NCBI GenBank assembly: GCA_964373665.1
Contig: CAYJVM010000001.1
Span: 93,325-157,324 of the forward strand
DNA from: an uncultured archaeon
GTDB taxonomy: Archaea > Aenigmatarchaeota > Aenigmatarchaeia > CG10238-14 > SCSR01
DNA length: 64,000 nt
Direction: 5' to 3'
Part shown: piece after piece, positions 1 through 64,000 of the stretch
How positions within the stretch are numbered: position 1 is the first letter of the stretch
How the letters are laid out: every line of letters begins with the position of its first letter
Notes under the pieces: model-generated
Told to the model about the DNA's origin: nothing
The model's input: only the letters and a program-made list of their open reading frames with translations
Database searches by the model: none
Translations under genes and position numbers: made by a program

Positions 1-16
1 TTGGCGAGCTGGAAAA

Positions 17-568
17 ATGACGGGATTCAATCCAATAAGCAGGATATTGTCAATTTTCGGCTACCAAAACAATTGGAAAAGCGGTGCAGAAGGGGAGGAA
101 ATTGTCGCTGGTCGCCTTAACGAGCTCGGAGAAGGCTTTCGCACATTCAATGATGTAATGCTGCCTGGCGAGCAGGAAAATATAGACCACATAGTTGTGG
201 GACAAAACGGCATTTTTGCGATCGAGACGAAAAACATCAAAGGCAGAGTGCTTTGCAACGGGGATAATTGGAGCAAAGTGGTAGGACCTTCTATAGAGCC
301 GATTAAAAGCCCCAGCGTTCAAGCCAAAAGGACTGCAGCCAAGCTGACTAAATTTTTGCAAACTAAACTAGAAGATTCTGCACTTGCACAGAAGATTTAT
401 ACTACACCAATTATAGTTTTCGCCAACAAAGACGTTGAATTGGCCGTTAATAGGCAGGAAGTTCCAGTGCTAAGGCCCTTTGAACTGACGCGGTCTATTA
501 TGTTCAAGTACACGGAAAACGTTTTCGCTGAATCTGACATCGAATCAATAAGCTCTTTAATCAAATAG
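17..568 (+). CDS. NERD (nuclease-related domain) protein
   Basis: The motif HIVVGQNGIFAIETKN and the overall ~180-aa layout are typical of NERD proteins. The C-terminal part overlaps a minus-strand ORF. Confidence 0.55.
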   Translation: MTGFNPISRILSIFGYQNNWKSGAEGEEIVAGRLNELGEGFRTFNDVMLPGEQENIDHIVVGQNGIFAIETKNIKGRVLCNGDNWSKVVGPSIEPIKSPSVQAKRTAAKLTKFLQTKLEDSALAQKIYTTPIIVFANKDVELAVNRQEVPVLRPFELTRSIMFKYTENVFAESDIESISSLIK

Positions 569-753
569 CGAAGAAAATCTTTCACGATGGAGATGTATGA
601 CTTGCCTGTTTGGTAGGAATACCTTTTGAGTTTTACTTCCTCGATCAGTTTGCCAATTAGGCGGCATCTTTCTTCTGGCAAATAATTTTTACTCTCATCT
701 GCCATACAGTCTGTTATATGGACAGAACTAACAAAATCTCGCTTTTTATCCAA
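397..753 (-). CDS. possible integrase N-terminal (SAM-like core-binding) fragment
   Basis: The segment KSYISIVKDFLRYL resembles the phage-integrase N-terminal SAM-like domain. No catalytic domain follows, and the ORF overlaps the NERD ORF. Confidence 0.25.
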   Translation of the reverse strand: MDKKRDFVSSVHITDCMADESKNYLPEERCRLIGKLIEEVKLKRYSYQTGKSYISIVKDFLRYLIKELIDSMSDSAKTFSVYLNIIDRVSSKGLSTGTSCLLTANSTSLLAKTIIGVV

Positions 754-854
754 AATACTCCTATTAAACGAATATTTATCTCGCTTAATAGTTGTTCAAC
801 GCAATCCACCTCCGCCCGCCTTAAAAAGAACATTTATAAAGATGTTCAGTATAG

Positions 855-1283
855 TTGTTTAATATGAGATCAAATCTTATTCCATTATTAATATTCTCAT
901 TAGTTGCTATAGTTTTTGTAAGTGGTTGTACGCAGTATGGTGGACAACAAACCCAACCTGCATCACCAACGCAACCAACATCAACGACTGTGAGTAGTGT
1001 TGAAATTACATCTTCAGGATTCAGTCCAAACACATTAACAATTAAGACTGGTGAAACTGTTACATTTGTAAACAAAGATTCTCGCCCTCATTGGCCAGCA
1101 TCAGCCGTACACCCAACACATACAGTATACCCCGAAACTGGTGGCTGTATAGGAAGCAAGTTCGATGCATGCAAAGGTTTGGCACAAGGCGAGACTTTCT
1201 CATTCAAATTTAATCAAAAAGGAACTTGGAATTACCATGATCACTTGAACCCAAGTTTAACTGGAACAATAATTGTTCAGTGA
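855..1283 (+). CDS. secreted cupredoxin-like (blue copper) lipoprotein
   Basis: It has a signal peptide with the lipobox-like sequence VSGC, a Thr/Pro-rich linker, and His/Cys residues (HWPASAVHP, GGCIGS, YHDH) arranged as in cupredoxins. Confidence 0.55.
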   Translation: MFNMRSNLIPLLIFSLVAIVFVSGCTQYGGQQTQPASPTQPTSTTVSSVEITSSGFSPNTLTIKTGETVTFVNKDSRPHWPASAVHPTHTVYPETGGCIGSKFDACKGLAQGETFSFKFNQKGTWNYHDHLNPSLTGTIIVQ

Positions 1284-1626
1284 AAATTTAATGAGCGGTA
1301 TAAAGGAAGCATTAAAAAAAGTTTTTTTGGGAAACATATATAACTGGATGATTTTGATTCTAGTTATAATAGCTGCCATAAGCGCTTACCAGTTAGGCTA
1401 CCTAATAGGTGTCCTGCAAATTATAGTGGCGGTAGTTGTGGCTGGTGTGCTTGATACTGCAATAAAGTCTTACAATAAAGGAAGCTTCTATCTTTCCAAA
1501 AGTGGCATAATTTCTGGCATATTCATAGGAGCTTTGATTACACCGAATTTACTTGCCACTGTGATTGCAGCGGCAGTCGCGATATTATCAAAACACATAA
1601 TAAAAATCAGAGGCAGCCCCTTTTAA
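1273..1626 (+). CDS. small membrane protein
   Basis: Three predicted transmembrane helices and no recognisable domain. Confidence 0.35.
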   Translation: MFSENLMSGIKEALKKVFLGNIYNWMILILVIIAAISAYQLGYLIGVLQIIVAVVVAGVLDTAIKSYNKGSFYLSKSGIISGIFIGALITPNLLATVIAAAVAILSKHIIKIRGSPF

Positions 1627-2139
1627 TGTGGCAACTCGGAAACTTCTTCGTTCGCGCACTCCGACCACGCTGCGCTCTCACTTCGTTCTGGGAGCATAAC
1701 AAGTGATATACGGTTCAGCCCTCGGCTCGGGTTTCACCCAAATTTTGCTCCGTTTCACTCCGCAAAACTTCGTATATCCTTAACGTTGGGCGTAATTCAG
1801 AATTCGGCATTCCCCCGACCACCCACCCCTAATTTGAGAGGGGTTGCTTACGAAACGGAAAAATCCTTCGCTTAACCTTCACAACGAAAAACGAAAACCC
1901 AATTTGCTTCGCAAACAAAGCCTAACATTGGTTAAGCGGTTTCACTATCGCTACACCCAAAGATTTTTCTGACGAAACGGGCCGAGGCTTTTAGCCCTTC
2001 GGGCATATAGTCTGCTACGCAGAAATAATTAACAGAAAGAGGGGTCATCTTAAATTACGAAGATATAATATGTAGCAAAGAATAACATATGATAGAATTT
2101 ACCATAAGATTTAAATAGTACTAACTTTAACTAGAATAT

Positions 2140-2466
2140 ATGTCAAAGAATCTTTTGAAAGAATCAGGGTTAATGCAAAATGCTTATGATAGATTTCTTA
2201 GAACATTATGTAATAGGACAAGATTGTCAATTATTCAATCATTAAGGGACAAGCCTAAAAATGTGACTCAACTCACAAATGAGCTCGGCATACACCAAAC
2301 ATCTGTTTCTCACGGACTAAAGAGACTACTTGACTGCGGTTTTGTTCATGTAACGCAGAATGGTAGGGAGAGAGTTTATTCTGTCAATAAAAAAACAATC
2401 AAACCTTTGTTAGGGCTAATGGAGTCGCATATTGAAAACTACTGTAAAAAGAAATGTTGTGAGTAA
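2140..2466 (+). CDS. ArsR/SmtB-family winged-helix transcriptional regulator
   Basis: The stretch RLSIIQSLRDKPKNVTQLTNELGIHQTSVSHGLKRL is a typical ArsR helix-turn-helix. Confidence 0.7.
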   Translation: MSKNLLKESGLMQNAYDRFLRTLCNRTRLSIIQSLRDKPKNVTQLTNELGIHQTSVSHGLKRLLDCGFVHVTQNGRERVYSVNKKTIKPLLGLMESHIENYCKKKCCE

Positions 2467-2467
2467 T

Positions 2468-3031
2468 ATGGATAAGAAAAAATTTCCAATAGCGAATATT
2501 GTAATATTTATTTTAGTTATAACTCTTTTTATCTCTCTTTTCTATGTCGCTTCTTATTTTCGTGAGCAGGAAGAAGAAATAAGATCAGAAAATCCCATAA
2601 CTTTTTGCCAGCCTCCAAAAGCTCCTCCAGAAGAACAAAAATGTTATTTCACAACTCATATTCACTTTTTCCCAACCATGAAGATATTTGGAGAAGAAAA
2701 AACTCTTCCTTTTGAGCATGGTACTTTAGAAAAATTTCATACCCATTATGAGGAAAACAAGGTTCATTGGCATGCACTTATCCCAATTAATCCAATAACG
2801 AAACAACCCTTAGAAAATCTTACTTTAGGAGAGCTGTTTGATGATTTAGGGATACCTTTTGACGATGGTAGAATCTATGAGTTTGAGTCAGGCATGTTAA
2901 ATCCTGCAACAAGTCAGCCTGCAAAATTGGTAGTTTTCATAGAAGGTGAAGAGAAAGAGATAGAGAATCCACGAGATTACGTATTAAACCTAAAACTTGC
3001 GCATAGAAAAATTGAGATAATATTTGAATAG
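2468..3031 (+). CDS. membrane-anchored His-rich protein, possibly metal-binding
   Basis: It has an N-terminal transmembrane anchor and the His clusters HIHFFP and FHTHYEENKVHWH. The start was placed at the ATG just after the ArsR stop codon. Confidence 0.4.
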   Translation: MDKKKFPIANIVIFILVITLFISLFYVASYFREQEEEIRSENPITFCQPPKAPPEEQKCYFTTHIHFFPTMKIFGEEKTLPFEHGTLEKFHTHYEENKVHWHALIPINPITKQPLENLTLGELFDDLGIPFDDGRIYEFESGMLNPATSQPAKLVVFIEGEEKEIENPRDYVLNLKLAHRKIEIIFE

Positions 3032-3039
3032 GTGAAAAG

Positions 3040-3915
3040 ATGATAGAAGAAAAACAAAAAATAATTTTGGTTGCGCTTTCAATAATTCTATTTGTAATTA
3101 TAGGTCTTAGTCTGGCATGGATTTCTCAACAAACAGTACTTTCAGAAGAGCCAGGATTCCTGTTTATCGCTTTCTTAGCATTCGCTGCAGGCATTACTAT
3201 GATAGTTCTACCCTGTACTCTCCCATTAGTATTCGTAATTATTCCATTATGTGCTGGCAAAGGATACAAAAAAGGTTTTACAATGGCGCTTTTGTTTGGT
3301 TTAGGTTTGACAATAACCATAACCATTTATGGCGTAATCTTAGCTTCACTTGGAAGCTATTTTGGGTTAAGCAGAGGTTCTTTTATACTGTTTTTGATTA
3401 TAGGATCCTTAGCTTACCTCTTCGGTTTATCAGAACTTAGATTGCTAAACTTAAGATTACCTCACGCGAGATTACCGAGTTTTATACAAAAAGGCAGTGA
3501 TTATTGGAAGAGTTTCGGAACTGGCTTGGTTCTTGGAAATGTGGGCATTGCATGCCCTAATCCTTTGTTTTATGTCCTTCTTATCTACATAGCAGCACTT
3601 CCTGACCCATTCACAGGAGGCTTTGTTGCACTTCTGAATGGAATAGGAAGAGCCACTCCATTAATTTTGATGGCGGTCCTTGCTATTTTAGGAATACAGA
3701 CAACTCGGTTTATTGTTGAAAAGCGAATAGCTATAGAAAAGCTAACAGGTTATGGATTGGTAATATTTGGTGCATTTGTATTAACTGCTTGGATTTTCAA
3801 AACTCCGGGCTTATGGATAGCTCAACTACCGCCAAACTTGTGGGTATGGGCAACCTTTATTTTGCTCTCTGTGTTGCCTGCATTAATTAAACGTTTTGTA
3901 AAGGTGAAAGAATGA
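3040..3915 (+). CDS. CcdA/DsbD-family thiol-disulfide transporter-like membrane protein
   Basis: A polytopic membrane protein with conserved Cys in two transmembrane helices (LPCTLPL and IACPNPL). Confidence 0.55.
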   Translation: MIEEKQKIILVALSIILFVIIGLSLAWISQQTVLSEEPGFLFIAFLAFAAGITMIVLPCTLPLVFVIIPLCAGKGYKKGFTMALLFGLGLTITITIYGVILASLGSYFGLSRGSFILFLIIGSLAYLFGLSELRLLNLRLPHARLPSFIQKGSDYWKSFGTGLVLGNVGIACPNPLFYVLLIYIAALPDPFTGGFVALLNGIGRATPLILMAVLAILGIQTTRFIVEKRIAIEKLTGYGLVIFGAFVLTAWIFKTPGLWIAQLPPNLWVWATFILLSVLPALIKRFVKVKE

Positions 3916-4742
3916 AAGTAAAGAAAACATACCTCATTGCTGTGGCGTTGATTTTTATAGTCTTAGCAGTGGCTCTTAGTGGTTTTGCCTTATGGAATAA
4001 TTTTATTATCCCAAGTTTAGGAAATCTTAGTAATCTTTCACTGATTTTAATAATTGGTATTGCATTTCTTGCAGGAGTTGTTTCCTTTTTCTCGCCTTGT
4101 GGTTTAGCTTTATTGCCTACTGTATTCAGTTATAACTTAAGGAATTTTTCATCAGGGGAGGTTACAAAAACCAAAGTGCTTTCTGTAGGTTTGTATTCAT
4201 CAATAGGAATTTTATCATTCTACGCATTGATTGGGCTTATTTTTTCTCTTTTAGGATCTGTTTTCTTTCCATATCTCAAGACTTTGCAGTATGTGTTTGC
4301 TGCAATAATCATAGCATTGGGGATTGTTATGGTTAAGAACATCTCAATAAGATTCCCTTTCCAAAAGACAATCAGCTCCGCATTTGCTGGCAAAGTCTAT
4401 GAATCAGTTGGATTCAAAAATTATTATTTGTTTGGATTTGGATATGGTCTTGCAATTATGGGGTGTGTTGCCCCTATAGTTTCTGCCCTTTTGATATTCC
4501 CCTTTATCGTTGGCAATTTCTCATTGGGTATATCGGCATTTGTTTCTTATGGAATTGCACAAGCTGTGATGCTGACAATATTTGCATGGACTACTGTCTT
4601 CTCAGAGAAGAATGTTTTTGAAAAAGCATTAAGATCCAGTGTAAAAATTAAAAAACTTGCAGGTATCGGTCTTATCATAGGAGGGATAATATTATTAACT
4701 TACTACATATTTTTTGGGATGGGATTAGTATTAGGTGGATAA
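3912..4742 (+). CDS. CcdA/DsbD-family membrane protein (paralog)
   Basis: The motifs SPCGLALLP and GCVAPIV sit in transmembrane helices. The gene overlaps its upstream neighbour by 4 nt. Confidence 0.55.
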   Translation: MKVKKTYLIAVALIFIVLAVALSGFALWNNFIIPSLGNLSNLSLILIIGIAFLAGVVSFFSPCGLALLPTVFSYNLRNFSSGEVTKTKVLSVGLYSSIGILSFYALIGLIFSLLGSVFFPYLKTLQYVFAAIIIALGIVMVKNISIRFPFQKTISSAFAGKVYESVGFKNYYLFGFGYGLAIMGCVAPIVSALLIFPFIVGNFSLGISAFVSYGIAQAVMLTIFAWTTVFSEKNVFEKALRSSVKIKKLAGIGLIIGGIILLTYYIFFGMGLVLGG

Positions 4743-5334
4743 AATGGCAAAAGAAATAGAAATAAACATAAAAGCACTAATTGGCGGGATTGTAGGAGGA
4801 CTCACAGCATCATTTTTTGCATTTGGCCCATTGATTATGAGCTTGCTTGGGTTTGATGCTGTTACATCATTAACGGTCGTAAAATATTGGATGTATCTGA
4901 TAATTACTGGTGTAATAGTTGCTTTAGCCTTTCCTTTTTCTACACGCAAAAAGAGTATTTCTTTATCAAAATCAGGAATCTTAACTTCTCTTGTAAGTTT
5001 TGGGCTTATATTTATTATAGGGGTTTATGGACTCACACCAATTTTAGCTCCGTTAGTATCTGGGAATACGCGACAAGAAATTACAAATGGTAATTACAAA
5101 GTGCTTACGTTGTCAATTCCCGGAATGGTTTGTTCAGGTTGTGCAGCAAGCATACAAGGAGCGCTAAAGAATACGAATGGTGTGATTGATGCAAGCGTTA
5201 CTCTTTCAAATAAGCAAGCAATTGTCATTTATGATCCATCAATTACTACAAAAGAAAAAATTGTTAATTTAGAAATTTTCACTAGCATTTATCCTGCCAC
5301 TATAATAAAGGATGGGGATTGGAAGCGTGAGTAA
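4735..5334 (+). CDS. membrane protein with C-terminal heavy-metal-associated (HMA) domain
   Basis: The motif GMVCSGCAASIQ (GMxCxxC) lies in a ~70-aa ferredoxin-like C-terminal domain, preceded by transmembrane helices at the N-terminus. Confidence 0.6.
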   Translation: MDKMAKEIEINIKALIGGIVGGLTASFFAFGPLIMSLLGFDAVTSLTVVKYWMYLIITGVIVALAFPFSTRKKSISLSKSGILTSLVSFGLIFIIGVYGLTPILAPLVSGNTRQEITNGNYKVLTLSIPGMVCSGCAASIQGALKNTNGVIDASVTLSNKQAIVIYDPSITTKEKIVNLEIFTSIYPATIIKDGDWKRE

Positions 5335-5581
5335 AATGGCAAAAGAAGTTTTAGTTTTAAAGACTCCTGGATGTGCCTCATGTGCACAAGCAACCATATT
5401 AATCAATAAACTCAAGAAAGAAGAGAAACTTAAAATTACTGTTAAAGAAGTTGATATAACAAAAAATCCAGACACTCTCAGAAAATACCCTATTATGAGT
5501 TCTCCTGGAATTGTAATCAATGGTAAGTTAGAGTTTGTTGGAGTGCCAAGAGAGAAAGAATTGAGAGAAAAACTTAGATAA
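5312..5581 (+). CDS. thioredoxin/glutaredoxin-like small protein
   Basis: It carries a CASC active-site motif in a thioredoxin-like context and is ~80 aa long. Confidence 0.55.
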   Translation: MGIGSVSKMAKEVLVLKTPGCASCAQATILINKLKKEEKLKITVKEVDITKNPDTLRKYPIMSSPGIVINGKLEFVGVPREKELREKLR

Positions 5582-5954
5582 TTCTTTTGAAAGATGCCCA
5601 CCTTCAAAACCTTCTTTTTCAGAAAAAGAAGCAAAAACAAAAGCTCCTGCACTGTCCTTCGGATATACAGTCGCCTTCGGCAGATTATATTAAAAGGAAC
5701 CCCCTTTATTTTATTGGAAAATCGTGGCGTCCCGCCACCGCCGAATTCTGAACTCAAAATTTCTGCGAAATTTTGCCGTGCCTTGCAGGCTCTCACTTCG
5801 TTCGGGACGCCTAACAGCGATTATCTGTGATTTTCCTGCGAAAAATCCCCAAATTCTCTAAAGAGAACTTCAGATAATCGCGATGTTAGGTGACGTTTAC
5901 TTTACAGCTCAATATGATTCAATTTTATAAGCTCATCTAAACTATCTTTAATGA

Positions 5955-7502
5955 ATGAAGTGGAAATCCTTCAAGCACAACGGCGTCTACTTCCCTCCTG
6001 AATACCAGTGGAAAAAGCTGTCAGTCAAAATCAAAGCCGAGAAAGTGCAGCTGAATCAGGAGCAGGAGGAAATGCTCTATGCTTGGACGAAAAAAATCAA
6101 CACACCATACGTTCAAGACTCTGTTTTCCAGCAGAATTTTTTATCAGACCTAAAGAAAGTCCTTCCCAAGTTCCAGCATATCACAATGGATGACATTGAC
6201 CTCTCCGAAATTATCAAGTACCAGGAGAATGAAAAGAACCTGACTAGAGAAGAAAAGAAGATGCTGGCCGCAGAAAGAAAGAAGCAGAAAGAAGCGCTAA
6301 AGGAAAAATACGGCTATGTTGAGATAGACGGGAACAAGGCAGAAGCGGCAAACTGGATGGCAGAGCCTCCCGGAATTTTCATGGGTCGTGGCCAGCACCC
6401 GTTGAGAGGAAAATGGAAGAGAAGGATTATATCCGAGGATATAATATTAAATCTGAGCAAGGACGCGGCGGTTCCTGAAGGCAAGTGGAAAAAAGTCATC
6501 CATGGAAACGATTTCATGTGGATGGCATCGTGGCATGACGAGCTCACCGACAAGATGAAATATGTGTGGCCTAGCGAAGGCTCTGTTCTAAGGCAGAAGA
6601 GGGAGAAGGAAAAGTACGACAAGGCAATGTCCATCGACGACAACTTGGAGAAGATAAGAAAGCATATCCATGACGGTCTAAACTCAAAAGACGAAAAAAC
6701 AAGAAAAGTAGCTACAGTATGCTTCCTGATAGACAGGCTTGTAATGAGAGTGGGTGACGAAAAGGATGAGGACGAGGCTGACACTGTAGGAGCTTCGACG
6801 CTAAGGGTGGAGCATATAAAATTCAATCCCGATTCCATAGAATTCGATTTCCTTGGCAAGGACAGCGTCAGATGGGAGAAGAAACTGTTGTTCTCGGACG
6901 TTGACCCGACATTCGTGAAGAACATGAAAGAGTTTACCAACGGGAAAAAACCGGACAGCCTGATATTCGACGGCATAAGCTCGCGTGATGTCAACCAATT
7001 TTTCGGCAAGTGCATCAAAGGCCTGACGGCGAAAACATTCAGGACATACCACGCCACAAACACTCTGGTATCCTACCTGACATCTGTGAAAGTCAAATCT
7101 AGCGACACCGCGCAGCAGAAACTGTACCACGCAAAGATGGGCAACCTAGAGGTGGCGATAGCCTGCAATCACAAGAAGACGCCGCCGAAAACATGGGAGG
7201 AAACTTTCGCAAGGAAGCAGGAGAAACTAACAAAATGGATGAACACTAGTCCGAAGACAGAAAAGCAGGCGGAGAAGCTCAAGGAAAGGATAGAAAAATT
7301 GAAGATGGACATAGAGCTGTCGAAGAAAACTAAGGAATACAACCTGGGGACTTCGTTAAAGAACTATGTAGATCCGCGCGTTTACAAGTCATGGCTTGAC
7401 AAGATGGGGATAGACTGGACAAAACTATACACTTCAGCGTTGCAGAAAAAGTTTTCATGGGTCACCCGCTCAAAAGTCAAATGGGAAGACGTCGTGAGAT
7501 AG
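5955..7502 (+). CDS. DNA topoisomerase IB (eukaryote-type)
   Basis: FRTYHATNT and LGTSLKNYVDPRVY match the topoisomerase IB catalytic region (the active-site Tyr lies within LGTS.KNY.DPR). The lysine-rich N-terminal region is also typical. Confidence 0.85.
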   Translation: MKWKSFKHNGVYFPPEYQWKKLSVKIKAEKVQLNQEQEEMLYAWTKKINTPYVQDSVFQQNFLSDLKKVLPKFQHITMDDIDLSEIIKYQENEKNLTREEKKMLAAERKKQKEALKEKYGYVEIDGNKAEAANWMAEPPGIFMGRGQHPLRGKWKRRIISEDIILNLSKDAAVPEGKWKKVIHGNDFMWMASWHDELTDKMKYVWPSEGSVLRQKREKEKYDKAMSIDDNLEKIRKHIHDGLNSKDEKTRKVATVCFLIDRLVMRVGDEKDEDEADTVGASTLRVEHIKFNPDSIEFDFLGKDSVRWEKKLLFSDVDPTFVKNMKEFTNGKKPDSLIFDGISSRDVNQFFGKCIKGLTAKTFRTYHATNTLVSYLTSVKVKSSDTAQQKLYHAKMGNLEVAIACNHKKTPPKTWEETFARKQEKLTKWMNTSPKTEKQAEKLKERIEKLKMDIELSKKTKEYNLGTSLKNYVDPRVYKSWLDKMGIDWTKLYTSALQKKFSWVTRSKVKWEDVVR

Positions 7503-7543
7503 CAACTTTATAAGGCACTCATACCAAAAGTAAGTTAGGTAAA

Positions 7544-7960
7544 ATGTTCTTCACGAATGTCGACTGGCTGGCAGTCCTTATAGCTGCAATAGCCAACATG
7601 GTGATTGGCGCCTTGTGGTATTCTCCAATGCTTTTCGGCAAGTCATGGATGAAGCTTACGGGAATGTCTGAAGCTAAGATTAAAGCTGCGAAGAAGAGCG
7701 GCATGATGCAGTCTTATACAATTGCTTTCATAGGCTCTTTATTGATGGCATACGTTTTTGCCGTAATTCTCACATTGACAGCATCAGCAACCTTGGCTGC
7801 GGCAAGCAAGATGGCAGTCTGGGTCTGGCTAGGCTTTATAGCTCCTGTAATGCTAGGTATGGTACTGTGGGAAGGTAAATCTGTCACACTGTATCTGATG
7901 AACATTCTTTATTATCTTGTCGCGCTTTTGGCAATGGGCGTAGTTCTAATTCTAGTTTAA
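7544..7960 (+). CDS. DUF1761-like membrane protein
   Basis: Four predicted transmembrane helices, and the motif WYSPMLFGKSWMK is typical of DUF1761. Confidence 0.45.
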   Translation: MFFTNVDWLAVLIAAIANMVIGALWYSPMLFGKSWMKLTGMSEAKIKAAKKSGMMQSYTIAFIGSLLMAYVFAVILTLTASATLAAASKMAVWVWLGFIAPVMLGMVLWEGKSVTLYLMNILYYLVALLAMGVVLILV

Positions 7961-7966
7961 GGCGGT

Positions 7967-8350
7967 TTGATGGACAAGGTTGTCCACTTCGAAGTTCCTG
8001 CTGACGATTTGGATCGCGCGCAAAAGTTCTATAGCGATGTTTTCGGCTGGAAGATAGACAAGGTTCCTGGGCAAGATATTGAATACCGCATGGCCTACAC
8101 TGTGCCAGTCGATGAAAAGTTCATGCCCAAAGAAACTGGTGCAATAAACGGCGGCATGGTGAAGAGGTCTAACAAAGAGTCGGTCGTGATTGTCATCAAT
8201 GTCTCTTCCGTCGACGAGTACGCGAAGAAAGTGGAGGATGCGAGAGGGAAGGTTGTGATGCCCGCGCAGAAAGTAATGAACATGGGCCTTTATGCGAGAG
8301 TTGAGGACACCGAGGGCAATGTAATTGGCATCTGGCAGGATTTGAGATGA
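7967..8350 (+). CDS. VOC/glyoxalase-family protein
   Basis: VHFEVPADDLDRAQKFYSDVFGW matches the glyoxalase/bleomycin-resistance fold signature. Confidence 0.6.
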   Translation: MMDKVVHFEVPADDLDRAQKFYSDVFGWKIDKVPGQDIEYRMAYTVPVDEKFMPKETGAINGGMVKRSNKESVVIVINVSSVDEYAKKVEDARGKVVMPAQKVMNMGLYARVEDTEGNVIGIWQDLR

Positions 8351-8739
8351 AAACGAAAACTATACGGCAGACAGCTAATTTCAACGCCAGCACTCATGAT
8401 GTTTACGAGGCATTGATGAACTCGAAAAAGCACGCTAAATTCACCCAGTCCAAAGCCAGCATAAGCAGAAATATTGGCGGGCTAGTTTCCGCATATGATG
8501 GATGGATAAGCGGCGTTAACGAAAAGCTGGTTCCGGGCAAACTAATCGTGCAAAAGTGGCGAGGCACTGACTGGCCAGAAGGGCATTATTCGAAAGTTGC
8601 TTTCAAACTTGATAAAACCAAGAACGGCACGAAACTTACTTTTATACAAACAGGCGTACCTGTAGAGCATTATCAGGAAATTAATCAAGGCTGGCATGAA
8701 CATTATTGGGACAAGATGAAAAGAGTTTTCGGCTGGTAA
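8347..8739 (+). CDS. SRPBCC (AHSA1/polyketide-cyclase-like) domain protein
   Basis: Length and pattern match the Activator-of-Hsp90-ATPase homolog family. The gene is translationally coupled to the upstream ORF. Confidence 0.55.
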   Translation: MKTKTIRQTANFNASTHDVYEALMNSKKHAKFTQSKASISRNIGGLVSAYDGWISGVNEKLVPGKLIVQKWRGTDWPEGHYSKVAFKLDKTKNGTKLTFIQTGVPVEHYQEINQGWHEHYWDKMKRVFGW

Positions 8740-8775
8740 AAAAAGCTTAAATATATCATACACGACCTTATCACT

Positions 8776-8991
8776 ATGTCGCTTGGTTATCGAATTGGAA
8801 GAGGGGTAACTTTAGGGGTCTTGGTAGCAGCGCTTTATACACAACCAGTTTATGCGCAAGGACCTGTGAAGGAGCAACCTTTAACACCGCTACCCATACA
8901 GCCTGTTATCAGAGACGAGCCGACAGATTTGATAATCAAAAACGACGAGTTTGCCCCGATCAATCCATTGCCTACAGGATACAGAAGATAA
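8776..8991 (+). CDS. small secreted hypothetical protein
   Basis: A signal peptide followed by a Pro-rich tail. Confidence 0.3.
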   Translation: MSLGYRIGRGVTLGVLVAALYTQPVYAQGPVKEQPLTPLPIQPVIRDEPTDLIIKNDEFAPINPLPTGYRR

Positions 8992-9076
8992 TGGACCAGC
9001 TGGGATTTGAACCCAGAGCCTCTTCCTTGCGAAGGAAGCGTTATAGGTTAACTATCTACCGTTGATCTACTGGCCC
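8992..9076 (-). tRNA. tRNA, probably Ala(CGC), with a ~12-nt insertion in the D region
   Basis: On the reverse complement the acceptor stem is GGGCCAG/CTGGTCC with a G3:U70 pair, the T-arm is CTGGG-TTCAAAT-CCCAG, and the anticodon arm is CTTCC-TTCGCAA-GGAAG. The 5' half is 12 nt too long for a standard D-arm. Confidence 0.6.
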
Positions 9077-9354
9077 AAGTCATGAAAGTATTTTTGCAGC
9101 AGAGCTTTTATCTCTTGTGAAAATCTCGGATTCAAGCTTATTTCCAAACCGTAGCTTGTAGGTTTTGACAAAATCAAACCTTTTCTAATCATCTCTTTGG
9201 TCGATTTGTCGACCTTCTTTAAACCTTCTTTATCCAAGTCTCGAATGTTCCAGCCTTTCTTTATATTGTCTAGTGAAGTATGTGCTGCGCCCCATTTACC
9301 CCTTTTATGCAATTTCAAAAGTATTCTAACTTCGACATCTTCGTCTGAAAACAT
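9067..9354 (-). CDS. hypothetical small basic protein
   Basis: An ORF with no recognised motif. Confidence 0.3.
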   Translation of the reverse strand: MFSDEDVEVRILLKLHKRGKWGAAHTSLDNIKKGWNIRDLDKEGLKKVDKSTKEMIRKGLILSKPTSYGLEISLNPRFSQEIKALLQKYFHDLGQ

Positions 9355-9413
9355 AAGTACACTTATAATACTTCGTAAGTAACATTTAAATACTTCTATG
9401 ATATACTATATTC

Positions 9414-9758
9414 ATGAAAGCCGAACCAACTTTACTCGTCGAATTTCTTGGCGACAATCCAACAATTAGGATAATCGATTTTTTTCTTGACAATAGAACA
9501 GATTACTCAAAAAATGAGATAGTGAAAGGTACTGATATGTCAAAAACAACTTTCTATAAAGTTTGGGGTAAATTGGAAAAGTTCAGAGTAGTTGTTCCAA
9601 CAAGACGATATGGAAAAGCTCAATTGTTTAAAATCAACGAGCAGAATGAGCTTGTGAAAAAATTGATTTCCTTAGAGTTTACTCTGGGTATTCAAGCAAT
9701 GAACGAAGCACTAGTAAAAGTTCCTATTAGAGCAAATCCAAGACGTAAATATAAATGA
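9414..9758 (+). CDS. winged-helix DNA-binding protein (putative regulator)
   Basis: Its wHTH-like pattern of hydrophobic and basic residues resembles TrmB/ArsR-like archaeal regulators. Confidence 0.4.
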   Translation: MKAEPTLLVEFLGDNPTIRIIDFFLDNRTDYSKNEIVKGTDMSKTTFYKVWGKLEKFRVVVPTRRYGKAQLFKINEQNELVKKLISLEFTLGIQAMNEALVKVPIRANPRRKYK

Positions 9759-9912
9759 CAAGCATTCTCAGTTTAAACTATAGCTTAGAGTGGGTTGAAA
9801 GTTGTCGAATGCAATTTTAACGGAAGTTGGTGAATGACGACAATGATTATTGTTAACTATTAATAAGTGGTAAAAGAGAAAGATTTAAGTACTTTATCAA
9901 ATAACTTGTTGT

Positions 9913-10212
9913 ATGCAATATTCAGAAGGTACAGCTACGGGGCGAGTAAGAGTAATGCAGTTGGAGGATCCGGGAATCTTCCGCTATCTGCTTAACCTCA
10001 GTTCTAAAGGTGGGAAAGATGAATACAGATGGTTTGCCCGTACAAATAGAGACGACTCGGGGAGGGAACTAAGAGATGGTGATTATGCTAGAATTAATTT
10101 TAAGCAAGATTGGCCATATATTACAATTACGGGTTCTCCGATTTCTGATGAAGAAGAGAAAGTTGTAACAGATCTCGTATATCAGGATATCAAAGTCGAC
10201 AAATTTGGATAA
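9913..10212 (+). CDS. hypothetical protein
   Basis: ORF only. Confidence 0.3.
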   Translation: MQYSEGTATGRVRVMQLEDPGIFRYLLNLSSKGGKDEYRWFARTNRDDSGRELRDGDYARINFKQDWPYITITGSPISDEEEKVVTDLVYQDIKVDKFG

Positions 10213-10219
10213 CGTATAA

Positions 10220-10501
10220 CTAAATTCCCCCTTTCTTTCTGGTGTACTTACGCGGTAGTTCCAAAATACCCAAATCTCTCGAACCTCTTGCCTTTTCCAG
10301 ATAATCCCCTACCGTTAATTCGAGATTACTTTCTCTCAAGAAATCTATATCCCCTTTTCTCAAAACTTGAAGCTGGAGAAACCTTTCTTTGCAATAGCCC
10401 ATTAAAATTCTAAGGTCATGTTGATCCTGACGCTTCCTATAGTTAACAACTTTATCCACATCCCATACTATAGCATCATAAAGTTTCGACATCATACGCA
10501 T
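10220..10501 (-). CDS. hypothetical protein
   Basis: ORF only. Confidence 0.3.
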   Translation of the reverse strand: MRMMSKLYDAIVWDVDKVVNYRKRQDQHDLRILMGYCKERFLQLQVLRKGDIDFLRESNLELTVGDYLEKARGSRDLGILELPRKYTRKKGGI

Positions 10502-10532
10502 TTAAGTGATTAACTTTAAATTTATTCAAAAT

Positions 10533-10652
10533 GGGCGAGTAGCTTAGCCTGGTTGGAGCACTCGAACTTAGGTGAAGCTGATAGCAATCAGGCAGACACC
10601 GAGAAAGAGTAAACTTCGGGAGCGGTCAAGAGTTCAAATCTCTTCTCGCCCA
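10533..10652 (+). tRNA. tRNA with ~45-nt intron (isotype unresolved)
   Basis: The acceptor stem is GGGCGAG/CTCGCCC, the D-arm is GCTT-AGCCTGGTTG-GAGC, and the T-arm is AAGAG-TTCAAAT-CTCTT. A long insertion interrupts the anticodon region. Confidence 0.6.
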
Positions 10653-10807
10653 CTTTTATGACCAAACAAGACGAATTAGTTTCCAAAGATGATCTAGAAG
10701 CTATAATTCAAGGAAGAAAATATTTTAGAGACAGGAGAACAAAATCTTTATCCGCGATAAAGAGAAGGTTAAAACTATAGTGCTTGACATAAAAATTCTA
10801 AAAATGC

Positions 10808-11185
10808 TTGATTACAATGATAAAGTACTACAAGGCGCCTGACATAGAAATGACGGTAAGAGAAGTCTTTGCCAAGCTCGGCATGGACCATGACATCTCG
10901 CGGGTAGCATGCATACGGAGCAGGGGCTCGCAAAGCAGAAGGACGTTGGCAAGGTGCCATACTATTTCCAAGGCTGTCCAGACAGGGCTAGACATCAAGG
11001 CTCATTATGTCATTGAAGTGATTTCTGAGAATTTCGACAAGCTCAGCGACGAGGAGAAGGTGAAGACCATAATCCATGAGCTCATGCACATACCTAAGGC
11101 ATTTGGCGGCGGTTTCAAAGGACATGGTTATGTGAACAGGAGAACAGTCGATGGCATGTACAGTAAATTCAAGTCCCGCCTCTAA
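10808..11185 (+). CDS. putative HExxH zinc metallopeptidase
   Basis: It contains the motif HELMHIPKAFGGGFKGH. Confidence 0.4.
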   Translation: MITMIKYYKAPDIEMTVREVFAKLGMDHDISRVACIRSRGSQSRRTLARCHTISKAVQTGLDIKAHYVIEVISENFDKLSDEEKVKTIIHELMHIPKAFGGGFKGHGYVNRRTVDGMYSKFKSRL

Positions 11186-11454
11186 TCCCTTCTTTTCAAC
11201 CACCAATTCTTCAGCACGTTGTATGTCTCGGTCGATATCCAGTATCCCGTCACCGCAAAAATTGCATTTAACAGAGCCATATCGCCTCCAGAGATGACAG
11301 TAAAGAAATAAACCAGAGTAAACGTGACAAAAGCGATGAAAGCAGTTCTGGTCTTGCTTGTTTCCCAAGCCTTATCGGCTTCCACCTTCTTGTTCCTTAA
11401 CTTTATCTTGTTTATCTCCTCTTCCAATTCCTTCCGAGTCGCCATAAGTAACAA
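11182..11454 (-). CDS. small membrane protein
   Basis: A coiled-coil N-terminus followed by two transmembrane helices. Confidence 0.3.
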   Translation of the reverse strand: MLLMATRKELEEEINKIKLRNKKVEADKAWETSKTRTAFIAFVTFTLVYFFTVISGGDMALLNAIFAVTGYWISTETYNVLKNWWLKRRD

Positions 11455-11496
11455 GTATCTGATTTAATATTTATAACACAACTCTAATAGAATATT

Positions 11497-11709
11497 ATGA
11501 CGCACATCAAACTCCAAGACATTTACAAAGAGCTTAGGAAAATCGAGAGCAGAATGGCTACGAAAGAAGAAGTACATGCCCTAGCCGACACTTTCGAAAT
11601 CCTCGCCAGCAAAAGAACAGTACATGCTATAAGAAAGAGTGAACAGGACATAAAGAAGGGCAGGGTAAAGAAGGTCGATTCTGTCAAAGACCTGATGAAA
11701 GAGATGTAA
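11497..11709 (+). CDS. type II antitoxin (partner of RelE/ParE toxin)
   Basis: A 70-aa ORF 1 nt upstream of the RelE-like toxin. It is a small, charged, helical protein. Confidence 0.5.
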   Translation: MTHIKLQDIYKELRKIESRMATKEEVHALADTFEILASKRTVHAIRKSEQDIKKGRVKKVDSVKDLMKEM

Positions 11710-11710
11710 A

Positions 11711-11974
11711 ATGTATGAAGTCCTCAGAACAGATACTTTTCTGGAAGAGCTAAAGAGGTTCAAGAGAAACAAACAATTACTTGTAGAGTTGGATAAGAAA
11801 ATCCAAAGGTTAAAGGAAGACCCGCACAACGTAGGCGGTAACTTGTCAAGAAGTTTGAAAGGTCACAAGTCGACAAGGTTGGCTAAAAAGTTTCGGCTTG
11901 TGTTTAGAATTGATGAACATTCAAGGAAGATCTATCTAGAAGCCATCGATCATCGAGAATACATATATGAGTAA
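11711..11974 (+). CDS. RelE/ParE-family toxin
   Basis: The motif KFRLVFRIDEHSRKIYLEAIDHR matches the RelE/StbE C-terminal signature. Confidence 0.65.
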   Translation: MYEVLRTDTFLEELKRFKRNKQLLVELDKKIQRLKEDPHNVGGNLSRSLKGHKSTRLAKKFRLVFRIDEHSRKIYLEAIDHREYIYE

Positions 11975-13058
11975 TGATTTTATGAAGGATAGAATAAAGA
12001 GGGTATTTTCAAACCTGGACGATAAAGTGGATGCAGTCCTGATTTCCAACGCGGAGCATCCCAGCATAGACCTAAACTTCTTTTACATAACTGGCATACG
12101 TTCCGGAAGCTTCGCACATGCTTATGCCCTAGTAAAGCGGAACGGTGACAAAATCCTGATTACAAACCAATTGGAGGAGCAGATAGCCAGGGAAGAAAGC
12201 GATTTCCAAGTCGTTATTGTCAAGTCTAAGGACGACATGAAGAAATTGCTGTCAGGTATCAAAGTTCTCGGGATAAACTTTGAAGGCATAACCCACGCCA
12301 AGTTCTCCAAGGCGAAAGGATATACAAAGGCCAAGATTGTGGATGTTTCAAGTGCCTTGTGTGAGGCACGCTCGATAAAGGATAAGAAGGAGATAGAGAA
12401 CATCTCAAAGGCATGCGAGATATCAGTTTATGTGGCAGGTATGATACCATCGTTGGTTACAAAAGGCATGACCGAGAGGGAACTTGCAGGAAGAATGAAT
12501 TCTGTTATGATGGAAAAGGCAACCGGGCTTGCATTCCCAACAATCGTCGCATTCGGCACAAACTCTTCCAAACCACACTATCTTCCATCTGATAGTAGGC
12601 TTGGCAAGAATCAGTTTGTATTGGCGGACTTTGGGGCGGAGGTTGACAGATATGCGTCGGACATAACTAGGACTTTTATCTTTCGAAAGGCGTCCAAGGA
12701 AATGAGAGAGATGTACGAGACTGTGCTTGACGCCCAGATGCAGGCTATCGACATGGTAAAGGACGGCGTGAATGGGAGGGAAATCGACAAGTTTGCACGC
12801 GATATCGTGGAGAGAAATTACAAGGGGATGTTCATACACAATCTTGGGCATGAGGTTGGAATGTCTGTGCACGATGGAAGGAGCCTGGGCCCAAATTCGG
12901 ACTTTATGCTGAAGGAAAACATGGTGGTGACAGTCGAGCCTGGGGTCTACATTCCGTCAATAGGCGGTGTTAGGATAGAGGACACAGTGGTTGTAAGGAA
13001 AGGCAAGGCCAAGGTATTGACAAACTCTACAAAAGACTTGATACAACTGCAAACATGA
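11967..13058 (+). CDS. M24-family Xaa-Pro aminopeptidase/prolidase
   Basis: Metal-ligand blocks DFGAEVDRYASDITRT, HNLGHEVG and VEPGVY, plus the typical creatinase-like N-terminal domain. Confidence 0.8.
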   Translation: MSNDFMKDRIKRVFSNLDDKVDAVLISNAEHPSIDLNFFYITGIRSGSFAHAYALVKRNGDKILITNQLEEQIAREESDFQVVIVKSKDDMKKLLSGIKVLGINFEGITHAKFSKAKGYTKAKIVDVSSALCEARSIKDKKEIENISKACEISVYVAGMIPSLVTKGMTERELAGRMNSVMMEKATGLAFPTIVAFGTNSSKPHYLPSDSRLGKNQFVLADFGAEVDRYASDITRTFIFRKASKEMREMYETVLDAQMQAIDMVKDGVNGREIDKFARDIVERNYKGMFIHNLGHEVGMSVHDGRSLGPNSDFMLKENMVVTVEPGVYIPSIGGVRIEDTVVVRKGKAKVLTNSTKDLIQLQT

Positions 13059-13061
13059 TAG

Positions 13062-13451
13062 CTATCGACGAATTTGGGTTGGAGTGTAGTGTTGCAAAAT
13101 TCGAGACAACTCTTTCATTTCTTCATGCAACTTTTCTCTATTTTTTGTAACTCTATTTACATTAATGTAGGGCACATCAATTTGGTCTGGTGTGCCTTCA
13201 TCGAGAATAATGATACCTACACCTCCTAATGATTGCCATCCATTGTTTTCCAAATATCGTGATAGAGCAATAGTATCTGCTGCTCTCCATTCAGGATTAG
13301 CGAGCAGGAGTGACATATGATATTCGAGCACAGTAAATCCGCGGAACGAGCCGATATAGTTTGGTCCTCCTCTCCACAAAGCTTCCATAGAAGCGTCGAT
13401 TAGACCAGGTATATTATGAGTAAAATCTCTCTTGCAGCGATACATATACAA
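13062..13451 (-). CDS. hypothetical protein
   Basis: ORF only. Confidence 0.3.
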   Translation of the reverse strand: MYMYRCKRDFTHNIPGLIDASMEALWRGGPNYIGSFRGFTVLEYHMSLLLANPEWRAADTIALSRYLENNGWQSLGGVGIIILDEGTPDQIDVPYINVNRVTKNREKLHEEMKELSRILQHYTPTQIRR

Positions 13452-13507
13452 ACTCTCTTGTTAAGACATTTAAAACTTTTAAAACAACAAATGTAAACTA
13501 GATTTAG

Positions 13508-13620
13508 GCTCCCTTCGTCTAGCCCGGTCAAGGATACAGCCCTTTCGAGTTGTCTCAGAAAGGTTTGATGCAAGATGATAAAGCAAGGCTGTAACGCGGG
13601 TTCAAATCCCGCAGGGAGCA
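13508..13620 (+). tRNA. tRNA-Glu(TTC) with ~38-nt intron
   Basis: The acceptor stem is GCTCCCT/AGGGAGC, the D-loop is AGCCCGGTCAA, the anticodon stem is CAGCC/GGCTG with loop CTTTCG, and the T-arm is GCGGG-TTCAAAT-CCCGC. The intron sits next to the anticodon loop. Confidence 0.75.
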
Positions 13621-13855
13621 TTCCTAATTTGGGATATTAGGATTGCTGAAAAATTGAACGCTTTTAAATCGTAATGTCAGATGTAGTTCCCTTCTTGCCG
13701 AACTGGGCAGCAATAGACTCGTCGCCAAGAAATGTGAAATTTATGGACTTTATGAAAGAATTATCGTTGGATTTAATATATTGATTGATAAGCAAGCAGT
13801 TGAATTTTATTTACAGTTGTTTATCGTGTACTGTACGACGTGTTTCTGACTATGA

Positions 13856-14524
13856 TCACTCAGACTTTCCGCGGGGTTTTCTTGTCGTCCAAAACTCTGC
13901 CATACCATTTAAATCAATAGAAAGTATTTGTTCATAAATCTCTCCAAGTCCAGATGAGTCAAACAAATCACTTTTCCTTTTCCATTTATTCAGCTCACCC
14001 TCAGTAGCTGTATCCCTATAAGGAAAAACATCTTTGTAAACCGATTCTATACCTTCGGTTTCATAACCTGCAGGCAATTGTATTAACTCCTCTGCTACCG
14101 CTTGCAAAATGGCTTTCGCGTTAGCTCGTCCTCTCCCCCTAAGTGCCAATTGGGATTCCAATTCAGACAGCACCTTACCAACATATACCTGACGAACATC
14201 GGGCTGGAGCTTGGCAATTCTTTGACGCGGACCTTCGTACTCATTTCCATATCCAGGATTAGCGAAACCACTATACCAGTTGGCCTCCAAAACTGATGCA
14301 GGAATTATAGTGTCATTAACTGTATATTTCGGAGGATCTCGTGCACCAACACCAAATCCCCTATTGGCAACTAGCAACCCTTCTGGAGACAATCCCATCG
14401 TTTCCAATGTCCTTACAGTTACGTAACCACCCCTTGAGAACAATATGTCCATTTCTCTCAGCGCCTGTACAGCATCCATATTTAGACAATAGAAAGCTAA
14501 ATATAAAACATTTATGAAATCCAA
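13856..14524 (-). CDS. conserved hypothetical protein
   Basis: A 222-aa ORF with no motif I recognise. Confidence 0.35.
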   Translation of the reverse strand: MDFINVLYLAFYCLNMDAVQALREMDILFSRGGYVTVRTLETMGLSPEGLLVANRGFGVGARDPPKYTVNDTIIPASVLEANWYSGFANPGYGNEYEGPRQRIAKLQPDVRQVYVGKVLSELESQLALRGRGRANAKAILQAVAEELIQLPAGYETEGIESVYKDVFPYRDTATEGELNKWKRKSDLFDSSGLGEIYEQILSIDLNGMAEFWTTRKPRGKSE

Positions 14525-14912
14525 AATGCCAAAAACGGAAAAGGAGTGGAAGAAAACATTGAAGCCGGAAGAATACTATGTCCTCCGTGAAAAGGGTACT
14601 GAAACACCGTTCACCGGAAAGCTCCTGCACAACAAGAAGAAAGGCTCCTACATGTGCGCAGGCTGCGGCACCGAACTATTCACTTCAGATAAAAAATACG
14701 ATTCCGGCACAGGTTGGCCAAGCTTTTGGGACGCGAACAATAAGAACATAAAACTCAGGGAGGACAACAGCCACTTTATAAAGCGGATACAAGTCGTATG
14801 CAAGAAATGCGGCGGCCACCTGGGGCATGTCTTTGATGACGGCCCGAAGCAAAGCGGCAAAAGGTTCTGCATCAATTCATGTTCGCTTAACTTCAAGGAG
14901 AAAAAATCCTAA
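14514..14912 (+). CDS. msrB: peptide-methionine (R)-S-oxide reductase MsrB
   Basis: Two CxxC pairs (CAGCG and CKKCGGHLGHVF) plus the SelR signature GTGWPSF. Confidence 0.85.
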   Translation: MKSKMPKTEKEWKKTLKPEEYYVLREKGTETPFTGKLLHNKKKGSYMCAGCGTELFTSDKKYDSGTGWPSFWDANNKNIKLREDNSHFIKRIQVVCKKCGGHLGHVFDDGPKQSGKRFCINSCSLNFKEKKS

Positions 14913-15044
14913 CGCTCTGGCATAGTATTTCACATATACGATTATCTTCCTAATGACTCTGACTGAAGTATGATATTTTGGAACGCGTACTGGGGATTGG
15001 CATTTCTTCTAATGATGCTTTACATCCTCATGTGAGATTATGCA

Positions 15045-15065
15045 ATACAAAGTCTTATAAAATCT
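15045..15065 (+). promoter_or_regulatory. putative archaeal TATA/BRE promoter of ATP synthase operon
   Basis: A cttataaaat element lies ~55 nt upstream of the atpH start. Confidence 0.3.
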
Positions 15066-15111
15066 GCAAACCAGCTTAACTTTAGGTCGATCGAAGGAGT
15101 CCAAGGGTTGT

Positions 15112-15444
15112 ATGGCGATGGGTCTGGAAACCATCCAAAAGGTAAAAGAATTGGAAGATAGGTCAGACCAACTTATACAGCAGGCGGAGATTAAAAAAAA
15201 AGAACTGATTGAAAAGGCCAACGCCAATGCGCTGGAGATTTCTACCAAGTCCTATGAACAGGCCGTAGCTGACAGGCAGAAAAGGCTGCAGGAGCTCGAG
15301 GCAAAGATTTCTAAAGAGAAGGAGAAAATATCCAAGGACACCGAAAGGCACATAGAGGGCATCCTTTCCAAGTCCGAAGAATTCGTCAAAAGCATAGACA
15401 GGATCGTGTCCCAGTTCCTCGCGAAAGTGAAAGAGGGGAACTGA
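15112..15444 (+). CDS. atpH: A-type ATP synthase subunit H
   Basis: A 110-aa coiled-coil protein at the head of the A-ATPase operon. Confidence 0.6.
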   Translation: MAMGLETIQKVKELEDRSDQLIQQAEIKKKELIEKANANALEISTKSYEQAVADRQKRLQELEAKISKEKEKISKDTERHIEGILSKSEEFVKSIDRIVSQFLAKVKEGN

Positions 15445-17232
15445 ATGTTGGCTCCCGAGCATATGGTAAAGGTGAGAATACTCGGAAGCAGGAACCAGAT
15501 GAAGAAGGTCGTAAGCGAGCTTTACGGCATGAAGCTGCTGCATATAACAGAGTTCCCGCAGGCAGGAAAGTTTGAGACGGGAAAACCGTTCAAGGAAGCT
15601 GAATTCTACTCCAAGCATCTCATCAAGCTGCGCTCGATGATATCGTTTTTGGGACTAAATGGCGACGGCAAGAAAGTCTACGTCAAGGCCAACTTGAAGA
15701 AGCTCCTCAAGGCCGAGAAGGAGTTTGAAAAGCTGAGCATGAGCTTGGAAAAACTGAAGGAGAGAAAGGCCATGCTTGAGCAGGCGATAGGAAATCCAAT
15801 CTCGATGATAGCGACACAGTCAGACAAGATTTCAAAACCCAGATCGCTGAGGACGTTCGTCGGAGTTGCCGACAAGGCATTAATTGAAAGTATTGAAGAA
15901 TCAAGCTTGAGCCACGAGTTGGTCCATAAGCAGATCGGCAATAAAATCGCATTAATATTCACAGTCCCGGCGAAAGACGAAGCCAAGGCGGTCGACTTGC
16001 TGAACGAATTCAATTTCGAGGAAAAGCAGCTTCCTGAGATGAGGCATGAAGATGCCGCCAAGGAGCTTGGCGAAGCAAATGTAAAAATATCCGATATAGA
16101 ATCAAAGTTCAAGCATTTTTCAAAAGAGAATGAAACCCTCGTGCTGAATATGGAGCACAGCTTCACCGAACTTATCGAGAAAAGCGAGGCGCCTCTGAGC
16201 TTTATGGTGTCGAAAAGGACGTTCGTCGTCGAGGGCTGGGTGCCGAAGGAAAGTTATGAAATGCTTGAAAGGAAAATATCATCTGCCGCCCTGAATAAGG
16301 TTAGCTTGGAAACGCTGGAGACTGTAGAGTCGCCTCCGATAAAATTGAACAACCCCAAGCCGGCGCAGCCGTTTGAGGAGCTGTTGAAGATGTATGCGTA
16401 TCCAAAGATACACGAATTCGATCCTACAGTAATACTTCTTTTCACGTTCTCAGCTTTTTTCGGCTTTATGCTAGGCGACATCGGCTACGGGCTTTTCCTT
16501 CTTGCATTATCGTCCTTTTTATTCGTCAAGCTCAAGGGCGCTATGAAGTCAATATCGTACGTCATGATTTTCTGCTCCTTGTCCGCCATAGTTTTCGGCG
16601 CCGTATTCGGCGAGTTCTTCGGCATCGAGATCATACATCCGCTAATACAGAGGGCACATAATGTGCAGACCATGATATTGATATCGGTTATACTAGGCAT
16701 GATCCACATAACCGCGGGATTCGCATTGGGCTTTATCACAAAGATGAAAGATCACGGTTTCATGCACGCTCTATTCGAGAAGGGCTCATGGATACTTGTC
16801 GAGGTTGCGGCTGTGGCACTGGCGCTAGGAATAATGATGCCTATGCAGCCTCTTGTGTATGCAGGAGGTGCTCTTATGGCAGTGTCTGTCCTTATGCTGC
16901 TGAAGGGTGAAGGCATAAAGGGCGTGATAGAACTTCCCGGGCTACTCGCCAATGTGCTCTCCTACATAAGATTGTTCGCCGTCGGACTGGCTTCAGTCTC
17001 CCTGGCGATGGTCGTCAATAAATTGGGAGGCTCTATGATGCAGAACGGAGGCCTGTGGATTTTTGCAGCGGCTATGGTCTTCACACTGGGCCATGCAATC
17101 AACATCGCTCTTGGAGCCATCGGTCCGTTCCTTCAGACGCTCCGTCTTCACTATTTCGAGTTCTTCGCCAAGTTCATCGAGGGTGGAGGCAGTCCTTATA
17201 TCCCTTTTGGGAAAATAAAGAAATGGAGGTAG
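15445..17232 (+). CDS. atpI: A-type ATP synthase subunit I (a subunit)
   Basis: A soluble N-terminal domain followed by a C-terminal polytopic membrane domain containing the conserved Arg, in operon context. Confidence 0.85.
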   Translation: MLAPEHMVKVRILGSRNQMKKVVSELYGMKLLHITEFPQAGKFETGKPFKEAEFYSKHLIKLRSMISFLGLNGDGKKVYVKANLKKLLKAEKEFEKLSMSLEKLKERKAMLEQAIGNPISMIATQSDKISKPRSLRTFVGVADKALIESIEESSLSHELVHKQIGNKIALIFTVPAKDEAKAVDLLNEFNFEEKQLPEMRHEDAAKELGEANVKISDIESKFKHFSKENETLVLNMEHSFTELIEKSEAPLSFMVSKRTFVVEGWVPKESYEMLERKISSAALNKVSLETLETVESPPIKLNNPKPAQPFEELLKMYAYPKIHEFDPTVILLFTFSAFFGFMLGDIGYGLFLLALSSFLFVKLKGAMKSISYVMIFCSLSAIVFGAVFGEFFGIEIIHPLIQRAHNVQTMILISVILGMIHITAGFALGFITKMKDHGFMHALFEKGSWILVEVAAVALALGIMMPMQPLVYAGGALMAVSVLMLLKGEGIKGVIELPGLLANVLSYIRLFAVGLASVSLAMVVNKLGGSMMQNGGLWIFAAAMVFTLGHAINIALGAIGPFLQTLRLHYFEFFAKFIEGGGSPYIPFGKIKKWR

Positions 17233-17239
17233 ATAGCAA

Positions 17240-17467
17240 ATGGTTGAAGTAAACACAGGCCTTATAGCAATTGGGGCTGGCCTAGCCATAGGACTATCGG
17301 CGCTCGGTGCAGGCATCGCAGAAAAGGATATAGGCGCGGCTGCAGTGGGGGCAAGTGCAGAGAAGGAGGGCTTTTTCGCAAAGGGCCTTATCATGACTGT
17401 GCTTCCAGAGACGCTGGTAATCTTCGGGCTGGTAGTTGCCATACTCATACTGGGAATGGCCGAGTAA
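17240..17467 (+). CDS. atpK: A-type ATP synthase subunit K (proteolipid c)
   Basis: A 75-aa hairpin of two Gly/Ala-rich transmembrane helices with the ion-binding Glu in helix 2 (VLPETL). Confidence 0.85.
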   Translation: MVEVNTGLIAIGAGLAIGLSALGAGIAEKDIGAAAVGASAEKEGFFAKGLIMTVLPETLVIFGLVVAILILGMAE

Positions 17468-17471
17468 ATTC

Positions 17472-18041
17472 ATGCAAGGTGGAAGATTGGCACTGGAAGA
17501 CGTGATAGAAGAGATAGAAAGGCAGACTAGATCCAGTGTGGAGAATGTAATGAAAGAAGCGGAGAAGGAATCAGAAAGAATAAAATCCCAAGCGCAAAAG
17601 GAATCAGAAAAGCGTGCGTCTGAATTCAAGGAGGAAACAAAGCGGATGCTGGAAGAGAGGAACAGCTCCGAGACGCTTGCCGCCAAGGTCAAGCAGAAGA
17701 GGATGATACTTGCTGCGAAGAAGATGGCCGCCGACAGCATCTTCGAAAGCATAAAGCAGAAACTTTCCGCAGTGAGCGAGAAGGAGAAGGAATCTATCAT
17801 CGGACTGCTTGTGGAAAGGGCTAGGAAAGAGTTGCCGGATGCAAAGTACATATACTCCAACCAAGCAGACAAAAAGTCCGCGGAAAAGTCTGGATTGGAA
17901 TTCGCAGGTATCATTGACTGCATGGGCGGCGTTATAGTTGAAGACGGCACCAAGTCGGTAAGAGTGAACATGACGTTCGACAGGCTGTTCGAAGAATTCA
18001 AGGAGGGTATAAATGCAGAGATTACAAAGGTTCTCCAGTAG
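17472..18041 (+). CDS. atpE: A-type ATP synthase subunit E
   Basis: A ~190-aa charged helical protein in the E position of the operon. The start was set at the ATG just after the atpK stop. Confidence 0.7.
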   Translation: MQGGRLALEDVIEEIERQTRSSVENVMKEAEKESERIKSQAQKESEKRASEFKEETKRMLEERNSSETLAAKVKQKRMILAAKKMAADSIFESIKQKLSAVSEKEKESIIGLLVERARKELPDAKYIYSNQADKKSAEKSGLEFAGIIDCMGGVIVEDGTKSVRVNMTFDRLFEEFKEGINAEITKVLQ

Positions 18042-18933
18042 CGGAACAGGATACGTGTACACTAACACGCGCGTACGCGTGCTCAAGTCCAAGCTTCTTT
18101 CAAGGGACGACATGGAAAAGATAATGAAGATGTCAATCTCCGAAATAGCAAGGTTCCTGCAGGAGAGGGAATACAAAAAAGAGTTCGACGACCTGGGAAG
18201 GGTTCTCTCAGGCACGAATTTGATCGAGTATGCCTTGAACAGGAACATGGAAAACCAGTTCTCTTCAATTCTGAGATTCTCTGTCAGAGGCGCAAGAATG
18301 GAATTGCATTCATATCTCAAGAGGTTCGATGTCATGAACATCAAGACGGTTTTGCGGGGAAAGATGTCGGGCATAAAGAACGACGCGATACTGAACGAGC
18401 TTATAGTCGCTGGCGAATTGAACAGGCAATTCTTTAGGGAAATTTTAGAAAAGTCAAAGACGTTTGAGGATGCTGTGGAAAGCTTCAAAGGGACGAAATA
18501 TTATCCTGTTTTGAAATCGAACCAAAGCAGCATGCCTAACTTGGAGGATGGGCTGGACAGGCTCTATTACGGAAAGCTTCTGCAGAATGTAAGCAAGCCA
18601 CTCGCGGAATTTATAAAATACGAGATAACGGCGAAGAACATTGCTTTGGGAGCAAGGGCGAGAAGGCATGGCGTGGAGTTCAAGCCGTTGAAAGGCGGGA
18701 GAAAGATAGCTGAAGAATCAATTGACTCGGTAGAACTGCGCACGAGACTCAGGAAGGATTTCATCCAAAGGGCGTTGAAAATTGTCAGCATGTTTTCTCG
18801 CGACATCATGCCGGTTGTCGCATATTTCATAGCAAAGGAGAACGAGATCAGCAACATCAGGATTGTCGTAAGGGGGAAGAAGGCTGGTTTGGAAGAGTTT
18901 GCGATAAGGCGGCAATTGGTGGTGGGTGGTTGA
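18013..18933 (+). CDS. atpC: A-type ATP synthase subunit C
   Basis: A ~300-aa helical protein at the C position of the operon. Confidence 0.7.
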   Translation: MQRLQRFSSSGTGYVYTNTRVRVLKSKLLSRDDMEKIMKMSISEIARFLQEREYKKEFDDLGRVLSGTNLIEYALNRNMENQFSSILRFSVRGARMELHSYLKRFDVMNIKTVLRGKMSGIKNDAILNELIVAGELNRQFFREILEKSKTFEDAVESFKGTKYYPVLKSNQSSMPNLEDGLDRLYYGKLLQNVSKPLAEFIKYEITAKNIALGARARRHGVEFKPLKGGRKIAEESIDSVELRTRLRKDFIQRALKIVSMFSRDIMPVVAYFIAKENEISNIRIVVRGKKAGLEEFAIRRQLVVGG

Positions 18934-19249
18934 GATGGAGATAGCTGTTGTTGGGGACGACGATTTCACAGCCGGCTTTATGTTAGCCGGCGTCAGGCGC
19001 CATTACGAGCCTGGCGAAAACATAAACCAGACGATGGAGGAGATTATGAAAACCAAGGAAATAGGAATCGTCATCATGGAAGAAAAAGATTATAATATCA
19101 TCAATCCCAAGTTAAAAGAGGTCTTGGAAAACAAGGCGCAGCCGGTCATTGTGCCTTTGGCAAAAGAAGGAAAGGGGGACGACTTGAGGAAATACATCAA
19201 GAGGACTTTAGGTGTTGATCTATGGCAGAAGGAAAAATCTACAGAATAA
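18926..19249 (+). CDS. atpF: A-type ATP synthase subunit F
   Basis: A ~100-aa protein with [19 protein letters not shown], which is typical of subunit F. Confidence 0.75.
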
Positions 19250-20976
19250 GCGGGCCAGTTGTTATCGCGGAAGGACTTGATGCGAGGATGTACGAAGTTG
19301 TCAAAGTAGGCGACATAGGATTGATAGGCGAGGTGGTGCAGATAAACGACAACCGCTATACGATCCAAGTTTATGAGGACACGACTGGGCTAAAGCCGGG
19401 CGAGAAGGTCGTGTCGACTGGAGCGCCACTGTCGGTTGAGCTGGGCCCAGGAATTTTAACAACAATTTATGACGGTATACAAAGACCGCTGTCAAAAATA
19501 AGGGACGCTTCCGGAGATTTCATTCAAAGAGGCATTCAAATATCTCGTTTGGACGAGAAGAAGAAATGGAAATTCACGCCTAAAGTCAAGACCGGCATGG
19601 AAGCCAACGGCGGGGATGTCCTAGGCACTGTGCAGGAAACGAAAACGATCGAGCACAAGATACTGGTGCCACCGAACACTAAAGGAAAAATAAAGAACAT
19701 AAATGCAGGCAGTTATACGATACGCGAACCGATTGGAGAGCTTGACGACGGGACCAAGCTTTATCTGTCGCACAAATGGCCGGTGAGAATTCCAAGGCCT
19801 TACACGGAAAAATTAAAGCCGGAGATACCATTGACGACAGGTCAGAGGATAATCGACACATTCTTCCCCATAATTAAAGGAGGAACGGCGGCGGTTCCGG
19901 GACCGTTCGGTTCAGGAAAGTCTGTAATACAACATCAAATTGCTAAATGGAGCGATGCCGAGATTGTTGTTTACATTGGCTGTGGTGAAAGGGGGAATGA
20001 AATGACCGACGTGCTGGACGAGTTCCCGCATTTGATTGATGTAAGGACAGGAATGCCGTTGATGGAAAGAACAGTATTGATTGCGAACACATCCAACATG
20101 CCTGTCGCAGCGCGCGAGGCGTCTGTTTACACAGGCATGACGATTGCAGAATATTTCAGAGACCAGGGGTTCGACGTCTCTCTTATGGCGGATTCGACAA
20201 GCAGGTGGGCAGAGGCGATGAGGGAGATTTCCAGCAGGCTGGAGGAAATGCCGGGAGAAGAGGGATATCCAGCATATCTAGCATCTAGATTATCAGAATT
20301 TTATGAACGGTCAGGCAGAGTGAGTTGCCTTGGATCTGATTCCGAAAGGACAGGATCTGTGACAGCAATCGGCGCAGTCTCACCGCCAGGCGGGGATTTC
20401 TCCGAGCCTGTAACGCAGAACACACTAAGGCTTGTAAAAGTTTTCTGGGCACTTGACGCCAAGCTTGCGCAGAGGCGACACTTCCCGTCAATCAACTGGC
20501 TGGAATCATACAGCCTTTATGTCGAAAGTATCTCTCCATGGGCATCAAAGAACATAGCCAGCGATTGGATGGAGTTGAGGGCAAAGGCGTTGGACATTCT
20601 ATACAGGGAAGCGTCATTGCAGGAAGTCGTCCAACTCGTAGGCGCAGATGCGTTGCCTGAGAAGGAGAGGATAATTTTGGAAGTCGCGCGCGTGATTAGG
20701 GAAGGCTTTCTACAGCAGAGCGCTTTTCACGAAATCGACAGTTATTGCAGCATGAAAAAGCAGCACGAGATGCTCAAGGCGATAATAAAGTTTTACGAGA
20801 CAGCGCAGCAGGCTACTGACAAGGGCGTTCCTGCGAATTCGATAGTTAACATGAACAGCAAAACAAATATCTCCAAGCTCGGATTCATACACGAGGAACA
20901 TTTCGATGAGGACATGAAGAAAATAATCAAGGGCATGGACCAGGAGTTTGAAAGGCTGGTAGGTGGAGTGGGATGA
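19222..20976 (+). CDS. atpA: A-type ATP synthase catalytic subunit A
   Basis: Walker A motif GPFGSGKS and a non-homologous-region insert typical of A/V-type A subunits. Confidence 0.95.
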
Positions 20977-22355
20977 AGGAATACAGGACAATAAGGCAGG
21001 TCGCGGGACCATTGCTGTTTGTTGAAAAGACACATGAAGTCGGTTATGGGGAGCTCGTGGAGATAGAGACAGGCCACGGCCAGATGAAGACAGGACAGGT
21101 GATAGACACGTCGAATGATGTTGTTGTCGTGCAGGTCTTCGAAGGCACCAGCAACATCGATAGGAAGAGCGTCGTAAGGTTCAGCGGAAAGACAATAAAG
21201 CTTAAATGCAGTCCCGACATGCTCGGCAGGATATTCAACAGCCTCGGCAAACCATTGGACGGCGGCACTGAAATAATTCCGGAAAAGTACATTGACATCA
21301 ATGGCGAGTCGATCAATCCTTATTCGCGCGACGTTCCGAAGAAATTTTTGCAGGTCGGAATATCGTCGATAGACGGCATGAACACTTTGGTCGTAGGACA
21401 AAAGCTCCCGATATTCTCCCTTGCAGGCCTGCCGCACAATGAGATAGCGCTGCAGGTGGCTAGGCAGGCAAAGATAGGGAAAAACTTTGCAGTGGTTTTC
21501 GCCGCAATCGGGATCACGAACGAAGAGTCGCGCCAGTTCATGGAAGAGTTTGAGAGGACTGGAGCATTGGAAAGATCTGCAGTATTCCTGAATCTTGCAA
21601 GCGACCCGGCGATTGAGAGGCTGATAACGCCACGATCTGCATTGACTGCGGCGGAGTATCTTGCGTTCGAGAAAGGATATGACGTCCTTGTAATCATGAC
21701 TGACATGACAAATTATGCGGAAGCCCTGCGTGAGATAGGCGCAGCTAGGGAGGAAGTTCCTGGCAGAAGAGGGTATCCAGGATATATGTATACGGATCTT
21801 GCGCAGCTGTTCGAAAGGGCGGGAGTAATTAAAGGAAAGAAAGGCTCATTGACGCAGTTCTCCATCTTGTCTATGCCGAGCGGCGACATTACTCATCCAG
21901 TGCCCGACCTCACAGGATATATCACGGAAGGGCAAATAGTCCTGTCGAAGGAACTGCATGCAATGGGAATATATCCGCCTATAGACGTATTGCCGAGCCT
22001 CAGCAGGCTCATGCACAAAGGCATAGGAAAGGACAACACAAGGGACGACCACAGAGCAGTGAGCAACCAGCTTTATGCAGGATATGCTGAGGGCAGGAGC
22101 CTGAGAAGCCTTGCGGCAATCGTCGGCAAGGAGGCGCTGACAGACAGGGACAGGATGTATCTGAAATTCGCGGACGAGTTTGAGAATAATTTTATTAGGC
22201 AAGGTAAGTTCGACGACAGGAACATAAAGTATACGCTGGATCTGGCATGGAAATTACTATCCATACTTCCGAAGAGCGAGCTCACAAAGATAGATGATGA
22301 GTTGATCGAGAAATATGAGAAGGAACTCGGCCTAAAGTTCGCTGTATTAAGTTGA
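20973..22355 (+). CDS. atpB: A-type ATP synthase subunit B
   Basis: The conserved regulatory-subunit core lacks a canonical P-loop. The gene overlaps atpA by 4 nt. Confidence 0.95.
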
Positions 22356-22359
22356 TATA

Positions 22360-22995
22360 ATGCCTGCAGTAAAGCCGTCAAGGTCGGAATTGCTGAATCT
22401 GAAGAACAGGCTCAAGCTCGCATTCTCAGGCTACAATGTCCTGAAGAAAAAGCGCGACAGCTTGATTCGAGAGTTTTTTGTTCTTCTGCGCGGCGCAAGC
22501 TTTTCCAGTACTGAATTGGAGTCAGAGTATGTCAAGGCGCTTGAAGCAATCAACATGGCCCGCGCGATAGATGGAACGCAGACGATAAGGGCGGTGTCAT
22601 TCGCGCCGAAGAAGCCGATTAATCTACAAGTTGAATCGAAGAGGATAATGAACGTCGCAGTGCCGAAAATAAGCTTTGACAGATCCGCGCAACAGTTCTA
22701 TGACAGGGGCTATGGCATCATAGGCACTTCCGGATACATAGATGATGCGTACGAATCTTATGAGAATGTTATCAGGAAAGTGTTGCAGGTGGCTGAGACG
22801 GAGATAGCCATGAGGAAGCTGCTTGTGGAGATTGACAGGACTAAGAGGAAGGTTAATTCTCTGGAGTTCAAGATCATACCGGATATAGAGGAAGGGATAA
22901 AAGAAGTAAGGCAGAGGCTGGAAGAGATGGAGAGGGAGAATATTTTCAGGCTCAAAAGGTTCAAGTCGAAGAAGGAAAGGCAAGCCCAGAATTAA
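22360..22995 (+). CDS. atpD: A-type ATP synthase subunit D
   Basis: A ~210-aa coiled-coil central-stalk protein with LLNLKNRLKLAFSGYNVLKKKRD. Confidence 0.85.
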   Translation: MPAVKPSRSELLNLKNRLKLAFSGYNVLKKKRDSLIREFFVLLRGASFSSTELESEYVKALEAINMARAIDGTQTIRAVSFAPKKPINLQVESKRIMNVAVPKISFDRSAQQFYDRGYGIIGTSGYIDDAYESYENVIRKVLQVAETEIAMRKLLVEIDRTKRKVNSLEFKIIPDIEEGIKEVRQRLEEMERENIFRLKRFKSKKERQAQN

Positions 22996-23045
22996 GACCA
23001 AACTTTATAATCCAGCAAGCCTAAATAAACACAGGAGGTATTGAT

Positions 23046-23108
23046 ATGTGCACTTCATGCGCAACTCATGCAGGCAAGATGGGAAAGAGAGACAAGAAGA
23101 AGATGTAA
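23046..23108 (+). CDS. 20-aa CxxC peptide (MCTSCATHAGKMGKRDKKKM) with a strong Shine-Dalgarno sequence
   Basis: GGAGGT lies 7 nt upstream of the ATG. The ORF is too short for the supplied track. Confidence 0.25.
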   Translation: MCTSCATHAGKMGKRDKKKM

Positions 23109-23248
23109 TTTTTTTGCATACGCAGGAAATTTTATGCCATAAATAAGGGCTTGAATTATTGTAAAATATCCAGCAAGTCCATACAATGAAACCGTCATTA
23201 CAAGCCAGATTAGTTTTAATAAAACAGACTACCTAATTCAATCAACCA

Positions 23249-23334
23249 TGCAGGGGTCGGATAGCCTGGTCAATTCCGCCAGCTTGAGGTGCTGGTCTCT
23301 TAGTGAGTACGAGAGTTCGAATCTCTCCCTCTGC
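23249..23334 (+). tRNA. tRNA-Leu(GAG)
   Basis: The acceptor stem is GCAGGGG/CCTCTGC, the anticodon stem is CCAGC/GCTGG with loop TTGAGGT, the T-arm is GAGAG-TTCGAAT-CTCTC, and there is a 15-nt variable arm. No intron. Confidence 0.85.
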
Positions 23335-23366
23335 ACAGCTTTCTTAACAGTTAACCAAAGAATAAT

Positions 23367-23723
23367 ATGCTCAAAACGGAAGAATTAGTAGAAGCGCATG
23401 ATAAAATAATTGAAGAAAGTGGGGGTCATAGTGGAGTTTTGAATTTAGGAAATTTAGATTTTATAGTATCACAAATTAATACAACTAAAGACATTTATAC
23501 AAAAACTGCAAGAGCTTTGTACGGAATAATAAAAACGCATCCTTTTGTTGATGGTAATAAAAGAACAGCAATTGCTGTATCAGAATCCCTCTTACGAGAG
23601 AACGGTCTGAAGTATAAAGCAAGCGATGAAGATTTATGGGACATCGTGCACAATATTAATAAAGAAGAAATGACATTTGTTAAAGTGTTGAATTGGGTTA
23701 AAAGTAAGGCAGACAAAATATGA
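23367..23723 (+). CDS. Doc/Fic-family toxin (death-on-curing)
   Basis: It carries the Fic motif HPFVDGNKRTA. No Phd antitoxin lies upstream; the tRNA-Leu does. Confidence 0.8.
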   Translation: MLKTEELVEAHDKIIEESGGHSGVLNLGNLDFIVSQINTTKDIYTKTARALYGIIKTHPFVDGNKRTAIAVSESLLRENGLKYKASDEDLWDIVHNINKEEMTFVKVLNWVKSKADKI

Positions 23724-23818
23724 CAACATTAGATTATGTTAAGCAAACGTTGAAGGAAAGAAAGGAGTTGTTTAGAAAACTTGCTAATGAAGACAAATAC
23801 CTATTTAAGAAGGGCTAA
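23720..23818 (+). CDS. 32-aa ORF overlapping the doc stop codon (ATGA); possible cognate antitoxin or leader
   Basis: The overlap with doc suggests translational coupling. The peptide MTTLDYVKQTLKERKELFRKLANEDKYLFKKG is charged and helical. Confidence 0.25.
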   Translation: MTTLDYVKQTLKERKELFRKLANEDKYLFKKG

Positions 23819-23858
23819 TTTAGTTCGAATCTCTTCACCCGCTCCATGACATTCAAGC

Positions 23859-24479
23859 TTATTTCTTTGGTAGCCATGGCCAGGGAAGTTTATGAGCACG
23901 CAACTCCACACCACCTGGTTTTGGTGCCCGTAATCCTTTAATATCAAATTCATGCACTAGGTTGTAGCGGATATATAATTCATTAGCGTCCGTTAAATTC
24001 TCAAAACCTCCAATATCATCGATTTCTTCTTTCCATCTTTTTCGATATATATTTCTATCTACGTAAGTATTAATTTCTGTCTCGGTGTCTTTCTTTCTAG
24101 GGATCTAAGTTATTGCATCAAATTCCCATTCACGCATAGTTTTTCCTAAAAACTTCCAAACTTCCCATCGATTTAACTCTTCCATCATGACCCGAAGCTC
24201 ATTTTGTACCCGAGGATATGAGTAGTTAGCGAGATATTCTAGTAGATTAAAAATACGTTGCAGTTCTTTCTTGTTTTTGGCATTAATAAGCTCCTTAATA
24301 TGAGGCTCTAAAACATAGGCAAACATAGCATAATTGCTGACATCAATTTCTCCGGGTTCTAAATCTCTTTGGAGATTTTCCTTATACCTTTTCTTAATTG
24401 CAGGAATTCGTTGAAGGAACCATTTTGACAAGGTTTGTTGGTGACTAATGTTTTCATATCTACTACCCAGATGGTGCAC
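23859..24479 (-). pseudogene. hypothetical ~206-aa protein interrupted by an in-frame TAG (amber) codon at 24105-24107
   Basis: The annotated 124-aa ORF continues in the same frame for a further 82 codons after a single TAG. Confidence 0.4.
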
Positions 24480-24482
24480 AAA

Positions 24483-24887
24483 CTACTGAAAAGATTTACG
24501 CCCTTTCCTAGTCCTTCCAGTATCTTCCATATTCATCCTCTTCGTATACAATCCATAGGCAAATATCGCAAAAGACCAAAACCCGACAGAGAATATCCCT
24601 ATTGAAAATATGCCGATGGAGAAGATGCCTATCGAGAACAGTCCTATGGCAAAAGTGCCTGTCGCAAAAATACCGATGCTAAAGTTGCCCGCTGCAAAGT
24701 ATCCCACAGCAAAATTGTCAGCGCTGAGGACATCCGGAAAGTCTATGAACTTTAGGTATAACCCGAACAAAATCACCAGCACCAATAAAGGAAAGACGAA
24801 CCAGCCTGGATTGAGCGATTTCAGCATAATAGTATTTCGCAAGCCTTCCTTATAACTCTGACGCAGGCTTTTAACTGATGGTACCAA
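24483..24887 (-). CDS. membrane protein with pentapeptide (xGxFx)n repeat tract
   Basis: An N-terminal transmembrane helix precedes FAVGYFAAGNFSIGIFATGTFAIGLFSIGIFSIGIFSIGIFSVGF, which is encoded by 15-bp tandem repeats. Confidence 0.5.
   Translation of the reverse strand: MVPSVKSLRQSYKEGLRNTIMLKSLNPGWFVFPLLVLVILFGLYLKFIDFPDVLSADNFAVGYFAAGNFSIGIFATGTFAIGLFSIGIFSIGIFSIGIFSVGFWSFAIFAYGLYTKRMNMEDTGRTRKGRKSFQ
24610..24729. repeat. eight imperfect 15-bp tandem repeats (coding, inside the pentapeptide-repeat gene)
   Basis: The units are atgccgatggagaag, atgcctatcgagaac, agtcctatggcaaaa, gtgcctgtcgcaaaa, ataccgatgctaaag, ttgcccgctgcaaag, tatcccacagcaaaa and ttgtcagcgctgagg. Confidence 0.7.
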
Positions 24888-24895
24888 ATTAAATT

Positions 24896-25153
24896 ATGGA
24901 AGATAAGCAATTGGTGGGAAAAGTCACTCACTATTACAGCAAGATAGCGGTCGCCATCGTGGAGCTTGAAGGCGATTTAGAGTACGGCGACAGGATTTCA
25001 ATCGAAGGGCCGTCAACCAATATAGAGCAGACGGTTGACTCGATGCAGATAGAGCATGTGGCTGTGAAGACTGCGCACAAGGGAGATGCCGTAGGCTTGA
25101 AGGTGCCGGACAAGGTAAGGCCTGGAGACAATGTCTACAAGATAGTCGAGTGA
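24896..25153 (+). CDS. small beta-barrel protein, EF-Tu domain-2-like
   Basis: An 85-aa protein with GDAVGLKVPDKVRPGDNVYKI, which resembles the translation-factor domain-2 fold. Confidence 0.35.
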   Translation: MEDKQLVGKVTHYYSKIAVAIVELEGDLEYGDRISIEGPSTNIEQTVDSMQIEHVAVKTAHKGDAVGLKVPDKVRPGDNVYKIVE

Positions 25154-25186
25154 AACAATTTGAATTAAACTCGACAAGTAAAATAT

Positions 25187-25465
25187 ATGCAAAATAGATC
25201 CAAATATATACTAGAAACGGCTTTACAGCTTTTAGGAGAATATGATGGAGGACTAACTACGCCCCAAATTGTAGATCAAATAAGCTATAATGGCAGACGA
25301 TATTCAAGTAATGAAGTTTACTCCGCCCTTTCCCTTTTAGGTTCTGATAATGGAATTACGGGCGTGCCTGTAAAGGAAACTAGGTATACAGAAAGAAGGG
25401 GTAAAACCGCAAAGCGCATATATAAAACTATTCTGTGGGAATTGAAAATGAATAAAAATAAGTAA
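25187..25465 (+). CDS. hypothetical protein
   Basis: ORF only. Confidence 0.3.
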   Translation: MQNRSKYILETALQLLGEYDGGLTTPQIVDQISYNGRRYSSNEVYSALSLLGSDNGITGVPVKETRYTERRGKTAKRIYKTILWELKMNKNK

Positions 25466-25485
25466 ACGTAAAAACAATAAACTTC

Positions 25486-26166
25486 ATGAAGATCGTAATT
25501 TCTCTCGGGGGTTCTCTGCTTACTAGAGAGCTTACAGCGGAGCATTTCAGAAAGTATGTCGATGTTGTCAGGGAACTGTCGAAAAGGCACAAATTGATTG
25601 TAATTATCGGTGGCGGGAAAGTATGCAGGGAATACCAGAAAATAGGAAGGGAACTTGGAGCCGATAGTGATGAGCAGGACTTTATCGGAATAATGGCTAC
25701 CCATCTTAATGCTTCCACCTTTGTGACAGGTCTAGGCAAGAAGGCGCATCTGGTAAAGTGGAAGTCTGTAAATGATACTGTAAATGAGATTAAAAGGAAC
25801 TTTGGGAAGAAGATATTGGTCGCGGCTGGATTGGAGCCTGGATGCTCGACTGACCATGACGCTGCCCTTTTCGCTGGCGCTGTTAAAGCAGACTTGTTCA
25901 TCAACGCTTCTAACGTGTCCGGAGTATATTCAGACGATCCAAAGTCGAATCCGAACGCAAAGAAATACGATACGCTGTCATACGACGAGTTTTTGAGAAT
26001 TATAAACAAAAACAAACAAACTCCGGGAGAGTATAGGCTGTTCGATTTAAAGGCGGTAAAAATTATTAAAAAACGTAAGATAAAAACTATCCTAGTAGAC
26101 GGCAGTGACCCTAGAGAGATAATAAATGCGGTCGAAGGGCATCATAACGGAACAATTATCAAATGA
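25486..26166 (+). CDS. pyrH: uridylate (UMP) kinase, archaeal type
   Basis: The motifs KIVISLGGS, VIIGGG and ILVAAGLEPGCSTD are typical of the amino-acid-kinase fold of PyrH. Confidence 0.85.
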   Translation: MKIVISLGGSLLTRELTAEHFRKYVDVVRELSKRHKLIVIIGGGKVCREYQKIGRELGADSDEQDFIGIMATHLNASTFVTGLGKKAHLVKWKSVNDTVNEIKRNFGKKILVAAGLEPGCSTDHDAALFAGAVKADLFINASNVSGVYSDDPKSNPNAKKYDTLSYDEFLRIINKNKQTPGEYRLFDLKAVKIIKKRKIKTILVDGSDPREIINAVEGHHNGTIIK

Positions 26167-26175
26167 AAACAAGAA

Positions 26176-26517
26176 TTACATTTCTATGTAATTTTTGGTA
26201 AGCTTAACTTCTCCTGTTTCCTCATTGATAATAGCTTTCGATAATTGTAGAAAATCATGTCCTATAATATTCTTCTTACCGCCAAGTACCACAAGTCCAA
26301 AACCACATCCATCTATTTCGACGTCCACCCCATACTGCGGTTTTCTGTCCTTAAACTCGCCCATCGATTTCACATATCTATTGTCTAAATGAGGAGCGCC
26401 TATTTTCAAGAGAACTTCCTCATCTATCATTGTTCTGTCGGCACCCGTATCTACAACAGCTTCTACGTCTTCGAAGCTGCCGTTAACCGAAACCTTTGTC
26501 TTTTTAGTTATTTCCAT
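26176..26517 (-). CDS. retropepsin-like aspartic protease
   Basis: It has the VDTGADRTMI (D-T/S-G-A) active-site motif in a ~110-aa protein. Confidence 0.6.
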   Translation of the reverse strand: MEITKKTKVSVNGSFEDVEAVVDTGADRTMIDEEVLLKIGAPHLDNRYVKSMGEFKDRKPQYGVDVEIDGCGFGLVVLGGKKNIIGHDFLQLSKAIINEETGEVKLTKNYIEM

Positions 26518-26550
26518 ATTAATATGTTACATCCGGTAAATAAAAACTAT

Positions 26551-26654
26551 GCCCCAGTAGCTCAGTCAGTAGAGCGTGTACGTTCTAACGGCGCAAGCAT
26601 GGTAAGCAAACCTTTTTACAAACAAGGTCCGGAGTGCAATTCTCCGCTGGGGCT
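26551..26654 (+). tRNA. tRNA with intron, possibly Arg(TCT); irregular
   Basis: The acceptor stem is GCCCCAG/CTGGGGC, the D-arm is GCTC-AGTCAGTA-GAGC, and the T-arm is CGGAG-TGCAATT-CTCCG. The anticodon loop is probably GTTCTAA, followed by a ~30-nt insertion. The 3' anticodon stem pairs imperfectly. Confidence 0.5.
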
Positions 26655-26657
26655 TTC

Positions 26658-27515
26658 CTATTCAAGTCTGACAGAAACATTTCTCTTTCGCTGGCTGCCA
26701 TTAATGTAATCCCACTGATCGACCATATACGTGGCGCAGATGTCTGAAAACGCAGGCGCAGGTCTATCATTCGGAGTCTTTACGCAGATGTTGTGCGGTT
26801 TGTCCATCATCCCAATAAGCTCATCTGCGAACACATCTTTCAATCCATAATGCTCTAAGAAAGTATATGCAGGATTGGCTTGGAATTCTGGAGTATGAAG
26901 TCCATATTGGAAAAATCTGAATCTGTCTACATTAATACCATTCGCACAACGTCTTGCAGATCTCTTCGCAATATCAACCAATTCACTACGGGCATCTATA
27001 GAATGTCTTGCGGCGTCAAGCAACTTTTCCATAACAATTCCACATAGCAACTCATCCGGTCGGATATCGTGCCGGTCTGGCGGGTAAAGATAGTATTCCT
27101 CCAACTCTATAAATGCATTCTGCTGTCCATTGTCCTTGAAATAACCAAGAAAAAGCTTTTCCTCAAGTTCCATGGAACGTTTATTGGCGTTCTTTCTTCG
27201 GAAATACTCTGGGAACGCATTTTGTATGCGACGGCTGTAAGCCCTTTGCGGATAATGTCGTGGTATACCAAATACGACTGGAAGCGGAACGTATATAGTT
27301 TTGTCGCCTACTTGGTACATCTGCGCATCCTGGCGGCATACTTCATCAAGTACGTATGTTAGTGCGTTGCGCATATTTTCTCTCGGCTCAACTTCCATTT
27401 TCCGGGTTCCAACTATGTAAATATCGTCAGGTCCTGTGCTGTCCAGAGTAGTCAAAGAAACTACAGTCTTTCCCATCTTTTCGTATAATGCTGTCGCTAC
27501 GCCTCTGAGTTGCAT
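26658..27515 (-). CDS. conserved hypothetical protein
   Basis: A 285-aa ORF of archaeal-like composition with no motif I recognise. Confidence 0.35.
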   Translation of the reverse strand: MQLRGVATALYEKMGKTVVSLTTLDSTGPDDIYIVGTRKMEVEPRENMRNALTYVLDEVCRQDAQMYQVGDKTIYVPLPVVFGIPRHYPQRAYSRRIQNAFPEYFRRKNANKRSMELEEKLFLGYFKDNGQQNAFIELEEYYLYPPDRHDIRPDELLCGIVMEKLLDAARHSIDARSELVDIAKRSARRCANGINVDRFRFFQYGLHTPEFQANPAYTFLEHYGLKDVFADELIGMMDKPHNICVKTPNDRPAPAFSDICATYMVDQWDYINGSQRKRNVSVRLE

Positions 27516-27559
27516 GACATGATATAAAAAGTAAGATTTAAAAATCCGTGAAATCGACT

Positions 27560-27892
27560 TTAAACTTCGGCAAAAACTTCCTCGCCTTTGACACTAATCT
27601 TGAACGTCGGCTCTGGTTCAATGTTGGCTCCAGTGGCAGGCTTTTGAACGACAGCACCTGTCTTTACATTAAACTGCGCCAGATGGCATGGGCATGTGAC
27701 AATATCTCCTCTTAGGAAACCGTCAGCCAGCGAGCACTCCTCGTGCGTGCATATGCCATCTATAGAATAAATATTCCCGCCTATGTTCGCAACCAATATC
27801 TCCTTGTTCCCGGTAAAAATCTTCTTCATCTTTCCTTCAGGAAAGTCTGATAACACACCTATTTTCACTTGTGCCATGCTACTCTTTAACAA
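27560..27892 (-). CDS. Rieske [2Fe-2S] ferredoxin
   Basis: It has the Rieske ligand boxes CTHEEC and CPCH. The likely start is the internal Met (MAQVK). Confidence 0.7.
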   Translation of the reverse strand: MLKSSMAQVKIGVLSDFPEGKMKKIFTGNKEILVANIGGNIYSIDGICTHEECSLADGFLRGDIVTCPCHLAQFNVKTGAVVQKPATGANIEPEPTFKISVKGEEVFAEV

Positions 27893-28397
27893 TAATCCTA
27901 GTTGGTGTAGAAAGCTTCTTTGCAGCCCTATCCAGACCCTGTTTGGCTATTGGTATGTTGGACTTGAAGGTTCTGAGCCTGAATATAGTCTGCCCCATCT
28001 TTACCTGTGCCGCCAGCCTATTTGGCTTGCCAAATGAAAGCTTCATACCTGTTGAATACCTGTCCGCACCAGCACCTTGCGCAAGCGGCTTTTCCCTTAT
28101 GACTTGGTGCGGATACAGCAAGACCTTCATGAAATATCCCTTTAATAATAATTTTGTTTCAAGGAACTTTTGAGAGACTATCCTTGCCGCTTCCAAAGCA
28201 TTGTCCCTTACCTGCGCAGGTCTCTCAGCTACCAGGTCAAGTGTGGCGTCAAAATCAGGATTGTTCTCTCCCATGTTGAACACGTGTATCTTCGATGTGG
28301 GCATGCTGGGTATGTAGCTCTTTGTCTTATTGGAAGAGTATCTCGTCCACGGCCTTTCTATCGCCCTTACTGATCTTCCCGGTCTCAACGCAGCCAT
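27879..28397 (-). CDS. rpl10e: 50S ribosomal protein L10e (uL16)
   Basis: The stretches KIHVFNMGE, LYPHQVIREKP, GAGADR and FGKP are diagnostic of L10e. Confidence 0.85.
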   Translation of the reverse strand: MAALRPGRSVRAIERPWTRYSSNKTKSYIPSMPTSKIHVFNMGENNPDFDATLDLVAERPAQVRDNALEAARIVSQKFLETKLLLKGYFMKVLLYPHQVIREKPLAQGAGADRYSTGMKLSFGKPNRLAAQVKMGQTIFRLRTFKSNIPIAKQGLDRAAKKLSTPTRIIVKE

Positions 28398-28481
28398 AAA
28401 ATCACTTGAATTGTATGTTTAAAAAGTCTCCAAGTATATATCCCCGCTTTGATTTAAGTATTTTATCATTAGTTATAAATC

Positions 28482-28787
28482 ATGGTCGGCACACCTCACA
28501 AATATGAAATATGGTTTTCGTACGACAGCGGGAAGGTTCATGAGACTGGAGCTTTGCATGTGCAGTCAAAGTCCGATGCTCCAGTAGACACGACCCAGAT
28601 AATCAGGAATGTCGAGAGATCGTTTAGGCCAGATATGCCGGCAGACGAGGTGACGGGCTTGCTATATAGTATGCTGGAAAACTATGGGCTTTACAGATGC
28701 AATGCACGCAAAGACAAGCCTTCATCATGCTGGCAAATGTGCGCAGATATTATCATTTACACAAAGGGAAAGACGGCATGGTTCTAG
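28482..28787 (+). CDS. hypothetical protein
   Basis: ORF only. Confidence 0.3.
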   Translation: MVGTPHKYEIWFSYDSGKVHETGALHVQSKSDAPVDTTQIIRNVERSFRPDMPADEVTGLLYSMLENYGLYRCNARKDKPSSCWQMCADIIIYTKGKTAWF

Positions 28788-28789
28788 TG

Positions 28790-29149
28790 TTAAAACTGCC
28801 ATGAGTGGTGTTCGATTTTTAACTCGCTTCTGTATTTTCCGTTCGTTTCCCTATACTCTAGTTCCATCCCCCTCAGAGCGTGCAGATCAGCCAAAGGAAG
28901 TTTGTACATTTGAGAAAGTTTATTGAGTTGGACGTCGTCAAAATCAGACAGTCTTTTAGGTTTGAGAGACGAATCGTGCAGAAGTAATACAAGTTCTCTT
29001 GATGGTTCACGAATTGTTGCACTAGACACATGGATCACAGATTGGTCAGCATACATTGCAACATATTTTATTTCACCCTTCTCACCAGGAGCCAGCTCTA
29101 TCACTGGAATGACAGAATCTCTGTGCCTTGTGTTGACCTGATATCTCAT
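28790..29149 (-). CDS. hypothetical protein
   Basis: ORF only. Confidence 0.3.
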   Translation of the reverse strand: MRYQVNTRHRDSVIPVIELAPGEKGEIKYVAMYADQSVIHVSSATIREPSRELVLLLHDSSLKPKRLSDFDDVQLNKLSQMYKLPLADLHALRGMELEYRETNGKYRSELKIEHHSWQF

Positions 29150-29222
29150 AGGAAACTATACCTAATGCTAAATTAATATAGCTTATTTTTATCTTTTATT
29201 CACCAAATTAAGGTGTCAGATT

Positions 29223-29789
29223 ATGAGAGTCATCGGTTTGACAGGGACGATAGGTGCGGGGAAGGACATTGTCAGGGATATGCTTGAAAAAAAGTTCAGC
29301 ATCAAGGCTGTCAGGCTGTCCGATCTGCTTGATACCAGCATCTTGAAGAAGAACAGGATTAAAATCACCCGCAGTATCCAGCAGGATTTAGGGGACGAGC
29401 TACGAGAAAAGTACGGAGAACATGTATTGGCGAAGATTGCCGTAGATTTCATGAAGCCTAATGACGCAATTAAAGTTATAGACGGTATAAGGAATCCGGG
29501 CGAGGTGGAGTTCCTGAAGAAACAGTTCGGGGAGAGTTTTATCCTTATTGCAGTCGACGCGTCGCGCGAAGTTAGGTTCCAGAGGGTTGTAGGAAGGGGT
29601 CGCGACAGTGATCCTATGCAATATGAGAAATTTGTGGCCATAGACGAACGGGATCATGGAGTGGACCAGCCAGGGTATGGTCAGCAAGTAGGCAGATGCA
29701 TCGAAATGGCCGACATTGTACTGAAGAACGAAGGCAGTATGGAAGAGTTTGTGAAGACTGTGGATGAGTTCATTAAACAAATCTCATAA
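29223..29789 (+). CDS. P-loop nucleotide/nucleoside kinase (dephospho-CoA-kinase/dNMP-kinase-like)
   Basis: Walker A motif GLTGTIGAGKD and an NMP-kinase-like LID region RGRDSDP. Confidence 0.55.
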   Translation: MRVIGLTGTIGAGKDIVRDMLEKKFSIKAVRLSDLLDTSILKKNRIKITRSIQQDLGDELREKYGEHVLAKIAVDFMKPNDAIKVIDGIRNPGEVEFLKKQFGESFILIAVDASREVRFQRVVGRGRDSDPMQYEKFVAIDERDHGVDQPGYGQQVGRCIEMADIVLKNEGSMEEFVKTVDEFIKQIS

Positions 29790-29829
29790 CTGATGAAGGT
29801 TTATATAGAAAAATCTTGATATTAGAATC

Positions 29830-30369
29830 ATGATTCTTGGGACAGATGTTCTGCTAAAGCTTGTGAAGGAACAAAATCTCGTGGAAAATCTTTCTGAAAG
29901 GGAGCTGACGAATCCTGAAGGCGCCGGCTTTGATTTAAGGTTAGGCGAGCTTTACATGATAACAGGAAAGGCACTGCTCGGTATCAGTGAGAGAGAGACA
30001 CCTGAGATAGAAAGCGTGGCCAAGTTCGATGACGGAAATAAAGTATTCCATACTATTAATCCGGGAGAGTTTTACCTTGCCAAGACGATTGAGAAGGTAA
30101 ACACACCGCAGGACATTACAATAAACTTCAAACCTAGGACGACAACTTTCAGGTCAGGTCTGCATATAAGGACGGGGAATGTCGCGCCCGGCTACAAAGG
30201 CGAGCTTACTTTTGCGATAAAGAACGACGGGCCGGTGCCTGTCACACTTGAGATGGGCGCGAGGATTGTTCATGCGCAGTTCCATCTTGTCGAAGGTAAT
30301 GTTAATTCTTATCGCGGCCAATGGCAAGGCGGGAGAGTAACGAGCGAGGGGAAAGAAAGGCAACTCTAA
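29830..30369 (+). CDS. dCTP deaminase/dUTPase-superfamily protein (divergent paralog)
   Basis: NPEGAGFDLRLGE and the following beta-rich core align motif-for-motif with the bona fide Dcd at 33925-34497. Confidence 0.6.
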   Translation: MILGTDVLLKLVKEQNLVENLSERELTNPEGAGFDLRLGELYMITGKALLGISERETPEIESVAKFDDGNKVFHTINPGEFYLAKTIEKVNTPQDITINFKPRTTTFRSGLHIRTGNVAPGYKGELTFAIKNDGPVPVTLEMGARIVHAQFHLVEGNVNSYRGQWQGGRVTSEGKERQL

Positions 30370-30554
30370 TAGGAAGTTCACTTCTTCAGGTATTTGTGCT
30401 CTTCGGCAAGTTTTCTAAGCAATTTTCTATCTTCCTTTATGAACTTTCTCGCAATTCTTATCACATTGTCTCTTACCATATTATTTCCCATGAAAATATT
30501 TAGCGGGGATAAAGAAAACTGTTATAAAGTTTCAAACATACCATTTCTAGTACT

Positions 30555-32315
30555 ATGAGCTACACAACTGTAATAAATGGGCTGGAGCTTTACAAGCATT
30601 CGGAATTCCCTGTAGTCATCGGCAATCCTAAGAGTAACCTGGCTCTGTGTGTCGTATGGCAGGATGCTGATAGAATACTCAATTTCCACCCCGAGTTCAA
30701 GGAAAAGTTCGCATTAATAGGCAATCTACGCTCTCCTTTCGGCGTCAACATCATCCTTTACAATCTCGCTCTTAATCCCCAGATAAGACACGTCGTCATA
30801 TGGGGCCCGGACAAGCTGAGCAACACGAACATAGGCCTTGCAGGAAAGAACGCCCTCATCAGCCTGTGGAGGAATGGTATTGACAGTGAGAAGCAGATAA
30901 TAGATACTCCATTCAAAATTGTCGAGGAAATAGACAGCACGGTTGTCCCGATAATTTTAAAGAACGTGCAGGTTCACGAGTCAAGCTCCCAGCAGCAGCT
31001 GGATTTGAACTCATTGCCAACTTTGCCAGATGATAGATATATGGATGCGATCATGTTTCCGGAATTCGTTGTGAAGGCGCCTGAGACGTTCCCTTCTGAA
31101 GGCTATACGTATCCGATAAGGGAGAAGAAAGGCGCGGATGCATTCTTGTCACTGCTCCACACGGTATGGAAGTACGGGCAAAAGTCGCCGATAGACAAGG
31201 ACGGGGAGGAATTGAAGGAGATAAGGGGCGCGATTGTCGTGATTGAAGGAGAAGACCCGGAGAATGTTCACTTGCCTGACTGGCTGCTTAATGCGAAAGC
31301 ACTTGGAATTTCCAAGGAAAGCTTGGACAACTACTATCAGACGCAGTTTTCGCCGGAATTATACAGGAAGGAAATTTTCAACGGGATAACTAAATTCGAG
31401 AGGCCTCGAGACTATTCATATCTTTATGCCGAACTGATGTATGCATTCCCGCGTCCGGAGGAACTGGACAACACTGTGAAGAAGCTTTTCAAGAAAGGAG
31501 GTTATGATGCTGCAAAAAGCTTCATCGTGATCAATTCAAAGCTCGACGGAGATGCGACGCAGGATGTCGTGGACAAAGTCGACCTCATTGAAATGCCGGA
31601 TGAGAAGAAAGTTGAAGTATTATTGGAAGGGCTGATTCCGGCTACTGACCAGATACAGAACGTCATCGACAGGATAAAGCGCAAGGATGTGGACTTGGAC
31701 AAGGAAGTAGTCCTTTGGGATGTCCGATACCACAGCAGGCTGGAAAGCGGAAGGCCGTGCCTGCTCAAGTTCTCCTTCACCGTTAGGAACGGCAAGGTTG
31801 ACGTGCATGTTTTTGTCAGGAGCCATGACATCGCGCAGGCATGGTTTTTCAATTTCTATGGGATAGCGAAATTGCTTGGCAGTGTTGCAAAGGAGACTGG
31901 ACATATGCCAGGGTATGTTATCATGGAATCGGAATCGGCGCACTTTTATCAGAGGGACTGGGAAACTGTTAAGAAGCTGTTGGAGGAACAAATTGATAAT
32001 AAGCAAATTAGGATGTACTTTGATCCTGAACTTGATTCGGATCCGCGCGGCGTTGTTAATATAGCAGTGGTTGATGGCAGCATAAAGATGAAGCTGCAGG
32101 ATTTGAAGACAGGTGATCTCTTGTTCGAAACTGAAGGAAAGACTGCAAAGGAACTAATGTACAAAATCAAGCACTTTCAGTTGATTTCTCGTACAGACCA
32201 CGCTGCTTTCGTAGGTTCGGAATTAGCCAAGGCGGAGATGTGTATGAAACTTGGGATAGAATACAAGTATGACAATCCTATCGAATTGCCTAGCGGAGAA
32301 AGGGTTGTAAGCTAG
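30555..32315 (+). CDS. 586-aa fusion of an unknown N-terminal domain with a thymidylate synthase (ThyA)-fold C-terminal domain
   Basis: RPCLLKFSFTVRNGKVDVHVFVRSHDIAQAWFFNFYGIAKLL...ESESAHFY matches the ThyA active-site region (PCH..QFYV...LSCQLYQRS.D..LG.PFNI.SY.LL........HIY), including the nucleophile Cys. Confidence 0.6.
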   Translation: MSYTTVINGLELYKHSEFPVVIGNPKSNLALCVVWQDADRILNFHPEFKEKFALIGNLRSPFGVNIILYNLALNPQIRHVVIWGPDKLSNTNIGLAGKNALISLWRNGIDSEKQIIDTPFKIVEEIDSTVVPIILKNVQVHESSSQQQLDLNSLPTLPDDRYMDAIMFPEFVVKAPETFPSEGYTYPIREKKGADAFLSLLHTVWKYGQKSPIDKDGEELKEIRGAIVVIEGEDPENVHLPDWLLNAKALGISKESLDNYYQTQFSPELYRKEIFNGITKFERPRDYSYLYAELMYAFPRPEELDNTVKKLFKKGGYDAAKSFIVINSKLDGDATQDVVDKVDLIEMPDEKKVEVLLEGLIPATDQIQNVIDRIKRKDVDLDKEVVLWDVRYHSRLESGRPCLLKFSFTVRNGKVDVHVFVRSHDIAQAWFFNFYGIAKLLGSVAKETGHMPGYVIMESESAHFYQRDWETVKKLLEEQIDNKQIRMYFDPELDSDPRGVVNIAVVDGSIKMKLQDLKTGDLLFETEGKTAKELMYKIKHFQLISRTDHAAFVGSELAKAEMCMKLGIEYKYDNPIELPSGERVVS

Positions 32316-32360
32316 TTTTCGATAAAAACATTTAAATGCAAACATTAACATCATATTAAT

Positions 32361-32597
32361 ATGGTAAAAGCGATCATAGACATAAATAATGAGACAAATA
32401 AATTGTTGAATGTTCTCAAGGCCGAGTACGGGCTTAAAGACAAGTCCGAGGCTATCAACAAGATGGCTCATGAGTTCAAGAGATTTGTAAGGGTTGAGCC
32501 GGAAGTCAGACCAGAATACATAAGAAAATTGAAGAGGATTCAAAAACAAAAAAGAATAAGGGTAGACGATTTCGCCAAAGAATTCGGATTGAAATAG
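32361..32597 (+). CDS. type II antitoxin (RHH/CopG-like)
   Basis: A 78-aa ORF 1 nt upstream of the toxin gene. It is charged and helical. Confidence 0.45.
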   Translation: MVKAIIDINNETNKLLNVLKAEYGLKDKSEAINKMAHEFKRFVRVEPEVRPEYIRKLKRIQKQKRIRVDDFAKEFGLK

Positions 32598-32858
32598 ATG
32601 TATTTACTAGACTTGAGGGACAAAGTAAAAGAAAAATTCCATAAAATGGAGAAGAAAGAAAAGAAACAACTGGCTATAATAAATAAGAAGGTCCTACAGA
32701 TAAGAGAGGATCCACACAGATTCAAACCGTTAAGCAACGTGATGAAAAGGATAAGAAGGGTTCATATAGACAAGAGCTTTGTGCTCACATATTCAATCGA
32801 TGAGGCAAACAAAACTGTAATTCTTGAAGACTATGACCACCATGATAATATATATTGA
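32598..32858 (+). CDS. RelE/ParE (YoeB-like) family toxin
   Basis: REDPHRFKPL...IDKSFVLTYSIDEANKTVILEDYDHHDNIY matches the RelE-fold C-terminal pattern. Confidence 0.55.
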   Translation: MYLLDLRDKVKEKFHKMEKKEKKQLAIINKKVLQIREDPHRFKPLSNVMKRIRRVHIDKSFVLTYSIDEANKTVILEDYDHHDNIY

Positions 32859-32876
32859 AAGCAAGACAAAATTCGT

Positions 32877-33869
32877 ATGTTGTTTATGATAGTAAATGAT
32901 ATCACATATGGGAAGTTTGAAATTGACGGTGTCTTGGAAGAGCTGGTGAAATCCAAACCCCTACAAAGGCTCAAGAAAGTTCAGCAGTATGGAATACCTC
33001 CGGAATTCTACACATTTCCAGGATTTTCCCGATATGACCATTCAATAGGCGTCATGCTTCTGCTGAAGAAGCTGAATGCAAGTGTCGAAGAGCAAGCCAC
33101 TGGTCTGTTGCATGACGTCTCACACACGGCGTTTTCGCATGTTGTGGATTGGGTGTTAAACAATAGGCTTAAAGAAGATTACCATGATTCGATACAAAAG
33201 GACGTTGTCATGACATCTGGAATAGGGGACATTCTTGTAGAATTTGGTTTGAAAGTAGATAGGATAACTGACAAAATGAATTTCTCCCTTCTTGAGAGGG
33301 ACGAACCTGATTTGTGCGCTGACAGAGTTGATTATGCCCTGAAAGAGTTCCACTATTGGGCCGATCCGATGAACGTAAAGACTTTCGTAGATAATCTAAC
33401 ATCAGTTGGAAACAAGATAGTGTTCAAATCCAAAAATGTCGCAGAAATGTTTGGCAAGAGCTTCATGAAGTGCCAAAATGAGCATTGGGGAGGAGCGCAA
33501 GCCACAGTTAGATATCAATTGTTTTCAAAAGTATTGCTCATAGCACTGGAAAACGGCATAATAAAAATGGAAGATTTGAATAACGATGACGATTTTGTGA
33601 TGAAAAAATTAGTCAAATCTAACGAGGTGCGAATCAAGAGAATATTTAAGATTCTATCAAGCGACCTTAAGATCGAAATTGATGAAAAGACACCCCAATT
33701 GAAATTAAGGAAAAAGTTTAGATATGTTGATCCGTGGTACATGGAAAACAATGAAGTTTATAGGTTGAGCGAACAAGACGAAGAATATGAAAATTTCTTG
33801 GAGATGAATAGAGAATTAAATAAAAGGGGGATTAACGTTAGGCTGTCTGTTTCCATAGAAAATCTTTGA
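32877..33869 (+). CDS. HD-domain phosphohydrolase (dNTP triphosphohydrolase-like)
   Basis: The HD-domain metal ligands are present: YDHSIGV, LLHDVSHTAFSH and DRVDY. Confidence 0.65.
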   Translation: MLFMIVNDITYGKFEIDGVLEELVKSKPLQRLKKVQQYGIPPEFYTFPGFSRYDHSIGVMLLLKKLNASVEEQATGLLHDVSHTAFSHVVDWVLNNRLKEDYHDSIQKDVVMTSGIGDILVEFGLKVDRITDKMNFSLLERDEPDLCADRVDYALKEFHYWADPMNVKTFVDNLTSVGNKIVFKSKNVAEMFGKSFMKCQNEHWGGAQATVRYQLFSKVLLIALENGIIKMEDLNNDDDFVMKKLVKSNEVRIKRIFKILSSDLKIEIDEKTPQLKLRKKFRYVDPWYMENNEVYRLSEQDEEYENFLEMNRELNKRGINVRLSVSIENL

Positions 33870-33924
33870 ATTTGTCGTGGTGTTTAACGCCTGTAATTGT
33901 CATTTAACTAATTATCCAATCAAT

Positions 33925-34497
33925 TCATTTCCATCGAAAATCTTTGAAGATCTTACTCTCGTCCGACCCTTCCTGATTCTGATATTTCTCATCACCTCTT
34001 TTTCCATACGCCCTTTCCGGTGCGGATGTCAGTTTCGCAAGAGTAAGCTTTGCCACCCTCATTCCGGGATAAAGGGCAACAGGCATCTTTCCTATGTTGG
34101 CGATCTCCAAAACCAATATGCCTTCCCAACCAGGATTTATCCCTGCGGATGTTGTGTGCACGCTTATTCCCAATCTACCCAAGCTCGACCGCCCGTCAAT
34201 CAACCCCACCAGCTCCTCCGGTATTTTTATGTATTCCTTTACTGACGCAAGCACGAACTCGTCAGGGTGTATGATGAACGGCTTGTTGTCGTCTATAGTG
34301 ACAAGCTCCGTATAATTCTCCAGGGGCTGCTTAGGGTCTATGTACGGCACTGAGATGACTTTGAATATTCGGAACTCGTTTCCAAGGCGCAGATCTATAC
34401 CAGAAGGCTGTATCTGCGTGTCAGCGTCTTCCATGTTGTCTATCCTAAGCTTTCCGGAAGAAATGCATTCCTTGATGTCCCTGTCCGAAAGAATCAT
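33925..34497 (-). CDS. dcd: dCTP deaminase
   Basis: MILSDRDI, GIDLRLG, GRSSLGRLGISVH and PGWEG form the textbook Dcd pattern. Confidence 0.85.
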   Translation of the reverse strand: MILSDRDIKECISSGKLRIDNMEDADTQIQPSGIDLRLGNEFRIFKVISVPYIDPKQPLENYTELVTIDDNKPFIIHPDEFVLASVKEYIKIPEELVGLIDGRSSLGRLGISVHTTSAGINPGWEGILVLEIANIGKMPVALYPGMRVAKLTLAKLTSAPERAYGKRGDEKYQNQEGSDESKIFKDFRWK

Positions 34498-34527
34498 TCG
34501 AATCTAATTATAGTTAAACAATAATGC

Positions 34528-35187
34528 TTAAATTCTATCCTCGAATGCATTGTTCACAAAGTCCGGAGTAATTTCCCTTACAGAGTTCACAACGAAATCA
34601 GCATTCTCCATAGGTTTTCCATCGCGGGAAATTGCGACCACCTTTATTCCAGCATTCTTCGCAGACAAAATTCCAGTTGCAGAATCTTCCACCGCTATAG
34701 CATGATCATTTGAGACACCTAGACCCTCCAGGCACTTGACATACAAACCCGGATCAGGCTTTTTGTAGTCAAAGTCTGTTATCGATGAAATGAAATCGAA
34801 AAACTTGTAGAGACCATAGTATTCCAATGTCTTTTGGATTATGTCTTTCTGGCTGCCGGAGCATATTGCCAGTGAGAATCCCGCATTTTTAAGGGAAGCT
34901 ATAACATCTCTTACGCCGTCGAAGGGTTTTGAATACTTGGGTATATCCGCAAGAAAAGCACCACGCCTCTTCTTCACAAGTCCTTTGATGTCAAGCGACT
35001 GCAATTTATACTCATCCCGAATGGATTCGAGGAATTGAGTTGTTGTCCTGCCTATCTTGAACTTGATGTCGCCATCCTTCAAGTAAATGTTTTGCCCGGC
35101 CATCTCTTCCCTGAAGAACTCGAACATCGCCACTTCCGTGTTCACAATAGTGCCGTCAAAGTCGAAAATCACAGCTCGCTGCATCAT
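34528..35187 (-). CDS. HAD-superfamily hydrolase (beta-phosphoglucomutase/phosphatase-like)
   Basis: HAD motif I is AVIFDFDGTIVNTE, and the motif II and III patterns are also present. Confidence 0.7.
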   Translation of the reverse strand: MMQRAVIFDFDGTIVNTEVAMFEFFREEMAGQNIYLKDGDIKFKIGRTTTQFLESIRDEYKLQSLDIKGLVKKRRGAFLADIPKYSKPFDGVRDVIASLKNAGFSLAICSGSQKDIIQKTLEYYGLYKFFDFISSITDFDYKKPDPGLYVKCLEGLGVSNDHAIAVEDSATGILSAKNAGIKVVAISRDGKPMENADFVVNSVREITPDFVNNAFEDRI

Positions 35188-35209
35188 ATCATATTAAAGA
35201 GGAATGGTT

Positions 35210-36163
35210 TTAAAGTTCGACCAACTTCTCATAGTTGGATGCAAGGGCCAAGGCGCCTAGAGGGACTACGTCTTCTCCTAAATTTGTTATCTCGACGCGA
35301 GGACTTCGATTGTATGCAATATGCTGCATGTGCTTTTTAATCGGGTTCAAAATAAAGTCCTTGTTGTTCACTGCGACGCTGCCACCAATAGAGATTAAAG
35401 AAACGTCGAAGGCATTGTTGACGGTGGCTATCCCTATAGCGTTCATTATGCCTATCTTCTCCAGTATATGAAGGGCCGTAGTATCCTTTCTGCCGGCGGC
35501 CTCGAATATGATTTCCGACGTAAGGTTATCCACTGAGTTCTTTGTTAGAGAAGATATAATGCTTTTCTTATACAAGTTAGTCCCGAGCAAAAACTTGGCG
35601 TAGTTCGGAATGTTTCTCCCGGAGCAGTATCCTTCCCAGTGGCCAAATCCGCCGCAGCCGCACTGGATATTACCCTCTGAGCTTACCACGACATGGCCCA
35701 TTTCTGTGGCATTTCCGTCCTTGCCGAGAATCAGCTTGTTGTTCAAAAGAACTCCGCACCCTATGCCGCTGCTGATTGTCACATAGGCAAGGTCTTTCTC
35801 GTTTTTACCATGGCCATAGAACTTTTCAGCTATAACGCCCGCATCACAATCGTTCACTATATAGACTGGGACTTTGAATTCCTTTTCCAATGGCTTGGCC
35901 AGGTCAAAGTTGTTGTATGGCAGATTAGGAGTGTTCAGAATCCTGCCTTTCTTAACGTCTAATGGACCAACAGCGCCAATGCCTATCGCGGTAAAGTTCT
36001 TTGCTTTCAACGAATTTACCATCTGTATCAGCTGGTCTATAAGCGCTTTCGAGTCTTCGCCAATTATAACCTTCTGCGTAGCCTTTTTCTTTATTTGGCT
36101 GTCGTCCCCATAACATACGCGCAAATTAGTTGCGCCCAAATCGATTCCGATCACAGATTTCAT
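35210..36163 (-). CDS. ROK-family sugar kinase (glucokinase-like)
   Basis: An IGIDLGATN N-terminus together with the CxCGxxGCxE zinc motif (CGCGGFGHWE). Confidence 0.7.
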   Translation of the reverse strand: MKSVIGIDLGATNLRVCYGDDSQIKKKATQKVIIGEDSKALIDQLIQMVNSLKAKNFTAIGIGAVGPLDVKKGRILNTPNLPYNNFDLAKPLEKEFKVPVYIVNDCDAGVIAEKFYGHGKNEKDLAYVTISSGIGCGVLLNNKLILGKDGNATEMGHVVVSSEGNIQCGCGGFGHWEGYCSGRNIPNYAKFLLGTNLYKKSIISSLTKNSVDNLTSEIIFEAAGRKDTTALHILEKIGIMNAIGIATVNNAFDVSLISIGGSVAVNNKDFILNPIKKHMQHIAYNRSPRVEITNLGEDVVPLGALALASNYEKLVEL

Positions 36164-36175
36164 ATAAACACCAAA

Positions 36176-37342
36176 TTAAGACACTATGCTAAAAGGATTT
36201 CTTTTATTAATGGCATCCTCAAGCATATTTTCAACAAGAATATTCCACGATGCAAAATTAGGAGCGGCGAGGGACTCTCCTGTCTCAGCATCATAGTTCT
36301 CATGCATACCCCCCGTACTTTCGATATCTTTCAATACTAGATTTGTTATGTTTTCAGCTAACAGAATCGCCTCCTTTTGGAGGCCGTAGTTTATCAGGCC
36401 TTGCATGTAGATGTAGTTTGAAATAATCCATATAGGACCTTGCCAATTCGAAAAGGGCTTTATAATGTTCCTGTTGTTATAGGCAGGATCATTCTTAGCT
36501 AGTGTTCTTATACCGTATTTTGCCCACATAAAATCCTCGGACAGTAGATACCTTCTGATGGTTTCTTTGCCTTCTTCCTCTCCGAGCAGTTTTCCCCACA
36601 AAGGAACGAACGAAGAATAACCAATCCTTTTAATATGACTCCCATTTTTAGTATCCAAGTTATAGAAAATTTTCTCCTTCCCATCCCACAAATGCTTTAA
36701 CATACCATTTCTTACAGATTCGGCAAGTTCCCCGAAAAGCACCTCATCGTCATCCCCTAGAGCAGATGCTATTAATTTCATCGACAGGAATTCCAAATAC
36801 ATGAATGTGTTCAAATCAGCGCCGGCTACAGAAGAATTAGGATAATCCAGGACAGCCACATTGTTGTCCGCACCAGATTCCATACTATCATACCAAACTC
36901 CCAAGTTATACTTTTTGTTCCACAAATATCTCCTTCTGTACAATACAATTTTTTTAACAGTTGCCCAATGCGGTTTTATCCATGAAAAGTCTTTAAGGAA
37001 CTTTGAAGCCAGAAATACACCTTGTGATAAAAAGGGCTTTATATGATTTAATCTCGGGTCATAGCCATTTGGAGTTAAACAACCTGCCACTTTACCATCC
37101 GCTCCGGCATTTTCTATATAGTTCAGTGCCCAGTTTTTAAGGTAAATGGAATTTCTTGGGTCTCCGACTGAAAGAGCAATCCCCATGAAAAAGCCGTCCC
37201 AATCCCACTGCTCATCATAAGGGCCACCAGGAACAAGGTAGTCGTGTTTTATTTTTCCGCTAGCGGAACGTTTAATTTTGGCTTTCATAGGTTCGATTAT
37301 TAGCTTCATGTTCTTTATCAATTCCACATTCTTAGACTTCAT
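36176..37342 (-). CDS. GH63-like (alpha/alpha)6-barrel glycoside hydrolase (mannosylglycerate/glucosylglycerate-hydrolase-like)
   Basis: Length and conserved acidic/aromatic blocks match GH63/MG-hydrolase-type enzymes. It sits next to the MpgS-like gene. Confidence 0.5.
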   Translation of the reverse strand: MKSKNVELIKNMKLIIEPMKAKIKRSASGKIKHDYLVPGGPYDEQWDWDGFFMGIALSVGDPRNSIYLKNWALNYIENAGADGKVAGCLTPNGYDPRLNHIKPFLSQGVFLASKFLKDFSWIKPHWATVKKIVLYRRRYLWNKKYNLGVWYDSMESGADNNVAVLDYPNSSVAGADLNTFMYLEFLSMKLIASALGDDDEVLFGELAESVRNGMLKHLWDGKEKIFYNLDTKNGSHIKRIGYSSFVPLWGKLLGEEEGKETIRRYLLSEDFMWAKYGIRTLAKNDPAYNNRNIIKPFSNWQGPIWIISNYIYMQGLINYGLQKEAILLAENITNLVLKDIESTGGMHENYDAETGESLAAPNFASWNILVENMLEDAINKRNPFSIVS

Positions 37343-37354
37343 TACTACTGCCTC

Positions 37355-38815
37355 TCAACTTTTGACGGAATGTCTTACGCTTTCCCAATCTACGACATCC
37401 AGTGCTCTCAGCATTTCCATGCTTGGAAGAACATAGTCAGATGTGACATCAACTAGGACATTTCCGTGGTGGTCATTCGGATTCGGGACTGAAATGCTTC
37501 TTATTCTGCCACCATATCGGCCGTTAAAATCGCTAATATCATCCTCTTTCCATTCGTGGAATAGTCGTCCTCTCCTTTCAATCTGCCTTGATATATCGGT
37601 CAGAAATAGTGCGCAGTTGGTTATTAGCGCATACTCTCTGTCTCTTGGGCTGTAATAGTTTTCTATCTTTGGATTCGGATTGGCCGTTTGCATGAAGTAT
37701 CTTGCACCACCTCGGACATCTACGCCTGTCAAGTAAACATCTATGCCAGTTTCAACCCCCATTCCAGTGGCCAAATGCATATGTCGAGTCAAATCTACAA
37801 CACCATCCCCAACTGTTAACTTACCCGATAACAAACGCTCACCGCTTAAAGGCCAACCAAGTGTTCCCAAAAGGGTCGTAAGTTTAACCATATCATCGTC
37901 TTCCGAGCTGGCGCATATCAGGTTATTTGCGGCGAACCAAGGCTCGTTGTTCCTGCCTTCACCAGTTTTCAACAAATTAACACCATGAACGTCTCCTACT
38001 GGATATGCTAGTGGTATCGCCAAATGCTCCAATGCATGATATTCGGGATGTTGGCCGTTTCTTCGCGAGTGACCTGGATTTACTATGTCAGTATCATGCA
38101 TAACCAAGGATGTGTCATATAGATTCATTGTGGATTCGAGTGCAACAAGACCTGCGTATACAGTCATGCCTTTCGAGCCTCTTGGAGGTACGGGAAACTT
38201 TGGAGGTACAATCTCCAACCTTTTCAACTGTGCCCAATCAACATACCTCAAAACTTCTTTCTGGTCCGCGACTCTTGCACCTGTTCTTCTAGCCTCATAA
38301 GTGGCGGCTTCTTGTGTTCCAGCGTCAATTGCCAAGACATTTTCGATGCCTACAAGTTCTCCAGCGTATCTTATTACATCGGCGATCGTATTTGACTCCC
38401 CCGCAAAAGGCAGAAGCACTCTTACAGAACGCGATCTAAGCGTGTCTCTCGCCCTTTCAATAATGAAATCGTTGTTTCCGTCAAAAATGTCCACATTATA
38501 TCTCCCACCATTATCAGATACAGGGGAATTATAAATTCCACAAGAAGCCAAGGATTCCCTAACGGAGACCAATTCCTCCGGACCTGTGGTGTGGTAGACT
38601 GGTCTTCCCTCTTGACTCGTATCTATGTAAATGCCGCCTTGGTGATTTCCTCTTCTATAGTCTACCAAAGCTTGCAACCATCTGCCTAGTTCAGAAGGAG
38701 GATTTTCATAAGGCGCAAAACCTTTATGAGAATCAAAGAAGCGCCTTTCGCTAGATGTCATAAGAGGGACACCCGAATAAGATTTATTTACCATGTAATT
38801 TTGTTTACTCAACAT
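37355..38815 (-). CDS. mannosyl-3-phosphoglycerate synthase-like glycosyltransferase (GT55-like)
   Basis: The blocks VLLPFAGESNT, GSKGMTVYAGLVALE and MHDTDIVNPG parallel the MpgS motifs (IVPMKNE, GKGEGMLVGLLLAK, FVDADNYIPG). Confidence 0.5.
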   Translation of the reverse strand: MLSKQNYMVNKSYSGVPLMTSSERRFFDSHKGFAPYENPPSELGRWLQALVDYRRGNHQGGIYIDTSQEGRPVYHTTGPEELVSVRESLASCGIYNSPVSDNGGRYNVDIFDGNNDFIIERARDTLRSRSVRVLLPFAGESNTIADVIRYAGELVGIENVLAIDAGTQEAATYEARRTGARVADQKEVLRYVDWAQLKRLEIVPPKFPVPPRGSKGMTVYAGLVALESTMNLYDTSLVMHDTDIVNPGHSRRNGQHPEYHALEHLAIPLAYPVGDVHGVNLLKTGEGRNNEPWFAANNLICASSEDDDMVKLTTLLGTLGWPLSGERLLSGKLTVGDGVVDLTRHMHLATGMGVETGIDVYLTGVDVRGGARYFMQTANPNPKIENYYSPRDREYALITNCALFLTDISRQIERRGRLFHEWKEDDISDFNGRYGGRIRSISVPNPNDHHGNVLVDVTSDYVLPSMEMLRALDVVDWESVRHSVKS

Positions 38816-38934
38816 TCAATAAAAATCCGACCTAAAGACAGTTTTATATAGTGGCATAAGTACGACTGAAACACGGCTTAGAACAGCCTAATACAGAAAA
38901 AATAGGTTTTAATCCTAAAAGATGAATTTTAGCA

Positions 38935-39582
38935 TCATGGATTAATTTCCCGCAAAACTGTCCTGGCGGCTTCAAGAAAATTGTTCACTATGTAAGCCCT
39001 TCCTGCATTTTCATGAATTCTAAACGTCCTTGCATAGTCTCTTCTATTTCTACCATTGTAAATCAAAATGCCGCTACCGTTGGCATTTAACCCAGTCTCA
39101 ACATCTGTAGACCTATCGCCTATAAAGTAGACTTGCAACTCATCCAACGGATAGCCCAAATCTTTTGCGGCTTGTTCAAGCATGCTATTCCGTGGTTTTC
39201 GTGTGTGATTCTCTGTTACATAATCCTCATTGTATGGAACACCCCTCCTTCGCCATCTTTCAGCATATCTATGGCTTACTTGCGGTGCATAGTACCAGCC
39301 ATCAATTTGCACTCCATTTTCTCTGAGCATAGAATCCAGATGTGCGTTTACTTTTCTAACCCGTTCCTCTGTAAGAACGCCTCTTGCGACGCCCGACTGG
39401 TTCGTAGCCACAACAAGTCTTATCCTTTCATCCCCTTTCAATACTTTTAATCCATCAACAACTCCATCGCACAGTGCTAAATTATCCCGCCAGTCGTCAT
39501 CCTTTCCAAAAAAGCCGTTAGTATCGTCGTAATGCAGTGTATTGTCTCTGTCCAGGCCAACTAAAATTATAGGACTGTCCAT
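38935..39582 (-). CDS. HAD-IIIA phosphatase (GmhB/histidinol-phosphatase-like)
   Basis: VGLDRDNTL (DxD), VVATNQSG, and a downstream K...GDRSTD motif. Confidence 0.6.
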   Translation of the reverse strand: MDSPIILVGLDRDNTLHYDDTNGFFGKDDDWRDNLALCDGVVDGLKVLKGDERIRLVVATNQSGVARGVLTEERVRKVNAHLDSMLRENGVQIDGWYYAPQVSHRYAERWRRRGVPYNEDYVTENHTRKPRNSMLEQAAKDLGYPLDELQVYFIGDRSTDVETGLNANGSGILIYNGRNRRDYARTFRIHENAGRAYIVNNFLEAARTVLREINP

Positions 39583-39590
39583 ACAAACAC

Positions 39591-42500
39591 TTATGCCGCA
39601 TCTATGTCAGGTGCTCTTCCCCTATTCTGCTCAAGATACTTCATCAGTGCAGGTATGTGCTCAGGGGATATGCCTATGCCCGTCTGCCTTCCCATCTGGC
39701 TGTAAGCTTGCCTAACTTCAGTCTCAAGTCTATTCAAATATCTCACGCCATATTTGTCAAAGCCGAAATCGAATTGAATTATCTTTCCGCTGTCGTCGAA
39801 ATAGGCAGGAGTGTGTTCAAACCTTCCTTCATGCTTCTCCTTGATTTCGGATGGTATCTGGCTGTCCAGTACGCCTACATTGCAGTAAATCATTGTAGGT
39901 CCATCAATGCTGTATGCAGAGAATGGCCACACCTTGCCGCTTCTAGTTCTGTCGCCTCTTATTATAAGCGGCATTAGAGCAGTGTTCCATAGTTGGAAGG
40001 AATAAGGAACCTTTTGCTCTCCTTCCTTCAAAGTAGATCTGTAAACGTCAACGGTTCTTTGGAACTCCTTGTTTCCTCTTAATTTTGCCATGTCTTCTTC
40101 TGTCTTTCCTGCATGAGAATAATCCACATCAGTGAATCCTAAAGCGTCGTTAATCGCGACTACTTGATTCAAGTAGCCTTGGTATGCATCAGGATATCTT
40201 GCGGCTCTGTCCGTAGAGTCTCTTGCAACCAGATTCTTGGTTCCGTCTACAACTAGTATAACAGGTTGGTCGTTTGCTATTCTTGTTCTGTAACCTTTGA
40301 AAAGCCCGCTGTTTAAGACCTCTTTGTTGTTATGGCTTTCGGTCGACCCGACTTTAACTCCGATTATATAATCGACCCCCAGTGTATCATCGTCTGTTAG
40401 GGGCGCCACTGGAAGATACCCATAGCTTAGGTTCGGTGCGATAACTACATCCATACCAAGTTCTTGCGCTCTTACCTTTACACTTCTAACATAATCTTCA
40501 AGCAGCCGCACCTCGTATGCTGCACATTCGACTTCGAACTTGGAAAGCGCGTCGAAAGGTTCGACATCCGAATCTATGCTGAAAATCGTTTCGTACGCGG
40601 TGTATGTGATGTGGTTTTTCAAAAATCTTTTCACTTTCTCGTGGTCTACTATGTCCCTGAATCTCGTGTATTCAAGGTTCCTATGTAGCTCGTTTTCCGG
40701 ATCGAAGTTTCCTTCTCCAAATCCATTTAGTTCAGTTTTCCAGTCGGCAACAATTTTCCTCGGACTTTCTGCAGCCGACAAGCTGTGCATCAAATAAGTC
40801 GTGGGGATAATACCTTTTCTTTCCATTGATACAAAATATCTATGCAAGTCTCTGAATGTAGAGGCGCCAGTTTCCACTTCCCCGAACAGCTCTTCCCATC
40901 CGTCCAATGTGGAAAGTTCGTATGCTGTCCTGATGGCAGTTTTTGGCCTCTCGGACATATAGCCTTGGTAATGCTCGAATGCTGCCTCATGGACGCGCAG
41001 ACTTGAAACAAACTTGCCGAGAACATTAGTTTCATACGGATCCAAACCGTTTCTTAGAGCCTCTCTCACAAAAAGGTTGGTTGTCTGCTGACTAGCACCT
41101 TCAGTTGCGGCTACCAAGTTGCGAATGCTGGACGTTGCTGGATAGTTATCGAATGGGAAAATCCTCGCTACTTCCTCGTCACCAAGCGCCCTTAAATACG
41201 GCAACATATAACTTCTCGCTGAAGGTTTTTCCATCACCGCATGTATAACTTTCTGCTGCTCCTTTCTAACTTGTTCTTCAAACCTTTCTGGGTACGCAAT
41301 ATCTCCGACATCCGTTAGAAACGCTTCAAATTCTCTGAGCTCCTGTAGAAATGTCGGAAATCTATAGCTATGGTCTGTGATTAGCTTGTATCTGCGGTTT
41401 CCTATCATACCTCTGACATTAAAGCCGAACTGACCATTCCAATATTCTTGAACTCTCTCAGATCCTATTTCCCTTAAATAATCGAACGCCCACTCGCTGA
41501 TCGGCTCCATGCTCCCGCCGAAATGTAAAATGCTATTGGCCTCGTCCATTACGGCCTCTGGATTTCTAGACCCTTGCGCTATACTTTCAACTTCTTCCAT
41601 ATACTCTGCAATACCTCGCAAGTGGTTAGCAACAGCTTCAACTCCAGAAAACCCTTCAATGCCGTAAGCAATTTTTTGATCAAACATATCGCCATATTTT
41701 CTTATGACAGGCAGTTTGTCTTCCAACCCGAGTGAAGATGCAATTGCAGTCACTACACGGTCTCTGGTTGAATCCTTCTCTTCATCTGGAACATAAGTTG
41801 CATACGGCAGCAAATTCACTGCCAGCCCCAATGCAAAATACCTTTCCCTATCACTGCCATGAGTCATATAGTGCGATGCCATATTGAAAAGCGCCTCTCT
41901 GAATCCTGGGTTGTAACTGGGGTAATCCCAGTGGCTATCGTCGCGAATTACAGCACCTTCCTTAACCATTCGGACAGCATCCATCATGCCAGGCACCTTC
42001 AAGCCTTCAAGATATTTCAACTCTTCTCCATTCAACGAACCGATGAATTCTTCTGCCTTGCCTGAAAACGGCGCCCTAGTCCACTGCCACCTCCCTCTCC
42101 AGAGATTCATCACCGCATAAGGCAGATGCTCGCCTTGTTTGAATCGGTAAACTTTGTAACCTAACCTGCCGAATTCATCCCCTATGTGCTCACCTGATGC
42201 GGGTGGTACAACAAGCAGTCTGCTCCAAAGCTCTTCAAGTACATACCTATCGAATCCGGCAAGAGCATCTTCGCCGAACAATGCCTTCATTTGATCGTCA
42301 GATCTAGCAACTTCCCAGCTGTCAATGTCAAGAGAATTCACATCGACAGGTGTACCTACCCTTTGTTTAAGTTTGTCGTATCGGCTGGTAAATTCTACAC
42401 CAGGATCATATCTGGACATCTTATAGGTTTGCCTTAGCAAACTTACAACATCTGCGAGGCTTTCCGGTATTTCTACCCTATGTGAAAATCTGTATAACGA

Positions 42501-43538
42501 GTCTACAATATCTTGGAATATTTCGTCATGCCTTCTTCCATCATGACTAACATTCGGTAGATAACGAGTTACAAAATCTCGCAATCCATAAGGCAGCGCT
42601 TGAACTCTTTCATTCAAGCTGTCCAGCTGTTCGATTTCTTGTGGATACTTAAATCTAAAACTCAGCCAGTCAGCCTTTGGCAACTGGAAATGCATACCGG
42701 CAAAGACGAGTCTTACAGCTTCATCTACATCTTCTTTCTCATATCTTCTATCTTCTCTTTCATAGTTCCCATTTTTTATAACATCTGCAAAATCAGGTAA
42801 AACTTTCTTTTCGATATAACCATTCAACAGGGAACTTCTCTGAGAATCAGTCAACTTTGGCGATTCTCCTGTATTTTCCAATACACTCAATTGCGCATCA
42901 TATTCCGTCACCAGCCGCGATACAAGAATTGTGTAAAGTTCACGCTCCAGACTTTGGATATCAAAGCTTCTGTCTGAATAATAAGAACTGTACCAGCCCA
43001 TTTTTCCTGCTCTGCGAGTCGCAGCAAACAGCGCGTCTATTTTGACATTAAGAGAATCGACTTGCATCTGGTAACCTGCGGGGCGCGTGCGCCCAAGTTC
43101 TCTTGTTTCGTTGATCAAACGCTCAACCCTTTCATATACATCCCATTCGGCAGCGACCCCCACTTCTTCATAAATTCTGCGAACAGCAACTTCTTTTGCG
43201 TGCTTACCTCGGCTGGCTTTCGCCTTTGCAACAGCATTCATCCGCTTCAAGTATTCTAGCTTTTGCCGCATAGCTCCCGCTCCATCTGCTAAATCATCAA
43301 TACCTATAGTAGGATCAAACATGCGTCTTAGTGCCATCCTATCTTTCAAATAGGCCAACTCGAAGCATATGTATTTGTCAGCGCCATTGATTTCATCATT
43401 CCACGACTTTAGTACTTCAGCTATCTCATCGGGACTCGTTGATTCTGGATTAAAATCGGCCTGTAGTTCCGGCTCGGAAAATAATGCATTCGCTTCCTGG
43501 TATAATCTCTTTAAAATTTCATCACTCATCATTCCCAC
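39591..43538 (-). CDS. very large (1315 aa) protein of unknown function
   Basis: An uninterrupted 3.9-kb ORF with ~50% GC and codon usage consistent with its neighbours. No motif I recognise. Confidence 0.6.
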   Translation of the reverse strand: MGMMSDEILKRLYQEANALFSEPELQADFNPESTSPDEIAEVLKSWNDEINGADKYICFELAYLKDRMALRRMFDPTIGIDDLADGAGAMRQKLEYLKRMNAVAKAKASRGKHAKEVAVRRIYEEVGVAAEWDVYERVERLINETRELGRTRPAGYQMQVDSLNVKIDALFAATRRAGKMGWYSSYYSDRSFDIQSLERELYTILVSRLVTEYDAQLSVLENTGESPKLTDSQRSSLLNGYIEKKVLPDFADVIKNGNYEREDRRYEKEDVDEAVRLVFAGMHFQLPKADWLSFRFKYPQEIEQLDSLNERVQALPYGLRDFVTRYLPNVSHDGRRHDEIFQDIVDSLYRFSHRVEIPESLADVVSLLRQTYKMSRYDPGVEFTSRYDKLKQRVGTPVDVNSLDIDSWEVARSDDQMKALFGEDALAGFDRYVLEELWSRLLVVPPASGEHIGDEFGRLGYKVYRFKQGEHLPYAVMNLWRGRWQWTRAPFSGKAEEFIGSLNGEELKYLEGLKVPGMMDAVRMVKEGAVIRDDSHWDYPSYNPGFREALFNMASHYMTHGSDRERYFALGLAVNLLPYATYVPDEEKDSTRDRVVTAIASSLGLEDKLPVIRKYGDMFDQKIAYGIEGFSGVEAVANHLRGIAEYMEEVESIAQGSRNPEAVMDEANSILHFGGSMEPISEWAFDYLREIGSERVQEYWNGQFGFNVRGMIGNRRYKLITDHSYRFPTFLQELREFEAFLTDVGDIAYPERFEEQVRKEQQKVIHAVMEKPSARSYMLPYLRALGDEEVARIFPFDNYPATSSIRNLVAATEGASQQTTNLFVREALRNGLDPYETNVLGKFVSSLRVHEAAFEHYQGYMSERPKTAIRTAYELSTLDGWEELFGEVETGASTFRDLHRYFVSMERKGIIPTTYLMHSLSAAESPRKIVADWKTELNGFGEGNFDPENELHRNLEYTRFRDIVDHEKVKRFLKNHITYTAYETIFSIDSDVEPFDALSKFEVECAAYEVRLLEDYVRSVKVRAQELGMDVVIAPNLSYGYLPVAPLTDDDTLGVDYIIGVKVGSTESHNNKEVLNSGLFKGYRTRIANDQPVILVVDGTKNLVARDSTDRAARYPDAYQGYLNQVVAINDALGFTDVDYSHAGKTEEDMAKLRGNKEFQRTVDVYRSTLKEGEQKVPYSFQLWNTALMPLIIRGDRTRSGKVWPFSAYSIDGPTMIYCNVGVLDSQIPSEIKEKHEGRFEHTPAYFDDSGKIIQFDFGFDKYGVRYLNRLETEVRQAYSQMGRQTGIGISPEHIPALMKYLEQNRGRAPDIDAA

Positions 43539-43674
43539 CCTTCAAATACGATTTTACTGCATATTCAATCAAATGGCTTTTATTCCTAAATAAGCCTTCT
43601 GCTACTTTAGCTTCTATGTCCTTTATGGTCTTCCCGTCTATGGATATGCTTACTTTCTGTTTCATGTCACCATC

Positions 43675-44694
43675 TCAACCTTCATAGAATCTGTTGTAAA
43701 GCTGCCTATATTCTTGGGACGGAATCACCAATCTACCATTATCGACAATCAGCCTTCCATTGTGTACAAATCTGTAAGGACGGCTATACGGTGGGTTGAA
43801 ACCAAAGTGTCTAGTTTCACCATCAACTTCAATAACAGCTTCTCCTGTTGGAATAAAATATGCCATCCCTACACCACAATCTCCTATTATGTGAAGATAT
43901 GCATCACCCATTCCGTAAGCAGGTCGCCATCCAGTCGATCCGTTCAATGTCACCCTACCACCTTCCAAATTCTTTGCAAAAAAATCCCCAACATTGCCGT
44001 TGATAACTAACTCGCCGCTTTGTCTACCGCTGGCCAGATTGTCAAGCAGATGGGCTTTCCTTCGATAGTCATCATAAGTACCGCCTATACCCCACACTTT
44101 ATTCCAAGAATCCCCTACTCTGGGGAACATTGATTCCCTAGTAACCCCATATCTCTTGAATAAATTTCCCGCCGCGCGATCAGCATAAAACGACGCACCT
44201 AAAAACTGGGGATGCCGAAGTGCAAGTCTGCTCAATGATTCTAATCCACGCTCAACCGCCTCATATACGATCTGAGGTACATTGCGTGTAGGCTCCCAAA
44301 AGTGATGGGGAAAAAATGAGGGGTTTTTCGTAGTCTCAAGCTCAATTTTCTCCGTACCTCGGTCAAAAAGGCGACAAGTGAGTCCAGATACATACCAACC
44401 AAGTGCTGGAAGATTTTCGTGATTTTCAAATCTTCCCAGCTCAGATACAAGCCTATTTACATCGTCTTGAGTGTAGACTTCCAAATTGTCTATCATGCTT
44501 CTCGCCAATAAAGATGGAGTTACTGAAACTAGCATATCGCGTTCATGAATTTCCCTACGCCCTACATTAAAATCATTCATCATCTGAATGTTTTGGTTTT
44601 CGGTATGTCTATCTTGTGCAAACTTTCGGGTTAAAAATGCAATTGCATAGTCCTGTATCATTGAATAAGACATTTTCTCACCAACTCCTATCAC
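43675..44694 (-). CDS. protein with GXGXG beta-helix domain (glutamate-synthase C-terminal/FwdC-like)
   Basis: GELVINGNVGDFFAKNLEGGRVTLNGSTGWRPAYGMGDAYLHIIGDCGVGMAY is a typical GXGXG-repeat region. Confidence 0.5.
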   Translation of the reverse strand: MIGVGEKMSYSMIQDYAIAFLTRKFAQDRHTENQNIQMMNDFNVGRREIHERDMLVSVTPSLLARSMIDNLEVYTQDDVNRLVSELGRFENHENLPALGWYVSGLTCRLFDRGTEKIELETTKNPSFFPHHFWEPTRNVPQIVYEAVERGLESLSRLALRHPQFLGASFYADRAAGNLFKRYGVTRESMFPRVGDSWNKVWGIGGTYDDYRRKAHLLDNLASGRQSGELVINGNVGDFFAKNLEGGRVTLNGSTGWRPAYGMGDAYLHIIGDCGVGMAYFIPTGEAVIEVDGETRHFGFNPPYSRPYRFVHNGRLIVDNGRLVIPSQEYRQLYNRFYEG

Positions 44695-45377
44695 GGGCTG
44701 TTCCTATACCTGATATTCACATCTCTAATCTCCGGCTGCGTCCCGACCATCTCGTCTGGATTTTTCTTCAAATAACGCCCAAAAAGCTTATGCCCTATCC
44801 TCCTCTGCACTCCATCATACCAAGTTCCCTGGCCAAGAGTGCCTGCAAATCTGGATGCTTTTCCAAGGCCGTTAAATGCAAGATAAGTTGTAAGAGCCGC
44901 TGCAGCAGTTTCTACAGGCATATCTGAAACATTGTTTGAGAGATTAACCATCGCATTCCATATGGCGTTTGTATCAAGCTGTTTGACGACATCATAAAGC
45001 TCCATCATGCCTTGTCCAGCCACCTTTGCCGAATCAACAGCCTTGTTGAAATAATCCAAAGCTTCTGCAATTCTAGGAGGGAATGTATTGATAGATTCTT
45101 TAGCCTTACCAAGATAATCTGTCCCAACATTAGCGCCAGCTGACACCTTGTCAAGACCATCGTCTATCTTCGCAACATTTTCCAAGTTCCTCAAGGTCCT
45201 TGCATAATTGTTAATAAAATCAGGAGCTGCTCTTAATCCGTCTCCTACCTTTTCAAAATAGTTCCGGCCATCACCCAGAAGAACCCCAGGAATGCTAGCG
45301 CTCCCTAAAGCGCCGAAAAGATGCGGGCCTGCAAATCCTGCAGTTTTCCTAATGCTTCTTCCTAATCCATATAGCAT
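44691..45377 (-). CDS. hypothetical protein
   Basis: An ORF in the operon that overlaps its upstream gene by 4 nt. Confidence 0.4.
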   Translation of the reverse strand: MLYGLGRSIRKTAGFAGPHLFGALGSASIPGVLLGDGRNYFEKVGDGLRAAPDFINNYARTLRNLENVAKIDDGLDKVSAGANVGTDYLGKAKESINTFPPRIAEALDYFNKAVDSAKVAGQGMMELYDVVKQLDTNAIWNAMVNLSNNVSDMPVETAAAALTTYLAFNGLGKASRFAGTLGQGTWYDGVQRRIGHKLFGRYLKKNPDEMVGTQPEIRDVNIRYRNSP

Positions 45378-45383
45378 AATATA

Positions 45384-46025
45384 TCACCTAGGCCTAGGAA
45401 ACGCTTGATTGCTTGCGGCTGCATAAAAGTCCTTAAATTCTCTGCTACTCAAAAGATCCACATAAGGACCGCGATCCGTATATCTTCCCTGTCGTCTTGC
45501 ATTGCTGTCTATCTCGCAAACGACATCCCATGCTTCACGTCCCAAACCTCTTTCTAGCAAGCGATAACCAAGACCTGTTTTAACATCCATATAATTTTCG
45601 AATTCTTCGGGGCTTAGGCGCAGACCAGTAGCGCTTTTCCTCAAGGTCATTCGACCCTCAGGTTCTGGATTAAAATCAAGTTCTCTGCTATAACCCGCGT
45701 CTCTCAAATAACCAGCGACCTCTTCCATTCTATCTTCGGGTATAGGGTTAACGTAAACTAGCCGGTTGGTACATTCCGCCGCTAGCTGGTTGGTAAATGC
45801 CGCCGGGCGGTTTGGCAGCAAAGTGTATCCCGCAGGCTCCAACTCACCTACATAGAACCCGCCTACCAATGTATAGCTTGGATAGTTTTTTAGAGCAATG
45901 TCCCCAAGTCTTGTTGGGGCAACTGTAATGCCAGTGAAAGAGTCACTTTGAAACAGATGTGGCCAGCCATCTTCCAACAGCGCTTCTCTAAGCACTTCAA
46001 CTGCATTTCCGGTTTCATAACCCAT
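45384..46025 (-). CDS. hypothetical protein
   Basis: The first gene of the GC-enriched minus-strand operon. Confidence 0.4.
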   Translation of the reverse strand: MGYETGNAVEVLREALLEDGWPHLFQSDSFTGITVAPTRLGDIALKNYPSYTLVGGFYVGELEPAGYTLLPNRPAAFTNQLAAECTNRLVYVNPIPEDRMEEVAGYLRDAGYSRELDFNPEPEGRMTLRKSATGLRLSPEEFENYMDVKTGLGYRLLERGLGREAWDVVCEIDSNARRQGRYTDRGPYVDLLSSREFKDFYAAASNQAFPRPR

Positions 46026-46108
46026 ACCATATCACTTATTACTACCTAGTAGTATTTACTAGTATTTAAGCATTTCGGTACTTTAGTACATATTAGTAGT
46101 TACAATTT

Positions 46109-46456
46109 TTAAAATAACTTCAAAAGTTCTTCTTTGACTTTTCTAAAGGTAGCTTCGTTTATCTTACCCAAGTTTTTAATAGCGGACGTTTTCTTTAATG
46201 TGAATATTGCATTGGTTTTTATTCGACTAGGTTGAGGTAAGAAACCATATTCAAGGTCATTTTGATCTATTAGAACGGAATAATCTACATTACGAATGTT
46301 AGAAGTTAATCCGCAAGATATGAAATCTTCTAATTTTCGATTAATTCCGCTTTTTGATAATACAACTACTGGCCTTTTTTTACTTGCTTTCAAATCTGTA
46401 AACGGAAAAGATATAAGAATTATTTCTCCTTGTTCAAAGTTTATTCCAGATTTCAT
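46109..46456 (-). CDS. mazF: MazF/PemK-family endoribonuclease toxin
   Basis: GEIILISFPFTDLKASKKRPVVVLS is the PemK/MazF signature. Confidence 0.7.
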   Translation of the reverse strand: MKSGINFEQGEIILISFPFTDLKASKKRPVVVLSKSGINRKLEDFISCGLTSNIRNVDYSVLIDQNDLEYGFLPQPSRIKTNAIFTLKKTSAIKNLGKINEATFRKVKEELLKLF

Positions 46457-46700
46457 CTTCTTTGTTCTCCCATAAGTCTTTAGCTACTTTCTCAGCATGT
46501 TTAAGCATATAATCAAACTCTCGAGCAAATCTTTTAGATGCTTTAGCAGATTTTTCAATTAGTAACTTATCACCTTTCTTCACTATGAGTAATTCTTCAC
46601 CCTTTCTAATTTTCATTTCCCTTCTGATATCAGATGGGATGGCGATTTGTCCTTTTTGTGAAACTCGTATCGTTTTAAACTTCAATTCATCTTTCAACAT
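46434..46700 (-). CDS. mazE: AbrB/MazE (SpoVT-AbrB domain) antitoxin
   Basis: RVSQKGQIAIPSDIRREMKIRKGEEL is a swapped-hairpin AbrB motif. The gene overlaps the toxin gene. Confidence 0.6.
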   Translation of the reverse strand: MLKDELKFKTIRVSQKGQIAIPSDIRREMKIRKGEELLIVKKGDKLLIEKSAKASKRFAREFDYMLKHAEKVAKDLWENKEDEIWNKL

Positions 46701-46746
46701 TAATGTTGTAAGAATGTTGTAAGAATTTTCTTACTTGTAAAGATTC

Positions 46747-47856
46747 TCAGTTCAAATATTTCTTTAACTCCTCAACCTTGTCGGTCATCTCCCAAGTGAA
46801 CTCAGGTTCATTCCTTCCAAAGTGCCCGTAAGCCGCAGTCTTTTCATAAATAGGCCTTTTCAATTTCAAATGCTCAATAATAGCTTTAGGCCTCATGTCG
46901 AACGTTTTCATAATAATTTCTTCAATTTTATGGTCAGGGATTTTCCCAGTCCCGAAAGTATTGACATAGACAGAAACAGGTCTTGCGATTCCGATTGCGT
47001 AAGCAATTTGCAATTCACACCTATCAGCAAGACCAGCTGCAACGATGTTCTTGGCTATATATCTACCCATATAAGCGGCAGACCTGTCGACCTTGCTTGC
47101 GTCCTTGCCGGAAAAACAGCCTCCTCCGTGCCTTCCCCAACCTCCATAAGTGTCGACTATGATTTTCCTTCCTGTAAGTCCAGTGTCAGCAGGGGGTCCT
47201 CCTTTCACAAACTTTCCAGTCGGGTTTATGTGAATGATTGTGCCATCGTCTATCCAGTCTTTGCAGACAGGCTTGATAACATTCTCCAGTATCTCCTTCC
47301 TAAGCTGCTCCATTGGTATGTCTGCGTGGTGTGCAGATACAACGACAGTATGCAGTCTCTTCGGTTTTCCATTTTCATATTCTATGGTCACCTGAGACTT
47401 GCCATCCGGCCTCAACCATTTAATTTCTCCGGAACGCCTTACTTCAGAAAGCTTCATCACAAGCTTGTGCGCAAGAACGATAGGGAGCGGCATGAATTCT
47501 GACGTCTCGTTTGTAGCATACGCCATCATTAATCCTTGATCACCAGCACCCTGTTCCTTGTCATCGCCTTGACCCTCAGTGACACCCTGTGAAATATCTG
47601 GACTTTGCTCATGCAACGACACCAGGACAGAGCAGTCGTCATAATTAAAACCGTATTCAGGGTTGTCATAGCCAATCCTCTTTAAGACTTTCCTCGCGAC
47701 TCCCTGCGCGTCGATATAGCCTTTCGTTGTAACCTCACCCGCTATCATTATTAGGCCTGTTGTCGTCAAAGTTTCTACAGCAACTCTAGAATTAGGATCC
47801 TGCTTGATCAATTCGTCTAATATAGCGTCGGAGATTTGGTCACAAATTTTGGACAC
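46747..47856 (-). CDS. metK: S-adenosylmethionine synthetase (bacterial/eukaryal MetK type)
   Basis: [22 protein letters not shown] and [20 protein letters not shown] are the MetK signature blocks. Confidence 0.9.
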
Positions 47857-47998
47857 TTACTAACGATAGCTAGTATGTTTTATCCGGGTGACCTTCTGTT
47901 ACTGACTCTGATGTAAACAAAAATTTTCCGTCCCTCATTTTTATTAACCCTTATTTTAGCGATTTAATTTTAAATAGTTTAAGGAAGCAGGTAGTTAC

Positions 47999-48496
47999 AT
48001 GAGATTATCTTACATGTCAAATAATGCTAAGAAGGCGGTAGGGTATGGCTTGTTAGCCTTAGACGTTATTCTATCAGCATGCAGTGGGCCCGGTAATTTT
48101 GGACCGCCACCTGCAGCAACATATACAGCTACACCTGCAGCAATACAGCAGCTTGATGTTAATGCATGCAAGGCGCAGCTGCATAGAAATATACAGAACC
48201 AACGCGGTCGCGGGCAGACAAATTCTGAAAGGCTGTATAATCTGGTTCTATGGTTTCAAATATCATCGGGGGGTGGACTGTCAAGGTATTCTCCTTCAGA
48301 AAGAGATGACATGCTATATAGAGATGTAATGAACTTTAAAGACGCCAATCCTGATTTATCGTACGCGCAAAACGGGAATACTCATACATTCTCCAACCCA
48401 GATCCTGCGGGTGCCGTTGAAAAGGTGGATGTGACAATCGGCGGTTTGCCAATATACTGGAGAGCAACGTATAACCCCAATGGCAAATGTGAATAA
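47999..48496 (+). CDS. secreted lipoprotein, hypothetical
   Basis: A signal peptide with an LSACSG lipobox. Confidence 0.4.
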   Translation: MRLSYMSNNAKKAVGYGLLALDVILSACSGPGNFGPPPAATYTATPAAIQQLDVNACKAQLHRNIQNQRGRGQTNSERLYNLVLWFQISSGGGLSRYSPSERDDMLYRDVMNFKDANPDLSYAQNGNTHTFSNPDPAGAVEKVDVTIGGLPIYWRATYNPNGKCE

Positions 48497-48691
48497 ATAC
48501 TTGTTACCTGAATAGTTTGTTTACGGAACAATGTATTGGTCTGATTTTACAGAGTGATAATGAATTAAGAGAAAACCCTATACATGTCCCTACTCCTAGA
48601 GTAGTTGTTTCTGTACAAAGTTAGAGATTATAATAAACAACTTCAGCGAACTGATCGAATGCTTAAATACTTTACTATTCAGCAATAAATT

Positions 48692-49027
48692 ATGGTATAT
48701 AAAAGTAATACAGGTATGACAACTCAAGCTTACCAAGGAAATGTCCATTCTTTCAATCTTGTTGAACAAATGAAAGCACATGGGTTGCCATTTCTTGAAG
48801 AGGTAGATGGGATTAAATTCCAAATTCGTTTTGATGGAGCACAACCACATTATGACGAGGTTGGAAGAACTGAAGATGGATATCTTATTTTAAGACCGAG
48901 GCAAGAAATAGGCAGATTACGGTTTTATAACCAACAAACCAATAGATGGGAAGTTGCAGATGGTGGCGGCCATCAAGCTTATTTTGATGCCGTAAAACGA
49001 CAACATCAAATGGTTACTACCTCATAA
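48692..49027 (+). CDS. hypothetical protein
   Basis: ORF only. Confidence 0.3.
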   Translation: MVYKSNTGMTTQAYQGNVHSFNLVEQMKAHGLPFLEEVDGIKFQIRFDGAQPHYDEVGRTEDGYLILRPRQEIGRLRFYNQQTNRWEVADGGGHQAYFDAVKRQHQMVTTS

Positions 49028-49044
49028 ACTTTAACCGAGAGTCA

Positions 49045-49392
49045 ATGCATAGAAGCATTAAAAACTTTTTAAATCTGAAGATGCAATATTGTTTTATGCC
49101 TACTTTTTCTAAAAGAGGAGTTCTTAGCCATCCCAATGGCAACTATTTACGGGAAGGTGGGCGCTTTGACGGCAAACCATATCATGTGGAAAAGGGGCAA
49201 TTCAAAAGATTGAGAACAGAGATTGAGCAAGAAGGAGGCATTGAGAGAATGTATGAAAATTATCAAACGTGGTATGCATATGATAGCATACCTGTCTTTT
49301 TTGATCCATCCGGAAGAACAGACAGGTCAGGCATTTCCTATGCAACAAACTTGAGGCTGGATAAAGAAAGGATTCCTGTAAAGACAGCTTAA
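49045..49392 (+). CDS. hypothetical protein
   Basis: ORF only. Confidence 0.3.
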   Translation: MHRSIKNFLNLKMQYCFMPTFSKRGVLSHPNGNYLREGGRFDGKPYHVEKGQFKRLRTEIEQEGGIERMYENYQTWYAYDSIPVFFDPSGRTDRSGISYATNLRLDKERIPVKTA

Positions 49393-49455
49393 CCACAAAG
49401 GAATTATCAGGCATTTAAATAATACCGCCCAATTAATTTTATTGGAGGTTTGAAC

Positions 49456-49626
49456 ATGGCATCATCTTTGGTAGTAAAATCTGCTGTGAGATCGCATCTC
49501 AAGGGAATGCGTGCAGGCGGAGACTTTTTCAAGGCTTTGGACGCAGCTGTAGCACATAAGGTAAAGACTGCAATGTCAAGGGCCAAGGAAAATGGAAGAA
49601 AGACCTGCCGCGGTTGTGACGTTTAA
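49456..49626 (+). CDS. 56-aa small protein (DUF1931/histone-fold-like?)
   Basis: GGAGGT lies 7 nt upstream of the ATG. The protein MASSLVVKSAVRSHLKGMRAGGDFFKALDAAVAHKVKTAMSRAKENGRKT... is followed by a hairpin and a T-run. Confidence 0.35.
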   Translation: MASSLVVKSAVRSHLKGMRAGGDFFKALDAAVAHKVKTAMSRAKENGRKTCRGCDV

Positions 49627-49650
49627 GGGTCACGCGACCCGGTTTTTTGT
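49627..49650 (+). terminator. hairpin gggtcacgcgaccc followed by a T6 run
   Basis: A GC stem with an oligo-T tract immediately after the stop codon. Confidence 0.4.
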
Positions 49651-49662
49651 TTATGGTGAATT

Positions 49663-49920
49663 ATGGCGCTCATTGTTGGTGAACAGACGATTGCATTCCT
49701 ATTAGTAGGGGTTATTTTCTCAATTGTGGGACTTTTTGCGTTTCTCAAAGCGAGAACTGTATTGAAAGTGCAGATATGGGTGCAGAAAACCTGGTTTGGC
49801 GCCAAATATGTCCCCAGTGAAAGAACCCGAGTCATAGTCCAGATTATGGGCGCCTTGTACCTCATCTTCGGCGTTGCTTTGATGTTGTTTTATTTCGTCA
49901 ATACATCCGGCTATATTTAG
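49663..49920 (+). CDS. small two-helix membrane protein
   Basis: Two transmembrane helices in 85 aa. Confidence 0.35.
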   Translation: MALIVGEQTIAFLLVGVIFSIVGLFAFLKARTVLKVQIWVQKTWFGAKYVPSERTRVIVQIMGALYLIFGVALMLFYFVNTSGYI

Positions 49921-51107
49921 AATCCAAAGTCCCACCATCTACTTGGCGACTTTTCCTCTTCGTCCCTCTTCTTCATCATGGCCGCGACTTTCTTTATGCC
50001 ACCTTCCGCCGCGTCTACTGACTTGCTGTTGTTGCCTATGCCGACTGTGTTTCCCACACCCACGACAATTATGATGCCCTTTTCTGCAGTGTCTGCAACA
50101 TTTTCCTCAACCATGCTCGCTACCTTGTTCGCGCTCTTGAGCACATCAACAGTCATCGGTGATATCGCCTCCTCTTGGCTCATCTTGACGACAAAAGTAT
50201 CCAATGGTATGTCCTTCTCTGTGGCTATGTTCTCAATATAGGCCCTGTCAACTCCCAAGCCGCCTATGGCAACACCCACCCCTTCGGCGATGCTCCCGGT
50301 CTTCTCACCCTCCAGCTTTGCAGCTGCGTCAACTGTTATTATCTTCGCCACCTTTTGCTTCTTGGTAAGATTTTCAACAGCCTTCCCAAGTCTTCCCAAT
50401 CTGCTGCCCGGGCCTTTCGCCTTGACGAAAATCACATTCTTTCTTTTGATCTTCTTCCTCATGACGACCGTGTCTTCTTCTATCACCCTTGTCTTGGAGT
50501 TTCCAACCATTCGTGCCACAACCAGGCCTCCGATAGAATCCCCAACCGGCCAGCCGTTGGCAAACGCCTCAGTGCCCCTCATCAAAGCTTTTGATATCCT
50601 TTCTATAAGCGGCAGCTGCATCTGCAGTATAAGGCCAAGCTGCCAGCTCTTGGTCTTCTTGATCAATTCTATAAAGTGCTTGACCACTTTTGATATCTGG
50701 TTCAATGACATCGCGCCTGCCAATGTCATCATCGTATTGGCCTGGCTTTCAGCATCCATATTTGGGGCGACCCTCTTCACAAAGTGCTTGAATCTCCTCT
50801 CGGACTGGATTTCTATGTGCTCCACTTTTTTCACTAGCCCATACGGGTCAATGCTCACAGGCTGGATGGAGAAAAATTCCATAAAGTTGCTAACCTTCTC
50901 ACTGACATCCTTGGACGGTTTTTTGGAAACCTTCTTGACTGCTATACCCTTCGCCTTTTTGGTGAATCCTTCAAGCATCGTCAATGTATGGTCAAGTTTC
51001 CAGAGCATCTGGGTCACCATCAGGCGCGGATAAAGGAACATCATCGCGAAAAACATGACTATCCATATTATGTTCGCTATCGATCCCAGATCATCGAAGA
51101 GAGCCAT
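49917..51107 (-). CDS. membrane-anchored protein, DUF1512-like
   Basis: An N-terminal transmembrane helix and a ~380-aa soluble domain with a Gly-rich C-terminal region (GVGVAIGGLGV) of the kind seen in archaeal DUF1512 proteins. Confidence 0.4.
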   Translation of the reverse strand: MALFDDLGSIANIIWIVMFFAMMFLYPRLMVTQMLWKLDHTLTMLEGFTKKAKGIAVKKVSKKPSKDVSEKVSNFMEFFSIQPVSIDPYGLVKKVEHIEIQSERRFKHFVKRVAPNMDAESQANTMMTLAGAMSLNQISKVVKHFIELIKKTKSWQLGLILQMQLPLIERISKALMRGTEAFANGWPVGDSIGGLVVARMVGNSKTRVIEEDTVVMRKKIKRKNVIFVKAKGPGSRLGRLGKAVENLTKKQKVAKIITVDAAAKLEGEKTGSIAEGVGVAIGGLGVDRAYIENIATEKDIPLDTFVVKMSQEEAISPMTVDVLKSANKVASMVEENVADTAEKGIIIVVGVGNTVGIGNNSKSVDAAEGGIKKVAAMMKKRDEEEKSPSRWWDFGF

Positions 51108-51343
51108 TTAATCACTGTTTTTAATCTACCGAATACTAACTTTAGATTCCCTATTTAAATTAGTTGCAGTTTATAGCTTTGAATAAATAAGTGCCACTTT
51201 TCAACATGGTTAATTTAAGGAAAAGGTTTATCTATAGCCTTTCCCAAATATTTTTAAATGTCTTTAGGAACCATTCACCCTAAGTTATCTAAAACTTATT
51301 TAAGTTTAGCAGTTCTTACTAACTATCCCTCAAGGTAGTTAAA

Positions 51344-51643
51344 ATGCGAACTCGGATTAATTTCAATATAAAACATGGTGTAAGAATAAATCTACCTATT
51401 ATTATAATTAAAGAGGACAATTGGTTTGTAGCTCTGGTTCCAACATTGGGTGTTGCGGCACAAGGTAAAACTTTAGATGAAGTTAAAGAAAACATGTCCG
51501 ATTTGCTTGGAATGTATTTTACAAACCCGCATACACCAAAACCAAAAATCAAAACTCTGGTCAATGCCAATATAATATTCTCAACAATTTCTGTCAATGT
51601 GCCAAAAGGTGTTGAAAATACCCAAAGCAATACCGCTGTCTAG
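51344..51643 (+). CDS. hicB: HicB-family antitoxin
   Basis: DNWFVALVPTLGVAAQGKTLDEVKENMSDLL matches the HicB/UPF0150 pattern. Confidence 0.55.
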   Translation: MRTRINFNIKHGVRINLPIIIIKEDNWFVALVPTLGVAAQGKTLDEVKENMSDLLGMYFTNPHTPKPKIKTLVNANIIFSTISVNVPKGVENTQSNTAV

Positions 51644-51839
51644 ACGCAAAGTTGTTCAAATATTACATGGTAATGGATTTGTACTTTCACGGGAAGGTGG
51701 AAGACATACTGAATTTGAGAAGTTGGATGATAAAGGCAAATGGTGGGTAACATATGTCCCTAGACATGCTGAAATCTCTGTAGGTGTTATTCAAGAAATT
51801 ATAAAACAGGCTGGAAAGGAGCGGAGCGAGTTTTGGTAA
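51597..51839 (+). CDS. hicA: HicA-family mRNA interferase toxin
   Basis: KVVQILHGNGFVLSREGGRHTEFEK...VPRHAEISVGVIQEIIKQAG matches the HicA/YcfA fold. The true start is probably internal. Confidence 0.6.
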   Translation: MCQKVLKIPKAIPLSRRKVVQILHGNGFVLSREGGRHTEFEKLDDKGKWWVTYVPRHAEISVGVIQEIIKQAGKERSEFW

Positions 51840-52345
51840 AGAATAAGGCAACCTATTCTTTCGTGTCTACATTATAGTCTTCTTTGTTCATGACACCTTG
51901 AGATTAATCACGATGTTGTTATGTTCTGGCGAAAGATTATCAATTCAGAGATTTGCACAATGCAGAAGTTTTATAAAATATTGTTATTAAAGATGAAGGT
52001 AATACCATAGTTCGTGGCACCAAAATTTGCACAGATTTTGAGCAATGTACACCATCTATAAAAATTCTACTTAAATTCGATTTTTGAGGCTAATAGACTT
52101 GATTTTTAGAGGGTGTTAATGGGCATATCAAATCACTTAAATATAGCATGCACAAAAAATACCTTACTTTTTGTCACATACGAAGTATTCAGAAACAGGC
52201 TCTGTTGGACTGTTAGATGCTATAAAAGTGAAAATTGGTATTTTTGATTGGTCCCTTATTCTGGGGTATTACCAAGATGAATATTTCATATGTTCAACTA
52301 GCACCACTCTTCATACTTAAATAGCTTACTGACTAGTAATTACTA

Positions 52346-52627
52346 ATGGTTCAAAAATATAACCAAAGATTGGAAGAAGCGCGATTGGAACTGGCAGGAA
52401 ACATAAGGGAACGGGTGGCGTATTCTCTGAGAGAGGAAGTTTCTGAATTAGATATTATATCGGCAAGCGATGCCTATTTTAATATTCGAAACGGCATGTT
52501 ATACACGCTCCGCCAAGTTAACGCTAGACAATCGGAAACGGTAGGAATAACACCCGATGAAATACCTCTTGAAGGGTATGATGCTTCTCGACTTCTTGAA
52601 ATAGCCAAAAGAATCGGAGCCGGATAG
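52346..52627 (+). CDS. hypothetical protein
   Basis: ORF only. Confidence 0.3.
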   Translation: MVQKYNQRLEEARLELAGNIRERVAYSLREEVSELDIISASDAYFNIRNGMLYTLRQVNARQSETVGITPDEIPLEGYDASRLLEIAKRIGAG

Positions 52628-52667
52628 AAGCAATTCGCGTTCTTATTTATTTATAAAATCCGAAATA

Positions 52668-53357
52668 ATGTTATCGATATTTATGGCGGAGAGCTCTGGC
52701 GAGAAAAAGCGCAGTAATTTCAAGATGTTCCTTGCATTGTTTCTGATCGCAGGCATAGTTGGTCTGCTTGCCTACGGCAACAAGGGGGACAATGCCGTCA
52801 GCAGCGTTCTAGGCAGGTTCACCAATATAGGCGCAGGGGGCGATGCCTTTGACTTGAGGCTATCGACAGACGCCACTGTGCTTTACGGCAACAGCTTCGC
52901 TCTATCCGGTTCGGACATTACTATTTCAGGCGTCTGCAATGTTGTCAATATAGGTGAGCTTACTATAGAAAGGGAGAACACAAGGTGCACAATTCAGACA
53001 AGCGGCTATTCCGGCAAGTTTGATTACACGCCATTCGGAAGCATAGTTCTGGCAGGCCAGTCTTCAGCGGTAAAGCTTGATACTTATACCTACAGCTCTG
53101 GCAAGCCCGTCAACTTTGAGGTGGAAATAATTCCGATGGGCATGTTTGTGACAGGCATTTCCAAGAGCAAGCTCTCCATGGTGGCGCCTTTCGGAGAGAT
53201 AGCCAAGTTCTCCAACGGCGAGCTGAAGGGAGTGTCCTACCTGAGCGGAACCCCCCTAGACATAAACAATTTAAATGGCAATATCGAATTAAAAGATGGT
53301 GTTCTGACCATTACAGGAGCGGCAACTGCCGTCAAGAGCACCGAATTCACTTGGTGA
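52668..53357 (+). CDS. membrane-anchored beta-rich extracellular protein
   Basis: An N-terminal transmembrane helix followed by a Gly/Ser/Thr-rich domain. Confidence 0.35.
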   Translation: MLSIFMAESSGEKKRSNFKMFLALFLIAGIVGLLAYGNKGDNAVSSVLGRFTNIGAGGDAFDLRLSTDATVLYGNSFALSGSDITISGVCNVVNIGELTIERENTRCTIQTSGYSGKFDYTPFGSIVLAGQSSAVKLDTYTYSSGKPVNFEVEIIPMGMFVTGISKSKLSMVAPFGEIAKFSNGELKGVSYLSGTPLDINNLNGNIELKDGVLTITGAATAVKSTEFTW

Positions 53358-53827
53358 CATTTTTGTATCAAAGAAGGCAAGGAAGAGGAGACTATAACTA
53401 CAATGTGGCCATATTCGTAGACGGGCCGAACATGCTCAGGAAGGAGTTCATGATAGACCTGGCCGAGGTCAGGAGAGTTGCGCGCAAGTTCGGCAGAGTG
53501 ACGATTTCCAAGGTCTTTATCAACCAGTACGCGCCGGAAAAGCTCATAGAGGCCGTCATCAACGAAGGGTTTGAATGTATAATGGTTCTGGGCGAGAAGA
53601 GTTCTGACAACACTTCCGCGGACGTTGACGTCTCAATGACTGTGGCGGCGATGGAGGCTATAATCACGAATGACATTGACGCTGTTGTAATTGTCACTAG
53701 GGACGCCGATTTCCTTCCTGTGATGCAAAAGGCGAAGGAATATGGGAAGAGGGTCATTGTCATAGGCGCCGAGGCCGGATTTTCAGCTTCCTTGCAGAAT
53801 GCTGCTGATCATCTTGAAGTTCTATAA
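53351..53827 (+). CDS. NYN/LabA-like (PIN-fold) domain protein
   Basis: VAIFVDGPNM, DVDVSM and VVIVTRDADFLPVMQKAKEYGKRVIVIG form the NYN signature. Confidence 0.65.
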   Translation: MVTFLYQRRQGRGDYNYNVAIFVDGPNMLRKEFMIDLAEVRRVARKFGRVTISKVFINQYAPEKLIEAVINEGFECIMVLGEKSSDNTSADVDVSMTVAAMEAIITNDIDAVVIVTRDADFLPVMQKAKEYGKRVIVIGAEAGFSASLQNAADHLEVL

Positions 53828-53859
53828 GATTTATATACTCTAAGGCCTTCTAGAAGATT

Positions 53860-54261
53860 ATGACAAACCCAGTTGTGGAAAGTTATACTATACCACATAC
53901 AAGAAATTTTCAGATAATGAATTTAGACACGGCAGGGAGAATAGCTTTACCCTACGGTAGAAGCATTCCTTATTCAAACTTGGATTTTGAACTTGGAAGA
54001 GCGCACCTTGAAGTTGACGTAGCTGGAACTCGAGAAACACACGATTTTGACTATTTGGTTTTGTACACTAACTATGAAGGACGTGTAAAGGTGGATAATC
54101 AGAGCCGAATTTTAATACCAAGAGGTGTTAGAGATCTTCTTAAATTGAGCGATAAGGTTGCTTTAGTTGTTGGCGGCGATGGTGTTCTTGAAATTTGGGA
54201 TTACAATAATTGGAAACAATATAAAGACTTGTATTCAAAGTATAAACGAAAAGGCGAGTAG
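53860..54261 (+). CDS. MraZ-like duplicated SpoVT/AbrB-fold protein
   Basis: Two D-x-x-G/S-R-I-x-(L/I)-P repeats are present ([13 protein letters not shown] and [12 protein letters not shown]). Confidence 0.45.
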
Positions 54262-54269
54262 TAAAGTCT

Positions 54270-54455
54270 ATGACTAAAGGAACGCCCTCCATGGGCAAAA
54301 GAGTTGGATTAAAGCATACAAGATGCAGACGATGCGGCAGGACATCCTTCCATATTCAGAAAGGAGAATGCTCTGCATGCGGATTTGGTAAGAGCCCTAA
54401 AATAAAGACTTATTCTTGGAAGACTCATGACATCAGAAGAATGAGAAAATTATAA
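54270..54455 (+). CDS. rpl37e: 50S ribosomal protein L37e
   Basis: [11 protein letters not shown]...[24 protein letters not shown] is the L37e zinc-ribbon signature. Confidence 0.85.
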
Positions 54456-54509
54456 AATGCTAATACAAGCCACGAACTTAATAATTCTTTCAAATCAATT
54501 ACATTTAGG

Positions 54510-54635
54510 GGGCCCGTAGCTCAGCATGGTAGAGCAGCTGATGCCAAGTTGAAGCTTTTAACCATGTGTGAAAAAGCATTGATTCCCAGATGAAAGGAAA
54601 CCAGTTGGTCGAGGGTTCAAATCCCTCCGGGCCCA
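54510..54635 (+). tRNA. tRNA-Gly(GCC) with ~50-nt intron (Trp not fully excluded)
   Basis: The acceptor stem is GGGCCCG/CGGGCCC, the D-arm is GCTC-AGCATGGTA-GAGC, the anticodon loop is ATGCCAA with U33, the T-arm is GAGGG-TTCAAAT-CCCTC, and the discriminator is A. Confidence 0.65.
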
Positions 54636-54807
54636 TAAAGACTCGTACTTAGTTGTATGCGAGTCTTCTTTATCGCCTTCTCGGCCTCATGCGTCTAAGT
54701 CACTTTTAATGCATCGGTAATGTAGTGAGGTTAGTGAAGCATAAGGAATGTGCATGGGTCTTGCCGTCCATGTAGCGTTTATATGAAGCATCTACTAATT
54801 ACTTTCT

Positions 54808-55176
54808 GTGTTCTCAACAGGTCTCCTCCGTCGTGTGACGGTTAAAAGGCTGGAGCTAGGGAAATCGAAGGAAGAGTTACGTATCGCATTACACATCTAC
54901 GAATGGCAAATCGCTTATCTCCAAAATCTTAATTCGTCAGAGATACGGCAGATGGTGTCTACAAGAAAGAGGATACGATATCTGTCTAGGTCTCTACCAC
55001 ATCAAGTAGGGAAGGCGACAGAATCGCTGGTCAATGATTTGGACGTTAATCTTATCAGCCGACTGAGAAATGAGAAACTTAATGGCCGTGTCAAGAAGAT
55101 ATTGGGTAATAACAGTTATCTTAAACTGGCCAGAATGATTAACAGTGGCAAAGCAAAGTCAAGTAAAGTAAACTAA
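54808..55176 (+). CDS. hypothetical protein (inside putative integrated segment)
   Basis: ORF only. Confidence 0.3.
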   Translation: MFSTGLLRRVTVKRLELGKSKEELRIALHIYEWQIAYLQNLNSSEIRQMVSTRKRIRYLSRSLPHQVGKATESLVNDLDVNLISRLRNEKLNGRVKKILGNNSYLKLARMINSGKAKSSKVN

Positions 55177-55182
55177 TCGCCC

Positions 55183-55461
55183 TTATCTTCTTTGTCTATT
55201 CTGTTCTTCAAGACATGAGCCGTGGGCGTAGCCGGAGTACCAACCGTACTTGCGGGTGTATATCTTGACGGCGTCAAACATCCTGTTGCCTTTTCCACAG
55301 AATGTACATACACGATCTTCGAATCTTGTTGAAAATGATGCTGTCCCTTTCCTCGAACCTCCTTTACCCATTTGACTGATGAGCCATATACCGCCGCCGA
55401 CGATCGCAACCCCTATGATGAAGTAGACTGTTCCCATGTGCCCTCCGCGAACCTCCACCAT
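55183..55461 (-). CDS. small membrane protein with a C-x-x-C...H/C zinc-ribbon-like tail
   Basis: An N-terminal transmembrane helix and the motif CTFCGKG...HGSC. Confidence 0.3.
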   Translation of the reverse strand: MVEVRGGHMGTVYFIIGVAIVGGGIWLISQMGKGGSRKGTASFSTRFEDRVCTFCGKGNRMFDAVKIYTRKYGWYSGYAHGSCLEEQNRQRR

Positions 55462-55684
55462 CTCTGGGGATGATACGCAAGGCGAGACACGCAGTCAAGA
55501 CCACAGGCTCAAGTTTTTTCATGATCAATCATGATAGAAGAGATAAGTGGCAAGCTGAGTACATTGACCCATGCGACTGCGATTCAGGGTGGGTGAGCCT
55601 TCGGGCAATCAGACCTGAAGGCGAAATCTCGGCCGATGCCAGCCGAAGCGGCGAGCACGAGACCTGAACCGCTTAGCGTGCCGG

Positions 55685-55700
55685 TCCCTCCGGGCCCATA
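55685..55700 (+). repeat. direct repeat identical to the 3' end of tRNA-Gly (tccctccgggcccata)
   Basis: A 16/16 match to positions 54622-54637. It is preceded by gtgccgg. Confidence 0.7.
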
Positions 55701-55776
55701 CCTAAATGGGTAAATCCCAGTTCATTCTGCCGTCAACTTTATATGTTCCAAAGACCCACTAATTAGTGGGTATAGT

Positions 55777-56031
55777 ATGCCTGTAGTGAAGTTAGACGAA
55801 AAGGGAAGGATACAGCTCCCGAAAACATTCAGAAAGGAACTGCATCTAAGACCGCGCCAACCTCTTGTTGTCAAAAAGCAAGGGGAACTTCTCACCGTGA
55901 GCAAAGTGACCAAAGTCAGTCCTAATGAGGATCCTCTGCTCAGGGACATTATTCTGAATCCTCTCAAGAGCAAGAAAAAGGTCACCAAAGAACTTCTCGA
56001 AGAATTGAAAGACGAAATGTGGTCCGAGTGA
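55777..56031 (+). CDS. vapB: VapB-type antitoxin (SpoVT/AbrB domain)
   Basis: VKLDEKGRIQLPKTFRKELHL is a swapped-hairpin motif. Confidence 0.6.
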   Translation: MPVVKLDEKGRIQLPKTFRKELHLRPRQPLVVKKQGELLTVSKVTKVSPNEDPLLRDIILNPLKSKKKVTKELLEELKDEMWSE

Positions 56032-56423
56032 TCCTAGTCGATTCGAATATCTGGATTTTTGCTGAAGTCAAAGGCGGCGACGAGCATTATCTGGCAGTTG
56101 AAAAGTTGCGGCACCAACTTGGGCGGGGTGTTGTAACCAACGTAATAGTATGTTCGGATGTATTTCATTTGCTTAGCAGGATGTTCGGCTCTGCCGTCGC
56201 GAGGGCTAGACTGGATACGATACTTAATCATCCGGCTGTCGAATGGCACGAGTTCACCCGGACGCAGATGCTAGAAGCCGTGAGATTGTCTCATGCGAAG
56301 CTGTTGCGCATCAATGACGCACTGATTGCTCAACAAGCCAGTGAATTGAACGTTCCAATCCTCACCGACAACGTGAAGGATTTCAGGAAAGTCAAGGGCA
56401 TTGAAATTATCCCGTTAAGATAA
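56019..56423 (+). CDS. vapC: VapC PIN-domain toxin
   Basis: ILVDSNIWIF, ...ND and ...TDN are the PIN acidic residues. Confidence 0.75.
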   Translation: MVRVILVDSNIWIFAEVKGGDEHYLAVEKLRHQLGRGVVTNVIVCSDVFHLLSRMFGSAVARARLDTILNHPAVEWHEFTRTQMLEAVRLSHAKLLRINDALIAQQASELNVPILTDNVKDFRKVKGIEIIPLR

Positions 56424-56476
56424 TTGCCCACGTTTAAGAGGGATAGCCACATGGACCTGAACCATTTGAGCCTTGG

Positions 56477-56489
56477 TCCCTCCGGGCCA
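56477..56489 (+). repeat. second direct repeat of the tRNA-Gly 3' end (tccctccgggcca)
   Basis: A 12-nt exact match to the tRNA 3' strand. The upstream context gacctgaacc...ggtccct parallels repeat 1. Confidence 0.6.
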
Positions 56490-56497
56490 TCCTAAAA

Positions 56498-57118
56498 TTA
56501 CTTCCTCAAAACTCCAAACGCTTGATTTGTTCCCATTTTTTGGAAGAAGCCTAATACTATGTTAAGCATACCAAGATGCTCTACTAAATACGCGCGATTC
56601 AGCGGACCGACATCAATCGGTTCATATCCTAGATCACTAGCCAGTTGTGAAACCTTCTCTTTGGCTGTTTGGTCATCGCTACAGATGAAAACGTTCGCTT
56701 TTCCTTCTTTAAAACTGAGTGACGATTCAAGAACTTGGGCGAAAAGTGTATTAAAGGCTTTGACTATTTTCGCATCTGGAACAATCTTTGCAATCTCTTC
56801 TGATGCAGATGTTGTAACATCCAAACCACTGAAATCCTGTTTAAGCGGATTTGAAATATCGACCAGCACTTTTCCTTTCAAATTTCCTGCAGTCTTTAGA
56901 ACATCATTCATTGCACTCCACGGCACTGCCAATATCAAAACATCGCCAAACTCAACGGCCTCCTTTATAGAACCTCCCATGAACTTTCCTACAGACGCAG
57001 ACAAATTTCTTGCCTTCTCAGGTTCCCTGGAACCGATAAAGACTTCATGTGATGTCTTCGCCAAGCTCTTTGCGAAAGCGGTTCCCATATGACCGGTTCC
57101 TATTATTCCTATCCTCAT
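56498..57118 (-). CDS. NADP oxidoreductase, coenzyme-F420-dependent family (Fno/Npd-like)
   Basis: A Rossmann N-terminus (MRIGIIGTGHMGTAFA) with a P5CR-like fold. Confidence 0.55.
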   Translation of the reverse strand: MRIGIIGTGHMGTAFAKSLAKTSHEVFIGSREPEKARNLSASVGKFMGGSIKEAVEFGDVLILAVPWSAMNDVLKTAGNLKGKVLVDISNPLKQDFSGLDVTTSASEEIAKIVPDAKIVKAFNTLFAQVLESSLSFKEGKANVFICSDDQTAKEKVSQLASDLGYEPIDVGPLNRAYLVEHLGMLNIVLGFFQKMGTNQAFGVLRK

Positions 57119-57127
57119 ACTCTACAC

Positions 57128-57625
57128 TTATCCGATGTAACTTAAATTAGTTTCGTCGAAACCCTTCACGATTTCGATATGCGGCATTCTATTCGGCTTC
57201 CATCCCATGCTTGCATAAATGACCTCAGGGAACAGTCTTGTCATGTCCTTGGAGATTATTGCAACAGGATGGTTCCTCCCAAAGGCCTTCTCGCTAACCA
57301 TAGTCGTCGCAACACGATTATAATTCTCATCAAGTATTCCTATTGTGTGCAGGTATTCGTGAAGCAGCAGGTGAAAAATATAATGCTTATAGTATTCCGG
57401 CTTGGTCTGCTCGATAACATTCATTGGGGCCTTGTTTAGAACAATAAGATTCGACCCGACAGGATGGAATGCGCCTATGAATGTTCCAGGTTTCCCTCCC
57501 AAGTCGGATAGCCCCAGCATTAGGCCGGCGCGCCGCCTGCCTAAGAACTCTTTTACAACTAACTTGACGATTTCAAAAAGTTCTGAGACACCTTGCGCTT
57601 CTTCGAGCATTTCCGTGTAATTCAT
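57128..57625 (-). CDS. putative HExxH metalloprotease
   Basis: It contains the motif LLLHEYLHTIG. Confidence 0.4.
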   Translation of the reverse strand: MNYTEMLEEAQGVSELFEIVKLVVKEFLGRRRAGLMLGLSDLGGKPGTFIGAFHPVGSNLIVLNKAPMNVIEQTKPEYYKHYIFHLLLHEYLHTIGILDENYNRVATTMVSEKAFGRNHPVAIISKDMTRLFPEVIYASMGWKPNRMPHIEIVKGFDETNLSYIG

Positions 57626-57632
57626 AAAATCA

Positions 57633-58253
57633 CTAAAATCCTACATTTTCCTTGATTAAAATCATGGTAATTCTTCCCGGCCTTTCTTTGTTTATCACCA
57701 GCAGCTTGCTGACAAAACTTCCCGGAACTCCGTACGCTTTCTTGGCGCGTTCGCTTTCTAGAGGCAATGAATGTTCGTAAATTCTCTCAAGCCCTTCTTC
57801 AAAAGTCTTAACTATCTTGTTCGTGCCTACAATCCAAATTACATTTCCCGCACAGTAGGCATAAGCCGGCAACTGACTTCCAGAATTGGATGCAACCAGT
57901 ACTTTGCCATCTTGTGTAACTGCGTGCACGCTCCCAATAACCCATTGAGGTGCAGCACCTAACTGATTCATTTCCTGCCATTGCTTGCTTCTATCCATTT
58001 TCATTAATTTCTTACGAACAGGATTGAATCTATCTGAATTGTTTATCTCGTTAGTTATACCTGTCTCATCCAGAGTAACGGAAGTCATGTTCATTACCTC
58101 AGCGCCTTTGGGCATCATTTCCAAGACTTTCTTCCTTGCATCTTCCCTGCTGTTAACAACTACAGCCTCTATTCCATTACTTTTCAATGCATTGATCGTC
58201 TTTTCAATTTCCTTATCAGTTGCTAATTTCTCCCATTTTGTCATAACAAACAC
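57633..58253 (-). CDS. LUD-domain (LutC/YkgG-like) protein
   Basis: Length and conserved Gly/Ser blocks match lactate-utilisation LUD-domain proteins. Confidence 0.45.
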   Translation of the reverse strand: MFVMTKWEKLATDKEIEKTINALKSNGIEAVVVNSREDARKKVLEMMPKGAEVMNMTSVTLDETGITNEINNSDRFNPVRKKLMKMDRSKQWQEMNQLGAAPQWVIGSVHAVTQDGKVLVASNSGSQLPAYAYCAGNVIWIVGTNKIVKTFEEGLERIYEHSLPLESERAKKAYGVPGSFVSKLLVINKERPGRITMILIKENVGF

Positions 58254-58274
58254 GTGATAAAAGGAAAGAAGAGT

Positions 58275-58463
58275 TTAGTTGCTCTTCAATTCTTTCAATC
58301 TTTCAGCAACGCCTTTGGCTTGCTTTTCCAAATAATCATTGTATTCTTCAAGCATCTCTATCTTCTCACCTTTAGTAAGGAAACCTCGCGCCCCGAATCC
58401 ACCAAATCCGCACATCACATTGCCACCTCCTTTATATCGCATACCCGATATTTGGAAATTCAA
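58275..58463 (-). CDS. small protein divergent from PadR (DUF5320-like)
   Basis: A 62-aa protein with a Gly-rich N-terminus and a coiled-coil C-terminus, transcribed divergently from the PadR regulator. Confidence 0.3.
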   Translation of the reverse strand: MNFQISGMRYKGGGNVMCGFGGFGARGFLTKGEKIEMLEEYNDYLEKQAKGVAERLKELKSN

Positions 58464-58526
58464 GTATTTAAATATATCGGATGTCCAATATTTAGTATGG
58501 GAAAGAAATACGACTATGACTGCGAC

Positions 58527-58805
58527 ATGAGGGGTATGCTGTCGTTCTTGATACTTTTCCTATTGTCGAAAAAACATATGCACGGGCAGCAATTAGCGGT
58601 TGAAATAGGGCGAAGGAAGGGGGACAAGCCGAGTCCTGGGACAATATATCCGGCCCTGAAAAGCTTGAAAGAGGCGGGATTGATCGAAGAAAACAAATCT
58701 GGAAAGACTATAACCTACAGGCTGACCGTAAGGGGAAAAGGTTCTCTAGGCATCGCAAAGAAAAGATTCTGCCAGACTTTTGTCGGGGTTTTCGAGTCGC
58801 GCTAA
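58527..58805 (+). CDS. PadR-family transcriptional regulator
   Basis: MRGMLSFLILFLLSKKHMHGQQLAVEI...GTIYPALKSLKEAGLIEE is a classic PadR sequence. The start was set at an internal ATG. Confidence 0.7.
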   Translation: MRGMLSFLILFLLSKKHMHGQQLAVEIGRRKGDKPSPGTIYPALKSLKEAGLIEENKSGKTITYRLTVRGKGSLGIAKKRFCQTFVGVFESR

Positions 58806-58806
58806 T

Positions 58807-59097
58807 TCAGCTTATTTCCAGCTTGACTCCGCCGAACCGCTTTGCTATCAAATTGTAGCTTAGTGCTGACACCAAGCCGAACAAAAATCCTAACGCCCCA
58901 TAGAATACAGGCAGGAACAACAACGCCGCAGGGCCGAAGAACAGTGATGGCGTATAACCGTAAGACCCGAAACCAGCTAGTACAAGTAGATTGAATAAAA
59001 TCCCTAAAATCAGCCCAAGAATTGCATATGTGATGCCCATGATTTTGGCAGTGGAAAGCGGGTCAATCTTCTTCAGCATCTTCATCTTCGCTTTCAT
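58807..59097 (-). CDS. small membrane protein
   Basis: Three transmembrane helices in 96 aa. Confidence 0.35.
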   Translation of the reverse strand: MKAKMKMLKKIDPLSTAKIMGITYAILGLILGILFNLLVLAGFGSYGYTPSLFFGPAALLFLPVFYGALGFLFGLVSALSYNLIAKRFGGVKLEIS

Positions 59098-59135
59098 CTA
59101 ATCTATAATAATTTGAAAAAGTTGCTTTATATGCG

Positions 59136-60125
59136 TTATTCTTCTACGATGGACAAATCCGCGACATTATTCCTTTCATCCATTTCATCTATGGAATTTT
59201 CGGGATCCAGAATTATTTGCAGCGTTGTAAAGTCTTCCTCGGCATAAAGGTTGCCGTAAATGATGCTGAGCTTGGCTCCAGGATCAATCGACAACGCTTC
59301 CTCGGTTTTCACAATCTTGTCGCCTGCTTTAATCTGCAAAATTGGGGGCTGTGAAGTCAAAAGACCGTCATTCTCTATTATGATGCTTATGTTCAGCAGA
59401 TAGTATGTCTGGACGAGCCTTTTCACGGTTGATTTGGTCGCATTGACTTGCACTATCCTGAGATCTGGCTTGGCCTCCATGCTATAAACATCATCCAATA
59501 TACTCGCTTCCCTTTCGGAGACCTCTATCGCTTTGCTTGAAGGCACTGTAAGAACAGGGTACATGATGCTGCTGCTATCCTGGGTATGCCTCAATCCAAG
59601 CGCGTGTCCAAGCTCATGCAGAGCCAGGTTTGTCATATCATTGTCATTTAATGCATTCCCTTCGGATCTTAGCAAGAGTTCTATATGCGCATGCCTGATA
59701 ATGCTACCATAGCTTGTGTTGACGAACTCCAGCTCGGTGTCCCCTATGTTGTCCAAAGAATTTTCTTTCAGTATTGTGACCCATTCGACAGTTATGTCTG
59801 CGTTCTTGTCATTGACCTCTGTAAGCTTTACCAATCCACCTGTTGCGTCCTCCCAGTTTTTCATGGCCCGTCTAAAGTCTTGCAGATAACTTGCATCAGA
59901 CCCGTCCAGGGATTCCGCATTTATGTAAACTGTCAGTGGAAAACCCGTCCACCTGGTTGCCGTCGCATTGCCTTCATCGATTTCAGGCAACGTGAAATTC
60001 GCAGGTCGGCTGACCTGCGGAGTCTGTGGAGTGTTCAGATCGACCACAAGTTCCCCTGCCCTATAGCCTATCGCAATTACTATAGCCAATGCAAGGACGC
60101 CAATTAAGGTATTGACAATGCTCAT
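59136..60125 (-). CDS. matrixin-like (M10) zinc metalloprotease with C-terminal CARDB-like domain
   Basis: ALHELGHALGLRH and a Met-turn SIMYP, preceded by an N-terminal transmembrane/signal anchor. Confidence 0.7.
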   Translation of the reverse strand: MSIVNTLIGVLALAIVIAIGYRAGELVVDLNTPQTPQVSRPANFTLPEIDEGNATATRWTGFPLTVYINAESLDGSDASYLQDFRRAMKNWEDATGGLVKLTEVNDKNADITVEWVTILKENSLDNIGDTELEFVNTSYGSIIRHAHIELLLRSEGNALNDNDMTNLALHELGHALGLRHTQDSSSIMYPVLTVPSSKAIEVSEREASILDDVYSMEAKPDLRIVQVNATKSTVKRLVQTYYLLNISIIIENDGLLTSQPPILQIKAGDKIVKTEEALSIDPGAKLSIIYGNLYAEEDFTTLQIILDPENSIDEMDERNNVADLSIVEE

Positions 60126-60158
60126 ACAGATAAATTACGCAAACCCTATAGATATAAT

Positions 60159-60536
60159 ATGGTCAAGCTTCCAGAGCTTAGGAAGGCAAGGGAGGAATTA
60201 AGAAAAAGGGCAGATGATCTCAGGAAGGCAGGGGAAGAAATGGCCAAAAGAAGCCAGGAGCTGCGAAGGCTGGGGGATGAGTTGAGGAAAAGCGCGAGAG
60301 TTAGAGAAGAGATTGTCACATTTAGGAAGGAGTTCCAGAGGAACATGGTTACGTTTTTGACAGGCGCGCTTGCCTTCGTTTTCGCCCTTACATGGAACGA
60401 TTTGATAAAGGAAACTATTATATTTTTCGTGCCGCCGTCCAAGGAATTGTTTTATAGGTATGCGACAGCTATCATCGTGACATTTGTCGTCATATTCGTG
60501 CTTTACATTTTGTCAAAGTTTAAAAGCAAGGATTGA
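60159..60536 (+). CDS. coiled-coil plus transmembrane hypothetical protein
   Basis: A charged helical N-terminus followed by two transmembrane helices. Confidence 0.35.
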   Translation: MVKLPELRKAREELRKRADDLRKAGEEMAKRSQELRRLGDELRKSARVREEIVTFRKEFQRNMVTFLTGALAFVFALTWNDLIKETIIFFVPPSKELFYRYATAIIVTFVVIFVLYILSKFKSKD

Positions 60537-60548
60537 TACTATTTCTTA

Positions 60549-60633
60549 GGGCCCATAGCTCAGCATGGTAGAGCAGCTCGCTCTTAATTTTGGGGTTACG
60601 AGACGGTCAAGGGTTCGAATCCCTTTGGGCCCA
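60549..60633 (+). tRNA. tRNA-Lys(CTT) with ~11-nt intron
   Basis: The acceptor stem is GGGCCCA/TGGGCCC, the D-arm is GCTC-AGCATGGTA-GAGC, the anticodon loop is CTCTTAA, and the T-arm is AAGGG-TTCGAAT-CCCTT. Confidence 0.7.
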
Positions 60634-60752
60634 CTGCCGTTTGGGTTTGAAACCCCTTTAAGGACACTGAATCCGTACTTCGATGGGTCCGGAGACGGAC
60701 CGGCGTCGACAGGGCCAGCATTGGACTCTTCGGTTTCAGCGGAGGGTCTGCC

Positions 60753-61217
60753 GTGTCGGTGCTGGTAGCGGGTACACGTCCAAGCTGGGTGAAGTCTCTG
60801 GTCGTATACACGCTGCCATGCGACCTCTCCGGCTACCTGTGGTATTTCGAAAGGTTCGCTCCTCGCTCGCTGGATCGTTTCTATACGGACGGGAAGGCTT
60901 GGCTCCCTGGTTTGGGGGACTATCTGAAGAGGTCGTTTCTAGACGACCTCTTCAACCACAATATCAAGCGAGAGATTGCGCGCCTAAGGATACCGATGCT
61001 GCTGATTCAGCCAGACAACGATGACGAGGTGCCAAAATGGTGCAGCGACCAAGCGTATGAGCTAAAACCAGAACCGAAGAACTATTTTCTCATCAAAGGG
61101 ACTCATACTATGCATTTGCGTGACGCCTCAGGTGGGCCAACTGGTTGGAACTTTGAACAGGAGGAAGAAGTGACCGGAAAGACGTTGGAGTGGTTCAAGA
61201 CAACGCTCTCAACGTGA
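60753..61217 (+). pseudogene. C-terminal fragment of an alpha/beta-hydrolase (dienelactone-hydrolase/peptidase-like)
   Basis: IPMLLIQPDNDDEVP and KGTHTMHL resemble the catalytic Asp and His blocks. No N-terminal nucleophile-elbow region is present. Confidence 0.4.
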
Positions 61218-61706
61218 GAGATAGACCGACCGTTGAAACTCGAGGACGTCAGACAAACATAGTGAGAATGGGCCGAGGATGGTGTCTACCTCCGTTTCAC
61301 CCAAGGCCATTCTATAGCCGCGCGAGTCATCGATCACGTGTATCCACTCGATGTACGGTACGTAACGAGGCAGGGCTGATCCTACAGCCTGGTACCCGGC
61401 CAATTGGCCACGGATGGTTAGGAGTTTGAGCGGGTTGGACAAGGTGAACTGGATGGCACTCTTAAATTCCCCGGGACGGCCGCCGAGCCGTGTCTGGTCA
61501 CGATATCCCTTTAGGTGGCCGAACAGGAAGTCCTCTCCGGGGAGAAGCGGGTGGGTTGATCCAAGCTGAATTTGGCGTCGATAACCCTCCTCGCTCATAA
61601 CATGCGTGGTTAGCAGCACCGGCTCGCCGTACTTAAACGGGTGCTTCATGAACATGTCGTCCACTGGGGAATAAAACGTCTGTAACAACCCTTCCATAAT
61701 AATCAA
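61209..61706 (-). CDS. hypothetical protein in GC-rich insert
   Basis: An ORF with ~58% GC. Confidence 0.3.
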   Translation of the reverse strand: MIIMEGLLQTFYSPVDDMFMKHPFKYGEPVLLTTHVMSEEGYRRQIQLGSTHPLLPGEDFLFGHLKGYRDQTRLGGRPGEFKSAIQFTLSNPLKLLTIRGQLAGYQAVGSALPRYVPYIEWIHVIDDSRGYRMALGETEVDTILGPFSLCLSDVLEFQRSVYLSR

Positions 61707-61724
61707 ATTATATTGTGCACTTGA

Positions 61725-62045
61725 CTATAAATACATTCCCTCGATAGGAATTACCTCGGTCGCGGGCGGAACGGAGCAATAGCTAACTGCCAAGACATCG
61801 CCAGCGGGCGTTCCGGCGACGAGAGATCGGACTAGATCGACCCGCTCTCCAAACGACCCATTGCCAGAGCAGCGTTCAGGTTCAGCCCCCTCCGTGCAGC
61901 TACCCAGACCACCGATGACGATGACCTTGCGGTCTTGCGCAGGGGCCTGAGTAAGACGTGCTTCCGAAACAAGGGGGAGGTGGAATGAGGATGCTGCCAA
62001 GAATGCTATGAAAAAAAGGGCCGCTCGAACACCGCGCTTCTCCAT
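61725..62045 (-). CDS. signal-peptide-bearing fragment, possibly the 5' part of a disrupted gene
   Basis: A signal peptide and a Cys-rich segment. It is on the same strand as the downstream ORF and in a different frame. Confidence 0.25.
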   Translation of the reverse strand: MEKRGVRAALFFIAFLAASSFHLPLVSEARLTQAPAQDRKVIVIGGLGSCTEGAEPERCSGNGSFGERVDLVRSLVAGTPAGDVLAVSYCSVPPATEVIPIEGMYL

Positions 62046-62090
62046 AGCCTTCCTCCCTGGTGAAATGATGAGATTCCGGGGCTCGATGTA

Positions 62091-62705
62091 CTATAAACCG
62101 AGGGTGAGTATGAAAAAGACCACGTGCGTGGGAAAAATGGGTACCAAGAGTGACAGAAGTGCGACAAGAGTAGCTTGTGGAGCACTTAGGCGGTCCATGA
62201 TAGCAAAACCGCGGTAGCTCAGGCGGAAGGACCACACGAGAGACCCTAGCTGAGCAAGTAACAGAGTCCCCTGAACAATCTCTATGGAAAGTGGACCGCT
62301 AACGGTATTCTCGGACAATGAGAACATGAGAACCGTTATGAAGACCCAATGAAAGACGACGAAGGGGGCTAGGCCGAAAATGACCGCTTGTGCTGTATTT
62401 GCAACCTCAAGTCTGCCCATTGCAAACTTCACGACAAAAGCGACGAGCGTTGCAGTAGCGTAGAGGAACAGTCCGCTGCCCAGCGGGATTAGGGGTACGG
62501 GGGCCCAAGTCTCGTGATGTGCCAAGAACGAGGGACCCGCAATGAGCGTGAACAGTAGAGAGGTTGCGAGCAGCATGCCTGCCAAGTAGATAAATGCGGA
62601 CCTAGTCGATCGGCGCTGTTCAGAGCCTGGGAAAAACCGGGAAAACGCAGCTAAGAGGCGGCCGATATAAGGAGTTTGTTTGGAGGCTAAGGAGGTGGTG
62701 GACAT
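62091..62705 (-). CDS. polytopic membrane protein
   Basis: Five to six transmembrane helices; GC-rich. Confidence 0.35.
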   Translation of the reverse strand: MSTTSLASKQTPYIGRLLAAFSRFFPGSEQRRSTRSAFIYLAGMLLATSLLFTLIAGPSFLAHHETWAPVPLIPLGSGLFLYATATLVAFVVKFAMGRLEVANTAQAVIFGLAPFVVFHWVFITVLMFSLSENTVSGPLSIEIVQGTLLLAQLGSLVWSFRLSYRGFAIMDRLSAPQATLVALLSLLVPIFPTHVVFFILTLGL

Positions 62706-63789
62706 AATACAAGTAGGGTTTCGACAAGCTTAAAGATAAGGGTAGGTTAGCACTATCGGACGTTTGCTGCGGATGTCACCGTGACCAGGAAGGCTCTTCG
62801 TCCTTCGCTTGGTTGATCGTGAGGTTCTGAAGGTTGGCCGCAGCAGCCTGAGCCACACCCCACACTTGATTGCGAATTCCTCTGCGGGGCAAGCGTCCGG
62901 CTCAGACAGGATCAGGCGGCGGGCGAACGGATAGCGATGCAGCCGCTGGCGAGAAAGGGTATTCAGGTGGTAGGCGGCGGGTAAGCACGCATGGTTAAGT
63001 TTCGGGGCTTCTTATAGGGGATAAACGTCGACTAGCCGTCTAGGCCAAGCGAATAGACCAACCCTCGCCTACTGGGGAAACGAATCGCCTGTCTTTGCTC
63101 ACTGAGGCAGCAAGGCAGGCGATCCTCTTCGTGGTTGTGAGAATGCCGCGAGCAATGTTTCGGGCCTGCCGACGAGTGACCGGGTGCCCTATTCGACAAT
63201 TGTAAGCCAGAATCAGGCCAGCCAACTGGTCACTTAGATGTTGATGACAAGTCATAAAAGTACTATGGCTTCCATGATATATATACTTTTCAGGGCCTGT
63301 ACAACGCTCCTGCCTGACTGCAGGATACTTCAATGGTGATCCGTCCAGGCGCAAGAAGAATTGCCCGCTATGGAGGACAGCCCCACTCCTGTCGCGTTCC
63401 CGCTCATCGGTTGAGATTGGCGACCGATAGTGCTTGCCTGGAAGGAAGAAACGTGGGATTCATGGTTCTCGTTCCTTTGCGGTCTCGGGGCGCCGTCGAG
63501 TACGTAGGCCGACAAGAGATGCCGCTGGGAATCAGGCGCTGCCGCGGGTGGGCTGGCTGGCTCTCTATGCCCACTGGGACTTCTGCCGATTATCGACCAA
63601 GAAAGCACTCACCATCTCTGGCTGGCGGCCTCTCGGTTACTTGGTCATCGTCTTCGCGGAGGTCGGACCCATCATAGTCCGATCGGATCGGATGTCAACC
63701 CATCTTCGGTGGGTCGACTGGCCCTTCTCCACGCCGAAGCGGGTCAGATGTGGCGCCGAGCGCGAGATTCAAACCTGTTCCTGTGCCGG

Positions 63790-63803
63790 TCCCTTTGGGC
63801 CCA
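63790..63803 (+). repeat. direct repeat identical to the 3' end of tRNA-Lys (tccctttgggccca)
   Basis: A 14/14 match to 60620-60633. It is preceded by gtgccgg and marks the return to AT-rich sequence. Confidence 0.7.
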
Positions 63804-64000
63804 TCGACCTGGATAATCAAATATCTTTATACAATCTAAATTACTATACATGAGAATTCCTATAAGCATTTTATTTATAATATCCTTTTTGATAATACCC
63901 GTGGCACATGCTGAAGTTGATAGCATACCTTTAACATTCGTTTCCGAAAACTCCAATGGCACACTCTTCAACCTTGGTGAATTAAAAAATTATGAAGTTG

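Follow-up and report, generated by a model that had tools for sequence, protein, structure and literature searches.

A candidate glucosyl-glycerate-type module beside a ribbon-helix-helix/giant-protein module in an archaeal genome

Introduction

A row of minus-strand genes in the genome of an uncultured archaeon places a glycosyltransferase next to a 1,315-aa protein and several small hypothetical proteins, raising the question of whether these genes serve one pathway or more than one. An earlier note on this DNA had read six of them as a tightly packed, GC-enriched operon for a glycosyl-glycerate-type solute or a larger glycoside or polymer pathway. We analysed the surrounding 64,000-nt stretch (the window) and find that the flagged array most likely consists of two neighbouring co-directional transcription units, Unit A (46105–38935) and Unit B (38815–34528; Table 1). 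We give a probability of about 0.6 to the full explanation, in which Unit B is a solute module and Unit A is built on a ribbon-helix-helix (RHH) protein and a giant protein.

Table 1. Features of the two units, in order of transcription
Feature	Position	Strand	Description
Unit A promoter/operator-like region	46042..46105	-	BRE/TATA-like CGAAATGCTTAAATA between ACTAC/GTAGT-type palindromes
hyp213	45384..46025	-	Orphan soluble protein, first Unit A gene; singleton cluster
hyp228	44691..45377	-	Orphan Ala/Gly-rich protein; singleton cluster; 4-nt overlap with next gene
GXGXG339	43675..44694	-	339-aa orphan; C-terminal FwdC-type GXGXG beta-helix (residues ~218–300)
RHH gene	43522..43665	-	47-aa CopG-like ribbon-helix-helix protein; 9 nt after preceding stop codon; overlaps start of 1,315-aa gene
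1,315-aa protein	39591..43538	-	N-terminal ~880-aa module and C-terminal ~380-aa domain X (residues ~905–1282)
HAD-IIIA phosphatase	38935..39582	-	215 aa, GmhB-like; last Unit A gene; 8 nt after 1,315-aa gene
Inter-unit spacer	38816..38934	-	119 nt; T6 run, then TATATAAA box ~33 nt upstream of ATG 38815
GT486	37355..38815	-	486-aa retaining GT-A glycosyltransferase, first Unit B gene; distant GpgS/MpgS relative (GT81-like)
Short GH63	36176..37342	-	MGH1-like, alpha-glucosidase-type hydrolase; PF22422 (107 bits) and PF03200 above cut-offs
ROK-family sugar kinase	35210..36163	-	Glucokinase-like; PF00480 190 bits
HAD-IA hydrolase	34528..35187	-	beta-Phosphoglucomutase-like, candidate Unit B phosphatase; PF13419 131 bits

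Results

Gene layout and composition

All six minus-strand open reading frames (213, 228, 339, 1,315, 215 and 486 aa) are present, and the three downstream genes are GH63, ROK and HAD members as first described (Table 1). The picture of six tightly packed genes does not hold, as it overlooks a seventh gene encoding the RHH protein and a 119-nt spacer ahead of the glycosyltransferase gene. Within Unit A, gene spacing ranges from an overlap (8–17 nt, according to which start codon of the 1,315-aa gene is used) up to a 9-nt gap. A MazE/PemK pair adjoins the unit on its upstream side.

The proposed GC enrichment vanishes on proper computation, an outcome that the earlier note had itself named as speaking against its model: GC is 0.441 in the region compared with 0.434 in the whole window and 0.433 in the remainder; windows of equal length average 0.5 SD less, and 22% of them match or exceed the region. 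The real compositional difference of the region lies instead in amino-acid and codon usage, with K/(K+R) of 0.17–0.48 against about 0.5–0.8 in most longer neighbours and GC3 of 0.36–0.43 against 0.5–0.6 in neighbours. For the glycosyltransferase GT486, low lysine content runs through the whole family (K/(K+R) 0.33–0.42 in every homolog); the GH63 partners of these homologs are lysine-rich (0.64–0.82).

A rare GpgS-related glycosyltransferase and its partners

GT486 has only seven relatives besides itself among 5.8 billion proteins, and no Pfam family matches it at E ≤ 0.01 (PF09488 being the Pfam family of GT55). Using an AlphaFold2 model of moderate confidence (mean pLDDT 76, 8-sequence alignment), we compared GT486 with the Protein Data Bank in Foldseek and found that 45 of 45 matches at E ≤ 1e-3 are GpgS or MpgS structures, the next match having E = 5e-3. 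Profile alignment of the GT486 family with Mycobacterium tuberculosis GpgS by hhalign gave 97.8% probability (E = 4.7e-12) and placed MtGpgS residues E54, K114, D134/D136, R185, the PLSGE motif and E232, whose roles are described in PMC2581804, opposite GT486 E140, K215, D241/D243, R288, PLSGE and E355. These positions are invariant in the GT486 family except for the Leu and Ser of PLSGE. By the argument of PMC2581804, the serine in PLSGE makes glucose a likelier sugar than mannose. The original description of an MpgS-like GT55 enzyme is thus borne out as to kinship, with fold and catalytic motifs alike matching glycosyl-3-phosphoglycerate synthases, and fails in its family assignment: target-normalised Foldseek TM scores are 0.61–0.73 to GT81 and 0.47–0.53 to GT55, and we rejected GT55 membership. 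GT486 is a rare, unclassified family related to GpgS and GT81/GpgS-like in character.

Downstream of GT486 lies a GH63 protein whose nearest relatives in the Protein Data Bank are the alpha-glucosidases glucosidase I and TTHA0978; it scores 24 bits against the glucosylglycerate-hydrolase model, far under the cut-off of 550. The ROK protein matches the ATP-dependent glucokinase model NF045551 at E = 4e-63, under its cut-off, and the HAD-IA protein reaches 90 bits against TIGR02009, also under cut-off. In each of the four other distinct genomic contexts that we examined, the GT486 homolog is followed by a GH63 gene and then, wherever the contig extends far enough, by a hexokinase-like ASKHA kinase gene. 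The window GH63 shares 47–52% identity with these partners, a level near the 37–45% that GT486 shares with their transferases. Because the kinase is of ROK type in the window and hexokinase-like in the other loci, a pattern of non-orthologous replacement, a sugar kinase appears to be needed at this position. Several of these triads lie near glycolytic genes that produce 3-phosphoglycerate, such as PGK. None of the triads examined in other genomes has an adjacent phosphatase, so the acceptor may be unphosphorylated.

As the neighbours of GT486 are GH63, a ROK protein resembling glucokinase, and HAD phosphatases, the glycosyl-glycerate-type solute first suggested for this locus remains the best reading, and Unit B is best read as a putative synthesis and recycling module for an alpha-glucosyl-glycerate-type compound. 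We infer its substrates and direction of flux as follows: GT486 would transfer glucose from NDP-glucose to 3-phosphoglycerate or glycerate, a HAD phosphatase would strip the phosphate, if present, from the product, GH63 would cleave the glucoside once the cell has no further need of it, and the kinase would feed the freed hexose back into metabolism.

The acceptor site leaves room for another product, and an unlikely alternative is that a GpgS-like fold has been recruited to a new acceptor and Unit B makes and trims a different alpha-glucoside, such as a kojibiose-type disaccharide, a glycolipid head group or a glycan primer. Acceptor-contacting GpgS residues V186/T187 and Y229 are replaced in GT486 by N289/N290 and M352, and the metal-binding H258 aligns, uncertainly, with an Asn; the change of T187 and the uncertain change of H258 mean that the acceptor could differ from (phospho)glycerate. 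The additional N- and C-terminal segments of GT486 (~100 aa each), the lack of a conserved phosphatase in the triad and the kinship of GH63 to processing glucosidase I, its best solved relative and an enzyme that cleaves Glc-alpha-1,2-Glc, agree with such a change. Against it, GT486 retains R185 with the GGR-type loop, the PLSGE motif and the entire donor site, every significant fold match is a glycosyl-3-phosphoglycerate synthase, and 3-phosphoglycerate-producing genes accompany several triads.

A two-gene core within Unit A

The overlooked 47-aa protein aligns with CopG across 43 of 45 residues (hhalign, E = 1.6e-4), and it is the only partner of the giant protein kept at the sequence level. 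Nine independent foreign loci (L012, L013, L014, L016, L018, L019, L020, L021 and L029; L027 duplicates L016) have an RHH ortholog immediately ahead of the big-protein homolog, with 45–53% identity in seven and weaker matches in two more, and these loci come mostly from metagenome bins of the small-genome DPANN archaea. An nhmmer profile of the 80-nt stretches that precede the RHH gene in seven foreign loci has its top match in the whole window, on both strands, just upstream of hyp213, at a modest E = 0.0059.

The three genes between this site and the RHH gene are restricted to this genome. Searches of Pfam, NCBIfam, PADLOC and PHROG returned no match for hyp213, which also has no relative among the fetched loci or viral contigs, and no significant family for hyp228, for which PHROG alone gave marginal matches (E 0.016–0.085). 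GXGXG339 was the only protein returned by its search of 5.8 billion proteins. The GXGXG domain proposed for it is present in weak form: its top match in the Protein Data Bank is a formylmethanofuran dehydrogenase subunit C chain (E = 2.7e-4), and it scores 23 bits against TIGR03122, far under cut-off.

As first described, the 1,315-aa protein contains no recognisable motif: Pfam, NCBIfam, PADLOC and PHROG yielded no family for it, and it showed none of the known glycoside phosphorylase or transferase domains whose presence would have counted against the initial proposal. A HMMER search of 1.84 billion representatives found 206 related clusters, most of them containing domain X; the N-terminal ~880-aa module is restricted to DPANN-type homologs. 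Domain X is modelled with high confidence (AlphaFold2 mean pLDDT 90.2), belongs to no Pfam family and yields nothing at E < 0.04 in Foldseek searches of the Protein Data Bank and BFVD. We tried X as a GmhA-like SIS domain, and the test was negative. Glu, Asn, Ser, His and Asp residues are conserved in at least 90% of 99 X domains, and X is probably an uncharacterised catalytic domain.

The adjacent 215-aa protein is a HAD-IIIA hydrolase as proposed (TIGR01662, 76 bits against a cut-off of 44.6; DRDNT motif). Of the 13 multidomain relatives scanned, 4 carry X and HAD domains in one polypeptide; one relative has a HAD-like insertion within X, and a HAD gene lies 3′ of the big-protein homolog in L013, which together with the window makes two of roughly ten DPANN-type loci with HAD adjacency. 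X and the phosphatase may act jointly on a phosphorylated sugar or nucleotide. We consider Unit A best explained as a lineage-specific elaboration of a two-gene DPANN-type module, a CopG-like repressor and a large cytoplasmic protein, in which the RHH protein would repress the unit through the putative operator/promoter sites.

Several features of Unit A resemble a selfish or conflict module of toxin-antitoxin-like or effector-like type, with the RHH protein as antitoxin or repressor and the giant protein as an enzyme, toxic or interacting with the host, whose C-terminal domain can be exchanged. The order of a small RHH gene ahead of, and overlapping, a large one is that of type II toxin-antitoxin operons; the homologs in L018 and L019 have a swapped C-terminal domain and retain the N-terminal ~850 aa and the RHH gene; some giant proteins combine X with SLOG domains, nucleotide kinases and phosphoesterases, domains typical of nucleotide-centred conflict systems; and Unit A is atypical in composition, with the MazE/PemK pair directly upstream. 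We consider this explanation quite improbable, as the PADLOC and PHROG searches were empty, no relatives were found in viral contigs or plasmids, and the 47-aa RHH protein is too short for a toxin-binding tail. Among the flanking genes examined at the other big-protein loci are housekeeping genes such as those for topoisomerase and an M17 aminopeptidase, and none for mobility or defence was seen.

A likely boundary between the units

The two-unit reading depends in part on the gap before GT486, in which the T-run and TATA-like box suggest a putative separate transcription start; boxes similar to TATATAAA precede other first-in-operon genes within the window. In the loci examined, GT486 homologs have no Unit A genes nearby and big-protein homologs have no GT486 or GH63 gene nearby. 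The concept of a single six-gene pathway is weakened accordingly, since the conserved partners of GT486 lie downstream in four of four other contexts and the upstream genes never accompany it. On the basis of spacer, TATA-like box and synteny we place a likely boundary here, across which Unit A transcripts may extend into Unit B.

A single operon from hyp213 to the HAD-IA gene, in which the giant and GXGXG proteins modify the product of the GpgS-like transferase in a larger uncharacterised glycoside or polymer pathway, would account for the shared gene direction, the lack of terminator-like signals above chance in a scan designed for bacterial-type signals and the HAD-IIIA gene between those for GT486 and the 1,315-aa protein, and fits a sugar-phosphate role for X, compatible with a neighbouring transferase, as X recurs with HAD phosphatases and one giant protein adds a TreT-like GT4 domain and nucleotide kinases, but we hold it to be doubtful given the spacer with its promoter-like elements, the absence of linkage between GT486 and Unit A genes in other genomes examined and the restriction of the three upstream hypotheticals to this genome.

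Discussion

In Unit A, the HAD-IIIA protein has Escherichia coli GmhB, a D,D-heptose 1,7-bisphosphate phosphatase, as its top match in the Protein Data Bank (E = 1.4e-14) and shares the DxDxT motif; unlike GmhB it remains under the equivalog cut-offs (87 against 178 bits), and GmhA, HldE and other heptose-pathway genes were not found nearby. The RHH protein resembles CopG/Arc-type repressors in its size, strand-helix-helix pattern and end-to-end CopG alignment, and as in autoregulated CopG/Arc operons it is encoded ahead of and overlapping the next gene, with putative palindromic ACTAC/GTAGT sites on both sides of a TATA box. Unlike those systems, its partner is a ~1,300-aa protein and not a replication or toxin gene, and in the window three unrelated genes stand between the putative operator and the RHH gene.

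Like the MpgS (GT55) and MpgP pathway of Pyrococcus and Thermus, Unit B pairs a putative glycosyl-3-phosphoglycerate synthase with a subsequent HAD phosphatase, and GT486 significantly matches the GT55 structures 2zu7-9 and 2wvk in fold (E 3e-9 to 6e-7). In contrast to MpgS, GT486 matches no Pfam family at the threshold used, has lower TM scores to GT55 than to GT81, and carries a PLSGE serine that would favour glucose over mannose. MpgP is a Cof-type HAD-IIB enzyme, and the phosphatases here are of HAD-IIIA and HAD-IA types.

A further close parallel is the mycobacterial GpgS/GpgP/GgH system. In mycobacteria the glucosylglycerate genes lie scattered, with GpgP (Rv2419c) an enzyme of histidine-phosphatase type; here the genes for synthase, hydrolase and kinase stand side by side, and the candidate phosphatase is a HAD protein. 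GT486 is only about 20–27% identical to MtGpgS and scores 30 bits against the NCBIfam GpgS model (cut-off 262), has ~115 extra N-terminal and ~100 extra C-terminal residues, and carries Asn for T187, Met for Y229 and probably Asn for H258. Like mycobacterial GpgS (GT81, Rv1208), it has a GT-A fold and the E54, K114, DxD, R185, PLSGE and E232 positions (PMC2581804), and its partnership with a GH63 hydrolase matches the synthesis/hydrolysis logic of the mycobacterial GH63 glucosylglycerate hydrolase GgH, as set out in PMC5381378 and PMC6608630.

Composition and organization of the gene array

All six minus-strand ORFs that the earlier note had grouped into a single GC-enriched operon are present where it placed them, but a seventh ORF of 47 aa had been overlooked and the boundaries of the unit were probably drawn wrongly. 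The GC enrichment does not hold: the region stands at 0.441 and the window as a whole at 0.434, and 22% of windows of the same length reach or exceed the region's value. The downstream GH63-like hydrolase, ROK kinase and HAD hydrolase genes had been named correctly, and Pfam assigns their products as GH63/MGH1-like, ROK and HAD-IA. The region departs from the rest of the window in lysine/arginine usage and third-position GC. A horizontal origin of GT486, the 486-aa glycosyltransferase of the array, was considered from its arginine-rich composition and rejected: every GT486 homolog in other genomes has the same lysine/arginine bias and adjoins a lysine-rich GH63 partner, so the bias is a family trait and not evidence of transfer. 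Lysine/arginine bias of this kind can reflect a protein family instead of horizontal transfer.

Features of the window with their coordinates
Feature	Position	Strand	Details
Proposed Unit A	46105-38935	-	operator/promoter, hyp213, hyp228, 339-aa protein, RHH, 1315-aa protein, 215-aa HAD-IIIA protein
Promoter-profile match, best	46105-46042	-	E=0.0059; intergenic region upstream of hyp213
Promoter-profile match, second and weak	9852-9888	+	E=0.18; no RHH-like ORF adjoining
RHH-like ORF, 47 aa	43522-43665	-	9-nt gap after the 339-aa gene; overlap with the 1315-aa gene at that gene's 5′ end
Proposed Unit B	38815-34528	-	GT486, GH63, ROK kinase, HAD-IA
MazE/PemK toxin-antitoxin pair	46109-46700	-	GC 0.30-0.33; immediately upstream of Unit A, flanked by metK and hyp213
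Small dNTP-metabolism gene cluster	30555-32312	+	beside Unit B
Small dNTP-metabolism gene cluster, continued	33925-34497	-	beside Unit B
GC-raised stretch	60700-64000		GC 0.52-0.54; the only clearly raised stretch in the window
tRNA, Rfam	60549-60633		left edge of the GC-raised stretch
tRNA, ARAGORN	60549-60634		given an odd four-base anticodon
Over-long tRNA match, Rfam, 113 nt	13508-13620	+	missed by ARAGORN; probably intron-bearing
Over-long tRNA match, Rfam, 126 nt	54510-54635	+	missed by ARAGORN; probably intron-bearing
Partial tRNA match, Rfam	9000-9054	-	

Intron-bearing tRNAs and a DUF1512 gene identify the host as archaeal. A search for paralogs in the window returned none, and a simple hydropathy scan found no transmembrane segments. 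Viral, plasmid, defence and phage searches were all negative, with no PADLOC matches and only marginal PHROG matches (E 0.006-0.085). In the GC-raised stretch at the end of the window, CGN codons predominate for arginine in the ORFs, which sets this stretch apart from the remainder of the window, and no rRNA was found. The dNTP-metabolism cluster encodes a 586-aa fusion of thymidylate synthase and pterin-binding DUF4346 near two dCTP-deaminase-family genes.

Between the HAD-IIIA gene and GT486 lies a 119-nt spacer that contains a T6 run and, ~33 nt ahead of the GT486 start codon (ATG), a TATATAAA box; boxes like TATATAAA occur upstream of other first genes in the window. Because of this spacer we infer that the array would split into two units, one with the giant 1315-aa protein (Unit A) and one beginning with GT486 (Unit B). 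A promoter/terminator scan, built for bacterial and not archaeal signals, returned counts at chance level.

A small RHH-like gene accompanies the giant protein

The 1315-aa protein had been described as having no recognizable motif, and it indeed matches no Pfam, NCBIfam, PADLOC or PHROG family. Word-indexed homolog searches with the 1315-aa and 339-aa proteins each returned only the query itself. An HMMER scan covering all 1.84 billion representatives, by comparison, found 206 clusters related to the 1315-aa protein; seven are full-length homologs (33-37% identity), most others share only its C-terminal ~380 aa (domain X), and a few share the N-terminal region alone. Relatives among species-representative genomes come from Woesearchaeota and Nanoarchaeota bins and from bins labelled "Methanosarcinales".

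BLAST clustering of neighbouring ORFs of at least 70 aa revealed no conserved neighbour of the giant gene, and this size threshold is why the 47-aa gene was hidden at first. At nine independent foreign loci (L012, L013, L014, L016, L018, L019, L020, L021 and L029), an ortholog of this small gene lies directly upstream of the giant-protein gene; L027, from the same organism as L016, is not counted. The seven orthologs aligned, from all of these loci but L016 and L020, are 45-53% identical to the window copy. The encoded protein has the strand-helix-helix pattern of CopG-type ribbon-helix-helix (RHH) repressors and aligns by hhalign with CopG (PDB 1b01) over 43 of 45 columns (E=1.6e-4, 50% probability); it also matches a PHROG Arc-like repressor at E=0.039, and an HMM search of the PDB gave only chance zinc-finger matches. 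An apparent small family, F3, was a wrong-frame reading of the RHH gene and its promoter, and no tRNA or Rfam element was found upstream of the giant-protein homologs. RHH orthologs are present also at loci whose giant protein lacks domain X. The homologs at L018 (9665-13603) and L019 (9842-13765) retain both the RHH partner gene and ~850 N-terminal aa, with a different, unannotated C-terminal ~450 aa replacing X, and at L019 a metallophosphoesterase gene lies just upstream.

Ahead of the RHH gene, seven foreign loci share a conserved stretch of ~80 nt that contains a BRE/TATA-like CGAAAnATTTAAATA between palindromes built on ACTAC/GTAGT. A promoter profile built from these seven foreign sequences alone and searched against both strands of the whole window found its best match in front of hyp213. 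This match and the tight gene spacing, which ranges from an 8-17 nt overlap to a 9-nt gap, suggest at the sequence level that the operator, hyp213, hyp228, the 339-aa gene, RHH, the 1315-aa gene and the HAD-IIIA gene form one transcription unit. Three orphan genes would then sit between the ancestral promoter and its RHH gene, and these are likely co-transcribed with the RHH-giant pair. A simple hydropathy scan classes their products (hyp213, hyp228 and the 339-aa protein) as soluble. All three form singleton clusters, and searches of the loci, viral contigs and family libraries returned no relatives. The GXGXG domain previously assigned to the 339-aa protein survives as a weak FwdC-type β-helix signal in its last third, where PDB FwdC chains match residues ~218-285 only (E 3e-4 to 1e-2), but the protein has no Pfam match and falls below the TIGR03122 cut-off (23 vs 131 bits).

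The RHH gene and the giant gene with its family-less C-terminal domain constitute a new, unannotated module, and the pair is a recurring feature of the DPANN-type loci fetched.

Domain X is confidently modelled and matches no described family

Domain X spans residues ~905-1282 of the 1315-aa protein. An AlphaFold model from a 40-sequence alignment (mean pLDDT 90.2, pTM 0.89) begins with a helical part at the N terminus and continues into a mixed α/β core. Foldseek searches with this model returned nothing below E=0.04 in the PDB (TM<0.2) and nothing below E=0.25 in BFVD, searches of Pfam with full-length relatives and 11 isolated X domains gave nothing consistent at E≤10, and sequence-profile searches of the PDB gave chance matches only. 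Low-probability Foldseek matches (≤0.21) and the motifs NLSYG and GSTESH had raised the idea of a SIS phosphosugar domain, which we reject on an hhalign probability of 0.6% against GlmS, AgaS and FrlB. Across 99 X domains, the positions kept in at least 90% of sequences include E1002, E1009, N1036, Y1039, G1040, S1065, H1069, D1098, P1116, D1117, N1124, H1242, D1248 and D1249. The model puts N1036 and D1098 at the C-terminal tips of its two parallel strands, and S1065 with H1069 where a helix begins, an arrangement suggesting that the conserved residues form a catalytic site, possibly a metal-dependent one.

The only functional lead for X is a link to phosphatases. Among 13 multidomain X relatives scanned for co-occurring domains, HEAT repeats are present in eight, a HAD phosphatase in four, SLOG in three and a metallophosphoesterase in one, and a single protein combines uridine-kinase-like and adenylate-kinase-like domains with a TreT-like GT4, a GlnD-type nucleotidyltransferase and PHP. 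A HAD-IA gene follows the giant-protein homolog at L013, and in the foreign protein P0020 an insertion inside X is weakly HAD-like (E=0.002). In the window, the HAD-IIIA gene begins 8 nt downstream of the 1315-aa gene, and its product is a HAD-IIIA phosphatase as the earlier note had proposed (TIGR01662 76.1 bits against a cut-off of 44.6; D11-R-D-N-T15 as the DxDxT motif). Among solved structures E. coli GmhB is the closest to it (E=1.4e-14), and it scores below the GmhB equivalog cut-offs (NF006506, 87 vs 178 bits; TIGR00213, 80 vs 150 bits). Because the phosphatase link recurs, we suggest that X works on a phosphorylated sugar or nucleotide. The contigs of stand-alone X proteins are too short to give gene context. 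Two foreign X proteins, P0020 (residues 1177-1307) and P0051 (residues 959-1093), carry a ~130-aa insertion at the same position of the domain. As a confidently modelled putative enzyme for which these searches returned no family and no solved structural relative, the domain is a well-defined target within archaeal "dark matter"; the giant protein now has a conserved candidate operator, a candidate regulator and a set of probable active-site residues.

GT486 probably represents a distant branch of the GpgS/MpgS clade

The description of GT486 as an MpgS-like GT55 enzyme stands as to its GpgS/MpgS-type fold but not as to GT55 membership. Pfam returned no family for GT486 at E≤0.01; the Pfam model for GT55 mannosyl-3-phosphoglycerate synthase is Osmo_MPGsynth, PF09488. 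Against the NCBIfam GpgS equivalog NF010496, GT486 scores 30.5 bits (cut-off 262), with residues 115-192 alone matching, and only seven relatives (32-48% identity) were found in a search of 5.8 billion proteins. The family profile reaches GpgS chains in PDB sequences at E~2e-3 only. In contrast to these scores, an AlphaFold model from an 8-sequence alignment (mean pLDDT 76, pTM 0.83) matched glycosyl-3-phosphoglycerate synthases in 45 of 45 Foldseek PDB matches at E≤1e-3, with the next match at E=5e-3. The GT81 targets, comprising GpgS of M. tuberculosis and M. hassiacum and Rubrobacter MpgS, have target-normalized TM scores of 0.61-0.73. The match to the GT55 MpgS of Pyrococcus and Thermus (2zu7-9, 2wvk) is weaker, with target-normalized TM of 0.47-0.53 and Foldseek E of 3e-9 to 6e-7.

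We aligned the GT486 family profile with M. tuberculosis GpgS (MtGpgS), whose sequence was checked against PDB entry 3e25, and obtained an hhalign probability of 97.8% (E=4.7e-12) over 279 columns. This alignment pairs the ribose-binding E54 of MtGpgS with E140 of GT486, K114 with K215, D134 and the metal-binding D136 of the DxD motif with D241 and D243, R185 with R288, the PLSGE motif with P322-L-S-G-E326, and E232 with E355. Apart from the Leu and Ser of PLSGE, none of these GT486 positions varies among the eight family members. In the described enzyme, Glu54 binds ribose, Asp136 of DxD binds metal, Asp134-Lys114-Glu232 form a conserved network, and the serine of PLSGE is argued to be unfavourable to mannose (PMC2581804). 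By the same argument, the serine present in GT486 would favour a glucose donor. GT486 differs from MtGpgS in that N289/N290 replace the glycerate-carboxylate contacts Val186/Thr187, Met replaces Y229, N379 probably replaces the metal ligand H258 in a stretch aligned at low confidence, and ~100 additional residues are present at either end. Because the fold matches, the hhalign result and the catalytic alignment coincide with clear differences, we assign GT486, from its sequence and predicted structure, to a branch of the GpgS/MpgS clade that is new, distant and outside GT55. If this assignment holds, GT486 adds to the clade of glycosyl-phosphoglycerate synthases (GT81/GT55) a branch that is very rare and has diverged strongly.

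A conserved triad points to a possible make-and-recycle cycle

GT486 homologs were examined in four further distinct genomic contexts, on bacterial-looking and archaeal-looking contigs of 33-44% GC. A GH63 gene lies directly 3′ of the GT486 gene in all four, and wherever the contig continues an ASKHA sugar kinase gene then follows. The window GH63 protein is 47-52% identical to these partners. The kinase is hexokinase-like at the other loci and a ROK protein in the window, a non-orthologous replacement at a fixed position. Likewise new is this rare transferase family, which is related to GpgS, has no classification and keeps GH63 and a kinase as fixed partners. The genomes that carry GT486 are low in GC, and some of them resemble those of small-genome archaea or bacteria. 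The triads at L002/L003, L009 and L006/L007 lie near PGK, FBPase and FBP-aldolase genes, one of them directly after a RuBisCO large-subunit gene. None of the window genes upstream of GT486 occurs near any GT486 homolog, and the evidence argues against the single larger glycoside or polymer pathway, giant protein included, that had been envisaged for the array.

The window GH63 protein scores above the cut-offs for PF22422 (106.8 bits) and PF03200 (78.3 bits) and reaches 23.9 bits against the glucosylglycerate hydrolase (GgH) model NF047898 (cut-off 550); in the PDB it lies closest to α-glucosidase I and T. thermophilus TTHA0978. The best NCBIfam match of the ROK protein is an ATP-dependent glucokinase. 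In the cycle we propose, GT486 would make an α-glucoside of (3-phospho)glycerate, a HAD phosphatase (the in-unit HAD-IA protein or possibly the neighbouring HAD-IIIA protein) would dephosphorylate the product if needed, GH63 would hydrolyse the glucoside, and the ROK protein would re-phosphorylate the freed hexose. Alternatively, Unit B may make another α-glucoside, with GT486 using an acceptor other than (phospho)glycerate. We keep a different acceptor in play because the other GT486-GH63-kinase triads conserve no phosphatase and the acceptor residues of GT486 are altered relative to GpgS. A glycosyl-glycerate-type compatible solute, as first suggested, is still the best reading for the downstream half of the array, with a GpgS-like and not a GT55/MpgS enzyme. 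If the GT486 assignment holds, the fixed pairing with GH63 and a sugar kinase predicts a self-contained cycle that makes and recycles a glucosyl-glycerate-like solute.

We give a probability of roughly one in three to a broader reading of both units. In this reading, X would be an unrecognized enzyme fold of ~200 clusters, with DPANN proteins at one end of its range and HEAT-repeat giants of 3000-5500 aa at the other; its substrate would be a phosphorylated sugar or nucleotide, handled together with HAD-type phosphatases, and a dedicated CopG-like repressor would control it in DPANN archaea. GT486, for its part, would be the founding member of a new family at CAZy level, and the fixed synthase-hydrolase-kinase gene set would be the signature of a solute or glycoside cycle not yet described, in microbes with small genomes. 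The cycle proposed for Unit B follows the same make-then-hydrolyse logic as described for mycobacterial GpgS and GgH (PMC5381378, PMC6608630). Unlike the mycobacterial system, Unit B holds its genes in one compact cluster.

Follow-up and report, generated by a model that had tools for sequence, protein, structure and literature searches.

How did two short gene-bearing segments come to lie directly behind a tRNA gene, each ending in a copy of that gene's 3' end? The question is raised by the tRNA gene at 54510-54635 of the 64-kb stretch of DNA analysed here (the window), for which the original prediction proposed serial site-specific integration into the tRNA. That proposal is supported by the repeat statistics, by a third island with the same type of arm, by the comparison with relatives and by the lack of an RNA fold over the repeats. 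We conclude that the tandem islets, termed A and B below, are probably scars left by repeated site-specific integrations into the 3' ends of tRNA genes of a Thaumarchaeota-like archaeon. The window encodes a eukaryotic-type topoisomerase IB, which is a hallmark of the Thaumarchaeota.

The tRNA gene lies on the forward strand, and its expected end at 54635 agrees with an Rfam match (RF00005, 51.8 bits) that spans 54510-54635 and includes a 61-nt insertion inside the anticodon arm; ARAGORN in its default mode made no call at these positions. This intron-containing gene would be the integration target (attB, and now attL). Its original assignment as tRNA-Gly(GCC) is open to doubt. In two relatives, L022 and L088, the tRNAs at the syntenic position read GCTGG-CTTTTAG/T, and compared with these the tRNA of the window has a 13-nt insertion, ATGCCAAGTTGAA, before G-CTTTTAA; tRNA-Lys(UUU) with two introns, ATGCCAAGTTGAA and a second one of ~39 nt, is therefore the better fit and, judging by this alignment, more likely the true isotype than Gly. 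When ARAGORN was given spliced forms it accepted Lys, Gly and Trp, and its intron mode offered Phe, so that it does not discriminate between the isotypes. The 29-nt 3' half of the gene recurs without a mismatch in at least 119 archaeal genomes of many phyla, and none of the 119 archaeal loci sharing it has a second core within 8 kb.

Within the window, TCCCTCCGGGCC is present in exactly three copies (54622, 55685 and 56477), always on the forward strand; 0.13 copies are expected by chance, and three were reached in none of 100 shuffles. Core copy 1 (54622-54637) consists of the 14 nt of the tRNA 3' end followed by TA, and copy 2 (55685-55700) is identical to it across 16 nt (TCCCTCCGGGCCCATA). 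The predicted 16-nt exact repeat is thus real, with the correction that 14 nt belong to the tRNA and 2 nt to its 3' flank. Copy 2 would represent attR of islet A fused to attL of islet B. Copy 3 (56477-56490), the third occurrence of TCCCTCCGGGCC, is exact over the 12 nt originally noticed and has then decayed, with one C lost; it is probably the oldest attR, and the sequence past it, from 56490 of the window onward, continues as ...TCCTAAAATTACTTCC.

Copies 2 and 3 were also said to share their context, and they do. The sequence GACCTGAACC is found 24 nt upstream of copy 2 and 23 nt upstream of copy 3, GG directly precedes both, and the right-end arms of islet A (55648-55684, forward strand, a putative attP-derived P arm) and islet B (56444-56476, forward strand) align over 47 nt at 81% identity. 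The 8-mer GACCTGAA is present four times in the window, three of them within 75 nt to the left of these two cores; the second copy at the islet A arm lies at 55612.

The genes enclosed by the repeats are those originally described, namely two small ORFs followed by a VapB/VapC pair. The body of islet A (54638-55684, forward strand) comprises orf122 (54808-55176, forward strand; gene callers pick a 74-aa version starting at 54952) and orf92 (55183-55461, reverse strand), which has a transmembrane helix and a Cys/His motif; the right end of the islet (55462-55684) is non-coding and GC-rich. The two ORFs are ORFans, with no match but themselves in 5.8 billion clusters and 1.84 billion representatives, and neither matched Pfam, PHROG or NCBIfam. 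Islet B (55701-56476, forward strand) contains a TATA-like box (55738-55745), an 18-nt putative operator palindrome, ACCCACTAATTAGTGGGT (55754-55771), which is also present in the homologue L130, the forward-strand genes vapB (55777-56031) and vapC (56019-56423), overlapping by 13 nt, and the right-end arm. VapC has a PIN domain (1.2e-11; 45.7 bits against a Pfam cut-off of 23.6), and VapB resembles the AbrB/MazE-like antitoxins, its matches to AbrB, MazE and MraZ all being below the cut-off. A PIN toxin, an overlapping antitoxin gene of the AbrB/MazE fold and an upstream operator together identify the pair, by sequence, as a predicted type II toxin-antitoxin system of the VapBC type. Similarity of islet B to other vapBC cassettes is limited to 55730-56426. 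Relatives of this vapBC pair, at 55-61% identity, lack the flanks seen here and are located between atpB and atpD, behind rpS27e or amid IS elements; with such near homologues in unrelated contexts, vapBC is best regarded as cargo. A homologue search with the MraZ-like host neighbour returned the query alone, and a scan of genome contigs with this protein gave no match. From 56490 to the LUD gene there is no additional eroded core, so that the F420-oxidoreductase and p165 genes cannot be demonstrated to be an older insert.

A third islet of the same type was found 6 kb downstream, at a gene for tRNA-Lys(CUU) with a short intron (60549-60633, forward strand; Rfam 56.5 bits; anticodon loop CTCTTAA), a second target. 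This gene has its own core, TCCCTTTGGGCCCA, at 60620-60633, and an exact 14-nt repeat of it at 63790-63803 (forward strand), the presumed attR, closes islet C (60634-63789, forward strand; 3.16-3.17 kb); two copies of TCCCTTTGGGCCCA are present in the window against 0.02 expected. The CC/TT difference between the cores of the two loci is exactly the difference between the two tRNAs. Islet C holds ORFs of 154, 165, 106 and 204 aa, followed by about 1.1 kb without a called gene and by its right-end arm (63753-63789, forward strand); past the islet the sequence of this locus continues as ...TCGACCTGGATAATC. Apart from a weak Yip1 match, its ORFs matched nothing in Pfam, PHROG or NCBIfam, and they have no relatives among viral contigs. 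The arms of islets A and C are identical at 26 of 37 positions in fixed register (P about 1.3e-8), and no other 37-mer in the window scored above 20/37 against the arm. The shared site follows the pattern GCGNCGAGCNCGAGA-N15-17-GTGCCGGTCCCTYYGGGCCCAT, the arm itself being written GCGNCGAGCNCGAGA...GTGCCGG. The right-end arms of all three islets are homologous, while their interiors have no sequence in common and their left ends show no homology to one another. A motif resembling a T arm at the left ends of islets B and C was marginal (p 0.05 and 0.03) and was given no weight. The left flank of islet B resembles sequence that follows tRNAs in Geoglobus and at other loci, a similarity set aside as likely chance.

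Direct repeats, with cores of 16, 12 and 14 nt, thus bound these islets as expected of an integrative element in a tRNA gene. Foreign composition is evident in islet C (GC 0.55, falling sharply at 63803; window 0.43), in the right end of islet A (0.56) and in the ORFan cargo; islet B is only slightly above the host. The description of the first insert as relatively GC-rich holds clearly for its right end only, and the AT-rich host sequence said to resume immediately after the second repeat is a weak signal, the GC content being 0.465 within islet B and 0.43-0.44 outside.

The window holds a fourth case, the islet at tRNA-Leu(GAG), which is of a different family from A, B and C. The tRNA gene (23250-23336, forward strand; ARAGORN) is followed by a Doc toxin gene (23367-23723; TIGR01550, 63.5 bits, cut-off 38.65; Pfam Fic, 2.6e-11) and, still within the islet (23250-23834, forward strand), by a 32-aa ORF. 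A 13-nt copy of the tRNA-Leu T-arm region (original at 23314-23326) lies at 23822-23834, with 0.09 expected by chance. Repeat-bounded islets are therefore present at three of the six tRNA genes of the window, and two of the four islets carry toxin genes.

The statement that no integrase remains was upheld. No match to PF00589 or a related family was obtained at E up to 1 for the ORFs or the six frames of islets A, B and C, a six-frame search of 62600-63860 in islet C gave no integrase, and neither excisionase, integrase nor fragments thereof were seen in the islets or among the window ORFs of 180 aa or more, of which a few have no Pfam match of any kind. The original prediction suggested a search for elements carrying the core next to an integrase; no intact parent or helper element and no extra arm copy were found in IMG/VR, JGI metagenomes, plasmids, phages or 135 loci. 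Arm-plus-core patterns had no match in IMG/VR, and the single match in JGI, within a high-GC bacterial sigma-factor gene, was dismissed as chance. An nhmmer profile of the three arms retrieved no more copies, its weak matches at other tRNAs (E 0.1-10) being driven by the core. At the DNA level islet C had no match in plasmids, and islets A and B had none in phages.

In related genomes the genes and repeats of the tandem islets are absent from the syntenic site. Both L088 and L022 keep the order L37e...tRNA...LUD-PadR-M10, but with other genes there and no second core, and in L072 the tRNA-Lys(CUU) locus is present without islet C. As the flanking proteins of these relatives are only 60-84% identical at the amino acid level and other genes occupy the site, no base-exact empty site is available; the comparison shows the absence of these genes and repeats but, the relatives being too distant, not a clean empty locus. 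Contigs from three samples all have the same arrangement, and so give no sign of excision in progress.

A third segment with the same end sequence at a sister tRNA argues that the islets are ordinary scars of site-specific integration from which the integrase has been lost. The following course of events would account for them. A circular element would carry an attP made up of an arm of ~37-50 nt and then a short core mimicking the tRNA 3' end (GGTCCCTYYGGGCCCAT), and an integrase, probably of the tyrosine type, would recombine this core with its identical counterpart in the tRNA gene, restoring the tRNA (attL) and leaving arm and core at the opposite end (attR). In the case of the tRNA at 54510 the vapBC element B probably arrived first; element A would later have entered the intact tRNA core and displaced B outward, giving tRNA-A-core-B-core. 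Erosion has gone further in the distal core copy 3 than in copy 2, which an older age of insert B would predict. The related element C would have entered the sister tRNA-Lys(CUU) gene. Deletions inside the elements may then have removed the integrase and most other genes, while the tRNA end would be kept by selection, vapBC and the doc gene at tRNA-Leu by addiction or selection, and the attR copies would persist because they are not yet eroded.

The same islets might instead be non-autonomous cassettes that never had an integrase and were inserted in trans, in an integron-like or satellite-like manner, by a recombinase encoded elsewhere or on a helper, which we consider rather unlikely. The bolder formulation, in which A, B and C form an archaeal gene-capture system of integrase-less cassettes with one ~50-nt site that enter both tRNA-Lys isoacceptor genes with a recombinase acting in trans, we hold to be unlikely; if true, it would be a functional analogue of the integron with tRNA genes as the primary site. 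Never having had an integrase would explain equally well why all three arm-sharing islets are without one and why B consists of hardly more than the vapBC operon and its arm. The islets are 0.79, 1.06 and 3.16-3.17 kb in size, two of them below the 2.6 kb of the smallest thaumarchaeal cryptic integrated element reported, their conservation is limited to the right-end site, and islet B is packed like an integron cassette, with the operon (55730-56426) followed by arm and core. Its cargo is a toxin-antitoxin pair, as is typical of chromosomal integron cassettes. Such a system, however, finds no recombinase candidate in the 64 kb, no additional site copies in the collections searched, no polymorphism between samples, and no symmetry or fold like that of an integron attC, arm plus core folding no better than shuffles (z-scores -0.07 and -0.7). 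That only islets keeping both cores are seen is accounted for by ascertainment, and integrase loss by decay is a documented route (PMC5704250). An SSV-type ('suicidal') integrase that was split on integration, with the arm as leftover integrase coding sequence, is a very improbable source: a 139-aa ORF (63434-63853) does read through the arm and core of islet C, one thaumarchaeal element with such an integrase has been reported, and PMC7253208 describes these integrases as splitting on integration and as common in archaea, but the 13 mismatches separating the arms of A and C are clustered (positions 16-19, 24-25 and 28-30) without 3-nt periodicity, the corresponding frames of islet A contain stops, frames running onward from the tRNA cores close within ~10 codons, and no frame gave a Pfam integrase signal at E up to 1. 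Nor do int(N) or int(C) fragments, by which an SSV-type provirus is recognised, abut the att copies.

Two explanations would deny that integration took place at all. The tRNA 3' half is common to many archaea, so an assembler may have joined unrelated sequence there, and in two Logan samples contigs indeed break exactly at the tRNA, one ending at 54635 and the next starting at 54606 or 54607, a k-1 overlap. We nevertheless give such an artefact almost no weight: synteny with L088 and L022 covers genes on either side of the tRNA, a 57-kb contig from a third sample and the 173-kb NCBI contig read through it, and mis-joining cannot produce core copies 2 and 3 or the copy at 63790, all of which are shorter than k and internal to contigs. 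The Logan breaks were also considered as population polymorphism; this reading was rejected, the break node (54606-54635) being a 30-mer common to many archaea and matching no junction expected from recombination between the cores. Least credible of all is that the repeats, short as they are (12-16 nt), reflect chance, local slippage or a structured RNA or regulatory motif unrelated to integration. Chance conflicts with the numbers for the three cores and the arms given above and with the fact that every core matches its own tRNA, and tandem duplication is ruled out because the intervening segments have no similarity. The structured RNA, named in the original prediction as a competing possibility, was checked: no Rfam family matched over the repeats at E values as high as 1, and the folds stay at the level of shuffled sequence.

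Scars of integration, the reading we prefer, make this locus a compact case of archaeal chromosomes gaining and keeping foreign genes at tRNA loci, in a lineage with almost no sequenced relatives. The toxin genes in half of the islets fit the idea that addiction modules persist longest in decaying integrated elements. Islets without an integrase are invisible to integrase-anchored surveys, and past integrations may be undercounted as a result. In the arm motif that the islets share there is a specific probe with which to look for the parent element and its integrase. Current understanding is unchanged by these islets.

Several known systems resemble them in part. As in integrons, compact units are arrayed beside a primary site, the recombination site that closes each unit has conserved ends and a variable centre, and toxin-antitoxin cargo comes with its own promoter; unlike integrons, they have no IntI, no R''/R' consensus and no foldable imperfect palindrome, and the primary site is a tRNA 3' end. 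The sequences GACCTGAACC and GGTCCCT do not fit the integron consensuses RYYYAAC and GTTRRRY, and the sites, of ~38-50 nt, have no significant fold. 'Gene capture' by partitioned SSV-type integrases (PMC7253208) was reportedly described in Crenarchaeota and Thermococcales by She et al. in 2001. That process likewise fixes foreign genes at a tRNA between direct repeats of the tRNA 3' end, followed by decay, with sites of 29-69 bp and int(N)/int(C) fragments; here the cores measure 14-16 nt and no fragments are detectable. Thaumarchaeal integrated mobile elements, above all the cryptic integrated elements (Krupovic et al. 2019, PMC6563490), are close in their integration at the distal 3' end of tRNA genes, short att sites, ORFan-rich cargo and occasional VapBC; they differ in being defined by the integrase they encode and in their size of 2.6-98 kb, compared with islets of 0.8-3.2 kb that encode none. 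Their att sites have a median of 17 bp, and 57% lie in tRNA genes, nearly all at 3' ends and intron-containing genes included, so the 16-nt and 14-nt cores are within the reported range; arrays arising from re-use of one integration site are known among them as well (PMC6563490). In cis-mobilizable elements (CIMEs), integration and transfer genes have been lost and attL and attR kept (Pavlovic 2004, Bellanger 2011, reviewed in PMC5704250). The islets match this definition, both att sites being kept and the recombinase lost, and would be immobile unless an integrase were supplied in trans. The CIMEs of Firmicutes are bacterial, derive from conjugative elements and are mobilised by a resident ICE, whereas here the host is archaeal and the elements are candidates only; like the islets, they are lined up in tandem at a tRNA 3' end, in their case also that of a tRNA-Lys gene (PMC5704250).

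The 12-mer TCCCTCCGGGCC, taken from the 3' end of the tRNA gene at 54510-54635, is present in exactly three copies in the 64-kb window (54622, 55685 and 56477, all on the plus strand), against 0.13 copies expected by chance; three copies were reached in 0 of 100 shuffles. Copies 1 and 2 of this repeated core match over 16 nt, and in copy 3 the 12 exact nucleotides are followed by a sequence with one C missing. The originally predicted recurrence of the tRNA 3' end at 55685 and 56477 was thus confirmed, but the 16 nt are not all tRNA: they consist of 14 nt of tRNA plus a TA past the discriminator base. The similar context described for copies 2 and 3 was also recovered, in that GG precedes the core at both, GACCTGAACC stands 24 and 23 nt upstream, respectively, and of the four window copies of the 8-mer GACCTGAA, three lie on the left of one of these cores at a distance of no more than 75 nt. 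No Rfam family was matched by the repeats or the segments between them (54400-56700, E up to 1), and the repeat sites fold no better than shuffled sequence. At its left end, immediately past the tRNA, the first segment (islet A, 54638-55684) carries an 8-bp inverted repeat (AAGACTCG...CGAGTCTT, 54637-54668) ahead of a T-rich run; this might act as a terminator or bind a protein.

The tRNA gene itself was found by Rfam on the plus strand (51.8 bits); 61 nt are inserted in its anticodon arm. ARAGORN in default mode did not call it. A tRNA gene does end at 54635 as predicted, but its proposed isotype, Gly(GCC), became doubtful when syntenic tRNAs were compared, and Lys(UUU) is favoured. The anticodon stem required by the Gly(GCC) reading leaves no nucleotide 26. 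In the syntenic tRNAs of two related archaeal loci, L022 and L088, the anticodon arm reads GCTGG-CTTTTAG/T; compared to these, the window tRNA has a 13-nt insertion, ATGCCAAGTTGAA, directly 5' of G-CTTTTAA, followed by the homologous long intron. Removal of both by splicing yields a perfect tRNA-Lys(UUU) cloverleaf, and ARAGORN accepts this spliced form, but also Gly and Trp forms. The gene is probably a tRNA-Lys(UUU) with two introns rather than a tRNA-Gly. These orthologous tRNAs (window 54536-54612, L022:4620-4775, L088:4875-5034) vary in the number and position of their introns: an insert lies in the anticodon stem in the window (13 nt), after position 7 in L022 (20 nt) and in the D-loop in L088, and the latter two each have an additional insert 5' of the variable region. 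Introns seem to have been gained, lost or moved by sliding within a single lineage.

All tRNAs of the window were searched for repeated copies of their own sequence. The tRNA at 60549-60633, which its anticodon loop CTCTTAA assigns to Lys(CUU), has an exact second copy of its last 14 nt, TCCCTTTGGGCCCA, at 63790-63803 (two copies in the window, 0.02 expected). The enclosed 3.16 kb (islet C, 60634-63789) form a sharp GC island, 0.55 (range 0.50-0.59) against 0.43, which drops directly past the repeat; they hold four ORFs, with a weak Yip1 match as the only family signal, and approximately 1.1 kb without a credible gene. T-arm-like sequences were seen inside the left ends of islet C (GGGTTTGAAACCCCTT, 60642-60660, 13/16 to the tRNA T-arm, p ~0.03) and of the second segment, islet B (55701-56476), at 55709-55722 (GGGTAAATCCC, p ~0.05); these could be what is left of earlier att copies, or coincidental matches.

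The right ends of the islets share more than the core. Aligned without gaps, the sequence on the left side of the 63790 copy reads GCGCCGAGCGCGAGATTCAAACCTGTTCCTGTGCCGG|TCCCTTTGGGCCCAT, and that on the left side of copy 2 reads GCGGCGAGCACGAGACCTGAACCGCTTAGCGTGCCGG|TCCCTCCGGGCCCAT. Arm and core together are identical at 39/52 positions between islets C and A (E = 7e-5); the arms without the core agree at 26/37 in fixed register (binomial P ~1.3e-8), as compared to at most 20/37 for any other 37-mer in the window. The right end of islet B aligns with the same arm over 47 nt (81%). The interiors and left ends of the three islets show no significant similarity to one another, so that three unrelated cargos all close with a ~37-50-nt arm plus core, and the CC versus TT difference in the core tracks exactly the difference between the two target tRNAs. 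Such a pattern would be expected of related elements whose attP sites each imitate the 3' end of a tRNA. The shared arm and the tRNA-matched core are explained neither by duplication nor by chance, nor by an RNA motif of the host. Searches of IMG/VR, plasmids, phages and the compared archaeal loci gave no copy of the arm-core motif; a single match in a JGI metagenome lies within a bacterial sigma-factor gene and was dismissed as chance.

The two small ORFs of islet A and the VapB/VapC pair of islet B are present as originally described. Neither islet A ORF matches any family, and both are ORFans. The claimed GC contrast holds only for the right end of islet A (0.56); for the vapBC segment it is slight (0.465 versus ~0.43-0.44 outside). 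In the latter, an AbrB/MazE-like gene and a PIN-domain gene overlap by 13 nt, and the interval from a TATA-like box to vapB contains an 18-nt palindrome that a homologous cassette has as well; the operon thus looks self-contained and intact. The nearest VapC homologues (55-61% identical) lie between atpB and atpD, after rpL44e-rpS27e, or among IS elements. Since DNA homology to other vapBC cassettes is confined to the promoter, vapB and vapC (55730-56426), excluding the flanks, and these cassettes occupy unrelated sites, vapBC is cargo, outside the recombination machinery. One such cassette (VapC 61% identity), in another archaeon (L130:1-2273 and an ENA contig), lies together with a 104-aa ORF in the atpB-atpD interval of the ATP synthase operon; on either side of the ORF segment stands a 16-nt sequence that nearly repeats the start region of atpD (1055-1070, 1859-1874). 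Further toxin-antitoxin modules lie nearby in the window: PemK/MazE (46109-46700) and a HicA-like gene (51344-51839), the latter in an AT-rich patch (GC 0.31-0.37, ~51050-52250).

Another islet was observed at tRNA-Leu(GAG) (23250-23336), with a gene for the toxin Doc (death-on-curing; TIGR01550, 63.5 bits, cut-off 38.65) and a 32-aa ORF behind the tRNA. The whole unit (23250-23834) is closed at 23822 by a 13-nt copy of the tRNA's own T-arm region (0.09 expected by chance); it is a fourth islet, of a different family from A, B and C. The 32-aa ORF might or might not encode the antitoxin of Doc; it follows the toxin gene, and antitoxin first is the usual order. Of the window's six tRNA genes, three thus bear repeat-bounded islets. 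One of the six, an intron-containing tRNA at 10533-10652, appeared only in a focused Rfam search and was missed by whole-window Rfam at the gathering threshold and by ARAGORN; no second copy of its 3' end was detected. Downstream of this tRNA lies a PhageMetallopep-domain gene (~10817-11185).

At least 119 archaeal genomes of many phyla share the 29-nt 3' half of the 54510 tRNA without a mismatch; there it forms part of Met, Trp, Ile, Arg or Lys tRNAs, and no second core copy was found within ~8 kb at any of these loci. Three of them belong to relatives whose flanking proteins are 60-84% identical. In L088 and L022 the gene order L37e...tRNA...LUD-PadR-M10 peptidase is conserved, with a 98-aa ORF or an MsrB gene alone between tRNA and LUD, and L072 has the order p165-LUD-PadR-M10-DUF5654-tRNA-Lys(CUU), with unrelated genes downstream. 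The islets are absent from all three, which at this amino acid identity are too distant to provide a base-exact empty site. The stretch downstream of both tRNAs differs in every genome compared. In L088 and L022 an IspH/LytB-like gene separates L37e from the tRNA (L088:3909-4841, L022:4842-5768); the window has none there, the gap being only 54 nt. The MraZ/AbrB-fold protein adjoining the tRNA (53860-54261) has no detectable homologue. Genes for archaeal ribosomal protein L37e and for a eukaryotic-type DNA topoisomerase IB (5955-7502, Pfam 2.4e-67) are present in the window, together with an A-type ATP synthase operon. A topoisomerase of this type is a hallmark of Thaumarchaeota (Nitrososphaerota), and by it the organism was placed near that group. 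AtpA, AtpB and TopoIB are each the sole member of their 90% cluster; the host lineage is barely sampled.

Identical contigs were found in three Logan samples (public assembled contigs) and in one NCBI MAG contig of 173 kb, and all contigs from these samples have the same islet arrangement. In two samples, contigs break exactly at the end of the 54510 tRNA (54606-54635). Insertion polymorphism was rejected as the cause: the node is a 30-mer common to many archaea, matching no core-recombination junction, and the breaks are an assembly-graph effect. Logan contigs from several samples begin or end inside tRNA genes (23251-23279, 54606-54635) with k-1 overlaps, a systematic effect of tRNA segments common between organisms that can mimic insertion polymorphism.

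No integrase or remnant was detected in the ORFs and six-frame translations of the segments (E up to 1), in precomputed Pfam tables for 10.5-23.3 kb and 43.9-64 kb, or among the remaining window ORFs of at least 180 aa, a handful of which had no match at all, in agreement with the original statement that no integrase remains. An SSV-type integrase, partitioned on integration and leaving the arm behind, is unlikely, because the arm is non-coding: its mismatches are clustered and not codon-positioned, and the islet A frames carry stops. Serial site-specific integration at the tRNA, followed by decay, is the best reading and a fairly probable one; as originally proposed for a single tRNA gene, it gains support and reach from islet C, the homologous arms and the tRNA-matched cores. 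A recombinase would act on the acceptor/T-stem 3' strand of the tRNA, with repeated integration and later decay. Entry of islet B before islet A is suggested by two points: a newcomer would integrate at the core that is intact in the tRNA, and erosion has gone further in copy 3. The main rival scenario, to which we give a rather low probability, is that the cassettes lacked an integrase from the start and were inserted in trans. Three points agree with this scenario: integrase is uniformly missing, two islets are smaller than any thaumarchaeal element described (2.6 kb or more), and the vapBC unit is tightly packed. However, ascertainment together with selection on tRNA and toxin-antitoxin genes also accounts for these features, and no helper, additional copy or polymorphism was found. 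The arm plus core can be used as a probe for the parent element.

Serial integration and decay would place the islets within a known kind of element, and would not surprise a specialist. Each step of this reading has precedent in the literature. In Thaumarchaeota, integrated elements recombine at very short att sites (median 17 bp), in most cases within the 3' portion of a tRNA gene, intron-containing genes included, and arrays form where a site is re-used (PMC6563490). Bacterial cis-mobilizable elements (CIMEs) keep attL and attR after loss of their recombination genes, and typically stand in tandem arrays at tRNA genes (PMC5704250).

Follow-up and report, generated by a model that had tools for sequence, protein, structure and literature searches.

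Related attachment-site-like repeats close three short inserts behind the tRNA-Lys genes of an Aenigmarchaeota genome: apparent relics of mobile elements from a single tRNA-targeting family

In the 64,000 nucleotides of an uncultured archaeon analysed here (henceforth the window), two tRNA genes are each followed by a displaced copy of their own 3′ end, which raises the question of whether such copies are attachment-site scars of related integrative elements or arose by another route. The initial annotation had described two att-like repeats with a common 12-nt core, one behind a tRNA-Gly and one behind a tRNA-Lys gene, as attP cores of one family of elements that target different tRNAs by swapping the 3′-most bases. 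The locus of this member of the Aenigmarchaeota (DPANN) comprises three short inserts (1.06 kb, 0.79 kb, and 3.17 kb), each lying directly 3′ of one of two tRNA-Lys genes and each closed by a related, attachment-site-like module of about 60 nt that consists of an arm and a core. The inserts have the look of decayed relics from a single family of mobile elements that target tRNA genes, a familiar sort of feature.

Target genes, inserts and related loci

The target genes and the insert bodies are located as follows.

54510-54635, + strand: intron-bearing tRNA-Lys(UUU) gene, putative left end (attL) of the tandem inserts (Rfam tRNA model, 51.8 bits with a 61-nt insertion; orthologue alignment)
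54636-55639, no strand: body of insert 1, two small orphan ORFs (54808-55176, +; 55183-55461, -) and non-coding DNA (no convincing Pfam or PHROG match, no NCBIfam match)
55699-56452, no strand: body of insert 2, vapB-like antitoxin gene (55777-56031) and gene of a PIN-domain VapC (56019-56423) (Pfam)
60549-60633, + strand: tRNA-Lys(CUU) gene with a short anticodon-loop intron, putative attL of insert 3 (Rfam tRNA model, 56.5 bits)
60634-63744, no strand: body of insert 3, hydrolase fragment, three orphan ORFs and about 1 kb of GC-rich DNA (composition, homology searches)

The gene upstream of inserts 1 and 2 had been taken for tRNA-Gly, an assignment that had to be given up. Its orthologues lie directly after the L37e gene in four related contigs (L181, L185, L193, and L194) and all have the loop of tRNA-Lys(UUU), i.e., CTTTTAA in two of the four and CTTTTA followed by an intron in the other two; the window gene, aligned with them, has the same CTTTTAA loop. 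In its anticodon stem, the 5′ strand is interrupted by an additional insertion of 13 nt, ATGCCAAGTTGAA, and the ‘GCC’ contained therein was presumably behind the glycine call. The second gene has a 13-nt insertion according to Rfam and the anticodon loop CTCTTAA. With tRNA-Lys(UUU) at 54510-54635 and tRNA-Lys(CUU) at 60549-60633, both targets are hence lysine isoacceptors; the two genes are about 90% identical outside their introns and 97% identical over the first 30 nt, and both are complete and contiguous through T-arm and acceptor stem in the Rfam alignment. ARAGORN, run over the window, reported only a tRNA-Leu and one tRNA of undetermined type (60549-60633) and missed the gene at 54510-54635.

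Multi-intron tRNAs are common in these Aenigmarchaeota, the window gene with its extra 13 nt in the anticodon stem (54540-54553) being one example. The L194 orthologue (about 3490-3660) has introns in the acceptor/D region, in the anticodon stem, at position 37/38, and in the T-loop (59/60), and the tRNA-Lys(CUU) of L185 (20087-20229) has at least three introns, falls below the Rfam threshold, and lies just downstream of a LAGLIDADG-like ORF. ARAGORN misses or mislabels these multi-intron tRNAs.

The VapC of insert 2 matched the Pfam PIN domain (E = 1.2e-11), and its vapB-like partner resembles antitoxins of the MazE/MraZ type (E about 3e-4, just under the curated cut-offs). The three orphan ORFs of insert 3 (61209-61706, 61725-62045, and 62091-62705) are all encoded on the minus strand. 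Among the insert proteins, those of 92 aa (insert 1) and 204 aa found only themselves as homologues, and one of 165 aa has three distant matches at 31-34% identity, one of them on an uninformative contig of 2 kb. At the left end of insert 3, the similarity of the ORF at 60753-61217 to alpha/beta hydrolases (BioH/RutD-type) is weak and confined to their C-terminal 60-70 residues. Overlapping ORFs in other frames precede this ORF, which looks like a pseudogene. The stretch at 62706-63789 (about 1.08 kb, 58-61% GC) gave no credible ORF, no six-frame Pfam match, no Rfam match, and no tandem repeats; it may be a gene degraded past recognition. A toxin-antitoxin pair, orphan genes, and such a hydrolase pseudogene are cargo typical of decayed islands. 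The GC content of insert 3 is 50-61% versus about 44-46% before the tRNA gene, the right flank is visibly AT-rich, and the switches in composition coincide with the tRNA end and with the repeat. The region of inserts 1 and 2 does not stand out clearly as foreign by its base composition, which counts against an origin from integrative elements.

In three of the relatives (L185, L193, and L194), tRNA-Lys(UUU) is directly followed by the next gene without an insert, and the same holds for the intronless tRNA-Lys(CUU) of L193, which lies behind a DUF5654 gene; the protein identity of the relatives (74-83%; 76-83% in the neighbouring NYN protein for the closest ones with long contigs) is too low for a base-exact alignment of the empty site. 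L181 (GCA_016187385.1) shares synteny with the window, whose 165-aa neighbour corresponds to one of 166 aa in L181 at 74% identity. Directly 3′ of tRNA-Lys(UUU), L181 has a 0.6-kb ParE toxin pair (15111-15746) in place of the 2.5 kb of the window, and this pair is followed by neither a 14-nt repeat nor a copy of the tRNA end. As the relatives are either empty at this position or carry other cargo, the lineage has a variable insertion point immediately 3′ of tRNA-Lys. Islands are expected to be absent in relatives or compositionally foreign, and here the DNA is absent in L185, L193, and L194 and insert 3 is foreign by its GC content.

Two further observations concern the gene order. A block with a LUD-domain and a PadR gene lies after tRNA-Lys(UUU) in the window (56498-58253) and in L181, and after tRNA-Lys(CUU) in L193 (12579-13553), which points to rearrangement in the surroundings of both lysine tRNA genes. 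At 56498-57118, the end of insert 2 is adjoined by an F420-oxidoreductase-like gene that is missing from that position in L181.

The best named homologues of the neighbouring NYN-domain protein are from Aenigmarchaeota. Two Logan assemblies, made from separate runs, contain the same junctions, the inserts are present on every contig found, and a 174-kb NCBI contig with the same insert protein is listed in the protein index. Assemblers normally work with k-mers longer than 14 nt; since the repeat is shorter than that, a chimeric join is unlikely.

Core and arm of the repeat modules

The modules at the right ends of inserts 1, 3, and 2 are designated c1, c2, and c3, respectively, and their parts are listed together with the cores inside the intact tRNA genes.

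54622-54635, + strand: core inside the intact tRNA-Lys(UUU), TCCCTCCGGGCCCA (direct-repeat analysis)
55640-55684, + strand: arm of c1, ending in GTGCCGG, homologous to the arms of c2 and c3 (nhmmer, E = 9e-12)
55685-55698, + strand: core copy of c1, TCCCTCCGGGCCCA, end of insert 1 resembling a displaced fragment (exact repeat)
56453-56489, + strand: c3, arm GGACCTGAACCATTTGAGCCTTGG and degenerate core TCCCTCCGGGCC-A with one C deleted, closing insert 2 (nhmmer, E = 1.2e-10; local alignment with c1)
60620-60633, + strand: core inside the intact tRNA-Lys(CUU), TCCCTTTGGGCCCA (direct-repeat analysis)
63745-63789, + strand: arm of c2, non-tRNA, ending in GTGCCGG (nhmmer, E = 1.8e-13)
63790-63803, + strand: core copy of c2, TCCCTTTGGGCCCA, end of insert 3 resembling a displaced fragment (AT-rich host DNA follows)

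Both strings quoted in the initial annotation are exact (gtgccggtccctccgggccca at 55678-55698 and gtgccggtccctttgggccca at 63783-63803), and the 12-mer that they share, GTGCCGGTCCCT, does differ from the genuine T-loops (TTCAAATCCCT at 54616 and TTCGAATCCCT at 60614). Nor is it frequent at random locations: with up to one mismatch it occurred only at 55678 and 63783 in the 64 kb, where 0.14 occurrences are expected, and two or more were obtained in 1 of 100 shuffles. After each GTGCCGGTCCCT, the final bases of the upstream tRNA gene are repeated. It had been held that only these final acceptor-strand bases follow the host tRNA, whereas the true direct repeat measures 14 nt (T60 to A73), is exact and in the same orientation as the tRNA at both loci, and reaches from the last base of the T-loop through the 3′ strands of T-stem and acceptor stem to the discriminator. 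Because this core is copied from the tRNA, the TCCCT within the shared 12-mer (5 of the 12 bases) is tRNA sequence common to both lysine isoacceptors, and the non-tRNA part of the 12-mer is only GTGCCGG. For an archaeal att site, a core of 14 nt is short, and this too counts against integrative elements.

The cores of the two isoacceptors differ by 2 nt (CC vs TT), and at each locus both copies carry the dinucleotide of their own tRNA. Since one of the two copies would be derived from the element whichever side of the dinucleotide the strands were exchanged on, the attP of each element would already have matched its target, unless later mismatch correction homogenised the copies. Target swapping via the 3′-most bases is therefore logically sound as far as a matched attP goes, but it amounts to just 2 nt between two lysine isoacceptors and not to a change between different tRNAs.

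As a separate observation, the bases just past the core are alike in the three repeats (ATACCTAAAT at 55699-55710, AT-CCTAAAAT at 56490-56500, and ATCGACCT at 63804-63812), and this similarity is absent after the intact tRNA genes. It may be due to chance, or to an identity of attP and attB that reaches just past the tRNA end.

Upstream of the cores, the similarity of c1 and c2 continues into DNA that is not derived from tRNA. Anchored at the core, their arms are identical at 26 of 37 and at 30 of 45 positions; 200,000 random pairs sampled from these inserts never attained 26/37 (maximum 23), and with GTGCCGG left out the remaining 19/30 was matched by 2 of 200,000 random pairs. A third copy had been overlooked: c3 (GACCTGAACC...TTGGTCCCTCCGGGCC-A, with its degenerate core from 56477) closes the vapBC cassette and shares GACCTGAACC with c1 at equal spacing. 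The relation between the repeats that had been seen in a 12-nt core is thus real, but the non-tRNA similarity is longer (26/37) and extends to an additional copy. As the arms resembled neither of the tRNA bodies, whether in spliced or in unspliced form, they are DNA of the inserts and not longer duplications of the tRNA, and an origin as diverged tRNA halves was discarded on the same ground. The homologous arms lie on the island side of the fragment, and the attP regions from which the three right ends derive were therefore related.

A structured RNA or an attC-like hairpin was also considered for the modules and rejected, as neither a conserved nor an unusually stable fold was found on either strand. 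Folds of both DNA strands were no better than those of shuffled sequences (z-scores of -1.1 to +1.2), and the only fold that the modules share is a 5-bp hairpin that never varies plus a 2-bp stem.

Searches for an integrase and for further family members

A tyrosine or serine integrase was to be looked for near the repeats, and none was detected in the inserts, in about 10 kb on either side, or among the larger window ORFs scanned. In detail, the insert ORFs gave no recombinase in Pfam, PHROG, or NCBIfam (no convincing match to one in Pfam or PHROG, none in NCBIfam), a six-frame Pfam scan of 62650-63810 was empty, and Pfam annotation of the genes within about 10 kb on either side contained no integrase. 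Between 1 and 50 kb, no integrase was present in the 25 scanned ORFs, out of 32 listed with at least 200 aa; five of the 25 were without any Pfam match. Several candidates were set aside. The ORF at 63040-63354, which has a faint HxxR...Y look, was regarded as a possible degraded integrase and found no match among PDB sequences. A split integrase across attP was dismissed, as no ORF spans the three reconstructed junctions (the longest stop-to-stop frame has 137 codons). An apparent excess of synonymous changes in a minus frame (WARRDRH...) ends after 19-29 codons with no upstream ORF, and the conserved minus frame at the reconstructed attP stops within 46 codons.

Public collections (IMG/VR, JGI metagenomes, GTDB genomes, phages, and plasmids) were screened for further members of the family; none came to light in the viral, metagenome, phage, and plasmid sets, and none among the genome matches listed. 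The pattern TGCCGGTCCCTNNGGGCC had 61 matches in viral contigs, all attributable to chance, and at least 118 in GTDB genome contigs, where those listed were likewise all chance; nearly all matches of this overly permissive pattern fell into high-GC bacterial DNA (e.g., collagen-like repeats), with an upstream identity of at most 15/30. In metagenome contigs, GTGCCGGTCCCTNNGGGCCCA had three matches in DNA of 62-63% GC, none with arm similarity, two of which were the same sequence (one copy beside a TPP riboswitch). In viral contigs, GGTCCCTYYGGGCCCAT had five matches: one lies on a contig that encodes a 954-aa protein and a packaging-ATPase-like protein and may, judging from these two, belong to a giant virus, and the other four lacked arm similarity. 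The 42 matches of ACCTGAACCN{10,13}GGTCCCT never ran on into the core, and the inserts had no blastn match among the phages and plasmids. A profile built from the three modules found nothing comparable in the four relatives (L181, L185, L193, and L194). An integrase-bearing relative with the same att site was not found in the window, the relatives' loci, or the viral, metagenome, phage, and plasmid sets.

The proposal of one family of integrative elements is supported by homologous non-tRNA arms beside a tRNA-derived core and by DNA with the appearance of an insertion, but neither a recombinase nor a member outside this locus was found in the searches described. For these two reasons, the designation ‘integrative element’ is drawn from the anatomy of the scars, and with no integrase found the most fitting description of the inserts is as fossil or cis-mobilisable (CIME-like) remnants.

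Elsewhere in the window, the tRNA-Leu gene (23250-23336) is followed by a gene of the Fic/Doc family (23367-23723, Pfam E = 2.6e-11) and then by a fragment resembling a tRNA 3′ end, AGTTCGAATCTCTTCACCCGCTCCA, whose T-loop is that of tRNA-Leu and whose acceptor strand is different; this region (23250-23848) is another toxin islet beside a tRNA, with another type of repeat. A full-length eukaryotic-type DNA topoisomerase IB is encoded at 5955-7502 (Pfam Topoisom_I_N, Topoisom_I, and Topo_C_assoc; E down to 2e-67).

Origin of the modules and comparison with known systems

From the layout of the repeats, c1, c2, and c3 are probably fossil attR ends of integrative elements from a single tRNA-Lys-targeting family, arranged in tandem at one of the two genes. 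In this reconstruction, related small elements would have integrated site-specifically at the 3′ end of one or the other tRNA-Lys gene, leaving the three modules as right-hand junctions. On the circular element, attP would have had two parts: an element-specific arm of about 45 nt, with GTGCCGG as its last bases (in the oldest copy, TTGG), and after it a copy of the final 14 nt of tRNA-Lys, T60 through the discriminator base. Strand exchange inside these 14 nt, carried out by an integrase of the tyrosine type, would have kept the tRNA gene intact at the left end (attL) and given the far end the element arm and the second 14-nt copy; this strand exchange, the circular intermediate, and the order of events are what we infer from the scars. 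Integration at tRNA-Lys(UUU) would have occurred at least twice, because the regenerated tRNA gene is again a target: the newer insert (54636-55698) adjoins the tRNA, and the older vapBC cassette (55699-56489) would have been pushed outward. At tRNA-Lys(CUU), a GC-rich element of 3.2 kb (60634-63803) may have integrated with an attP that matched this isoacceptor (TT, not CC). The integrase would since have been lost, and the inserts would be fossil or at best movable by an integrase acting in trans.

The most serious competitor, though still unlikely, is local duplication or gene conversion, whereby an old chromosomal piece of arm plus core was copied between the neighbouring tRNA-Lys loci by ectopic recombination and unrelated DNA built up between the copies by other routes, with no family of elements involved. 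All three copies do lie within 9.3 kb, in direct orientation and at two paralogous genes, around which gene order varies between relatives, and the searches of inserts, collections, and relatives returned neither an integrase nor outside kin. Such copying between loci sits poorly, however, with the CC or TT of its own tRNA in every copy, and with GC-rich DNA that begins exactly at the tRNA end and stops exactly at the repeat. Moreover, the arms are just about 70% identical and hence not a recent local copy, and no arm-like sequence was found behind the tRNA-Lys genes of the relatives examined. Plain coincidence, in which the shared 12-mer would be nothing but GC-rich sequence beside two similar tRNA ends, can draw on its five tRNA-derived bases and on the five occurrences of GTGCCGG by itself in the window versus 3.1 expected; it is hardly credible in view of a core-anchored identity that no random pair attained and of a third copy with the same layout.

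In an explanation at the level of RNA, the repeats would be 3′ exons of tRNA-Lys, either alternative or relic, that the archaeal splicing endonuclease would join; in front of them would lie a split-tRNA leader or the 3′ portion of a T-loop intron. The attraction of this explanation is that identity with the tRNA begins exactly at position 59/60, where the L194 orthologue of tRNA-Lys(UUU) has a 15-nt intron (GGTTCAAA[AGCGAAAGCTGAAAT]TCCCTCCGGGCCCA), and that these archaea have many multi-intron tRNAs. A 3′ exon of this kind would be needed by its gene and would show a bulge-helix-bulge at the junction, yet both upstream tRNA genes are already complete, and inspection of the sequence beside the junction revealed no TGAA-type partner for pairing with the T-loop, which a bulge-helix-bulge would need. 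Together with arms unlike tRNA or intron sequence and modules that fold no better than shuffled DNA beyond the invariant hairpin, this leaves the RNA-level origin very improbable.

An intact tRNA gene with a displaced 3′ fragment at the ends of an island, crossover in the T-stem region, and tandem arrays are standard for tRNA-targeting islands (PMC4383910). With these Islander-type islands, the locus shares the intact tRNA at one end and the direct repeat of its 3′ fragment, cognate and in the same orientation, at the other (54622/55685, 60620/63790, and the degenerate 56477), as well as a tandem array at one tRNA and foreign or variable cargo. It differs from them in having no tyrosine integrase gene inside the inserts, in the small insert size (0.8-3.2 kb), in a core of only 14 nt, and in its DPANN host and the lack of known relatives of the elements. 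The identity block, which runs from the T-loop/T-stem region to the 3′ end, corresponds to the T-loop/T-stem sublocation class of tRNA-gene integration sites that was reportedly distinguished by Williams in 2002.

CIMEs, described in Streptococcus thermophilus, are cis-mobilisable, att-flanked remnants of integrative elements that have no integrase. Like them, the inserts have att-type repeats on both sides at a conserved chromosomal target, occur in tandem (accretion), and contain no recombination or transfer genes; unlike CIMEs, they have no known cognate integrase-bearing mobiliser, and their mobility is putative. In SSV-type (type I) archaeal elements, attP lies within the integrase gene, which is split upon integration. 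The archaeal host, the tRNA 3′-end target, and the direct repeats at both ends are common to these elements and the inserts, but no ORF crosses the reconstructed attP of the three inserts (at most 137 stop-free codons), and neither int(N) and int(C) fragments nor any integrase homology was found.

Integron cassettes often carry toxin-antitoxin cargo, and the inserts resemble them as small one- or two-gene units in tandem, each ending in a related module of about 60 nt. Integrons are set apart by an IntI gene and by the attC site, an imperfect inverted-repeat hairpin with R″/L″-L′/R′ boxes; here, no such hairpin and no IntI gene were found, and the core is a tRNA end. It is improbable, but conceivable, that the tRNA-end modules of arm and core are working recombination sites of tiny integrase-less cassettes, i.e., that the tRNA-Lys genes of DPANN archaea serve as docks of an integron-like platform. 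The recombinase would then be encoded elsewhere, and cassettes would be caught successively at a dock placed at the T-loop intron position 59/60.

Read as fossil attR ends, the modules have an anatomy that is otherwise as expected for decayed tRNA-targeting islands. For annotation, the locus illustrates that tRNA finders unable to handle multi-intron archaeal tRNAs mislabel or miss such targets, by which the first reading was misled. The mobile elements of DPANN archaea are poorly known, and the exact attR sequence now on hand may serve as bait for an active element and its integrase. In this Aenigmarchaeota genome, both tRNA-Lys genes would have been used as landing sites, with tandem accretion at one of them and with toxin-antitoxin cargo retained.
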